From: Tubulanus polymorphus
Taxonomy: Eukaryota; Animalia; Nemertea
Direction of reading: 5' to 3'
DNA: 64,000 bases
NCBI RefSeq assembly: GCF_964204645.1
Contig: NC_134027.1
Coordinates: forward strand, 23,088,560 to 23,152,559
Positions 1 to 64,000 of the stretch are shown here, piece by piece. The notes under the pieces were generated by a model, which saw only the letters and a program-made list of their open reading frames with translations, ran no database searches and had not been told where the DNA came from. Numbering within the stretch: position 1 is the stretch's first letter; every line of letters starts with the position of its first letter. Position numbers and translations under genes: made by a program.

Positions 1-274
1 GTCTCTGTGAGTTTCAATGTAACTTCTACGCTACCAACAGAATTATTAAGTTTACACGAATAAGATCCGTAATCAGACGCCTGAACTGATTGTATGGTGA
101 CATCCCACTGCGTTAAACTGGTATTTTTCATTAAATGTTTGCCATTTGTTGAATTGTGACTGCAATTTAAAGTTGTCGCTTGCGGATTCGCATCGTAGTT
201 TATCGTGTATCTTATATTTTCTCCTATATTCGCGGCGATGGGTTCAACGAGTTGTGGCGATAGTTTTGGTGCAT
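1..274 (-). CDS. Gene A exon, membrane-proximal Ig module f (truncated by window)
   Basis: DAPKLSPQLVEPIAANIGE..INYDANP..DYGSYSCKLNNSVG; tag acceptor. Confidence 0.88.
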
Positions 275-3200
275 CTATTATAGAATTGAACTAAATATGT
301 ATGTCGTGTCAAAGCAGAAATTTTCTAGAAGGCTACACGAGTAATTTTTATTAGCACTTTAGAGATGAAAGAATGTAGTTTCAAATGAAGATATATACAT
401 ATGACTTTAGCGCATCTATTACCAATTGAACTAAAACTATGAGGAAGTTGATTCCATTGCGTTACCATTTTAAACGAAATCTTAAATGCTGAATGAAATC
501 TTAAAAAATAGATGGATTGCACATTGTATGATGTTTACCTAATGAAAATACGAAGAACAATTTTTTGGGTTGTGATTCAATAAAAGTCAGCCATGGAAAT
601 ACAGATAATGATTCGTTCTACTCGAACTTCTGTTGCAGATAAAAATATGAATCGTTAAAAATGTCATGCATTATTTCACACTTACACAATATAGACAGTG
701 TCGTGGAGTTGGTGACACCATTAACAGGTTGACTGTTCTGATAAGCTGTACATCTGTATTGTCTCCCATTTTTATCCTTATCAGTTGATACTACTAGACT
801 ACTAGTAGATATCTGTCCACTGTGAGATTCGAGATGATTTACTGGTGGACTGGGTGAAATATTTATCCACGTTGTCGCCCCAGAGCTGTACGCCCAGAGA
901 ATCGTAGACACCGGGTTACTGGAGTCAGTTGTACACGTAAGAGTCTTTGATGTACCTTGAACAACTGGACCGCTTGGAATTTCAGTCAGTGTCATTGATT
1001 CTGGTGGAACTGTAGATATAAAAGTTAGAGCCATGATTGTTATGCCGTAAAACGGTCATTGAAAAAGTGATTTTCACTTACAATGAACGGTTATAGTTGT
1101 ATTTTTGTTAAGATTTCCAGTTTGACATCTGTATCGAGCCTGATTCATGGTTTTAGTTGCAGTAATAGATAATGTACTAGTAGCCACAAACCCGTGATTG
1201 GTTCCAGTAGTTCGATTCGTAGCTGGTTGAGGGTCAAGTAGTGTCCATGTTGTAGAGGAATATGTAAACCACTGAATCTGTGCAGCCGGGTTTGACGAGT
1301 CAGTTTTACACTCTATCTGTTGATTATTGTTTACTAACACATTATCAGCCGGTGTCTTCATCATTATCAGTGCTGTTGCTGTGACTAAATTTTGAATCGT
1401 CGCAAATTAACAAAAATTCCTGTATTCGAATTCAACGCATACGAGTAAATTCAATCCGGGTACTTACAGTTGACAGTTAATATAATTTTATTAGAAAACA
1501 TTGGTGTTGGTATACCAGCCCCAGTAGCTGTACATTGATATTCTGCCTGGTTATCTGTTTTATTGACGGATGTTGAATATGTTAGAGGACTGACTCCCTT
1601 TTTCACAGTGCTGCCCCCTGGTGTTCTAGTTATGGCGAGGTTCGGTTCCGGGTTACCTCCTGTAGTTGTACACGTTAAATCAACAGATGCAGATTCCTGA
1701 ACGGGTGACGTCGGTCCTTGTAATGTAACACTACTCGGTGGAACTAAAATGAAGGGAAAAACGATTCGACCTAAACGTTTATGGGCGGCCATACCCGCAA
1801 AATATCAGCGTCTCGTCTGTTTGTCTGTACTCCGGATAATCATCTCATCTTATCAACGTGATATTTTTCCTGGTCGATATTTTCAAGTTCGTAGGTAGTA
1901 CGGCTGTGTGTAAATAGACTGATTTTCGGTTTCCATTTTTGATTAAAGACTTGTCTAATTTGAGACCACAGCACCAGAGTAACGGCTTGTTACCGAAAGA
2001 CTGATTGCCTGTCGAGTTCAGGGCCACCTGCCTTTGCACACCGTTTGATGTCCATGATACCAATGAACCGAAACACGCATGTATGGTGGCTGATTCAGGC
2101 CATAACGTAAAATTACTGCTATGCAAATGAGGGAACCAGAACGCCGGAACGAAAAAAAGTCAAATTTTCTCGAAAAGTCCGTTTTGGCGCGCCAAAAGTA
2201 AAGAATGTCCCGTTTTGGCACCCCCGCCAAAAAAACGAAAAACGTCTCAATTTCTCTGAAAATCCGTTTTGGTGCGCCAACACAAAGAAATTTCGGCGCC
2301 AAAACGAACTTTTATACGTAAATAATTCTATATATGCAAATTTATGCAAATTAAACATAAGATCAATGCGCCAAATTGAAAAATAATCTCACTGTGGTTG
2401 AGTGTTTGTTTTGGCGGGGGCGCCAAAACGGATTTTTAGAGAAATTATGACTTTTTTCGTTGTTTTGGCGCCCTCATTTGCATACCAGGAATTTTAAGCT
2501 ACGGCCCGAGTCAGCCACCATACGCATGCGCTACACCTCAGTAGAAAGTAAGCACTGCTGATATACACAGACATGGTTAATTTTATAAACTAGGGGTTTA
2601 TGGACACCATGCTTGGAAAGTGGTTTCAATTGCTCAATAATCTAACAAGTTCAATATTCAACGCCCGCTGGTGACCATATACAGAAACCAATAATCTTGA
2701 AACTAACTACAATCATAGACCATGTCAGCAGCTATAATTTTGCAATTGATTGCACTAATCAATTATGTAATTTGTCATTTCCATTGTGTAACTTTTAAAA
2801 TTCATATATTGTTATAATTCACAGGAAATTTAAAAAATAATAATAATTGATTGTGATACCAAAATATGTCTAGATACCAAAATTATTCTACTATTCAATG
2901 CCCCCTGGTGACTATATGCAAAACCCAATAACCTTGAAACTCACCACAATCATAGTAGAATGTCATGAGCTATAACTTTCGAATTGATTGAGGAAACAAA
3001 ATATGCAAAGGTACAATATAGAAATAGCAAGTAATTGAATAATTCAACGCCCCTGGTGGACATATTAAAAAAAAACCAATTACCTTGAAACTCACCACAA
3101 TCATAGAATATATTATGAGCTACAACTTTTCAATTGTTTGTGGTAACAACATATGCTCAGGTATCGATATAATGCGGAAAATCTTTTTTCCACCTACGAA

Positions 3201-6200
3201 TGAGTACTGATGACACCAAGATGGCCGCCAATTACGTGATAAAAATACCTGTCTCATGTTTTAAAGATAAATACCCATCACATATTTTGATGAAAAATGG
3301 CAAACAGCAGGAAGCTCCAGGACACCGAATTCGGGCCAAAATTGACATTTTGGGCACCAAAAAAACGGTCAGAGTACGATTATCCTCAGTCCCATCGGCC
3401 TAATTTTTCTTATGCTGATGGGCCCTGTAAAGATATATATGTACGAAAAAAAGATACGATTATTTTGAAGGGAGTTTAAAATGGGGACTGAAACCTTTGT
3501 TGAGGTTGACAGAGCGTACGGAATGAGTGCAAATCAAAGCAGATTCGACTATGTCTCTTCAGTGAGATTGATGTTGGGAAAAATAATATTAGCTCTAGGG
3601 AAATCATAATTATACTTGGTTTCCAAAAATAAGGGACTACTAATTTTACCTCATTTGTTCCTTGCATAATTGAGTGATTTGTAGTAAACTTTTTACAGTA
3701 CTTACAGATGACATTTAATCTAACTTGATTAGAAATCATTGGTGTTGGTATACCAGCCCCAGTAGCTGTACATTGATATTCTGCCTGGTTATCTGTTTTA
3801 GTGACGGATGTTGAATATGTTAGAGGACTAACTCCCTGTTTGACAGTGCTGCCTCCTCGTGTTCTAGTTATGGTGAGGGTCGGTACCGGGTTACCCCCTG
3901 TAGCTGTACACGTTAAGTCAACAGATGCAGATTCCTGAACGGGTGACGTCGGTCCTTGTAATGTTACACCACTTGGTGGATCTGAAATCAAAAGGTGTTA
4001 CACACATGATTATCATATTCAATCGATTATTCATATGCAGCAGTAGCTACAGATTATTTTACAGCCTCTGGAAGGAAAATTTAGATTGCCCCAAATACGT
4101 TTGAAGTGCATTCAAAAATAATATTTGTTCTAAGCTTTTTAGGTCAGGAATTATTTCTTTTATTCAAAGAAATATGGAATATATAATATCACGCCAAGTT
4201 CAATAATGAATTCGAGAAATAAATTTCCTAAACGTTTTTGATATTCTAATTGTTTCGGTTCACTGTATAATTGCCGCATTTTTTTGAAAGCGCCTCACCC
4301 AATCAACATCGTGATAAATAAACATCACGCAGATGAGAATCAGTTGACATTATACGGTGGGACTACTAAGAAAGAATCATTTGAGCATCTGTCCCAATTC
4401 TTGCCGTATGATACATTTACTGCGTGATATTCTATTTCAATCAGAGAATCTGATCCGTTTGAATTTCTGTTGAACGCGTTTGAATTCATATTCTTTTGTA
4501 TTTGTACGATATTCTTAGTCTTTATTCATGATTATTGCTCTATCCCGATGTGACAATAATATCTTTTGATAAGGAAAAAACCCGAAACTTTAACATATTT
4601 CTGCCTCATAAAATGAACTTCATAATTAACTCCGTCAAGGAGCCGCACGCGTTTTCCGCGGCATTCAACGCAGTAATCTAGGTACAGATATTTTGTTCTT
4701 TATCGAAAATGACGGAACAGATTTGATGAATTCCTTTGAATTCATTGGATGGACAGTATAAAACTAATTGTTATTATAAAAAGTAATATGATGAGTTGAA
4801 TGACGTGAGTTTAGATGAGTACTTACATTCCACATTGATAGTAATACTACCAGCAACTGATCCTGCTATATTCGATACGTTGCATGTATAAACACCTGAA
4901 TCAGTTTTACTGATTCGTGTAAAACTGAGTTTATTATTAGACTGTCCTGATAGATTGACACCGCTCCATTTATACGACAGTCCTGTAGCTCCAGGCTGTG
5001 AACTGTTACATGTGATAGTCAATGGTGAATTCTCCTGTACTGTTACGATGTTGTTGATGGCGGTTGGTTGAGATGTTAGAACTGGTCCACTCGGGGGTAC
5101 TGAAAATTTGAAACTGCATGTATTTTGAAAACCACGGAGGTTTCGATGGTACATTTTCCTTACGCCTCCTGAATTATTGATTTTCGCAATCTAAAACAAA
5201 TCATCAACATCATAATGAAAGGTACAACATCAATCAGTTGTAGATCACGAAATATCCGTGATAAAACGATAAGAGTAAAATCCCGCAATGAATGAATTGA
5301 TGGCCAAAAAGAAGCAATATTTCGGGTGGTTGCTACCACCCTTCTTCAGTCAAAATGACTTACCGAAAATACGCAGCGTATGTATACAGATATATATGTA
5401 CGAAAAAAAGATACGATTATTTTGAAGGGAGTTTAAAATGGGGACTGAAACCTTTGTTGAGGTTGACAGAGCCTGCCGAATGAGTGCAAATCAAAGCAGA
5501 TTCAACTATGTCTCTTCAGTGAGATTGATGTTGGGAAAAATAGTATTAGCTCTATGGAAATCATAATTATACTTGGTTTCCAAAAATAAGGGACTACCTG
5601 ACTTTCTAATTTTACCTCATTTGTTCCTTGAATAATTGAGTGATTTGTAGTAAACTTTTTACAGTACTTACAGATGACATTTAATCTAACTTTATTAGAG
5701 ATCATTGGTGTTGGTATACCAGCCCCAGTAGCTGTACATTGATATTCTGCCTGGTTATCTGTTTTAGTGACAGATAGTGAATATGTTAGTGGACTAACTC
5801 CTTGTTTGACAGTGCTGCCTCCTGGTGTCCTAGTTATGTTGAGGTTCGGTACCGGGTTACCCCCTGTAGCTGTACACGTTAAGTCAACAGATGCAGATTC
5901 CTGAACGGGTGACGTCGGTCCTTGTAATGTTACACCACTTGGTGGATCTGAAATCAAAAGGTGTTACACACATGATTATCATATTCAATCGATTATTCAT
6001 ATGCAGCAGTAGCTACAGATTATTTTACAGCCTCTGGAAGGAAAATTTAGATTGCCCCAAATACGTTTGAAGTGCATTCAAAAATAATATTTGTTCTAAG
6101 CTTTTTAGGTCAGGAATTATTTCTTTTATTCAAAGAAATATGGAATATATAATATCACGCCAAGTTCAATAATGAATTCGAGAAATAAATTTCCTAAACG

Positions 6201-9200
6201 TTTTTGATATTCTAATTGTTTCGGTTCACTGTATAATTGCCGCATTTTTTTTGAAAGCGCCTCACCCAATCAACATCGTGATAAATAAACATCACGCAGA
6301 TGAGAATCAGTTGACATTATACGGTGGGACTACTAAGAAAGAATCATTTGAGCATCTGTCCCAATTCTTGCCGTATGATACATTTACTGCGTGATATTCT
6401 ATTTCAATCAGAGAATCTGATCCGTTTGAATTTCTGTTTAACGCGTTTGAATTCATATTCTTTTGTATTTGTACGATATTCTTAGTCTTTATTCATGATT
6501 ATTGCTCTATCCCGATGTGACAAGAATATCTTTTGATAAGGAAAAAACCCGAAACTTTAACATATTTCTGCCTCATAAAAACGAAACTCATATGAACTTC
6601 ATAATTAACTCCGTCAAGGAGCCGCACGCGTTTTCCGCGGCATTCAACGCAGTAATCTAGGTACAGATATTTTGTTCTTTATCGAAAATGACGGAACAGA
6701 TTTGATGAATTCCTTTGAATTCATTGGATGGACAGTATAAAACTAATTGTTATTATAAAATGTAATATGATGAGTTGAATGACGTGAGTTTAGATGAGTA
6801 CTTACATTCCACATTGATAGTAATATTACCAGCAACTGATCCTGCTATATTCGATACGTTACATGTATAGACACCTGAATCAGTTTTACTGATTCGTGTA
6901 AAACTGAGTTTATTATTAGACTGTCCTGATAGATTGACACCGCTCCATTTGTACGTCAGTCCTGTAGCTCCAGACTGTGAACCGTCACATGCGATTGTTA
7001 ATGGTGAATTCTCCTGTACTGCGACGATGTTGTTGTTGGCGGTGTTTGGTTGAGATGTTAGAACTGGTCCACTCGGGGGCGCTGTAAATGTAAAACTATA
7101 TCTATATTGAAAACCACGGTGGTTTCAATGGTACATTTTCAATACGCCTGCTGGATTATTGATTTTGGAAATTTAAAAACAAATCATCGACATGGAAATT
7201 AATGATTTTACATGAATAAGTCAAAAAGTTTATTCATAATATTAGAAATGTTTCGGGTGGTTGCTAACACCCTTCTTCAGTCTAAAATGACTTGCCAAAT
7301 AAATACACAACATATGTATATAAGCATATTAATATAGAATCATATACCTGTCACTGCACATAAGTTATGGGGACTAGAGTACTGACATTATACAAGTATT
7401 TTGAAGGGAGTTTAAGATGGGGGATGAAACCTTTGTTTAGGTTGACAGAGCCGTCGGAATGAGTGATAATTAAAGCAGATTCAACTATGTCTCTTTTAGT
7501 GAGATTGATGTTGGCAAAAATAATATTGGCTCCAGGAAAATCAAAATTATATCCGATTTCAAAGAAGGGATACCCCATTTTACTTATATCACCCCATTAA
7601 AAACATCCCGTTTATGTTCCCTGATTCTTCCCAGTTTCACCAAATATAGAAAGTTTACAATCAGATCAGTTGATTCTATTAACTCGACAATGGACATTAG
7701 GGTTAAGATTGTTATTGGAGCAAAATAAAGAAATTTTATTGATATACTTGAAAATGAAATCGGTATTCAAATCATGAGGAGCCGGTTCGAATTTTTCATG
7801 ACAATGACAAAAGGAACTATAATTTTGATTTTAGGCTTTAACGAACTAATGATTACGTGGTCGCGAAGGAGAGAAAAACTTTTTTTGACATTGTGAAGCG
7901 CTTTCTCTAAATCTTTGTCCGGGTATGCAAGTTTTCAAAAAAAGGTTGAATATGCTACTAAAATACAGCGTTGTACACAAGAGTAGAGTTGACCATGATT
8001 CTGGAGCATTTTTGGGTGGCTATAGCCCCTTAATTCCCCAACCAAAAATGCAAGGGAGCACTTTTATCCGATAGTTTACTTTGTTTATCCGATAGTTTAT
8101 TTTGAAATTTTGAAATTTGCCATCAAACCTTTTTAACGCAAAAGTGGAATTGGGCTCTCCTACTATGTAAAATCTAACGGCCTAAACAGTTTTTATCACA
8201 AATCCTACGTGTATAAGTCCCAAGGGAAACACCCTGAACAACCACCGCTTTAAGGTAAGTTTGAGTGAATGGAAAGAAATTCAGGTAGGATTCACAGTTG
8301 AAGGTTTATGAAAAACAGAGAAACCTAATCTCGAATTAAGCTTTTGTATGAGAACATCCAAAAATGCATTTTTCCATCGAAGGAAAACTTTAAGGAAGGA
8401 TAAAGGATATTAGGAAATGTCAAAAAATAGTCAAGGTCGAGATCAGTTGATACTAAACATAATGTGTAATCGCCATTAACTGAACCATAGAAGAGGCGCG
8501 AATATATAGGGGTCAAATTTCACATTCAATGTGTTCCCAAAAAGGTAAGCTAGAATAGGTGATAGGGGGTTGCCCGTAGCGAAATCACATATTTAATCAA
8601 AGAAATTGCCATCAGTTTGGAAAATAGGCTCTTCGAAAAGTACATAACTCTAAAAGATCAATGAAACATACGTTTGATACAATCTAAAGCGAGTTCCACT
8701 GGAAGGTTAGTGAATAGAGAGACTGCATCAAACGAGATGAATGTATGCATTAGGGATAATGTGACGTCTTGTAATAAATCCGTATCGTGTTTGATATGAG
8801 AACCAGAGAACGAACCAAGTACGTGAAGGAGAAAGCATTTTGGCAATAATCGATTGGAATAATCGATTAAGAAAAATAATTAGAGGGAGAGCCCTTGCCG
8901 ATAGGACGTAAAGCGACATTACTTTTATGAATCTTAGGGAAGCCGTAAGCGTATGGTAAATTTCATAATTGATTTCTTATCAGTAGGATGCTTATATACA
9001 TATACTGTGTATTCTTGTGAGTCATTTCAGATTGAAGAAGGGTGGTAGCAACCACTCGAAATACGTCAAATATTTTGAATAAACTTTTTTACGGAAGCGT
9101 CCTGGGGACATCATTTACGAGCAATAAAAATTTTATTTTTTGGTGAGATATATCTCAACATAAAATCATTTACGGTTAATACATAGTTTTGCCGATTTTA

Positions 9201-11666
9201 TGTCGACTCATTATCTCGACATAAATTCAGAAATTTTCCTCTTAAATTCAAAATTCGATTTTCTGCCGAGAACCACCGCCGTCCTGGAGAAATCTTTTAT
9301 GAAAAACGAAGAATTGATTTTATGTCGAGTAATCATCTCGACATTAATTCATTCACCATTAATAAAAAGTTTAGCCGAATTTATGTCGAGTTATTATCTC
9401 GAAATAAATTCAATTTTTTTATTAATCGTAAATGAATTATGTTGAGATGTAACTCGACATAAAATCAGCAAAACAACGGCAAAACATTTTATTTAATTGT
9501 AAATGAATTTATGTCGAGATGATAACTCGACATAAATTCAATTTTTGTTTTTCATAAAAGATTTCCCCATGACGGCGCTGGATCTCGACGGAAAATCGAA
9601 TTTTGAACTAAAGAGGAAAATTGCTGAATTTATGTAATGAGATATCATTCAATTGTTTATCATCCTTACCTACTACAGTAACTACTGTTCTACTTTCTGA
9701 AAACATGTTCATGTATTCACATGCCCATCCTCCAGCATCAGACATATGTACATTAGTTATACGTAAACCGTAACGTCCAGCTGTTATGTCACATTGTCCA
9801 GTGTACCGAGATTCACTAATAGCGCCACGAGGACAGTTTGTCTTATCAAACGAATACTGTACAGTAGGGGTACTGAATGTCATTCTGTAACCGCAGAAAT
9901 CTTTACTGGGTGGTGAAACCTGACATTGTACGTCAGTGGTGCCACCTAGTGTTACAACTGCTGGTGTTACAACTGTCGTGATTGTCGTGTCCGCTGCATC
10001 TATACAATTCTGCTGCTGTCCTAGAATTATTCAATCACCTTTAAACATTTAAAATCGTTCATGTCATCGTGTTCCTATTAATCTAATCTTTTACAAGTAA
10101 TTTGTACTACATTGGCCGGGACATACGAAAATCAACGCTATACCGCGAGGTTCGTATTAAGCCATTTCGTATTAACGAGGTTCAAATGTATATGCACCAA
10201 ACGATGATCTCTAGCGAGAGTCCGAAACTTGGTGCATTTTCATCTTGATTCTTGAAAAATTAATATTCGATTTAAAGTTTTAATTTGTGTATTTACGTAG
10301 TGCGTCTCAAACTCATTAAAGACTGAAGAACAATAGCTAAATACTAAGTAAGCGACGAACTAAGGGTAATGATACAAGTAGAAGAAAATTAACAACCATT
10401 GGTGAAACAATATCTGATTGGTTTAAACGATATTTAGAACATCTTTCACTCATATAACGGTAGATCAAGTCTGAAAAGTTTCTTTTAAGCTATGAATTTA
10501 TTCGTCCAACGTTTCGACTATACCCCAATAGGCATCTTCAGGAATAACGAGTGAAAAAAAATATGACACATAATGCCATCGAGAACAAAGGAACCGTGTT
10601 TCTCATCACCGCGCACGTCCGAAGAATCAGTGACGAATATCTGGTAAAAATAGCGCTCGAATAATTGAATAATTTCTGTTGGTTTCTTTTCAATGCGAAA
10701 AAATGGAATGCTCAATAGAATCCTTGTTCATTATTATTTCTTTTTCGTACTTGGAATTATGTAATGTGCATTATCAGCAATGGTTATTGATGCGATGTAG
10801 ATAGATCGGGGTTTAAAACTGTCATTTGCCCTGACATTGGAGATTTCGGTAAGCACAATCCAAAAGTAAAGACTCGGTTCCCTCATGCCATCTTCAGTGC
10901 ATTTTCTACCTAAATCAAAATAAGGAAGTTGACTCCCTCAGGCTCCTCTTCAATCCCCCTTTCATTACAAGGACTAAGTAGAAATGTATGCCCCCCGCGT
11001 CACTTTGGAGAAGCCAGTGCACAATGAGAAACACGGTATGTATTTTGAATGGCGTTATGTGGTAGTATTTACCTGCTGTAGATCTCACGCAGAGAAGAAC
11101 AATCACAAACACACACCAGACTACCGGTACATTCTGAATATATATTAGAACAATAAATTACATGTGTTTGTCATAAATAAAGTTTTCATTTCTAAATCAA
11201 TTTAATCGACGTCTTGTTCGTGGACTTAAAACGATTTAACTATTTATAACCATACGTACATATATTTGTAATCGCAAACAGCAATCTATGTAAGATCTAT
11301 TGACGAATAAGCCACCATAATTGATTTACGTATCTAAACTCGAAATTTTTTGGATCATTTCATTAATGGCCTTTGCTTTGATGTTGGAGAGCCTAAACAA
11401 TTCTAAAGCCGTGCTTAAATAAAGTCAAGTCGTGTAAAAATTAATTTGAGTAACTTATGAATCTGAATATGTAGGCCTATAACCTTTTTTTATTCAACAA
11501 ATCCATGTACGCAACTAACATATTTTTGGAACTAACACAATTTTCTTGCAGTTGTGAAGTGACTGTGGTGGCTATAAGTAAGAAGCCAGTGGCCTATACG
11601 CGTGTTTACGATTTTACTGCATTATATAGGCCTACATGTACTCACTTGGATGCGTTGAGTGTTCAT
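1..11666 (-). CDS. Gene A: multi-exon IgSF receptor (leader-V-a-b-a-b-b-c-d-f..., 3' end off window)
   Basis: Exons 11646-11666, 11073-11133, 9670-10020, 6806-7081, 5672-5947, 4827-5099, 3706-3981, 1468-1743, 1082-1384, 686-1009, <1-274; all GT-AG with consistent phases; signal peptide MNTQRIQ/NVPVVWCVFVIVLLCVRSTAG. Confidence 0.88.
686..1009 (-). CDS. Gene A exon, Ig C2-like module d
   Basis: PPESMTLTEIPSGPVVQGTSKTLTCTTDSSNP..W..NGRQYRC; phase 1-1. Confidence 0.9.
1082..1384 (-). CDS. Gene A exon, Ig C2-like module c
   Basis: KTPADNVLVNNNQQIECKTDSSNPAAQIQWF..NQARYRC; phase 1-1. Confidence 0.9.
1468..1743 (-). CDS. Gene A exon, Ig C2-like module b (3rd copy)
   Basis: PPSSVTLQGPTSPVQESASVDLTCTTTGGNP..DNQAEYQC. 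Confidence 0.9.
2082..2522. mobile_element. MITE with ~55 bp TIRs and CGCATG target-site duplication
   Basis: TATGGTGGCTGA...TCAGCCACCATA termini; CGCATG at 2076-2081 and 2523-2528; empty site with a single CGCATG in the homologous sequence near 23637. Confidence 0.8.
2640..3160. repeat. Degenerate tandem repeat (about 3 units)
   Basis: Recurring attcaacgcccc..tggtg..aaaccaat..ccttgaaactcaccacaatcatag near 2656, 2894 and 3042. Confidence 0.65.
3706..3981 (-). CDS. Gene A exon, Ig module b (2nd copy)
   Basis: DPPSGVTLQGPTSPVQES..CTATGGNP; cag/gtaagt boundaries. Confidence 0.9.
4827..5099 (-). CDS. Gene A exon, Ig I/C2-like module a (2nd copy)
   Basis: PPSGPVLTSQP..VQENSPLTITC..YKW..DSGVYTC. 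Confidence 0.9.
5672..5947 (-). CDS. Gene A exon, Ig module b (1st copy)
   Basis: DPPSGVTLQGPTSPVQES..; 276 nt, phase 1-1. Confidence 0.9.
6806..7081 (-). CDS. Gene A exon, Ig module a (1st copy)
   Basis: Open 276-nt exon homologous to 4827-5099; cag acceptor, gtaagt donor; not in the ORF track. Confidence 0.88.
7200..9090. mobile_element. Old non-autonomous TIR element in the V-a intron of gene A
   Basis: ~7220-7330 and ~8985-9090 are inverted copies (tttcgggtggttgctaacacccttcttcagtctaaaatgact / agtcatttcagattgaagaagggtggtagcaaccactcgaaa); interior homologous to B and C introns; boundaries approximate. Confidence 0.65.
9090..9607. mobile_element. Foldback/MITE-like element (TACGGAAGCGTC terminus family)
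   Basis: Internal inverted repeats ~9247-9330 and ~9520-9607; same terminus recurs at 13020. Confidence 0.6.
9670..10020 (-). CDS. Gene A exon, atypical V-like Ig domain (6 Cys)
   Basis: GQQQNCIDAAD..VQCQVSPPSKDFCGYR..YGLRITNVHMSDAGGWAC; 351 nt, phase 1-1. Confidence 0.9.
10503..10546 (-). ncRNA. Minimal hammerhead-ribozyme-like core (Penelope-like remnant)
   Basis: Minus strand CTGAAGA-stem-GAAACGTT; stem I weak. Confidence 0.35.
11073..11133 (-). CDS. Gene A leader exon 2 (signal peptide core)
   Basis: NVPVVWCVFVIVLLCVRSTA(G); phase 0-1; conserved in gene B. Confidence 0.85.
11646..11666 (-). CDS. Gene A leader exon 1 (start codon)
   Basis: ATG AAC ACT CAA CGC ATC CAA|gtgagt; the paralogue in B reads MNDQRIQ|gtaagt. 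Confidence 0.7.
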
Positions 11667-11741
11667 TTTTTTCCAAATTTCCTGATGATCAACATATCGA
11701 TTATTTTGAAAGAAGAAGTTATAGCAAAGTTTTCAAGTATA

Positions 11742-12260
11742 AACACTCGCTTCCTTTCAACGTCGCAATCAAACACGTATGTCAAACCTAAGCCTAACGA
11801 TTGCGAGGTAATAGAATCACGTAGACGAACACAAACCGGTAATCCAAATTTAGAAAACGTCTAATCAAAGAGAAACTTCGAAACTGAAAACGTCTGGTCG
11901 ATTTTCACTTCCTGGTCGCATTATACACACTAGATTTATATCTACACATACCAACATACAATGTAGACCTACCCGCGGCGTATGTGCCTAGTTGACAGCA
12001 GTACGAATTACTTGACGACATTCTTCTGATTTATAATGCCTACACTCTATACATAAACAGCTATTATAGTCCTATATTCTTGAATGTTATTGATTAAGTA
12101 TCTTTGTTCATTGCGGTAAAAACCCACTCAGTATAGGTCTTGTATTTTCGTGTTAACAACGGCATTCAACACTGAATATCGATGATGAAAATGACTCTTG
12201 TCTGCATTATTCGCTATATTTACCTAACTTCCTGGTCGGAATAGAAATAGTACGTCTTTT
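11742..12260. promoter_or_regulatory. Conserved upstream block of gene A (copy of the B/C bidirectional promoter) with IRF-like and Ets-IRF composite motifs
   Basis: Near-identical to 32758-33278; GAAACTGAAA 11880-11889; TTTCACTTCC (=GGAAGTGAAA) ~11903-11912; second ACTTCCTG ~12227-12234. Confidence 0.55.
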
Positions 12261-12568
12261 TAAATATTCATTCGAAAGAAATTCTTAGCGCTGTACGTAG
12301 TGTTGATTGATATCAGCAGTTTACTTGAATATTGTAAGTTTATCGTTTTACTTTCAAGTCTTTATTTTTTTCAAATCTTACATTCGCTTTGCTGTTGTTT
12401 TCATCAACGTAATTAAATCACCAAACTCAATTGCCAAAGGTCAGAAAAATCTTTTTATCTTAATTTTTTTCAGTGTTATCACATTCCATTATAGTTGAAA
12501 TTTGTGGCTAATTTAGACGCAGCCCACGGAGGTGTTCTGTGGTTCTTTGAGAAGCAATTCCATAGAGC

Positions 12569-12584
12569 ATGCATAGATCATAAG
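12569..12584 (+). pseudogene. Orphan disabled first exon of a lost divergent partner gene
   Basis: ATG CAT AGA TCAT AAG|gtaagg versus gene C ATG TAT GGA AAG|gtaagg in homologous context; 4-bp insertion gives TAA; no downstream exons found. Confidence 0.55.
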
Positions 12585-12620
12585 GTAAGGATTAGAGTTA
12601 CGCTAAATTCACCCAAATTC

Positions 12621-12946
12621 CATCCTCGCTTGCCAGGGGTCCGGTATCACTCCCGAACTCGCTTCCACCAGCCCCCTGGCCTCACGAAGCGTGATTTCAT
12701 TACTGGCGCTGTTGTGCATGACGTCATATATCGATTTGCGAAATATTTCCTGGTTCAGTAAAACGTTCGCTGATTGGTCCATTTAACGGGAAAACCAATA
12801 GAAGCCTAAAGTCGTTTGTTACAAGCGCTGTGATTGGTACGACCGGATTCTGGTCGGCTAGTAACGACTCCAACGACTCGTGAGGTGAAGGGGTTTGGCG
12901 AACAGCTTTATCGTTGTGGATTCGAATCCCTTGACGGGTGAAGATG
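12621..12946. mobile_element. MITE with 9-bp TSD (MULE-like)
   Basis: CCCAAATTC at 12612-12620 and 12947-12955; imperfect TIR CATCCTC../..GAAGATG; empty site at ~33677-33685. Confidence 0.75.
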
Positions 12947-14121
12947 CCCAAATTCTGAAGATCTAATCAAACTCTTTATGTAGTTCCATTGGTTAACATA
13001 TAACCTTGTGACTGATGAGTACGGAAGCGTCTTGGGGGACATGAGAATTTTTTTCTTCTGATTTATGATTCATGAAAAAAAAGATTCAGGTATTTTTTTA
13101 TGAGATATATATAACTCTTCAGAAAATCGATTTAGAAATTAAAATAATTTTTTCCCATTTACCGACGAGATATATCTCATCAAAAATTCTAAATCTTTTT
13201 CATTGATTCATACGTAAATACATTTCGAAGCATGAAACACTGCCGTTTTAGGGCCATCGTTTGAATTAAAAACATTCTTTCGATTTTCGAATTAAAAAAC
13301 AGAAATACGTACGATTTTCTAATATGGAAAACGATTACATTCGATTTATGAAGAACGAAATGAAGATACGTCCAATTCATGAATTAAAAAGTAGAGATAC
13401 ATTTAGTTTATGAATTGAAATATATAGGTACATATGATTTTTCAATTAGAAAGAATATTGGTTTTGAATAATAAGATCTAAATTGAGCTAGAATTGCATC
13501 ACACATATTTGTCTTAACCAGAGTTGAAACCCACATGATTGCACACGTCTGAACGCATCGGGGTGGAAACGAAGACTGATTTCTTTATCTGCTTTGTTGC
13601 CGCGTCGTCGATTTCGGTGACTATTCCGTCGAGTTCAGAACTCACAGTAACTGATGAACTAACTTCCAACTTCTCGCAGTTCTAATCTAATCCTGGTAAG
13701 ATTTGATATTGACCAGTGATGAACGAGGGCCCACATGTACATATTTTGGTTAAGTAGGTTCGTTTTGGTTAATAGGTATTCCATACGTTTAAATTCGAGA
13801 CCTTAACTTCGCTCTATTTTAGATCTGCAACTTTCTTCGTTGCAGTTATTTTTACCAAAGTAGTTGACAATCGAAACGATTTCCATCAAACTCCCAGGAA
13901 GGAGATAATTTTTGATTTTGCTTATGACACGTAGAAAGATATTGGTTTTTCTTAAAGAAATACAGTTGGACCTCGTTTTTACGAATCTAGCAGACAACAG
14001 TGATATCTCAGTGTTAAAACAGTTCTCTTATTGAACCGAGTCGTACTAAAACTTTGAAGTCATTTTTTGGAATTGTGGAGCCTGATGTAGATTCGAATTA
14101 AACATGTCTCTTTTCATAATA

Positions 14122-14313
14122 TACGGAGCCCCGGCGGGGGGGGGGGCATATTGAGAAATAAACATATTTTTTTCGTTCGAAAGATTTAATCTTTTCGTTC
14201 GGACAAAAGGTTTTTCGTTCGAACGAAATGATTTCGTTCGAACAAAATAATCTTTTCGTTCGAACGAACAAAAACATGTTTATTTCTCACCATGTCCCCT
14301 CCGGGGCTCCGTA
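14122..14313. mobile_element. MITE (TACGGAGCCCCGG TIRs, internal TTCGTTCGAACGAA palindromes)
   Basis: Terminal inverted repeats TACGGAGCCCCGG...CCGGGGCTCCGTA. Confidence 0.8.
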
Positions 14314-15030
14314 TTAATAGATGTATATAGATGAAAATAGAAAAAAACGCAATATTCACGACGGAATTTGAATTAATACAAACACGTACATTGCATTTAT
14401 AAGAAAATTAATATTTCTATTAAAAAATAGAAAATTCTGCAAAAGCGTTTGCAATGGTGTATTAGATCATTAGATATATAACAAGCCAAACAAATCGTAA
14501 TACGAACAATTGAGTATCAAAATACCAATCTAAAAAGCCCTAGTGCAAAAATATCCGCTTATTTAAATCCCAGTATAACATGAAAAAAATACCATTAGAA
14601 AAACACTATGATATCAACATCTTTTTATCACACTTGAAAATACGTGCATTGACATTCCCTTATCAGATACACGTCAAAGAAATCCATCAAAGTGTCAATG
14701 GCTATAGGCGTTTAGTAACGGTATAGTTCTACCTAAAGATAGGTGAAAACTATCAGGTTTTGTGAAAAAAGTAGTTCCTTAATTGATTCAATTGATTAAA
14801 ACTTTTTTAAAACTATCAGGCGTTGTGTAACAGGTAATTCTTAGAAATATTATGAAAACTATTGTGACTGCGTAAAGGCAAATAACTAGGGCTCCATGGG
14901 CCAAGTTAGCATTAGAAAAGAAATCTTTTTTTTCAAAGAAAGAACTATGAACCGCTTAACGCTGTACAAATCTCGTCCAGTTCACCAAATAATTTTTGCA
15001 CCAGAAGGAATCATGGGTTTACGCTGGTAA

Positions 15031-15246
15031 AGGCTAAACAAAAATGATACCTTGTCTCTCCAAATCGGCCGGGTCATTCTTGAAAAATATCATAAAATTT
15101 GTAAACAGTTCATTTCTTTAGCTGCCGGGTCTGTAATGGAAAATTGATCACGATTTTAAAAAAAGTATTGTACAGGGTAGATAGGCGGCCGGGTCAAATT
15201 TAAGTTTAGCAGAGCGGAAAAAACAAGGTATCATTTTTTTAGCCTA
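15031..15246. mobile_element. MITE (AGGCTAAA..TGATACCTTGT TIR family)
   Basis: TIRs aggctaaacaaaaatgataccttgt / acaaggtatcatttttttagcct; second copy at 43922-46594. Confidence 0.7.
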
Positions 15247-16560
15247 AGACAGTGTACTAGCCTGAAATTATTGCGATCCAGTCCCAACCCACCTCATCAA
15301 AATGATGCTGGTTACATTCTAAAAATCCCGTTCAAGTTGCTCGGGCTTAAGTTAACTGGAGGACAGAATTGAATGAAATGACCAATCGAAACTTTATGAG
15401 GACGGCCACCTTTTCAAGGGAGGGTAAGCAATATCACACCAGCTATTTCAATAAGATTTAAAAAAAGATAAATAATATCAGACCAATATACACAGTAAAT
15501 ATTTGTAAAGAATATTTGCATCATTGTATAATACAGCTGCATAATTAATTGTTAAATAACAACGCTGGCCATCAATAAAATGTCGAAACTACAGTTCGAT
15601 GTGGACTGTTAATATTTTGACGATGTTTGGATGGCGGAGCGATGTGATTTGGTCTATATCTCGCGTGTTGGCTGCCAAGAATACTTTGGAAACATCGTGA
15701 TGTAGATGGAAAATTGGAATGTGAATTTACAGTGCAGAAAAAGAACTGACGGATATAACCGGTGGTTAGAGAAATTTTGGTGAGGTTGATGTCAAAGAAA
15801 CTGTTAGAATTGATAGGTTGAATTCGGAAAGTAAAACCAACGTATGGCAAAGAGAAAACTATCTTCTCTTAATATTACAAATAATTGATAATAAATCAGT
15901 GAGCTCACAATTAGATATTAGGCAATATTTTGTATAGGCATTATTGATAATGATATCTAGTTACTGTATTAGTCCTATTATAGAAAAATGTATAAATGTA
16001 CTATGTTCTTGTATAAAATACCTTATCTGCGTTTAGTCAAGTTCAGTTCTCAGATTTCCCTCTGACATTTGTTCCCAAACCCATCGTGGAGATTTTGCTT
16101 TTTTCCAATTTCTATGTAGCAAGTGTGTTTTTTTTACACAGATTATGCATACAAATCGAAGGGCTTTACATCATATTTCAGCATTTTCCCTACTACATTG
16201 AAAACTGATAGAAACCAGCCATATTATGTCAAAATGTTACAAAAATAGACGCCAGATCCCATTCCGCCATGTCATCCGTTGATATCTGATTCGACGGTTC
16301 TAACGTTTCAAATGAAATACGTAATTTAACTTTGAAACCTAATCGAGAACTGTAGAGCTGGATGCAGAAATGGCTCTGCTAGATATTGCGATTGTTCTAG
16401 GGACGGACTGCAAAAGAGATCACGAAGACTTGTGAAAACAAAAGGACCTGATCGAGGCCCAGGAATTACACCAGACATTACGTCGACAGTCGTATGATAT
16501 CAGTGATAACATGCTACATACAATCCCTAGAACCTCGCTCGACTGAACACAATGGATGAG

Positions 16561-16620
16561 ACAATAATACAAAAATCAACAACTCTTTTGACAATAATAC
16601 AAAAATCAACAACTCTTTTT
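16561..16620. repeat. 30-bp tandem duplication overlapping the gene B stop codon
   Basis: acaataatacaaaaatcaacaactctttt(g) x2. Confidence 0.85.
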
Positions 16621-16961
16621 CTGCTGCTCTTCTTCTTCACGTTGTCTGCGTCGTTCGGCCTCTTCTGCTTCCAAACGAGCGACAAGTTCAGCTTGAACTT
16701 GCGGCTCAACGACGCGACCGAGTTCCGAGTACGTCGAAAAATCCTCGAAATCACCGATCAGTACACCAGGGGGCGCTTGATTTTTGACGTTGTTAACGAC
16801 GTGTAGATAGATCGGTTCTTTTCTCAGTTCTTCTACATCGTCTGCATTGAATGCAGGGTTGTCGACACCACAGTTAACGTACTTCACGATATCCCCATCG
16901 TCATCGTTGTAAACGTCTTGATAAGGATTCGCTTCGTCGCCAACTGTTTGATAGGGATTTT
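16606..16961 (-). CDS. Gene B last coding exon (cytoplasmic: NPYQTV, NPYQDV, EPIYLHV, ITIM STYSEL, charged helix)
   Basis: tttcag acceptor; open to TGA; matches ORF 16606..17013. Confidence 0.8.
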
Positions 16962-19900
16962 CTGAAATCATACGCGTAACAACATTTAGTGAATTCAATA
17001 AACAATCCGTCAAACGATTCAGTTTGCCAGTCTACATCTGGGAATTGAAGGTTCCATTAAATCTATCAAACCCTCCCGCATAAAAGTGTCTGCTTTCTAA
17101 AATGCCCATGACATCTTCAAGTCTGCCCACTAATGATTGGATATTCATTTCACGCCCTATTTTCCACAGTAAACTCTGCCTTACTTGGACTTCCTTTGTT
17201 TTTTTCCCTTTTAGAAATTGTACTTCAGAGTTAGCGTATCGGACATCGCACAAAATTCTGATTCTCTCGTTAGAATCGGTGTAAACGTAGAACTCACCCA
17301 TTTCGTAGTTTTCATTTTTCTCTGCTTTTTTCGCCTTCTTTCCTTTACGCTTTTTGTTTTTATCGACTTGTGAGTAAAGTGGTTCTGCACTATCTACCGA
17401 CCCTGAAGAGAAAACACGGGATGTGAATATTTTAGAAACAAACTTCACGTCATACTTTTTCTCGAATATCTAATTTGGGATTTCATTTTGTGTAGCCAAC
17501 ACATTTTTTTCTTCGAAAAAGTTTCTGAATGTGCTTTTGCTACAAATAAAATCCCTTTAGTATAGATTTCATTCTATGCATTTCACCTTTCGTTTTCTTT
17601 TTCTTGCTTTTATCCACATTGGAGTAAATTGGATCAGTACCGCTTGCACCATTTACGACTGAAAATAAGCCACAAGTTTGAAAAAAAACGGCAAAATCAT
17701 TGTCATTTCATCTATTATTCCTGACAACATTCGCATTATTTATAACAACAACGATTCAGTAGTAATACTAAACTGGGAGCCGTGATATCAATGATTGAGG
17801 AAAAATAAAATCCCTTTAGTATTGATTTCATTCTATGCTTTTACCTTTCGTTTTCTTTTTCTTGCTTTTATCCACATTGGAGTAAATTGGATCAGTACCG
17901 CTTGCACCATTTACGACTGAAAATAAGCCACAAGTTTGAAAAAACCAGCAAAAAGAATTTCATACAATTCTATTCGAGAAAATCATTGTTATGTCATCTA
18001 TTATTCCTGACAACAATCGCATTATTTACAACAACAACGATTCAGTAGTAATACTAAACTGGGAGTCATGATTTCAATGGTTGAGGAAAATCATGATTAG
18101 TTTCTTAACAAAGCTTTTTCATCGAAAGTGACTTTATTGATTCTGTACAAATTATCACGCATTTCTACGGCAATTGACGGCACTCTTCGTGTTTTCAATG
18201 ATTTCAAGGAATCGGTAAAATCATGATTAGTTTCTAATGTAAGCCTCTAATGGAAGGTACCGTAGTCTATGCACTAATGGTGGCATGGAATTGTGCGCGA
18301 CCAATTATTTCATTAAATCTTTAGTCTAATACATCGTAAATAAAAATCGTAGCGGAAAATGCTTTTTGATTTTTTTTTTCACTTTATCTAGTTGGTTTTC
18401 ATAAAACGAAATTTGAAAGAGTAAAACTATTGCCATTTCCTCTATGTAACTATGTGTATCGGTAAGTTCTTCGTGAATATACGGCACATGTAATCCTGCT
18501 ATTCTAAGAGCATTTCACCAAATACGTCGATCGGTTCCTTGGTATCATTCTAGATTTGACAAACACTTGTTTACCTTGATTCTGATTTCGTTTTTTCTTT
18601 TTGTCAACCTGTGCGTAAATCGGTTCTCCTGAAAATAATAGAATTCAAAATCTATTCCGATCGCCTCTACCATTCTTCTGGTCAATGATCGAGGAAACGA
18701 TAGGTTTTTATAGATTGAGCCATCAATATTGTATCATTTGGCAATTCCCGAATATAAGTGATCACTGTACACTACCGGACATTCCCGAACATTACCGATC
18801 ACTTCGATCATTACATCCAAAAATACGAACTTGAATTCGCTACACTTTAAATCAAGCTTCGGACTTAGATATTGAGATAATGAATACGTTAATTGATTCG
18901 CGGCTCGGAAATACTCGGTGGTTTTACGGAGATATCCGGCAATATCGATCGGTCCAAAAAATCTATAAAGATAGGGCATTGTAACATAAAGATAAAACTC
19001 TTACCAGTTTTCTTGACTCCATCTTCTGAAACTGCGAATATAGAAATGGATTTATTTAAGTACTTATAATGTATTAGTTCTAATTCAGTTATGACAATAT
19101 TTGTGATACAGTAATACTACGTAAAATCCTACAATTGTAAATTGGCTAGAAAAGTTCATTCTAAAATTACTCGTGATAATCTGGGGGATTACTGCCACCC
19201 TCCTACGAACACTCTTTACTTTAAAGGGAGACGGATGAAGGAGACTTTTAAGATAGAAGCAGAGTGTTAGCAGCCACCCGCAATTTTTTCGATGATTCTT
19301 TTAACAAACCTTCCACTCAATTCAGTAGATCAGAAAATATCTTTATTTCAATAATGACGAAGTCTCAATGAAATGAGGAAATGAACCGATTGCTTACCAA
19401 GATCGTCAATGTTCGAATACGGATCTGAAAATGTGAAATACGTTTAAGCAACTCATAGACGGCATTGTGATTGAAGAATATTTTATAAAAGTCCGATCTT
19501 TAACTTAAAAACTCTGTGCTGAAGATAGAAAATATTTTTTTTCTTTTTCTTTTGCCCATTCGGGATCTAAGAGGACAAAGACAAACGTGAATTTCAATAG
19601 TATTTTTCTCTGAAGAAATAGAAAACCCTAATAATTTGTGCCAATTTTGATACTAACTAAGAAATTCTCGAAACATTTAGGGATGCGATATAACTATAAA
19701 TATTGTGGAGATAACGTAGTTCATAATGAAAATTAAAAACTGGCTGACAAAGATTTTCAACAATAATTTGTGACATGAAACCTGTTGCAATAATCTGTTT
19801 GCGTAAATTTTCGGCGTGTAAGAAAGTTGTAAAATTGTGACATTACCGAAGTCATCGGTAGTGACGTGATTATCTTTGGTCGGTGGACTTTTAGGTTTTT

Positions 19901-22900
19901 TGTTGACTCGCGCGTACACGTCACCTAACAAGGAAAAGACAAACAAATATTTGAAAAAATAAATGTTTATTGTTTAGGTGAGATGAAAGGTTTAAAGTGG
20001 CAAATTTTACCTCTAGGTCCGGCTACATGTCCATCGATATCGTTATAGTTCGGAGGAGGAACTGAAGCCGGACTGAAAAAAAGGGAAACACACCATTTTG
20101 TGGCGATCGCCCGGGCTGGAAAGGGAATCTCTGACATGGAATTAAGTTAAACAAATAGGAATTGAAATCTCTAGTTTCTACCTTCTCGAGCTATTTTTTG
20201 TCCAGATCCATTGACCTTCTCGACGCCTTTTCACGAATAGCAACACGAACACAATGACGATGAGGGCGAGCAACAATACACCCACAACAACACCTCCGAT
20301 CAGTGCAACATTGGTAGTAACTAAGAGGATAAAAAATAAAATGTGCAAACTATGACAAGAAAGTATCGATGTGCCTGAATTTCACCAGAGATATTTTTCA
20401 TTAAGAGTGAACTAGCAAAATGACTATAGGTATGGGATATCTATGCATTTATTTGTTTTTTTATCTTTCTTTTCAACGTTTGGATCTTGGTTTACCGACA
20501 CTAACCCGCAAATATTTACCTGGAATTTCTACCCGATGGCTCAGAATTACGTCACTACTCTCAATTACAATCAGTTTGTAACTGTATGCTTTATCGGGAT
20601 CGATTTTAATCTCAATACTAATCGGCCCACCAGTACTTTCTTGTTTCGTAGAATTAAAACATTCGTTTGTATGTTTGATACAGTATTTCACGTAGACGCT
20701 GTACTTCGACGGAAACGACGACATTTTTATCAGGACACTATTTCCGTACTGTGTTACTGTCGCTTGCTTCAATACGGTGTTTATAGCGCTTGGAATAGCT
20801 AGAAAATTAGAAACCATGAATTCGATTTCAAAAAAGACCGGAAAAAATTATATCATCAACACAATCATCTAGACTGGAGTACGTGCAGCCAATCCCACTA
20901 GCTGGAAATAACAGCCGAGTTAGAATTCTCAAGATCGGGGATCAAGGAGGCACGTATGTCGCTACGTATTTGCATTCCGATATTCGTATCAGTAGGAAGC
21001 TCCTGGACTCTGTTTTTGGGCTTAAAATGATGCAACATCGAATGTGAATGATATCGGAAAAGTTAACTGGTAAAATAATCCGAAACAGCTTTTCGTTCGA
21101 TTGTCGTCGTTGACGGTAACAATCACGAAATGAGGAATTTCCGAAAATGAGGAATTTAACTCAGCGAAATTAACTTTATTAATTTCACATAAAGAAATGT
21201 GCGTTAAAGTAATCGAACGAGCTTAAGGATAGGCCTGTATTTATATCTTACTAAACTTACATATCTTACAAGTCTCCAATCTTACCATTTGTTCTAGTTG
21301 TAACTATATCAGTAAATGGACTCGTATTATCACCGGGATTTAAGTTGACACTTTTCACTTTGAACTGATAATCAGTTGATGGTTTTAATCCGGTTATTTT
21401 CGTTTGCACCAGTTTTCTATAACCGGGATCGGGTATTTCAGCTTTATTCACGAATTGTGTAGCATCCGATACCCTGTAACTGACGGCGAACGTTTGTTTG
21501 GCACCACCCTCAAATTCAGAAACCCAACTCAGCGTCACAGAAACAGCTGTTTTTGCAATAACTGACAGATTTGACGGTGTTTGGGGAGGTCCTGAAACCA
21601 CAAGAAAAAAAGAAATTCGTTTTATAGTTCGCACGCTGCACTAATTTATTGGGATCCCAGTTCAGCAAAATGCAGTCTCGTGTTATTCAGAGTGTTACTC
21701 CGGTATTAATCTGAAGCCTGGGCCCAGCATCCCTCCAGACATCCGACTACTCAAATATTATCAATTGATGAACGACTAACAGAAGAGTTATCATTGAAAA
21801 TAGGTTTCAGGCTGCAATCGATATTTGCAGGTTTTATTAGAATTGATAAGTGGTAAATAGTGCTATAGTGCAAATGACTGCGAATTTCTGAAAACAACAT
21901 ATCTTTCGAAATAGCACATGATTCTTACCAGTTTCTGTGAGTTTCAGTGTTATATCTATGCTACCAACTGAATTATTGAGTCTACACGAATAGGATCCAT
22001 AATCAGATGCCTGAACTGATTGTATGTTGACATCCCACTGCGTTAAACTGGTATTTTTCATTACATGGCGGCCCTTTGTTGAATTGTGTCTACAGTTGAG
22101 AGTTGTCGCTAGCGGATTTGCATCGAAGTTTATCGTAAATCTACCACTTTCTCCTATATTTGCGGCAACGGGTTCAACTTGTGAAGAAAGCTGCGGTGCA
22201 TCTATTGTAGAATTAAACTAAATATGTAATATTGTATCTAGTGTATATAGAATAAAAAGTTTCTAAAAAATACAAGAGTAATTTTTTCAGCACTTGAAAT
22301 ATGAAAGAATGTACAGTGTAGTCTCAAATGAAGATATGTACCAGTTGCACTAATGCTATGAGGAATTTGATCCCCTTGAGTAACGGAGTAGAATTAAAAC
22401 AAAATACGGATGAAATTTGGAATAGAACTTAGAATAAAGATAGATGAATTGCTGAGAATGTTTTCCTTCGATGCGAAGTAATTATGTCCCCCGGACGCTG
22501 TCGTTGTACTGTGTAACTGGTTGTTTACATTGGACATCGGTAATAAAATATCACTAATATATGGAGTAAAGATCACTTGTGAGAATACAACGACGCTTTC
22601 GTAGGGCTTTTATTTGTTAACTCTAAGATGAGATAAATATCAGTTCACTATAGTCATACTGGTTTTTTTACAGCGGACATCGACGATAAAAAGTAACTGA
22701 TAAATGGAGTAAAATTCCCTCGTATGAAATCATATCAGTTTTTTACAAGTTTTCTGTGACGAATTCATCATTCGTGGATTTGATTGATATACGGTCATCT
22801 GATATACACTAACTACTATGTTTTACAAAATTAAAAGATAATTTTTCATTTTATTGCCTCAGTAATCCAAGACCTCTACCGAAACGGCTACGAATACATC

Positions 22901-25900
22901 TGATTATTGTGCATCATCATTTATCAAGAAGATAAATCGCCTATTCAACACTTACACAATATAGACAACGTCATGGATGTGTTGACACCATTGACAGGTT
23001 GACTGTTTTGATAAGCTGAACATCTATATTGTCTTCCATTTTTATCCTTATCAGTTGGTACTACTAGACTACTAGTAGATGCCCGTGCACTGTGAGATCC
23101 GGGTTTATGATTTACTGTTGGATTGGGTGAAATATCTGTCCAAGTTGTCGTCCCAGAGCTGTACGCCCAGACAATTGTAGACACCGGGTTACTTGAGTCA
23201 GTTGTACACGTCAGAGTTTTTGATGTACCGTGAACAACTGGACCGTTTGGAATTTCAGTCAGTGTTATTGACTCTGGTGGAACTGAAGATATAACATTGA
23301 AAGTCATGATTGATACTTTTTATTGGATGGTCTAATGCAACGTCAGCTCGTGTAATATCGGCTTTTTGGCACAAGGAGGTAAAACTGTACGGACAATAAA
23401 CTGATAACATTTTTCTTACTCCGCGATATTTCAAGGTCGTAGGCAGTACGACTGTGTATTGATAAGCCGGTTTTCGGTCTCTATTTTCGATTAGAAACTT
23501 GTCTAATAAGAGACCACAGAACCAGTGTAATTGAGATAGATTGGTTGCCTGTCGAACTCAGGGCAACTTGCATTTCCTGTCCGTTTGAAAAGACAAGGCA
23601 TCCAGTCTATGTTCCTGATACCGATGTACCGAATCACGCATGCGCCACACCTCAGTAGGAAGTAAACACTGATGATATACACTGACATACGCAATGGTCC
23701 GTCCGTCGGCACTGTTTTATACGACGGCGTCCTAGAGACATTAATCTATTTTTTATTTTCACTTTTCCGGCCATAATTATCTGCGTGTTTAGAAAGGCGC
23801 AGAAAAGTCTCCCATGAATACGATTGCTGATCCAGGCCATGACCGCAAAATTTCTAATGCACAAATTAAAACGGCAAAAACAGGGATTTGAGAAAATTGT
23901 CAGCTTTTCCTGACAATTTTCTCAAATCCCTTTTCAACGCGCTAGAAGAGGGATTTCTCACCCACGTTTGGGTGCCCTCACCAGAACAGGGTTCCATTCA
24001 GGCGCTCGCGCAAAAACAAGAAATTACGTTTTTTTTAATCTTAAGATAGGGATTGACACTATCTAATTTGATCGGTAGATTTCGTAAGATTTTTTTTTGT
24101 TTTGATTTAGTGTCCCTACAAACCTACCACATCAGCCGGGAGCAAATCAGGGGTTTCGGAAATCGAAGGACATTTACAGTTGTTGGATCGGCGGTTGAAT
24201 ATACGGAATATTTTGTTTGAATTGAAGTATATCTGACTCCCCGTAACCTTGATTCAAAATTATATGTTTTCTTGATTTACTTTAGCTATTCAATTTTTCT
24301 AACACGCAGAGAAATCCGGCGGACTTTTCTGCACCTTTCTAAACGCGCAGATAATTATGGCCGGAAAAGTGAAAATAAATTAATGTCCCTAGGACGCCGT
24401 CGTATTTTTAAGTCAGAATTGATTTATTTTTATAGACAAGATTACATCCAGATTCCATGAACTATGTAGACTCGACCAGAGCGGGAAGGCTGTAACTGTG
24501 TACAGAATTTATTCTAACTGCGCATGTCAGTTCTTCTATCGAAACATACAATGAGGAATAGAGTCCGAAGCCCTTAATCGTGCATAGATTCGCCCCTCTT
24601 AGTTGCAGAGTACGTATTTCTTAATACGTCGTTGCGGGGATAACGTGAACATTATATGCCCCGTTAGTGAGGAGGAAGGTCATAAAAAACTACTGTATTC
24701 CTATAACCTCAAAAATCGTACATTCAAAAGTCCTGAGTGAAGGGCATGAATTTTGCGAGAAAATTTAAGAAAAGTGTACAATTTCCTACGACAAGCGACC
24801 TTGATAATATCGCAAAGCAGGAAAAATACGGTAAACATAACATACGTACACTATCGTCCCCTTGTGTAAAACAGCCGACATTACACGATTTGACGTAACA
24901 TTTAGCTGATGTTTTAACGGTAGACTATAGTATTTATCAATGTAAAGGCTAGTCAATGAAACACTGATTCAGTAAAACCAGGGAGGTGGCCACCTCCCTG
25001 GTTTTACACTCGATCTGTTGACTATTGTTTACTAATACATAATCGGCGCGTTTCTTCACTTAAGCATAATTTGTTTTCAATATTGTCTAAATCTAGGTAT
25101 GTTGGACTGGAAGATAATTTGTTTCAATGAAGTGACATTTATTGTAAATACAGCGCATTTGTTGGTTTTCCGACTCAAATCGATGAATGTATAACCGTTA
25201 AACACATCACAAGCGCTATTCTACACTTACACAATACAGACAATGTCGTGGAGTTGGTGACACCATTAACAGGATAACTGTTCTGATAAGCTGTACATCT
25301 ATATTGTCTTCCATTCTTATCCTTATCAGTTGATACTACTAGACTACTAGTAGATATCTGTCCACTATGAGATCCGGGTTTATGATTTACTGCTGGGTTG
25401 GGTGACAAATTAGTCCATGTTGTCGTCCCAGAGCTGTTCGCCCAGACAATCGTAGACACCGGGTTACTGGAGTCAGTTGTACACGTCAGAGTTTTTGATG
25501 TACCTTGAACAACTGGACCGTTTGGAATTTCAGTCAGTGTCATTGATTCTGGTGGAACTATAAATAATTATTCAAATTCACGCTCCTTCATTAGCAATTC
25601 AGGGAAAGCGCATTTATATGAGCAACAATCTACAACACTTCATTTGATATCTTAAATAGTGTTTCATACTTACAGTGAACGGTAATTGTTGCATCATTGC
25701 TAAGATTTCCAGTTTGACATCTGTATTGAGCCTGATTCATAGATTTAGTTGCAGTCATAGATAATGTGCTAGTAGCCATAAACCCGTGATAGGCTGCACT
25801 AGTTTGATTCGTAGCTTGTTGAGAGTCAAGTAGTGTCCATGTTGTAGAGGAATATTTGAACCACTGAATCTGTACAGCCGGGTTTGACGAGTCAGTTGTA

Positions 25901-28900
25901 CACTCCATCTGTTGATTATTGTTAAATAATACATGATCTGCCGGTTTCTTCACCATTGTCAGCGATGTTGCTTGAACTAGAAATAATTTGTTTCAATATT
26001 CTCATAATCCGAGGATGGTGACGAAACAAAATCACGTCAAAAATAGAATCACATTCACTTCACGAGGTTACGAGTTATTTGTAAACAATGTACAGTACTT
26101 ACAGTTGACAGTTAATATGAATTTATTAGAAATCATTGGTGTTGATATACCAGCCCCAGAAGCTGCACATTGGTATTCTGCCTGGTTATCTGTTTTAGTG
26201 ACGGATGTTGAATATGTTAGAGGGCTAACTCCCTGTTTCACAGTGCTGCCCCCTGTAGTTATGGTGAGGTTCGGTACCGGGTTACCCCCTGTAGCTGTAC
26301 ACGTGAAGTCAACGGAAATGGAATCCCGGACTGGTGACGTCGGTCCTTGTAATGCAACACTGCTTGGCGGATCTGAAATGGACGAGAAAAATATTTCGCC
26401 AGCGGAAAAAAATTGAAGGTTTGAAGCCGAAACGTCAAGATTCAAAATAGAACGAATTTCATATAAATTCTCAATTCACTCTCATTAATGAACCTCTACG
26501 TGTAGTTTAGAAACAGGTTTCATTTGGTAAATAATCCGGTGCGAAATATTTTCGAATGATCTGAAATGATATATTTTAGAACTAATGTATTTTAAACTTA
26601 CAGTGAACAGTAATTGTTGTATCTTTGTAAATACTTCCAGTTTGACATCTGTATTGAGCCTGATTCATGGTTTTAGTCGCAGTAATAGATAATATACTAG
26701 TAGTCACAAACCCGTGATTGGTTCCAGTAGTTTGATTCGTAGCTGGTTGAGAGACAAGTGGTGTCCATGTTGTAGAGGAATATGTGAACCACTGAATCTG
26801 TACAGCCGGGTTTGAAGAGTCAGTTTTACACTCTATCTGTTGATTATGGTTTACTAATACATAATCTGCCGGTTTCTTCACCATTTTCAGCGTTGTTGCT
26901 TGAACTAGAAATCATTTGTTTCGATATTGTCAAAATCCGTGTGTGTTGACGAAACAAAATTATGTCAAAAATAGAACCGCAATTGCTTCATGGGAATAAC
27001 GAGTAATTTGTAAATTATCTGCAGTACTTACAGTTGACAGTTAATCTAACTTTATTTGAAATCATTGGTGTCGGTATACCAGCCCCAGTAGCTGTACATT
27101 GATATTCTGCCTGGTTATCTGCTTTAGTGACGGATGTGGAATATGTTAGAGGGTTTATTCCCTGTTTCACAGTGCTGCCCTCTGGTGTTCTAGTTATGGC
27201 GAGGTTCGGCTTCGGGTTACCCCCGGTAGCTGTACACGTTAAGATAACAGTTGCAGATACCTGAACGGGTGACGTCGGTCCTTGTAATTTAACATTACCT
27301 GGCGGGTCTGAAATTAAAAGTGTTAAAAAGCGATTTTCTTGATCGATGAGTTATATGTACAACAGCAACAGATTATTCTGTACAATTTCATATTTCAGAT
27401 TTCCTGCCCAGATTCATTTGGAATGCATTAAAAATCATATTTATTCCAAGCATAAGCTTTTGCATGAAGCTTTTTACGGAGTTATTTCTCAGATTCAAAT
27501 GGATATAAAATATGAAGTATCGAGTCAAGTCATTCGTCGAGTCAAGTCATCAACAATGCATTCGCATGAATAAATTTCTCGTACGTTATTGATGATTTAA
27601 TTCTTGCGGTTCGCTGGTAAGCTGCCGTATATTCTTTAAAGCCGCAACTCACCCGATCACAATCGTAACGAATAGACTTCATGTAGAGAAAATACGGTGA
27701 ATATCGATCGATGGGAAGATTCATTTGAATGAAATATGTATATCTGTTATAATTAATGGGACATAAGGGGTCTAGAACACACCCGATTGAATAGGGTAAA
27801 TATGCCTGAGAAGAGTCCGCGGTTAAAGGATAAACGCGTTTAGATTAATATTTTGTGGTAATCTGACGATATTTTCTTGCCTACTTCATCATTCTTGATA
27901 ATTGCTTTATCCCGATGTGACAAAATGTCATTTGATAAGGATAGAATCTGAAACTTTAACATAATTCTGCCTCATAAATGCACTTCATAATAAACTCCGT
28001 AAAGGAGTCGCGCGCGTTTCCCTCAGCTTTCAACGCAGATATAGGTTATAGGTACCTATAAATATCTCGTTTCTTTATCGAAATCGATGAAACACAGATT
28101 TGAAAAACGAACTCCTTTGAATCCATTGACTGGGTTATTTCTAACAAATTTCTGTTACGAATTGCCTAATATGAATACTAGGTAAATCACGTGCGTTCAT
28201 CTATCTTAACGTAATACTTACATAGAACATTGATAGCAATACTACCAGCAACTGATCCTGCTATATTCGATACGTTACATGTATAAACACCTGAATCAGT
28301 TCTACTGATTCGTGTAAAACTGAGTTTATTATTAGACTGTCCTGATAGATTGGCACCACTCCATTTATACGTCAGTCCTGTAGCTCCAGACTGTGAACTG
28401 TCACATGTGATTGTTAATTGTGAATTCTCCTGTACTTTGACGATGTTGTCGATGGCGGCGGTTGGTTCCGATGTTAGAACTGGTCCACTCGGGGGCGCTG
28501 TAAATATGAAACTATATTGGAAACTACGGGGGTTTCGGTGGTTCATTTATTCATAGATTTAGGCAATTTTAAAGAAATCATCAACATAAAAATTAATACA
28601 TCAACATGAATCAGTTGTAGATCACAAAATATCCGTGATAAAACGATAAGAGTAAAATCCCACTATAAATGAATTGATAGATAAAAAGTTTAATTCGAAT
28701 GTAAGAAATATTACCCTCCTTCAGTCTAAAATGACTTTAAAAAAAACGCATGTACATAAATACATTGTCTATGCATGAAATAAGATACGAATTACTGCAC
28801 ATTAAGTAATGGGGACAGGAGTATTGACATATTTTGAAAAACAGATGTAATGGGGGCTGAAACCTTTATTGAGGTTGACAGAGAGTTCGGAATGAGTACA

Positions 28901-31900
28901 AATCAAAAGCGGATTCTTACTATGTGGTGTCTATAGTGAGATTGCTGTTTGGAAAAGCAATATTGGCTCCAGGGAATTCAAAAGTATGCCCGATTTGCAA
29001 AGAATAGAGACTACTAACCCCACATATCTAATTTCACCCTCTTAAAAGCATCTCGTTTATGTTCCTTGATTCTTCCCAGTTTCCCCAATATAAAAAGGTT
29101 ACAATCAGGACAGTGAGAACAGAACAGGAAAAGATACTTTTTTAGCTTTGTGAAGTGCTTTCTCTAAAACTTTGTCCGGGTATGCAAGTTTTTTTTCAAA
29201 AAAAGGTTGATTATGTTACTAGAATTTCAGCGTTGTGAACACATAAAGTGAAATTGACCCTGATTCTGGGGCATTTTTGAGCGGCCATAGCCCCTTAATG
29301 CCCCAACCAAAAAATGCAAGAAAGCACTTTTACCCGATAATTTATTTGGAAGTATTGAAATTTGCAATCAAACCTATTGTACGCTAAAATGGAATTGAAA
29401 CCCACCTTTGAGCTCTCCTTCCATCTAAAATATCATTGCCTTAAAGTTTTTATCACAAATCCTTAGAAGCTCCAAGGGAAAGACCCTGAACAACCACCAC
29501 TTTAAGGTAAGCTTGAGTGAATGGAAAGAAATTCAGGTACGATTCACAGCTAGTAAGTTTACGAAAAACAGAGAAACCTAATCTCGAATTAAGATTTTGT
29601 ATGAAAACATCCAAAAATGGGTTTTTTCCATCGAACTCCCACTCGAAGGTAAACTTCTAGGAAGGATGAATAAAGGCTCAAGTATAGTATACAGAAAAGT
29701 AGAACGATGAGACTTTTTACAAGCAAAAATCAATGCGCCAGAGATCAGTGTAGGTTAGTTTTACTTGCCGACATCGCCAACATTGCCGACATTGGGAAAG
29801 AGATATTTAATGTCGGTTAGTTTAACTTGCCGACATCGCCGACATTGCCGACATTGGGAAATAGATATTTAATGTTGGTGACCAAATCACTACTTCAGTT
29901 TCTATATAATCATACACCGGAGGAACTACAATCCCATATACTATACTTGATCCTAAATAAAGGGAATTAAGAAATGTCAAAAGATGTCAAGGATGAGATC
30001 AGTTGACACTAAACATAAAATATAATCGACATAACTGCGCCATAGAAGAGGCGCGAATATAGGGTAAAATTTCAGATTCAATGTGTTCTAAGAAAAGGTT
30101 AGCTAGAGTAGGCGATAGAGGCCCGTAGCGAAATCATATTGCGCAAAGAAAATGCCATCAAATTGAAAATAGGCTCTTCTAGCGCATAATTCTAAAATAT
30201 CAACGAGACAGTTAACTGAGGCAGGAAAATTCAAATTACAGGACGGGAGTTTGCGTCTGATAAAATCTGAAGTGAGTTGCAGAGGGATCTATGCTGTGAA
30301 TAGAGAGACTGTGTCAAAAGAAATGAACTTGTTGGCATTAAGGGTAACGTGACGTCTTGTAGTAAATCAATATCATGTTTGATATGAGAACCAGAGAACG
30401 AACCAACAAAGGAGAAAGCGTTTTTTCAATCGAGGATCCAGAAAGATATCAAGAGGGAGAGCCCCTTCTTGAGATGATAAGATGCGTAAAGGGACGTTAC
30501 TTTTACGAATCTTAGGGGGCGGTAAGGGTAAGTCGGTAAGCTGGGTAATCGGCTGGTCAATTTCATAATAAATTTATCATCAGTAGGATGTTTACATATA
30601 CTGTGTATTTATTTGGGCAGTCATTTTAGACTGAAGAAGGGTGACAGCAATCACCCGATAGGCTATGTTTCTAATATTTCAAATATTAAACAAGTTAGCA
30701 ATCAATTCCTTTATTGCGGGATTTTATTCTTATCAATCAACATGCTGCAAATGATTAGAGTACGTGTAAAATGTTAAACGTTTTACTCACGCTAATTTAA
30801 TTAATAAAGCTTTAACGTTATTACTCGTCACATTTTTTAACTCGCAGTCAGTGAATTGTTCAAACCCAGATCACATGGTGAATGCAATTTCACAGTCACT
30901 CTTCATCACTGAACACGATAAGAGAAAAATGAGATATTATTGAACTTTTTATCATGCTTACCTATAACAGTTATTATTGCGTTACTATTTGGAAAAGAGT
31001 TCATGTAATCACACTTCCACATTCCAGAATCGGTCATCCGTACATTAGTGATACGTAAACCATAGCGTCCAGCTGTGACGTCACATTGTCCAGTGTACCG
31101 GGATTCAGTGATAGTTCCACGAGGACAGTTTGTCTCGTCAAACGCAAACTGTCCCGATTGGCCAGACATTGTTATTCTGAAACCGCATAAATGTTTACCG
31201 GGTGGTGAAACCTGACATTGTACGACAGTGGTGCCACCTAGTTTTAAAACTGCTGGTGTTACAACTGTCGTGATTGTCGTATCCGATGCGTCTATACAGT
31301 TCTGCTGTTGTCCTAGAAATATTCAAAACCCTCATATATATAATTTGTTGACCAATCAAAACCTTAGGCATGATGTCAAATGTTGTTGCTACACATGTAT
31401 TAAGTCCCAAAAAGGCGATCAGCAATCGTATTAACCGCATTGATTTACTATGGAAATGAGACATAGGGACCGAAAATTTTCATCGTTTTAAACGGATTTT
31501 TCATGTCATCGAGTTTGCATTTTTACTAGTTATTTGTACAAATCATTGCCATACAGCGAGTTTCGTAATAGCACGTCTCGTATTAACGAGGTTCCACTGT
31601 ATATAGACCATACGACGATCTCTAGAGAGAGTTCGAAACTTGGTACGTTTACAAAGAGGATTCAGTGACGAAAATCTGGTAAAGATGCATTGAGCGCTAC
31701 AGCGTCTAGTGTTATAATATCTGTTGCTTTTCGGTTTTTATGAGAACAAATTGAATACTCCTGTTAAATAGAATCTTTGTTCGTTATCATTTTTCTTCTT
31801 TTTACACAGTTGGAAATTTAAGAAAATGTCATGAAATGCGCATTGTCAGTAATGGATCAGGTGATTGATGAAATTAGTGTAAATCGGGGTTTGAAACTGC

Positions 31901-32701
31901 CATTTGCTCTGACAGCGGTTAATTCGGCAACGATCGACAATTCAAAAAAGCAAAAACCTGGCTCCCTCATGCCATCTTTACTGCATTTTCTACCTAAATC
32001 AAAATATATGAAACGCCAGGCTCATCGTCAATCCTACTTGCATTTCACGGTAGAAATATGCCTCCCGCGTCACTTTGAGAAACCAGTGCGTGATGAGAAA
32101 CACGGTATGAATTTTGAATGGCCTTAATTAGTGGTAGTATTTACCTGCTGTAGATCTAACGCAGAGAACAACAATCACAAACACACACCAAACTACCGGT
32201 ACATTCTGAATATATATTAGAACAATAAATTACTTGTGTTTGTCATAACCAAAATTTTCATTTCAAAATCAATTAAATCGACGTCTCTTTGAAACGTGTT
32301 GATGGACTTAAAAACTATTTAACTATTTATAACCATATGTTTGTAATCGAAAGCAGTAATGCTAGATCTATTGACGAATAAGCCGCCTGATCTCTCTAAA
32401 CTCAAAATTGTTTGAACCATTTATCAATGGAATGAAGCCTTTGCTTTGATTATGGAGAGCCTTCAAATAAAGTCAAGTCGTGTGTAAATTCGTTTGAGTA
32501 ACTTATGAATCTGAATATATTATAGAACTATCGATTATTTTGAATAGAAAATCAATGTATGGAACTAACATAATTGTCTTACAGTTGAAAGGTGGCTGTG
32601 CTGGCTATTAGTAATGAGGCCAGTCGCCTATGCGTGTCTACGATTGTACTGCATTTATATATACGCCTAAATGCACTTACTTGGATGCGTTGGTCGTTCA
32701 T
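16606..32701 (-). CDS. Gene B: complete IgSF receptor, ~1454 aa (SP-V-a-b-c-b-c-d-d-f-FN3-X-TM-long Tyr-motif tail)
   Basis: 23 exons: 32681-32701, 32145-32205, 30962-31312, 28222-28497, 27032-27307, 26602-26904, 26103-26372, 25674-25976, 25231-25557, 22956-23282, 21929-22201, 21286-21591, 20520-20798, 20182-20320, 20011-20072, 19847-19924, 19398-19424, 19005-19031, 18575-18628, 17845-17916, 17587-17658, 17298-17402, 16606-16961; lengths sum to 4365 nt in frame. Confidence 0.88.
17298..17402 (-). CDS. Gene B tail exon (EPLYSQVDKNKKRK)
   Basis: cag/gtgagt, phase 1-1. Confidence 0.8.
17587..17658 (-). CDS. Gene B tail exon (DPIYSNVDKSKKKK), duplicate 2
   Basis: 72 nt, cag/gtgaaa. Confidence 0.72.
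17845..17916 (-). CDS. Gene B tail exon (DPIYSNVDKSKKKK), duplicate 1
   Basis: 72 nt, cag/gtaaaa; part of a 258-bp tandem duplication. Confidence 0.75.
18575..18628 (-). CDS. Gene B tail micro-exon (GEPIYAQVDKKKKRNQNQ)
   Basis: 54 nt, tttcag/gtaaac. Confidence 0.8.
19005..19031 (-). CDS. Gene B tail micro-exon (VSEDGVKKT)
   Basis: 27 nt, cag/gtaaga. Confidence 0.6.
19398..19424 (-). CDS. Gene B tail micro-exon (DPYSNIDDL)
   Basis: 27 nt, tttcag/gtaagc. Confidence 0.68.
19847..19924 (-). CDS. Gene B tail exon (GDVYARVNKKPKSPP)
   Basis: 78 nt, tag/gtaatg. Confidence 0.75.
20011..20072 (-). CDS. Gene B tail exon (SPASVPPPNYNDI; PPxY)
   Basis: 62 nt, phase 2-1, matching the phase-2 TM donor. 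Confidence 0.75.
20182..20320 (-). CDS. Gene B transmembrane exon
   Basis: VALIGGVVVGVLLLALIVIVFVLLFV-KRRR stop-transfer; GxxxG. Confidence 0.88.
20520..20798 (-). CDS. Gene B exon, FN3-like stalk domain X
   Basis: AIPSAINTVLKQ..YVKYCIKHTNEC..IDPDKAYSYKLIV. Confidence 0.85.
21286..21591 (-). CDS. Gene B exon, fibronectin type III domain
   Basis: GPPQTPSNL..VTLSW..F.GG..ITGLKPSTDYQFKVKSVN. Confidence 0.93.
21929..22201 (-). CDS. Gene B exon, Ig module f
   Basis: DAPQLSSQVEPVAANIGES..DYGSYSCRLNNSVG. Confidence 0.9.
22956..23282 (-). CDS. Gene B exon, Ig module d (2nd)
   Basis: PPESITLTEIPNGPVVHGTSKTLTC; 327 nt. Confidence 0.9.
23720..24404. mobile_element. MITE with ~90 bp TIRs (TACGACGGCGTCCTAG)
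   Basis: Clear terminal inverted repeats; internal hairpin ~23882-23931. Confidence 0.8.
24972..25060 (-). pseudogene. Remnant module-c exon truncated at a perfect 36-bp palindrome
   Basis: VKKRADYVLVNNSQQIECKT, then GTAAAACCAGGGAGGTGGCCACCTCCCTGGTTTTAC (24972-25007). Confidence 0.75.
25231..25557 (-). CDS. Gene B exon, Ig module d (1st)
   Basis: PPESMTLTEIPNGPVVQGTSKTLTC. Confidence 0.9.
25674..25976 (-). CDS. Gene B exon, Ig module c (2nd)
   Basis: KKPADHVLFNNNQQMECTTDSSNP. Confidence 0.9.
26103..26372 (-). CDS. Gene B exon, Ig module b (2nd, 2-codon deletion)
   Basis: DPPSSVALQGPTSPVRDS..; 270 nt. Confidence 0.88.
26602..26904 (-). CDS. Gene B exon, Ig module c (1st)
   Basis: KKPADYVLVNHNQQIECKTDSSNP. 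Confidence 0.9.
27032..27307 (-). CDS. Gene B exon, Ig module b (1st)
   Basis: PPGNVKLQGPTSPVQVSATVILTCTATGGNP; not in the ORF track but open. Confidence 0.88.
28222..28497 (-). CDS. Gene B exon, Ig module a
   Basis: APPSGPVLTSEP..VQENSQLTITC..DSGVYTC. Confidence 0.9.
28600..30740. mobile_element. Old TIR element in the V-a intron of gene B (same insertion as in A and C)
   Basis: Inverted ends gataagagtaaaatccc..cttcagtctaaaatgact / agtcattttagactgaag..gggattttattcttatc; boundaries approximate. Confidence 0.6.
29675..29953. mobile_element. Nested MITE (GGCTCAAGTATAGT TIR) with internal ~62-bp tandem repeat
   Basis: TIRs, imperfect 8-bp TSD tgaataaa/taaataaa; absent at the homologous site in A (~8400). 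Confidence 0.7.
30962..31312 (-). CDS. Gene B exon, atypical V-like Ig domain
   Basis: GQQQNCIDASD..VQCQVSPPGKHLCGFR..TDSGMWKCDY. Confidence 0.9.
32145..32205 (-). CDS. Gene B leader exon 2
   Basis: NVPVVWCVFVIVVLCVRSTA(G). Confidence 0.85.
32681..32701 (-). CDS. Gene B leader exon 1
   Basis: MNDQRIQ|gtaagt. Confidence 0.7.
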
Positions 32702-33634
32702 TTTTTTCCAAATATCCTTGCGATCAACATATCGATTATTTTGAAAGTTGGACTTAAGTTTTCAAGTATAAACACCGCTTCCTTTCAACGTCGCAATCAA
32801 ACACGTATGTCAAACCTAAGCCTAACGATTGCGAGGTAATAGAATCACGTAGACGAACACAAACCGGTAATCCAAATTTAGAAAACGTCTAATCAAAGAG
32901 AAACTTCGAAACTGAAAACGTCTGGTCGATTTTCACTTCCTGGTCGCATTATACACACTAGATTTATATCTACACATACCTACATACAATGTAGACCTAC
33001 CCGCGGCGTATGTGCCTAGTTGACAGCAGTACGAGTTACTTGACGACATTCTTCTGATTTATAATGCCTACACTCTATACATAAACAGCGGCATTATAGT
33101 CCTATATTCTTGAAGGTTATTGATTAAGTATCTTTGTTCATTGTGGGAAAACCCACGCAGTATAGGTCTTGTATTTTCGTGTAAACATCGGCATTCAACA
33201 CTGAATATCGATGATGAAACTGATTCTTGTCGGTATCATTCGCTATATTTACCTAACTTCCTGGTCGGAATAGAAATACGTCTTTTTTAAGTATTCATTC
33301 GACAGAAATTCTAAGCGCTCTTCATCCTGTCAATACGTAGATCAGCAATTTGCTTGAATGTTGTAAGTTAATCGTTTTACTATGAAGTCTAAATTTAAAA
33401 ATATCTTCCTTTCGCTTTGCTCTTGTTTTTTTTTATTTACGTAACGAAGGCCACAAAACTCAATTGCTAAAGGTCAGAAAAACACTTTATTTTTTTCAGT
33501 GTTATCACATTCGATTATAGTTACAGTTTCTTTATTTGTAATGATATTTGTCTAAAGTATTCGTTATGTTATGATATTTGTATACTATTTTCTTATTGAA
33601 GGTATTCTGTGGTTCTTTGAAAAGCATATAGAGC
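32702..33634. promoter_or_regulatory. Putative bidirectional promoter between B and C
   Basis: ~930 bp between divergent ATGs; GAAACTGAAA 32908-32917, EICE-like TTTCACTTCC 32931-32940, Rel/Dorsal-type GGGAAAACCC 33145-33154, Ets ACTTCCTG 33256-33263. Confidence 0.6.
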
Positions 33635-36600
33635 ATGTATGGAAAGGTAAGGACGAGAGCTACCATATGTATTTCATCCAAATTCATTTTTGTAGATTAA
33701 ATCTATGCAGTTCCATTGATTAACTGAACCTTGTGACTGATAAGTGCGTGGTAAATCATTATCGATCGAGATCCAAACGAAAACCGATTTCGAAGCCGAT
33801 ATCCCACGTGACAAATTTAAGTAATGGTTTGACAGTGTTATTTATCAACAAATTTTTTTGATTAACAAATTTACATCTAGCGCAGACAGCCACCCCTGAT
33901 ATTCTAACATCGAGCAGATTGTGAAATCACGCTGCTTCGGTACATTATCTTCATTACAGAAGTGTTTGGCAGGGATTGTGGTATCATTTCTAATGTGGAC
34001 AGGAATAAACGGTAATATATATAGTACAAATTACTACTCGCAAAGCCGACCACAAGTGACATGATTAATTCATTTTGCATTGTGCATGTAACAAAAATCA
34101 TTAGAAGACATGCAGTCATCGGCTTTTCATGAGATTTGACATCAGGATAAAAGTTCCTTAATCCATTAGTAAGAACGCCCTAATCCGTGTACGCTGTAGA
34201 TGATTGAAGAAATCCCGCAATTCGAATTTGAATGAAAATTTTACTTTTTTATCGTAAAAAAATTGAATTGTGGGATTTCTTCTATTAATTCCTTAATCCA
34301 CTTAGTATCCATAATGACAGAATATTTAATGCATAATCCTGTGTGTTTTCAAAGCAAATTTGATTTTGAGAAGTTTTGTATATCCTCTACCCGACCACCA
34401 TTACGATTTCCACAAATTTCCACTCGGACTCACTTCAGCGTATCAAGGCCAACTAATAGATTGACGCAGTTTATACTCAAATCAGATGACCTGATACGTT
34501 TCGTAATTCAATTCTTGAAACGATTACTCGGACGCAATTTCATAAACGTCTTTCCTGATAAAAGTATACCAAGAAATGCACTGTTAATGATATCTTGAGC
34601 AAATACAATCTGTAAGCAACGTTGCTAGAATGTTTTGACATCATATGAATGATTTCATGCGAAGTAAGTAATGAATAAATCATGTATCTAAAATCACGTT
34701 GATCCAGTTTATAACCAGCCTTGCGTAAGTAGAAATCTGACTAATATCAAGTTTTTGTCACGAATTAATAATTCTTTGTGGATAGTTTCTCAACATTCTC
34801 CTCTGTATTTATAGAATTTATAGGCTTCGTATATTGACTTCAACTCGAGTTATTATGGACCAGTTGATATCTGTCTAAAGTCGACTATAAACAAACTTTC
34901 ATTTCCATTGAAAATTTCAGGTCAGCAACAGAACTGTATCGACGCAGCGGATACGACGCTCACGACAGTTGCAACACCGGCAGTTGTAAAACTAGGTGGC
35001 ACCACTGTCGTACTTTGTCAGGTTTCACCACCCGGTAAACATTTCTGCGGTTTCAGAATAACAATATCTGGCCAATCGGGACAGTTTCGGTTTGATAAGA
35101 CAAACTGTCCTCGTGGAACTATGACTGGGTATACTGGACAATGTGACGTCACAGCAGGACGCTATGGTATACGTATCACTAATGTACGGATGATTGATTC
35201 TGGAATGTGGAATTGTGATTACATGAACTCTTTTCCAAATAGTAACACAAGAATTACTGTAGTAGGTAAGAATGATACAAAATTAAATGATATCTCATTT
35301 CTCCTATCGTGTTCAGTGATGAAGAGTGACTGTGAAATTGCATTCACCATGTGATCTGGGTTTGAACAATTCAATGACTGCGAGTTAAAAAATGTGACGA
35401 ATAAAAACGTAAAAGCTTTATTAATTAAATAAACGTGAGTAAAACGTGTAACATTTTACACATGCTCCAATTGCCTTCTCCAATATAAAATAACTGCCCA
35501 AATAAATACACAGTATATGTAAATATCCTACTGATGATAAATTTATTATGAAATTGACCAGCCGATTACCGACTTATCCTTACGCCCCCCCCCCCCCCCC
35601 TAAGATTCGTAAAAGTAATGTCCCTTTACGCATCCTATCATCTCAAGTAGGGTATCTCCCTCTTATTATCTTTCTGAATCGATTGCCAAAACGCTTTCTC
35701 TATTATTGGTTCGTTCTCTTGTTCTCATATCAAACACGATATGGATTTACTACAAGACGTCACATTACCCCTAATTGTAACAAGTTCATTTCTTTTGACA
35801 CAGTCTTTCTATTCACTTACATCCCTCTGGAACTCACTTCAGATTTTTTCAAACGTAAACTCCAGTCCTGAAATTTGAATTTTCCTGCCTCAGTTATTTG
35901 TCTCATTGCAGATCTTTTTGAATGATGTGCTAGAAGAGCCTATTTTCGATTTGATGGCATGTTTTATAGCAACATGATTTCGCTACGGGCAACCCCCTCA
36001 CACCTTTTTCAGCTATCTTTTTCCAAGAACACATTGAATCCTATTCTTAATTGGAACCTATTCTATGGCTGAATTATGTCGAATAAATGTTATAACTCCT
36101 GAACTGACATTTCTTCATTCTCTTTATCCTTCCTTGAAGTTTACCCCTGAGTCGAAAATCGATGGAAAATGCATTTTTTGGATGTCCTCATACACAATTT
36201 TAGATTAGCTTGAGATCAGGTTTCTCTGTTATTCGTAAACCTACGAACTGTGAATCCTACCTACATTTCTTTTCGTTCGATCCAACTTACCTTTAAGTGG
36301 CGAGCATTATTTTGGTTGGGGCATTAAGCGGCTATGCCCCAGAATCAGAGTCAATTCCAATTTCTGTACAACGCTGAAATTTTAGTGGTAACATACTTAA
36401 ACTTTTTTTAAACTTAAAAACCCGGTCAAAGTTTCAGAGCTTTACAAAGCCAAAAAGTATGTTTCTCTATACTTCACAACCCCGTTATCCTATTAACAAA
36501 GTTATTCCTTTTATCCCTTCCTTGTCTTGGCAAATTCAAACCTGTCCTTCGATTTTTGAATACCGATTTGATTTTTGCTCCATAATGCCCATTTTGAACC

Positions 36601-39600
36601 ATAATGCCCATTGTGGTCTAACCGTAGTTCTCATAATTGTAACCTAAGGGAAACTGAGACGAATCAAGGGAATGATATAAACGGGATGTTTTTGATTGGG
36701 TAAAATAGAAAGTGGGGTAGTCCTTCATTTTTCAAAAACCGGATATAATGATGATTTACCTGGAGCCAACATCATTGGAGCCAACAGCAATCTCACTAAA
36801 AGACACATAGTTGAATTGGCTTTGATTATCACTCATTACGACGGCTCTGTCAACCTCAACCGGTTTCAGCCGCCATTGTAAACTCCCTTCAAAATATTCG
36901 TATCCTTTGTCATACATATAATTCTATATACGTATGCTGTGTATTTTATTTGGCAAGTAATTTTAGATTGAAGATGGGTGGTAGCAACCACCCGAAATAT
37001 TTCTACTTTTTCGCTATCAATTCATTCATTGTGGGGTTTTACTCTTATCGTTTTATTCCGGAGATTTTGTGAGCTACAACTGATTCCTGTTGATTCTTTT
37101 ATTTTGATGTCGATGATTTGTTTTAAATTGCCAATATCAATTATTTAGCAGGCGTATTGAAAATGTACCATCGAAACCTCCGTTTCAAAATACATGCAGT
37201 TTCATATTTACAGCACCCCCGAATGGACCAGTCCTAACATCTCAACCAATCACCGCCATCAACAACGTCGTCACAGTACAGGAGAATTCACCATTAACAA
37301 TCACATGTAACGGTTCACAGCCTGGAGCTACAGGACTGGCGTATATATGGAGTAGTGCCAATCTATCAGGACAGTCTAATAATAAACTCAGTTTTACACG
37401 AATCAGTAAAACTGATTCAGGTGTTTATACATGTACCGTATCAAATACATTAGGATCAGTCACTGGTAGTGTAACTATCAATGTTCTATGTAAGTATTAC
37501 GTTAAGATAGATGAACACACGTGATTTACCTAGTATTCATATTAGGCAATTTGTAACAGAAATTTGTTGGAAATAACCCAGTCAATGGATTCAAAGGAGT
37601 TCGTTTTTCAAATCTGTGTTTCATCGATTTCGTTTAAGAAACGAAATATGTATAGGTACCTACCTATATCTGCGTCGAATGCTGAGGAAAACGCGCGCTA
37701 CTCCTTTACGGATTTTATTATGAAGTGCATTTAGTAGGCTGAATTATGTTAAAGATTCTATCCTTATCAAATGACATTTTGTCACATCGGTATAAAGCAA
37801 TTATCTAGAACAATGAAGTAGGAACGAAAATATCGTCAGATTACCACAAAATATGAATCTAAACGCGTTTATCCTTTAACCGCGGACTCTTCTCAGGCAT
37901 ATTTTACCCTATTCAAACGGGTGTGTTCTAGACCCTTGTGTCCCATTAATTATAACAGATATACATATTTCATTCAAATGAATCTTCCCATCCATCGATA
38001 TTCACCATATTTTCTCTACATGAAGTCTATTCGTCACGATATTGTGATCGGGTGAGACGCCGCTTTGAAAAATATGCGGCAGTTTACCAGCGAACCGGAA
38101 CAATTAAAACATCATCAATAACATACGTGATCCATCATTTCATCCAAAAAACAGTAGTTTCAGTAGAAGTAATCATTATGTGCATTTCCATGGTTCATTT
38201 CATATAATCATAACAACAAAAATTGCTCCTCGTTTTTTCGAAAACAGCCACATCAATAGAAATAAATTATTTTTAGTTCCAGCAACAAAACTGACAAATG
38301 TTAAGAAACCGGCAGATTATGTATTAGTAAACGATAATCAACAGATAGAGTGTAAAACTGACTCGTCAAACCCGGCTGTACAGATTCAGTGGTTCATATA
38401 TTCCTCCACCACATGGACAGCACTTGTCTCTCAACCAACTACGAGTCAAACTAGTGCAGCCTATCACGGGTTTATGGCTACTAGCGCATTATCTATTACT
38501 GCAACTAAATCTATGAATCGGGCTCAATACAGATGTCAAACTGGAAATCTGTACAAAGATACAACAATTACCGTTCACTGTAAGTATGAAACGCTATTTC
38601 AGATATCAAATGAAGTGTTGTAGATTGTTGTTCATATAAATGCCCTTTCCCTGAATGGCTAATGAAGGAGCGTGAATTTAAATATTTGTTTATAGTTCCA
38701 CCAGAATCAATGACACTGACTGAAATTCCAAACGGTCCAGTTGTTGAAGGAACATCTAAAACTCTGACGTGTACAACTGACTCCAGTAACCCGGTGTCGA
38801 CAATTATGTGGGCGTACAGCTCTGGGACGACAACGTGGACAGATATTTCACCCAACCCAGCAGTACATCATAAACCCGGATCTCACAGTGGACAGACATC
38901 TACTTGTAATCTAGTAGTATCAACTGATAAGGATAAGAATGGAAGACAATACAGATGTACAGCTTATCAGAACAGTCAACCTGTTAACGGTGTCACCAAA
39001 TCCATGACATTGTCTATATTGTGTAAGTGTCAAATTGTGTAAAAGTCAATTTGTTTTCTTTAAACATCTATTGTGCAGAAATGAGATGTAATCGAACCCG
39101 CTTCGTCCGAGGTCTCTGATTATTGAGGCAATGAAATGAAAAATTATCTTTTAACTATGTTAAACATAGAAGTTAGTGTATATCAAATGGTTGGATATCG
39201 ATCGAATCCACGAATGATCATTTCTCACAGAAACATTATCAAAAACTGATTGCAGTAAAAACTGAAATGATTATATACAAGTGAATTTTACTCCATCTAT
39301 CTGTGATATCTTATTGCCGATGTCCGCTGTAAACAACCAGCATATACCCTTTTACGAGAGCGTATTGGGGACATTATTACTTTACATACATCGCAGGACA
39401 ACATTTTCAATAAGTGATCTATATTTTCTAAAATTCTATTCCAAGTTCGTTACTAAATGGAATGAAATTCCTTATAGTTTTAGTACAACTGGTATAACTT
39501 CATTTGAATTATTACATTCTTTCATATCTAAAGTACTGATAAAAATTACTCTTGTAGCAACAAGAAAATATCTATTTTGTATACACTAGACACAACATAA

Positions 39601-42600
39601 CATATTTAGTTCAATTCTATAATAGATGCACCACAGCTTTCTTCACAAGTCGAACCAATTGCAGCAAATATAGGAGAAAGTATTAGATTTACGATAAACT
39701 TCGATGCAAATCCGCAAGCGACAACATTAGATTGCAGTCCCGATTCAACAAATGGCAAACGTTTAATGAAAAATACCGGTTCAAAGCAGTGGGATGTCAT
39801 CATACAATCAGTTCAGGCGTCTGATTATGGATCTTATTCGTGTAAACTCAATAATTCAGTTGGTAGCGCAGAAATAACACTGAAACTGACGGAAACCGGT
39901 AAGTAGGCCTACGAAGTGCCTTTTTCGGATAGGACATTTTTAGAGACACACGGTCACTTGCGCTATTTGCTACCTACAAAACTAATGAGATCTGCAGATA
40001 TCGATTGCAGTCTAAAACCTATTTTCAAAGAAAGTTTTCTTAGTCCTTCATCAACTTCATTCAACACCATTGCCCATCATCATACGTATTTTTTTGTTTC
40101 TTATTATTCCAGGAACTCCACAAACACCGTCAAATCTGTCAGTTATTGCAAAAACAGCGGTATCTGTGACGCTGAGTTGGGTGTCTGAATTTAAGGGTGG
40201 TGCCAAACAAACGTTCACCGTCAGTTACAGGATATCGGATTCCACACAATTCGTGAACAAAGCTGAAATATCCGATCCCGGTTATAGAAAACTGGTGCAA
40301 ACAAAAATAACCGGATTAAAACCAGCAACTGATTATCAGTTCAAAGTGAAAAGTGTCAACTCAAATCCCGGTGATAATACAAGTCCATTTACTGATGTAG
40401 TTACAACTAGAACAAATGGTAAGATTTGAAGCTCACGTCAATTGGAAAGCTTTCTAACACATTGCATGAATCTATCTATCGTCACCGGAGACACTAAAAA
40501 ATGCACGTCCTTGATCCTGATCGTTAGAGTTCTTCCTCAACCTTTATTTTTTTTTAATAGTGAATTTTCACTCTTATTAATTTTATTTATTGATTGATTT
40601 TTTTCTGATCTGAATTTCGCATCCGTTATCGACTCACCACGTCTTCGGAGAACGAACAGGGAGTATTACTTTGAAATCGGAAATCGAAATACAGACGAAG
40701 TAGTCGACTTACATGATTTGTTTCAAGTCGAAGTACGCAATTTCGGTTCCAGTTTGTTCGAACAATCTTTCAACTAGCCTGAACCAGCGAGCCACTGGTT
40801 AAGCCCGCCGCACACGCCACCAAAAAATCTTTTTTTCCTGGTGAAAAAAACGTCGTCGATGTTTTTTGTTATGCCGAGTGCGGGGGAGGCAAAATACAAA
40901 ACGCCGAACAGAAAATCGTTTTTCGTCAGGAAAAAACGTTTTTCACGAAAAAAAAACACTGCTTGATTTGCGAAAAACGTTTTGTTTAGCCGAAACAATT
41001 CTTCGTTCCGTGTCCGTTGGACGTTTTATCGTTTGCGGGCAAAACGTTTTACGAAAAACGTTTTGTGAAAAACGTGTTTTCTGTTTTGGCGAAACAAATA
41101 TTATGCCGCTTGCGGCGGGCTTTAGGGTTAATTTCGCTAGCTGCCCCGAGATTTGAAAATAACTCTACCATATAAATAAGGGTTGAAGTTCATGTCTCAG
41201 TCGTTAGTTTTAGCGGCTAGTGTGGGATGGACTAAACTGTAGACTCGCTCCTAATAAGACACAGCAGTGATATACGTATGCATGTATATTTTCGAATGTT
41301 TCAAGGAAAATACTGAAATTGGAGATATTTCATTCATTTTTCAGCTATTCCTAGGGCTATAAACTTTATATTGAAACAAGCCACTATAACACGAGATGGA
41401 AATCTTGTCTTGATAAGATTACCATCGTTTCCGTTAACGAAGTACCGCGTCTACGTGGAATACTGCATCAAAAATACAAAGCGATGTAAATCTACGAAAC
41501 CTATCGAAATTACCGATGGTTTGAATAGTATGCTTGAGATTGACCCCGACCATGCATATAGTTACAACCTGATTGTGACCGAGAGTCGTGACGTCATTTT
41601 GAGCCACGAGGTTCAATTGGAAGAAGGTACCGTTTGTGATATTCGGCTGTTTTCACTTGACGCCTAATACATCATTACATAATTTAATAATTCGGATTTT
41701 ATATGATAGAATTTATTATTTTGAAAACACAGCAACGTTTCGGCTGTTAACTAACAACCATCATCAGGCGGAATGATCCTGAAAGGCTCCGTTAAAGCCA
41801 CGATGATTGCTGTTAGTCAACAGTCGAAACGTTGTTGTGGTGTCAGAATAATAGATTGTATCACATAAAATTCGAATTGCGCGATTTATTCAATTATCCA
41901 CAGAGTACAGAGATACGAGTGTTTATTACGACTACCTACATCGTTACAATCAATTTACAGTTGTTGACAGTTAAGAGAAATAATTTAAAAAAAATTATCA
42001 CTGTATCAGATGCCTCTTGTTTTAGTATAGTATTTCAGTTAAGCCAATGTCTTTAACTTGACGTCATATTCAAATGTCTGAATACTTCGGTACATCATCT
42101 TTACAGATGATGGCAAGTGGAGTGTCGCTTCGTTAGTTCCGCTGATGATTGCTGGTGTTATTCTTGGTAGCATTGCGTTTTCTCTGGTGTTAATCTTAAT
42201 GATCGTACTCCTAATAAATCTACTCAGAAATAGAGGTTGCTCCTTAATTAACAAATCAAGAGGACCGTGAGTTGTTTTTAAGCTATTTCCTAACTGTGTG
42301 TGTCCTACCCGTACAATATGCCACCTTTTTGAATGATCTAGATAGAATAGCAATGCCACCCAATGCTTTAGAATTTGTACAAAACATCAAAAACGATGCA
42401 GTTTTAAAAATAAATGTCATTAAATCCATTGACGAACTTAGATTTTGAAAATAATTTGATTTTCTTAATTAAATAATTCGCCAAATTTAATGATACTTAA
42501 AAAACCAGGATGTCATGAATAGACTCGAAACTAGGCGTACATGTCACACCACGACGAGATTCGAATCCCATAATCTCCTTGAACCGAACATCCTGGCATC

Positions 42601-43332
42601 GGCGAAAGTTACAAGTTTATTTTCGGAAGTTGGGATTTGATACGTCACTAATGCTTTGAAATCCTTTCATTTCAGAGAGACTGGAAAATCAACCGTTGGT
42701 AAATGATAGCTTAAAGTAGAACTAGAGTTATATATAATTCAAGGAAAAATAAATCATAATCAAAATTATCATTATCAGTAGAATAACAGGGCTGGTAAAG
42801 ATGTTATCCATTTTGAAAATACACTATTAAAAAAGCAGATTACAATCTAATATATGTTTTATCTTATTGATTATATCATTATTGCTGAAATGATTTTGTA
42901 TCATTTCAGTTTATTCTAACAGTAATGAAGCCCGCCGTGACACAGACTCGCGTATGTATATTCGATGCATTTTACTCATACCTTCCCATCTCCCAGTGAA
43001 ATTGATTTACCATTAAGATAATTCGTCTTTCAGACTCTTACGCCGCGGCAACGCCGTACGTGAATGTGGCTTTTAGCGGTAAGTCAATCATCATTATTTT
43101 ATCAATTCACTCATACATGTGAATGACAACATTCTAAACAGAATTCTTAGAAACATCGTCACATAAAGCTTAGATGTCATCGACTTTGGTTGCAACTATT
43201 TCCTACTTTTGCTCTGCCATATTATTTTCGGGATAAAAATCATTTTTATCATCTGTGTTCATTCTTTGTTTTCCTTCAATGTAAGCAGAGTCAATAGATG
43301 ATCCGAATCCATATGAAGAAGTCAGGAACTAG
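33635..43332 (+). CDS. Gene C: complete IgSF receptor, ~830 aa (SP-V-a-c-d-f-FN3-X-TM-short tail with TPYVNV and YEEV)
   Basis: Exons 33635-33646, 33960-34011, 34921-35265, 37214-37489, 38277-38579, 38696-39022, 39626-39898, 40113-40418, 41345-41626, 42107-42266, 42676-42698, 42910-42951, 43034-43078, 43286-43332; sum 2493 nt in frame. Confidence 0.88.
33960..34011 (+). CDS. Gene C leader exon 2
   Basis: KCLAGIVVSFLMWTGIN(G); homologous to D/E leaders; preceded by the MYGK exon 33635-33646. Confidence 0.78.
34921..35265 (+). CDS. Gene C exon, atypical V-like Ig domain (2-aa deletion)
   Basis: GQQQNCIDAAD..IDSGMWNCDY; 345 nt. Confidence 0.9.
35490..37110. mobile_element. Old TIR element in the V-a intron of gene C
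   Basis: Inverted homology to B 28600-30620; boundaries approximate. Confidence 0.55.
37214..37489 (+). CDS. Gene C exon, Ig module a
   Basis: APPNGPVLTSQPITAINNVVTVQENSPLTITC; open 276 nt. Confidence 0.88.
38277..38579 (+). CDS. Gene C exon, Ig module c
   Basis: PATKLTNVKKPADYVLVNDNQQIEC. Confidence 0.9.
38696..39022 (+). CDS. Gene C exon, Ig module d
   Basis: PPESMTLTEIPNGPVVEGTSKTLTC. Confidence 0.9.
39626..39898 (+). CDS. Gene C exon, Ig module f
   Basis: DAPQLSSQVEPIAANIGESIRFTINFDANP..DYGSYSC. Confidence 0.88.
40113..40418 (+). CDS. Gene C exon, FN3
   Basis: GTPQTPSNLSV..GLKPATDYQFKV. Confidence 0.92.
40800..41124. mobile_element. MITE (TAAGCCCGCCGCA TIR)
   Basis: taagcccgccgca / tgcggcgggcttta termini; AT-rich internal palindromes. 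Confidence 0.65.
41345..41626 (+). CDS. Gene C exon, FN3-like domain X
   Basis: AIPRAINFILKQ..YVEYCIKNTKRC..IDPDHAYSYNLIV. Confidence 0.85.
41689..41877. mobile_element. Inverted-repeat Penelope-like remnant with hammerhead core
   Basis: Fold-back arms; minus strand 41731-41770 CTGATGA-TGGTTGTTAG/TTAACAGCC-GAAACGTT. Confidence 0.5.
42107..42266 (+). CDS. Gene C transmembrane exon
   Basis: SLVPLMIAGVILGSIAFSLVLILMIVLLINLLRNR; phase 1-2. Confidence 0.87.
42676..43332 (+). CDS. Gene C cytoplasmic micro-exons (4)
   Basis: PETGKSTV / VYSNSNEARRDTDS / HSYAAATPYVNVAFS / AESIDDPNPYEEVRN*; exon-for-exon homologous to gene D. Confidence 0.78.
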
Positions 43333-44124
43333 CAAAACAGAATACTATTGACCAGCCGGAACTTCTTATTGGATAAGATACTTAATATACAATATAGCAT
43401 GTGCTTGATTCGCCGACAATACATGACATGTGTATGCTGGGGATGTATTCCTGTTTGCTACGCCAAATTAACTGCTGAAGGAGGTTGTCTTGTCTTCAGA
43501 ATATCGTCAAACTATTACGAAACGACTGCGAAACATTGATGATCAAGTTGAACTAGAACAGATGAAACGTGGAATAGGTCTTGAAGTTGATGCCAATTCT
43601 GATGGTTCGTCGATGCAACAATGTTCGAATTCCTGCGAGTGAAGTTTAATTCTTACAAATTATGAGCGAAATCCGTGAAAAAAATCTGAGGATTGTTTCC
43701 TTGCTTATTACTTGCTTGTGCTTACTTAACAAGTGTTACTTAAGATGTGGTTTACTATCCATATGTAAATGCGTACAAGTAGATGAACTTTATGTCCTTT
43801 TTCAGCCGCTTATTTTTTGATGATGCGTATCATGATCGATGTGATTTTATTTCGATCCACAAAACTATAGTAACGTGTACAAATGTAAACAGCTGTAAGA
43901 AAAGAGAAGAAAATAATTGATAAGGCCAAAAAATTGATACCTTGTTTCTCATTTCTGCTGAACTTCAAAGTTGACTTGGGTCAACCACCTATCTAATACC
44001 CTGTATATTACTTTTTTTAAATCATGATCCATTTTACCATAACCGACCCGGTAGCTATAGAAATGAACTCATTACAAATTCAGTTGCAATTTACTAAATG
44101 ACTCTGTCGATTAGAAGAAACAAG

Positions 44125-46570
44125 TGTGGCGAAAATTGTCAATATCTGGGGTGGGTTTGACCACAAAATGTCGGTCTTTGGTGAAATTATATTATGTATT
44201 TCGGAATGGCCTTAAGCCGTTCTTTTCTCATTGTTTCTTTTTAGATGTACGTATTCCGGGACGGGGCTGGGTGTTCTGCGGCGATGTTTCGGGATCTTTT
44301 CGGCTCAATTTCAATCTGACAGATTTTTGGCAGTCCTGTCAGATTCCAATTTCACGACCTGGGCAGGCCCCCGCGGTGTTGGCCACGCCACATCGCGGTG
44401 ACATTAGCGATTTTTCGGCGCCTGTCCAGGCCATTCTTTTATCCTCCACCTACCTATTAGTGTGTGTTCTCCTTTTTATATTCGAGACCCAACTTCTTTG
44501 ATTTTGGGCCGTTTTGGTTCCGTCTCGTCGCCGGAGAATTCTCCAGCCCTGCTCGTGTTTACGCTCGTTTTTACGACGCCGTTCGCTGGCGCCGCCTCAC
44601 TTCCGTGTGAGCGTTTTCGCGGTGGTGCGGTTAACTCCGGTTTATTTTTAGTAAATATCTCCGTATCGGTCTTATAGTCGTCATTTTTCGCGTTAATCTT
44701 AAAATATTATAGAACTTAATTCTATTTCTCGCGTATGAAGTCTTTATTTAGGGTTTTATCATTCGTCACGGTCGAATGATTTCGCGTGCTCTACTTTGTC
44801 CGCGGATCGTATCACTGCTCGTCACGCTTGACCAATCACCGCGTGCGTTGACCGCATGAAAACTATAAATTTGGCGCAATCGCGCTCATTGGCAACTTGG
44901 CTCTGGCAGAGCCACATTAGAAACTCTTCTTGCTGTCTCTTCGCCGTTTTACGAATCGGACGCTGTAAATCGTACAGATCATGTAAGAAGACAATTTTAC
45001 TCTCTAATTAAGACACGGGCCTCCGGGTCGTCTGACCCCGGGATCGCTGCAGTGGTTTTTGACATCCCGCCCTCAGTGAGTCCCGAGTGCCGACGCACCC
45101 GGGGGTCGTGTAGTCGTCGGCCATGGGCTGCCGATAAACTCGTCACTTACAATCCTGTAAATATTGTAAATTCTCCGTCAGTTCATCGTCTGTTTAAATT
45201 CAATCCTCTAACGATGCCGACTTAACGCTCTCGTCGCTGTAATTAGTAATAGTAATACTAATAGTAGGGTAGGCCTATATCTTCTGTGCTATTTCCGTAA
45301 TTTTACTCCGAGATGTCGTTTCTGCTGACCATGAAAATCACCTGTATTCAGTAACTCCTTTTTCGAACGAACGCGCGGTCGTTTCATCTTCTTGACGTCG
45401 CCTCTGAATTTCGACTATTTGAGTTCGCGTCACCGACATTTTGAATTTGGCGCGCAGTCGTTGATTAACGACAACGCTCGTCGTTAACTATTTGACGCTC
45501 CGTCGTATAATTCTTATCGTTGATTGAAGACAACGCTCGTCGTTAACTATTTGACGCTCCGTCGTATAATTCTTATCGTTGATTAACGACAACGCTCGTC
45601 GTTAGCTACTTGACGCTTCGTCGTTAACATCTTAATCGTTGATTAGCTTCGACGCTCGTTTACTGAGACCTAAGTTATATTAGATACACACCGGAGTCCG
45701 CCGCGCCACCGCTTCTATTTGACGTTCGGTCGTCTCCTTTGTATGCTACCGTACATTGACTGTACCAAGGCTTTGCAAGCCATGAAGGGCACATTCTTTT
45801 TATATATCGAAATGTAAATAATCAAGGTGTTTTGCGTGTGGACATGATGTCCCCTTGGCATCAAGAACGATGAACTTTGTATTATAAGAAAATATATATA
45901 TTTAATAATTCGTACTACATTCCAATCAAACTTCGAATCTTGCGTTTATTTGATTCGCCGGCACTGGAAGGAAGGACGAGGATTTCGGTTTGTTTTCCTG
46001 CTGCATCGAACCCATTTAGTTCTACGTGAGGATCGTTCCCCTATTGACCGTCGCTACGGACAACACTTATGCATACGACTAGTTTGACAGATCTGGCATG
46101 AGTCGCAATTAGATCCTGAGATGACGGGGGACAGCTATGTGCGAGAGGGCACTTGGAATGGGGGTAGCCATATCCGCCGAGTAATCAACACTGCGAGTTT
46201 CGTCCGAGGAAAGCCCCTAAAGCGGATTACTCTGAGGAGAGCGGGTTGGGGGGTCTGTATTGGCCACACAGATTAAGGCTACGTGGAGTAGGGAGGCGAC
46301 TGTTTGGAGGAGAGCGTACTGCTTAAGCGCCCTTTTTAGCGACATTTTTTAATAGAGGAACCGATTCTACATATTTTATATCATTTACTTTCCTGGGGAA
46401 GACAAGAGTCTCCTTGCCGTATTCACTACCCGAGTGCGGTCGACCCAGGCGGACCCGTGTAGCGAGCGCCCCGGCACAGCAGAGTGACTACGACTACGCT
46501 ACCTATGGACAACAGCAGTCACTACATGAATTACTATTTTTTTTTTTATGTTTACACTACAACCGCTACA
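44125..46570. mobile_element. 2.45-kb TG...CA element with 4-bp TSD (probable solo LTR)
   Basis: CAAG|TGTGGCG ... CGCTACA|CAAG; higher GC; TATAAA ~44864; no coding ORF. Confidence 0.72.
45459..45660. repeat. ~59-bp minisatellite (about 3.5 copies) inside the TG..CA element
   Basis: cgttgattaacgacaacgctcgtcgttaactatttgacgctccgtcgtataattcttat repeated. Confidence 0.85.
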
Positions 46571-48237
46571 CAAGGTATGATTTTTGTTGAGCCTCAGGAA
46601 ATACTGAATATGGGTGTTCTTCATTAAACGTGAATTAGAATTAAGAGGGATGTATCTTAACTTAAGAATTTTACATATAACTAACCATGATTTTAGAAAT
46701 AAGAAGTGAACATTTGATCGAAGCTTAAATGTTTATGAGAAAAGAAAGGACAAATTTACGTTATTTGTTATTCTGAATTGACAGTTTTTTTGCTGTAAAT
46801 AATATATTATTTTTTAACGAATTGTTTTTTGCTTGTATCTCTTCATACTGTTGATACCGCAACGCAATATAACTCTTGTTGGTCGCATATCTAAGCGGAC
46901 ATTGGGATGATTATAACCTTTTTTACAAATGGATATGTTGATTAAAAGCAATCGCCACGCAATTTATACCAAATTGTATTTTTTCTAATCATTTTCTTTA
47001 CGGATGTTATACATATACTTTGTAGAATATATATTATCTTGAAAAGAAAAACAAAGTGTTGTCTTGTTAGTAAACATCATTTATTTTGGCACCTCCGTTA
47101 ATACGACGAAAAACGTCCATTATTTTCGGAAAATACCCGTTTTCGTGCGTCGACACAGATTTCTAGAGAAGATTCGACGTCTTTATTCTTGTTTAGGTGT
47201 TTCATTCGCATTCAGGCGTTCTGTGTCCTAATTTGCATATCAGGAATTTTATGAATTGTGTCTCCACAACAAAAATTCATCTGTTTACAACAAAAATGCC
47301 TATGGTGGAATTGTGGATAAAAGTAAGGCGAGAATCGGAATCGCAAATTAAACGAATGGCATTAAAGTGTCGAATGGTAGTGACAGTGTTTGTGTTTGAT
47401 ATTTCAGGTGAGGTTATTTACTAATGTTTAGTTCCGGCTAAGTGGCGGATATAGATGCCTATGCGTATTATTCAAACATTGATTAATAGCCTCGATAATT
47501 CTTATTTTGTCAATCCAATTCCCAGGCACGAATCAAAACACGCTTCCACGTTCTGTTTCAATTCCGTTCGCTGTGAATACCAATCGCTTTAGTGTAACTT
47601 ATACAATGCTTGAATAATGTACAATATAGATAGATATTCATGTAATCTTTAGGTTACTGCGTGAAAACTGTGCTTGGTTAATTATAAGCTTTTTTGGCAA
47701 TATCCATACTTCTGGTAAGTTGAATCAGACCACCGTATCATTTTTTCCTCTACATTGTTTTTATCTATGAAGGCCATAATGAAGATCAGACAATCATTTT
47801 CGTTTTCAAACATATCTCGCCTTTTTGGCTTACGTACGTAATTGTAGCCTGCGTTAAAAACGTAAGAAGGAACTATGACAATGATGATTTTGCCTTGCAA
47901 AAATGACGTGCATGTTGCGCGTAGTTGGAATAAAACTTTGGTTCTGTTATTCTTATCGGATGGGCGCTGACTGATTCGGATTTCGTTTCCAGGGTGCCAG
48001 ATGCCAGAAAGAGAGTTGAGTGGCCTATTGTGAGAAATCAAGACTTGTTATAGTTAGTGAAATTCTAAGTGAACTACTTTTCGCGCATAATGTGACTCGT
48101 GATAACTTTTGATGAACGATTTCGTGGCAACATTTTGTAAAGAAACGTTTTTAAATTATTGATCGAACAAAATCCATACTATACCAGACAAGTGTCTTAT
48201 TTCGATGAAAGTATAGTTCCGTGTTTATATGCCGCGT

Positions 48238-51200
48238 ATGTATAGAAACGTGAGTATATTGCTAAAAGAATCGATAAATCAATTATGTTTAGAATATCAT
48301 CCACATTGGACTGCTGTTTTACCGGTTCATATATCTTTTTAAGACATGTACATAAGATAATATCGTGCAATCACTAGCAATATCTCTCTAAGTGACCTGC
48401 CGGGTCTATCTCAGCAATTTGTCGGTTTTCAAAACGATATTTTTATATTCATAATTTATCAAGTGTTTGGTCGTGACTGTGGTGTTATGTCTAATGGCAT
48501 GCAGGGAAGTAAATGGTAAGTAAACATTGATCTACCCTACGAGCAATTATCTAAACTATCTTGTTTAGATAATTGCTCGTAGATCTACCGAACTATAGAA
48601 ACAATGATATTTAATTGACCACAACACGTTTTGGGTACATCTAAACGCCAACAGTGTGACATCATTACTACACTACTCGGTAATCCTCAAAAGTAGCTTA
48701 GAAATGACTCTACAGGCATTTTGTTAAGAAAGTTGGCAACGAGACTTTTCTAGACAATTTCGACATGCTGAATCCAAAAATCAATGTTGCCACGCTATAT
48801 TTTGATATTAACAATGGCAAAATTTGGAATTTCAAATTTGCCTCCAAATTCACCTAAATTTGAAGAATATAATCTGGGATGTGTACAGTATACTTGTGAA
48901 TCACGTGTAATGATTATATGGGCGGTGTTATGCAAAGGATACTTAGATCTAATTGATTGAACTTATAATCCTGATGAATAAAATATATTGGCATGATGAG
49001 ACGATCTGATAGATAACAGTCAATAAGTTAACTAGACAATAATTCTAATCTACAATATATAGGTATATTGAATGTTATTCAATTGTTGCGATGTATCTGA
49101 CTTAAGAATTTGGCAACATTAAACATTTATTGGATGTTTTCAGGACAGCAGCTGAACTGTATACACGAAGCGGATACGACAATCATGACAGTCGCAACAC
49201 CGGCAGTTGTAAAACTAGGTGGCACCACTGTCGTACAATGTCAGGTTTCACCACCCAGTAAAAATGTCTGCGGTTTCAGAATATCATTGAGTGGCCCTTC
49301 AGAACAGTTTGGGTTTGATAAGACAAACTGTCCTCGTGGAGCTATCAGTGAACCCCGGTACACTGGACAATGTGACGTCACAGCTGGACGTTATGGTTTA
49401 CGTATCAATAATATACAGATGACTGATGCTGGAGAATGGTCATGTGACTACATGAACTCTTTCCGAAATACTAGAACAGTAATTACTGTAGTAGGTAAGA
49501 AAGATAAACAAACTAATAAAGTCTCATTTTTATCATGTTCATAACAAAGAACGAAGTGTAAAAAAGTGTATTGATCACCACTTGATCCGAGTTATTTTGA
49601 ATCATTAAGAGTTTGAAAACTTAACAAGTGACAAAACTAGTTTTGTCCTTTGATAGGGTTTTATAATTAGTTGGAGTAGGGTCCACCTCCTACACTCCTC
49701 TCTCCCCTAAAAAATCTTCAAATGAAATGTTCATCATACGTTTTCCGTTACGTTAGTCCGTGTTTTTATCACAATTTTTCAATAAAAGAAAAAGATAAAC
49801 TGTTGACCCATTGTCTATCCAGTAACTTGCACAAGTTATGTTCATCTCAATTTTCAATCTTATGTTTGGCAAAAAAGTTCTTTTCAATTATCCTAACATT
49901 TGAATAAAATTCATTCCGAGGTGTCATGTGGAAAATACTCAAATGATAAATGATTTTCATTTCCCACAAAATCCGCACTCAAAGTTATCAAAAAAGGCAG
50001 GATGAAACGTGCAACATTTTACTCATTCTCCCAGCATCCGCCGTTGTAGCACATTGATTCATAAGCTGTCAGGATGTTGTTGATATATTTCAATAAACGA
50101 CACTGAAGCGCATTCAAAATAGCCATTACATATTTTGGTTTTAATATAATTTCATATTTACAGCACCCCCGAGTGGACCAGTTCTAACATCTCAACCAAA
50201 CGCCGCCATCAACAATATCGTCAAGGTTCGGGAATATTCACCATTAACAATCATATGTGACGGTTCACAGCCTGGTGCTACAGGACTGACGTATAAATGG
50301 AGTGGTGCCAATCTATCAGGACAGTCTAATAATAAACTCAGATTTCAGCCCGTCAGGAGAACTGATTCAGGTGTTTATACATGTACAGGATCGAATCTAG
50401 CAGGATCAGTCACTGGTAATATTACTATCGATGTGCTATGTAAGTATTTTCTAAACAGGAGCACGCGTAATCTTACTAATATCTAATTACTTCACATTGA
50501 AAGCTAATTTGAAGCAATCGCACTTGTTTGACTAGTGTGAATAGGTAGTTGTGTAAAACTAAATCATGTCTGTATGCCGATGAAAGCACATGCGTTCCAG
50601 CAGTACGTAATGTATAGTGCATCATCTTAAAGGTCTAACATATTGAAGTTTTAAATTGTATCGGTATCAAAAGATGTTTTTATCACGTAGAAATAAGGGG
50701 TGGGAGTGATCCCGTATCGTGCACAGTGAGGAGATGATTATCGTGAGACTTTCTCAAAATATGAATTCAAATGTGTGTAAGCCTGATACGACTGTGATTT
50801 TTTCTGTGATTGAATAACATGCAGTCGAAATTTGGTGTCGGACGAATCGTGGAAATGAACGTTAGAAATATATATTGAGTGTTGGTGGGACGTATTCTTG
50901 ACATTCGATATTACCAGGCTCTACACACTACATGAAGTCTATTGGTCACGAATATGATGATCGGGCGAGTCCGACTTTTGAATTGGGACAATTTGAACAG
51001 CGAACTGGAACAAAAGAAAATGCTAGGAAATTAGAGGGAATTTATTTTGTTAATTCATCTTTGAAATTAACCCATGCTTTATGTTCTGTTTTCTATGATT
51101 TATATCTCCATGAAAGCATTATGAGATCTGGTTAATATTGATATGATTTTTTTATTGATTCTATAATCAAATTCGAGGCAATCTTTATTGTCCTTCATTT

Positions 51201-54200
51201 CAGACCCGCCAAGTGGTGTTACATTTCAAGGACCGACGTCACCCGTTCAGGAATCAACATCTGCTAACTTCACGTGTACAGCTACAGGGGGTAACCCGGA
51301 ACCGAACCTCGCCATAACTAGAACACCAGAGGGCAGCGCTGTAATAAAGCAAGGAGGAAGTCCTCTTACATATTCAACATCCGTCACTAAAACAGATAAC
51401 CAGGCAGTATATCGATGTAGAGCTACTGGGGCTGGTATACCAACACCAATGATTTCTAATCAAGTTAAATTGACTGTAAACTGTAAGTAATGCTGATAGT
51501 AAAAAATTGCCTACACTGTGTATGTGAGGAAAAGTAACGTGATTTAATGTCAATTCAAAACACCTTCAACAACAGAACGGTTTTTTAAATTGCATTTCCG
51601 AGATACATAATAGCAATTTTATACAATAGATTCTGAGTAAAAGAGCAAATTGAAAAAAAAAACAGTTCCTTATTTTACAGATGCTGCTGATTCTGTTTCG
51701 CTGACTCCAGTAAAGTCTGTAATTGTAAAAGGCACTTCAATTCGGTTTAGGTGCGCAGCAACTGGTGGAAACCCTGATAGTTACATCTACAACTGGCAAT
51801 TCTCAACAGCACCGGGCGTCTGGAAACCTATCACATCTAGAAATGCGAACTATGTAATAGATAATTCATCTAGATCCGACTCGGGACAATACAGATGTAG
51901 AGCGACAAATATAGGAGGTTTTACCATCAGTAACATCGCTACCGTCGATGTTCAATGTAAGTGTCGATGTTCAAGTGCTTATAGTGAAAAAAAGATATTG
52001 TATTGGATTATATATAAGACAATTTTACGATTTTAATGATCAGATAGAGATAATCTATCGAAAAAGTGCTAATAGTGAAAGAAAGAAAACAAAGAAATTG
52101 TGAAATCTGATTATCTGAACATAAGAATGCTTTCTCTACGCAACAAAGAAACACCATCAGAAAAGTATTTGTTCCATTTCGTATAGATGCGCCAATTCTC
52201 ATCGGACAAGTCAACCCCATTGCCGCTAATAAGGGAGATGTAGCTAAATTCACCATAAACTACGATGCGAATCCATCGGCAACAACTTTGACCTGCAATC
52301 GAAATCTAACAGATGATGGAACTGTCCCGATAAAAACTGGTTTAACGCAATGGCACGTCATTATTATATCGGTCCGAACGTCTGATTATGAATCTTATTC
52401 GTGTAGTCTCAATAATTCAGTCGGTAGCATAATAATTGATTTGAAACTCATAGAGACTGGTAAGTACTGCAGCAGGCTCGAGTTTTCATTTCGAGAAAAC
52501 TTGGCGTCTTTAAAATCCGCAGCCACGAACCACGCTCTACATATCAGTCACGTATCAACCATTGTATTGATCGTGGTTTTGGTGATGATACTAGTTCGAA
52601 ACTATGGGGATTATGAATCTAATTGCAAATGTTTGAATTTCCTTTTTGTTACAATTTCAATTAAAAATGGCTGATATGTGATTTCTGAAATGCGTCGAGG
52701 CTCCAGATTGATATCCTAGAAAGTTTGTTTCACCCAACTAGAATAGTCGATTCTCTACCAGAAATTCAAAACTGAACCCGATCCGCCTTATTGAACTTTC
52801 ATCTTCTTGTTTATCTCTATTCCAGGGCCTCCTCACACCCCGTCATATCTGGCAGTCATTGCAAAAACAGCTGTATCCGTGACTCTGAGTTGGGTGTCTG
52901 AATTTGCGGGTGGCTCCGAACAAATGTTCACCGTCAGTTACATGGCATTGGATTCCACACAAATTGTCGATGCGGCTGGAATACCAGATCCTGGTTACAG
53001 AAAACCGGTGCAAATAAAAATAACCGGATTAAAACCAGCAACTGATTATCAGTTCAAAGCGAAAAGTGTCAACTTAAATCCTACTGATAATACGAGTCCG
53101 TTTTCTAATATAGTAACAACTAAAACAAATGGTAAGATATTGGAAGGCAATAAATTGTACTTTAAAAACACGGCTATCTATCTACCCTTCCAACGTTTGC
53201 ATTGGCCCATTCCTTTAAAAATTTTCTTCGAAAAAATATGAGAATGTAATTCATCTAAGACTGATGCAAAAACCTACCCAATTTCACATTAAGCCTTGGA
53301 GAGTGGAAGCTCAGAAAAGTGAAACATGTCGTAGCCAAGCGAGTCGTGAGAATAATAACACAACTAGTATTTGTGCTAGTCGGATATATGATGGTTTCAT
53401 GGATTATCCAATAAAAAATCGCTTAATAACTTAGCCATAGCTCTTGCTGAAAAAGCGTATGTATATCTCGAACAACGATTATATTTCAGCTATTCCGAAC
53501 GCCATAAACTTTGTATTGAAGCGAGCTACTATAAAACGAGAAGGAAATCTTGTCCAGATAAAATCATTGCCGTTTCCCTCGAAATACAGCTTCTACGTGG
53601 AATACTGTATCGAAAATACAAAGCAATGTCGATCTACCAAACCGATGGAAAGTACCGATGTCCCAATAAATATCATGGTTACTATCGACCCCGATCAAGC
53701 ATACAGTTACAAGCTGATTGTAACTGAGGGCGGCGACGTCATTGTGAGCCAGCAGATCCAAATACATGAAGGTAAAGCGTACTTGTACGCGGTGGGACTT
53801 CTTTATGTGCCTTTTGATCGTCCTGATGTACATTTACGGCGGTTGGCAATTCAAGACATCATTCGAGAAATTAAACATGATCAATATATTCTTGATTCTA
53901 GAATGAATGTACCATCAACTATTTTTAGTTTTAAAAGAATTCAATGAACCTATACCTTGTCTCAAACAATACGTACAAAATTGTACGCCATTTTTTAGAT
54001 GATGACAAGACAAGCGAGACATCTTTAGTCCCAGCGATTATTGCTGGTGTTGTTCTTGGTAGCATAGCGTGTACTCTGATGGTGATCTTATTGGTTGTCC
54101 TTTTGATAAGGCTGATCAGAAACGGAGGTCTCGTCTTCCTGGACAAATCAAGTGGAATGTAAGTTCTTTTTACATTTGTTGCTCCTATTTTATCTCACCT

Positions 54201-55166
54201 TCTGGTTGCGACAGCGTTTCGAACAATACCACCACCTGGTGGGTTGATTTAGAAAAATAATCTTCCTGATAAGAGTTCGCCGATGATGATTAATACTATT
54301 TTAGATCTCTCGGTTACAAAACAACTATGAATAGTATAGATCTCAATCTTCTAATCCACAAAATTATTTTAAAGAAAATTGATCACTTTTTTATTTCAGG
54401 AAAACTAAAGCTAACGATTCAACCACAGGTAGATTTTATAGATAGAACAGATATGATACAGTGCTTTTATTTGTGCATGTTTTTCGGGCTTTTTAGTGTT
54501 GAATATTTCGTACAATGTGATCGACGAATATCATTGATAATATTGTTAACATTCCTGAACAGATTTTTCGTATCATTACAGTTTATTCTAACAGCAATGA
54601 AAATGAAATTGAAACCAATGACACAAATTCACGTACGTAGCATTTGAAACTAATATCATCTCTGTCGACTATACCTTTAATACCTGTTGTATATTTCAGG
54701 GCCATACGCTGCGGCAACTCCGTATATGAATGTGGCTTTTGGCGGTAAGTACGGTATTACCAAAGTTTGTTCCCTCCTGCGATCGTAACAGTTGGTTTAG
54801 GTATTTTACGTATGGTTTTCGAGGGCCCTCGAGGGAATCAAAAAATGTATTCTTTTTTGTGAATCTTTGATCTTATGATTATTTTTCGTTCTCAAATTTG
54901 ATATAGTGGTTTTTAATCACTTCCCCTGATATCCTTGCGTATACGTTTTTATAAAAGCGTCCTGAAACTCACCGCATCTGGTTTCAAAATGTTCTTAGTC
55001 CCTTAATCTCATCGTTGTCAAGAAAATAGCAATTCCTTTACTGATGACCTGGAACCTGATTGCGAAACCTGCATTCATTGGTTCATTTATTCCAAGAAAT
55101 ATCTTTTCTTCATTTAAAGCGGAGCTTGAAATGGATCCAAACTGTTACGAAGAAATCAAGAACTAG
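48238..55166 (+). CDS. Gene D: complete IgSF receptor, ~812 aa (SP-V-a-b-e-f-FN3-X-TM-short tail with TPYMNV and YEEI)
   Basis: Exons 48238-48249, 48464-48515, 49144-49494, 50164-50439, 51204-51482, 51681-51956, 52187-52459, 52826-53131, 53490-53771, 53999-54158, 54400-54428, 54582-54632, 54700-54744, 55120-55166; sum 2439 nt in frame; leader-2 acceptor (aag) uncertain. Confidence 0.88.
48537..48582. mobile_element. 46-bp perfect hairpin insertion with ATCTACC duplication
   Basis: CTACGAGCAATTATCTAAAC-tatctt-GTTTAGATAATTGCTCGTAG; absent at the homologous site in gene E (~57665). Confidence 0.65.
49144..49494 (+). CDS. Gene D exon, atypical V-like Ig domain
   Basis: GQQLNCIHEAD..TDAGEWSCDY. 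Confidence 0.9.
50164..50439 (+). CDS. Gene D exon, Ig module a
   Basis: APPSGPVLTSQPNAAINNIVKVREYSPLTIIC..KLRFQPVRRTDSG. Confidence 0.88.
51204..51482 (+). CDS. Gene D exon, Ig module b
   Basis: PPSGVTFQGPTSPVQESTSANFTC. Confidence 0.9.
51681..51956 (+). CDS. Gene D exon, Ig I-set-like module e
   Basis: AADSVSLTPVKSVIVKGTSIRFRCAATGGNP..W..SDSGQYRC. Confidence 0.9.
52187..52459 (+). CDS. Gene D exon, Ig module f
   Basis: APILIGQVNPIAANKGDVAKFTINYDANP..DYESYSC. Confidence 0.88.
52826..53131 (+). CDS. Gene D exon, FN3
   Basis: GPPHTPSYLAV..GLKPATDYQF. Confidence 0.92.
53490..53771 (+). CDS. Gene D exon, FN3-like domain X
   Basis: AIPNAINFVLKR..YVEYCIENTKQC. Confidence 0.85.
53999..54158 (+). 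CDS. Gene D transmembrane exon
   Basis: SLVPAIIAGVVLGSIACTLMVILLVVLLIRLIRN. Confidence 0.87.
54400..55166 (+). CDS. Gene D cytoplasmic micro-exons (4)
   Basis: MKTKANDSTT / VYSNSNENEIETNDTNS / RPYAAATPYMNVAFG / AELEMDPNCYEEIKN*. Confidence 0.78.
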
Positions 55167-55374
55167 CAGACGTTCAATCATAGGACGGTATGCATTGACC
55201 AACAATACATCGAGCTCCTTTGTCGCAATAAACAAATCTAATAACAGTTGGTTTCATGTCCGATACATCTAGGATCGCAACTCGAGAATGAAGTTACTTG
55301 AAACATTTACGAAAGTTACCGGGATGTCTGCTTGTTAGTTAACTTGTGCACAAACGATTAATATGATTCAGCTT

Positions 55375-55582
55375 AACGAGAGAAATCCCACAATAACGAA
55401 GCGAAGATTGAAAAATTCTATATCAGAGTTAGCGACGTTACGGCTATAACAACTGTACTGGCTAACACCAGTACGCCCGATGATGACTAACAGTTGTTAG
55501 CCGAAACGTCGCTCCTCAAATATAATCACTCTGATATAGAAGTTTTCAATCTTGGCTTCGTTATTGTGGGATTTCTCTCGTT
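55375..55582. mobile_element. Inverted-repeat Penelope-like remnant with degenerate hammerhead core
   Basis: Arms aacgagagaaatcccacaataacgaag.. / ..cttcgttattgtgggatttctctcgtt; CCGATGA-TGACTAAC/GTTAGCC-GAAACGTC at ~55477-55510. Confidence 0.5.
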
Positions 55583-57372
55583 ATCATCATACACGGATAT
55601 TGTGTATCTTCTTGTCTAATAATTCAGCTTGTTTATAAGTTGCATAGACGCAGCGATGTATTGGTGATAGCGAATTAGAAATCTTTTCTGTTAATCATCT
55701 ATTGTTTGTATGAATTGAATTAGATTTATCTCTTTGCTTTGCTATCAAAGTATAGTCGTATTATTTATGTTAATCATATAAATTAGACTTCACCATAAGT
55801 TACCCTGTTGCGTGTTGTATCGAAAATCATGGACAGTAAAAGTTTTCTGTTATGATGAAATTTTGTAGCGAAATAAAATAAAAGAATTCCATTCAAAACT
55901 CGGCGGTCTTATTTTCATGAAGAATCTTCATCTCCATGTATTGATTTATTCATTGTCAATTTAATATTCCTCAGGTGACGCCTGGAACACGTGAAGCGTA
56001 GACTATCGTTTTTAAAATGCAGTGATTAAATGTCTAATTTATGGTGTTAATGTAATTTCAATTGAAAACGCGAAGCTCTAAACATGTATGAAGGGTGAAC
56101 TTTTTGAGTGCCAAAATGTCTAATGTCTAGTGTTCTGTAGTTCATTTTCATATAGAAGTGTCTCGGGGATGTTCCGAATGAAAGTGAAGTGATGATTGTG
56201 AAATAAATTGTTTAACTCCATCTCGTATGCTGTTGTTTTGTAACCTTAGATTTTATGAAGCATTTGTGAATAGCGAAATAAATATTTAAGCGATGGTTCG
56301 ATTCTATTGTTTTTTGGGACGCTTACAATTCCTATGTCCTTTAAAAGAGGATTTATCTTTGATCTATGTTTGATAAGTTTTGAAGGAAAATTCGATCGAT
56401 GAAAGGAAACTGGATTTTAGAAAAACGATCTGTGATTGACGTTTTTTCAATGGGACTCTCGTACAAGGTAAATTTCGGTTAAATGTAGATAAGCCGAAGT
56501 AAAGAAAAATGAAGGTGATCTCGAAGTCTATTCAGTGTGGTCCGACATAGAGCCGATTGATTTATTAAAATACAGCAAAAAATATCACGAAAGTGGGGAC
56601 CTCGACAGAACGTCACAACAGGGTGCCTAGAAACTGGGAACTTCTTTATTTTGGCAGCGTATATCATTACCTGCATTATTCGAAATTGATTGATGACATA
56701 TAAGTTCAAAAATTCTAGACTATAATATAACAATTCCCAGGCATGAATTAAAACTTGCTTTTGGTGGTATTATTTATGACTATAGATACATACCACGTAA
56801 CTTAGTGTCACTTACATAATAGATCTTGGTTGAAATCGGTATTTTAGATGAACATATCCAATCCTATTCACTGTTCGAAAACGACGCTCAATTTATCAGT
56901 AGCTTTCGTCAGAAGTCTGTATATTTCTGGTGAGTAAAATCTGCAAAAGATTAAATTTTCATCTCCTGCAAGTTGTTTCTATTCATGACCATTACTTTCG
57001 TTTTCAGCGTTTTCACAGCGACGCCATTTTGGCTTGATTAAAGCGTAAGCAGGAAACATAAATCGAATTTTTCTTTTAAAATCGATGGCGCTTATGTTGC
57101 ACGTAATCAATTTTATACTATTTGTTGGTTTTTTATTTTTATTCCGGATTCCGTATCTAGGATGCCTAAGTAGATCGGCCTATTACTGAAGATCAAGAAT
57201 TGGTAGTAGTGAAATACAATGAGAACAAACATCTGGTGACGGAACTATTCACGAATGATTTCGTGACCAAATTTTGGAAATAAAAGTCTTTCAATCCCTC
57301 AAGTAGTATCATCCATACGATAATAGACAAATGTGTTGTTTCGATAAAGATAGTTCAATGTCCATATGCAGC

Positions 57373-63839
<6,467 letters not shown>

Positions 63840-64000
63840 GTACGTATGAAATATTGTCAGTGAGTTCTATGAAATTCATTTTGGTTAATTTACGCTGGTT
63901 GACAACTCAGAGAGATAATGAACATAAGCAACTCATAGTCTTATCACCGAATTTTCATTTTCACTGATTGAAATTGAACATAATTTGTGTAACTGTATCA

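Follow-up and report, generated by a model that had tools for sequence, protein, structure and literature searches.

The 64-kb window from the nemertean Tubulanus polymorphus (the whole stretch of DNA that we analyzed, 64,000 nucleotides) contains five duplicated genes for Ig-type surface receptors, which we will call A to E. Genes A and B have long tails and are on the minus strand; genes C, D, and E have short tails and are on the plus strand. Gene B is a V-Ig/FN3 receptor, probably derived from nephrin/SYG-2, with up to nine Ig domains that have the usual cysteines. Its ectodomain exons (20520..31312, minus strand) encode a V-set domain, eight more Ig domains (I-set or C2-type), an FN3 domain, and a membrane-proximal domain; its leader exons are further upstream. 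Gene C (34921..43332, plus strand) is head-to-head with gene B and has an intact reading frame and a short tail with the end YVNV...YEEV; its V domain is 85% identical to that of gene B. Gene D (P0009; 49144..55163, plus strand) has a short tail with YMNV...YEEI. The window also includes the ectodomains of gene A (1..10020, minus strand) and gene E (P0035; 58020..63839, plus strand; no V domain). The short tail of gene E (YEEV) is beyond the window, and so is the long tail of gene A, which we read from RefSeq model P0036: it has six Csk-type sites, and across the transmembrane segment and tail it is 92% identical to gene B. Most of the other matches to the family are apparently on the 27.8-Mb contig, and two are on a 16.5-Mb contig.

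The transmembrane exon of gene B (20182..20320; this and all of the tail exons are on the minus strand) encodes a helix without charge, followed by KRRR. The next exon (20011..20072, phase 2 to 1) contains the tyrosine of PPPNY, which gene A lacks. Then come seven in-frame phase-1 exons of 27–105 nt, at 17298–19924, with six tyrosines that fit the consensus for the SH2 domain of Csk. Site 1 (DVYARVNKK) is in a 78-nt exon at 19847..19924 and site 2 (DPYSNI) is in a 27-nt exon at 19398..19424. A 27-nt spacer exon without tyrosine (19005..19031), which has shifted acceptors in RefSeq isoforms, precedes site 3 (EPIYAQV and then a lysine cluster; 54 nt, 18575..18628). Sites 4 and 5 are identical copies of DPIYSNV (the first listed with its lysine cluster), in 72-nt exons at 17845..17916 and 17587..17658. 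Site 6 (EPLYSQV and then a lysine cluster) shares a 105-nt exon (17298..17402) with ENYEM. The acidic terminal exon (16606..16961), which is common to the long-tail paralogs, encodes a YQTV-x6-YQDV tandem, YVN, EPIYLHV (which does not fit the Csk consensus), the ITIM-consensus motif STYSEL, and an E/R-rich end. All of the array exons have AG/GT ends and lengths divisible by 3, and the C terminus of RefSeq model P0004 is the exact product of the joined tail exons. An earlier, sequence-only reading of this DNA had placed all of the motif exons correctly. It had also described a micro-exon for each tyrosine motif, but the spacer exon has no tyrosine, the EPLYSQV exon has a second one, and just two of the seven short exons are 30 nt or less. 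It passed over the ITIM and the tandem YxxV pair of the terminal exon, and also the neighboring short-tail genes.

As the consensus for Csk we used Y[TAS][KRQN][MIVR], which the sequence-only reading had quoted and which is in print (PMC2194115, Table I). It matches 6 of the 14 tyrosines in the tail of gene B versus none of the 36 in the ectodomain; in a six-frame translation of the window, 45 of 5675 tyrosines match. Shuffling the tail 20,000 times gave at most three matches, and never four. The claim that all six sites fit the preference of Csk holds up. The EPIYAQV, DPIYSNV, and EPLYSQV exons are alike in their DNA (each of the three pairs beats 500 of 500 codon shuffles), while the likeness is not significant for the other 7 of 10 pairs of motif exons, and the two DPIYSNV copies arose by a recent 258-bp tandem duplication that included the intron. 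Because three of the exons are related and one was duplicated, we count about three independent origins for the six sites.

The array had been called EPIYA-type, or CagA-like. Literal EPIYA/EPxYAxV occurs at one of the six sites in gene B (the other five are not literal) and at two in gene A. A HMMER search with the tail against 1.84 billion representatives gave nine matches: four strong ones, all from Tubulanus, and five weak ones, including the unrelated repeat protein P0041. The tail also weakly matched a protein from a Bartonella effector cluster (E = 2.3e-4), and matches in the ESM Atlas (0.82 and 0.80) were inside the range reached by shuffled proteins. We considered whether the array shares an ancestor with CagA or was acquired by horizontal transfer and rejected both, as homology stops at the motif. 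EPIYA likeness alone reflects ordinary convergence toward an SH2 consensus. Nor would a host counterpart of the motif that bacterial effectors mimic be new, since Pragmin, LIME, PAG, and Dok-1 were already known. Natural Csk sites such as LIME Y167, p62dok Y449, and PTP-HSCF Y381 (PMC2194115, Table I) closely resemble the sites in gene B, including the downstream lysines. So the comparison to CagA contributes little: equally close host sites in LIME, Dok-1, and PTP-HSCF have long been known.

The tail is spliced. Ten junctions connect the membrane-proximal exon through to the last exon, and spliced contigs of run X4 have canonical joints for 9 of them (those around the transmembrane exon are 20320/20520 and 20072/20182); the array exons are spliced at high depth. 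The one tail junction that is not listed among the X4 joints is between the two copies of DPIYSNV. This support is from one sample of one study, and none of these joints were seen in runs X1, X2, or X3. (A joint in X3 that "goes back 257" could be a third copy of DPIYSNV or a collapse of the assembly graph.) We checked seven non-synonymous read variants in the last two exons, and all seven agree with the tail of the sister gene A. The X4 contigs are evidence for the splicing of this type of tail, rather than of gene B alone, and the claim that the exons are spliced into mRNA stands in that form.

The sequence-only reading also suggested that the number of sites is tuned exon by exon. The 27-nt DPYSNI exon is the sole exon to be left out in RefSeq isoforms of gene B (P0002 and P0003). 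An alternative upstream acceptor at 19566 would give a 169-nt exon (19398..19566) whose reading frame stops after 20 codons, so that one Csk-type site would remain and the rest of the tail would be lost; a loose contig end at 19847 in X4, together with record 31, points to this form, and RefSeq model P0021 ends likewise. But we saw no exon-skipping joint for gene B in the X4 contigs, which lose rare forms. Four non-canonical joints in X4 (16953-17293, 17346-17586, 17633-19398, and 18626-19004) were considered as exon skipping and rejected: the letters inserted at 17346-17586 read as a P0015-type tail, two more of the joints are at equal depth in the contigs, and the remaining one differs from the canonical joint by a single letter. 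The number of motifs differs mainly between paralogs (0–6 sites), with RefSeq models as the basis for exon skipping.

Across the family, a common type of ectodomain is joined to either of two unrelated tails. (Tails beyond the window are from RefSeq models, and P0019-24 and P0045 look chimeric.) Long tails have 0–6 Csk-type sites and one ITIM. Among 28 protein rows, the strict Csk consensus is found in 16 of 17 long tails (a count that is inflated by isoforms) versus 0 of 11 short tails. Conversely, all 11 short tails end in Y[ED][ED][VI], and Y[ED][ED][IVL] is found in 0 of the 17 long tails. The exception among the long tails is P0034, without any Csk site, and P0015 has a single strict match. 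None of the 11 short-tail members has a charged residue in its transmembrane segment, so their own tails would carry the signal. We did not find the canonical ITAM (Yxx[IL]x6-9Yxx[IL]) among the listed tyrosines of short tails, which have YxNV and YEEV/I instead. Neither class is pure in its motifs: 6 of the 11 short tails fit TxYxxV, the consensus of the switch-type pattern, and the long tail has an ITAM-like tandem and four YxN sites besides its Csk-type sites and ITIM. With the tail of gene B as the query, blastn found no match in gene C, gene D, or the in-window part of gene E.

V domains do not follow the tails. Pairs from different tail classes have V domains that are 85–93% identical, and in a tree of 14 V domains, gene B groups with gene C and the short-tail P0006 (support 100/99) and the long-tail P0015 groups with the short-tail P0030 (100/100), while the long-tail gene A groups with the long-tail P0024 (97/90). 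The two tail classes formed separate sides of the tree in 0 of 200 bootstrap trees. P0015 and P0030 are 92% identical in the ectodomain versus 24% in the transmembrane segment and tail; for P0004 and P0006, these values are 85% and 35%. Genes B and C share introns (190 of 206 bases after the V exon). Across the whole V domain, dN is below dS in all six pairs. At V residues 37–60, dN is nominally higher than dS in all six, but these pairs are not independent, and the excess depends on 1–3 synonymous changes. A structure of the V domain that AlphaFold predicted from four aligned rows reached a pLDDT of 47 and was set aside. As in paired receptor families, similar ectodomains are found on different tails, and the five genes in the window are clustered.

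We propose that, in a lineage-specific family of paired receptors, gene B provides the inhibitory arm, with a multivalent array of predicted Csk sites, and that its short-tail kin are activating; we consider this about an even bet. Our predictions for the family's phosphorylation, partners, signal sign, and immune role are as follows. Upon clustering by ligand, a Src-family kinase would phosphorylate the tyrosines of gene B that are preceded by acidic residues. The Y[AS]xV-plus-lysine sites would then dock Csk at the membrane and turn Src-family kinases off, and the lone terminal ITIM may bring in an SHP-type phosphatase. Short-tail paralogs, with their similar V domains, might recognize identical or similar ligands and would pass the signal on via Grb2-type (YVNV) and Src-SH2-type (YEEV/I) sites; the model SH2 ligands are pYVNV for Grb2 and pYEEX for Src. 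The strength of the brake would change chiefly by the gain or loss of exons between paralogs, and secondarily by splicing. The EPIYA-A and EPIYA-B motifs of CagA bind Csk, and Src kinases are inhibited when CBP/PAG or CagA brings Csk to the membrane. However, the cytoplasmic protein Pragmin potentiates Src although it binds Csk, and LIME binds Csk, yet T-cell Ca2+ responses rise. So the earlier equation of Csk recruitment with Src silencing applies to CBP/PAG and CagA but is not general.

We also considered that these proteins might be a non-immune family for recognition or adhesion (nephridial, neural, or epithelial), with tails that are general SH2 scaffolds for tuning cytoskeletal signaling: Csk would provide feedback, and YEEV/YEDV would recruit Nck-type adaptors, which prefer YEEV/YEDV-like sites. 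The best match with a solved structure is SYG-2 (E = 7.7e-16), the nearest proteins outside of Tubulanus are nephrin-like (24–26% identity), and RefSeq names the family members as nephrin-like or syg-2-like. We read these names as ancestry or domain likeness, with orthology only putative. Against a role in adhesion, strict Csk sites are absent from the tails of three of three invertebrate relatives outside of Tubulanus, and the recent tandem expansion, the V variation, and the cross-class pairs are what receptors for immunity or allorecognition typically show. We consider this explanation unlikely, but a serious contender. (The two roles may overlap, as Alr proteins are adhesive as well.)

Another explanation is that the array docks a mixture of partners, or partners other than Csk (SHP2, Grb2-type adaptors, or Syk/Shark via tandem YxxV), and that the net effect of gene B is not inhibitory. 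Three of the six array sites (YSNI and YSNV twice) also have asparagine at +2, which is the Grb2-type pattern, and with YVN there are four YxN sites. The YQTV-x6-YQDV tandem is ITAM-like (with V in place of L/I), the tail has 11 YxxV/I/L sites altogether, and EPIYA-type peptides bind SH2 domains promiscuously. Also, it is the terminal exon, not the array, that is retained in all of the full-length long-tail paralogs. However, in P0015, the +1 (A/S) and +3 (V/I) positions of the gene B sites are kept while +2 drifts: the matching site is YSTV in P0015 (and YSSI in P0020/P0022), without the asparagine. This pattern fits Csk better than Grb2. Furthermore, the residues at −2 in the array are P, D, or G-type rather than the hydrophobic residue of ITIMs. 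Overall, we think that a mixed or non-Csk platform is improbable. It is very doubtful that most of the array reflects neutral duplication of exons in a cluster that recombines fast, with one or two sites that matter and the others as passengers: identical 72-nt copies with near-identical introns, the range of 0–6 sites among paralog models, and symmetric phase-1 exons that duplicate without breaking the frame would all suit this, but when the long tails are aligned, the tyrosines are retained along with their +1 and +3 residues while spacers drift, the X4 contigs join the array exons at high depth, and similar repeated arrays evolved separately in unrelated proteins.

If the paired-receptor proposal is correct, then this is a further independent origin of paired receptors, with the balance set via Csk/Src rather than SHP/Syk. 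Vertebrates have clusters of paired activating and inhibitory Ig receptors, and related systems are known from a tunicate and a cnidarian; in a literature search that covered few subscription journals, we found none for nemerteans or other lophotrochozoans. Also, EPxYAxV, which was reported to be depleted in mammalian proteomes, can be a repeated native motif of an animal receptor. More tentatively, we speculate that a nephrin-like adhesion gene became a paired system for immunity or allorecognition, independently in a spiralian lineage. A Csk array that can expand exon by exon, with one site in each (0–6 copies, plus a truncated splice form), would act directly on Src instead of via ITIM/SHP, Src-SH2/Grb2 docking would replace ITAM/Syk, and ectodomains and tails would have been swapped by recombination. 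This whole scenario is possible, but we would not bet on it.

The paired receptors of vertebrates (CEACAM1/CEACAM3, Xenopus Ceacam, SIRP, KIR, and Siglec) are likewise clustered Ig genes with similar N-terminal V domains and unrelated tails, and one account (PMC5112662) gives 80–93% IgV identity and opposite orientation for Xenopus Ceacam pairs, as compared to 85–93% identity and, in the window, opposite strands in Tubulanus. These receptors are not homologous to the Tubulanus family, and the tails differ: the putative inhibitory tail has a Csk-type array and one ITIM (STYSEL) instead of tandem ITIMs, while YxNV and YEEV/I stand in the putative activating tail, without the canonical ITAM or the charged transmembrane residue. 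Alr of Hydractinia (PMC9546547) also combines clustering, V-set, I-set, FN3-like, and transmembrane segments, diverse tyrosine tails, and alternative splicing, but it has canonical ITAM and ITIM tails, with no mention of Csk in that paper, and its Ig domains are atypical and few; no Alr protein was among the homolog matches of the Tubulanus receptors. FcoR of Botryllus, which is from a different phylum and for which we found no homology to the Tubulanus family, is an IgSF protein with an ITIM, a hemITAM, and a "core" YxxV, whose alleles, splicing, and premature-stop isoforms switch motifs; it is paired with Fester genes without tail motifs, and a Csk array is not described in the available part of that source (PMC12582321). 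Nephrin and SYG-2 share the array of Ig domains (I-set or C2-type) and a membrane-near FN3 domain with gene B, but the ectodomains are just ~25% identical, the tail is unrelated, and the Tubulanus genes form a multi-copy cluster. In PECAM-1 and Drosophila Draper-II, the tail is also pieced together from several exons, and their alternative splicing adds or removes a tyrosine motif; there the motif is an ITIM for SHP2/Corkscrew, while for gene B the candidate skipping is from RefSeq isoforms. Bacterial EPIYA effectors (CagA and the Bartonella Beps) have repeated EPxYAxV-type motifs that grew by duplication, as in gene B, but they are secreted and injected, and gene B is an intron-containing animal gene that shares just a convergent short motif. 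Finally, PAG/Cbp, LIME, Dok-1, PTP-HSCF, SIT, and Pragmin have Y[AS]xV sites (PMC2194115, Table I), frequently with basic residues after them. These are adaptors or enzymes with one or two listed sites, whereas gene B is a large receptor with six, one per exon.

The tail of gene B contains a real array of tyrosine exons. The stretch from 19924 to 17298 (minus strand) holds seven phase-1 exons, all symmetric, and six of them encode a tyrosine that matches Y[TAS][KRQN][MIVR] (DVYARV, DPYSNI, EPIYAQV, DPIYSNV twice, and EPLYSQV). The sequence-only reading described exons that each encode one motif; the seventh exon has no tyrosine. It was right that six sites fit the consensus for the SH2 domain of Csk: 6 of the tail's 14 tyrosines match, versus none of the ectodomain's 36 and 45 of the 5,675 read in all six frames of the window, and 20,000 shuffles of the tail gave at most 3 matches. 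One exon type gave rise to four of the six sites, and a recent 258-bp duplication accounts for two of those four, so the number of independent sites is about three. Models P0020 and P0023 have a single copy. At 17545-18102, a DNA contig from sequencing run X3 goes back 257 bases inside this unit, which is either a possible third copy of the exon or a graph collapse.

The array zone is basic (34 Lys+Arg versus 21 Asp+Glu in 145 residues), while the last exon (16961-16606) is acidic (12 versus 28 in 118 residues). Basic stretches in T-cell receptor tails bind lipids, which gates access to tyrosines. By analogy, the lysine clusters that follow the array motifs (17298-18628, minus strand) could control access to the tyrosines by binding acidic lipids of the membrane. 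These clusters also resemble nuclear localization signals. At 20011-20072 (minus strand), gene B encodes PPPNY, which fits the PPxY pattern for WW domains; gene A has lost this tyrosine.

Of the five sequencing runs considered, none is recorded as RNA, but X4 behaves as RNA. Contigs from X4 (a single sample, contigs only) have canonical joints at 9 of the 10 junctions in the part of gene B that begins with the membrane-proximal exon and ends with the last one, and none of these nine joints were found in X1, X2, or X3. The tenth junction, absent from X4, links the two identical exons; contig graphs collapse such exons. At 7 of 7 non-synonymous variants checked (14 listed variants were entered in the script), X4 agrees with the tail of gene A, while its contig over the membrane-proximal exon matches gene B with zero differences in 199 bases. 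So, the X4 RNA proves the tail architecture both for the family and for a B-type ectodomain, and not for the assembled allele of gene B: the small exons do reach mRNA, as claimed earlier, but with gene A letters at the variants checked. The dose of sites was also proposed to be tuned exon by exon. RefSeq isoforms P0002 and P0003 do leave out the DPYSNI exon, but no exon-skipping joint in this tail was seen among the X4 contigs. An alternative acceptor (19398-19566, minus strand), seen as a loose end in X4 and in RefSeq model P0021, brings in a stop codon once the first Csk-type site has been read; transcripts using the acceptor at 19566 may be decay substrates.

Judging from its motifs, a Csk mechanism for the array is plausible. 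Among the sites tabulated with the Csk consensus in PMC2194115 (Table I), those of LIME, p62dok, PTP-HSCF, PAG, and SIT resemble the Tubulanus sites, often with a lysine close downstream. CagA's EPIYA-A and EPIYA-B bind Csk, and EPxYAxV is described as depleted in mammals (PMC3593179). Three array sites have Asn at +2; nevertheless, Csk is favored because +2 drifts among paralogs while +1 and +3 are retained. Recruitment of Csk to the membrane lowers Src activity; Pragmin holds Csk away, hence higher Src activity (PMC3593179). CBP both recruits and activates Csk (PMC10016382). Given these effects of recruitment to the membrane and of CBP, a transmembrane-anchored array would be expected, by analogy, to inhibit, although LIME is a counter-example.

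Five paralogous Ig/FN3 genes lie in the window: A and B are encoded on the minus strand, the other three (C, D, and E) on the plus strand. Gene B is tiled by P0004 (1,454 amino acids), with a V-set domain, 8 further Ig domains, FN3, a membrane-proximal domain, a transmembrane segment (TM), and a 300-residue tail. Its V exon matches Tubulanus polymorphus RefSeq "nephrin-like" proteins at 100%. Searching with this exon gave 18 matches among 178 candidates, all 18 from T. polymorphus; an FN3 search gave 18 among 95, of which the named ones are all from T. polymorphus and one other is gene A. The closest proteins from outside T. polymorphus are nephrin-like (24–26% identity), and SYG-2 is the best relative among solved structures. 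In the V domain (30962-31312, minus strand), six cysteines are kept across paralogs and residues 37–60 are variable. At 58020-59455 (plus strand), gene E has a 63-nt exon in place of the V domain, a tandemly duplicated Ig exon (386 bp), and an (AT)84 run (58151-58318). Between genes C and D, a GC-richer intergenic stretch (44000-46500), with a 59-bp tandem repeat at 45458-45659, is possibly a mobile element.

The family has two classes of tails. We examined 28 protein rows, after setting aside nine duplicate isoforms and two models lacking a TM. Of these, 17 rows, from about seven genes, carry tails of the long type, with 0–6 Csk-type sites each; apart from the truncated P0021, they all share a terminal exon. 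Eleven have short tails (60–102 residues) ending in Y[ED][ED][VI]; in 7 of these, a YxNV/T site precedes that end by about 12 residues; no strict Csk site was found in the 11. (pYEEX is a Src SH2 ligand and pYVNV a Grb2 SH2 ligand; PMC2888578.) The TM and short-tail exons of gene C (42107-43332, plus strand) are intact in the window, though RefSeq P0017 stops before the TM, and its tail is in small exons as well. P0006 is a hybrid: its TM exon is of the long class, but its tail is of the short class and contains a duplicated segment.

In a tree of V domains (14 rows, leaving out eight representatives without a matching V domain), the tail classes are intermixed, with 6 of 11 inner branches open. 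Gene B groups with short-tail gene C and P0006 (100/99), P0015 with P0030 (100/100), and gene A with long-tail P0024 (97/90). Cross-class pairs are 85–92% identical over their ectodomains versus 24–35% over TM and tail. Genes B and C are arranged head to head, with intron sequence in common, with dS of 0.08–0.26 across four exons. Over a stretch of the V domain, dN exceeds dS in 6 of 6 window pairs, resting on very few synonymous changes; over the whole V domain these pairs show no such excess. P0019–24 have a middle identical to gene B and A-type tails, and P0045 joins a gene A ectodomain to a B-type tail; these RefSeq models are either annotation artifacts or real recombination or gene conversion.

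A clean split into activating and inhibitory classes is weakened because the long tail holds an ITAM-like tandem and YxN sites. It is also weakened by six short tails that match a switch-type pattern, by the mixed RefSeq models, and because neither a canonical ITAM nor a charged TM residue was found in the short-tail rows. We give even odds that gene B is the inhibitory member of a paired-receptor family.

Three otherwise unrelated records (P0038, P0040, and P0042) have repeated LYAQVDKK or IYSVVDKS motifs, which are independent arrays of the gene B type; a Bartonella effector cluster has an IYATV array. The array is therefore a recurrent convergent solution. The likeness to CagA's EPIYA motifs, which the sequence-only reading stressed, concerns a real array but holds little novelty in itself. 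No paper on the Tubulanus Ig/FN3 receptor family was found among the matches listed. The new element is a candidate paired-receptor cluster in a spiralian, with a predicted brake in the form of a Csk array. The Ceacams of Xenopus (PMC5112662) are a precedent for paired receptor clusters, and Alr of Hydractinia (PMC9546547), FcoR of Botryllus (PMC12582321), PECAM-1 (PMC5664058), and Draper-II (PMC4503800) are among the precedents for paired clusters or for tails with spliced motifs.
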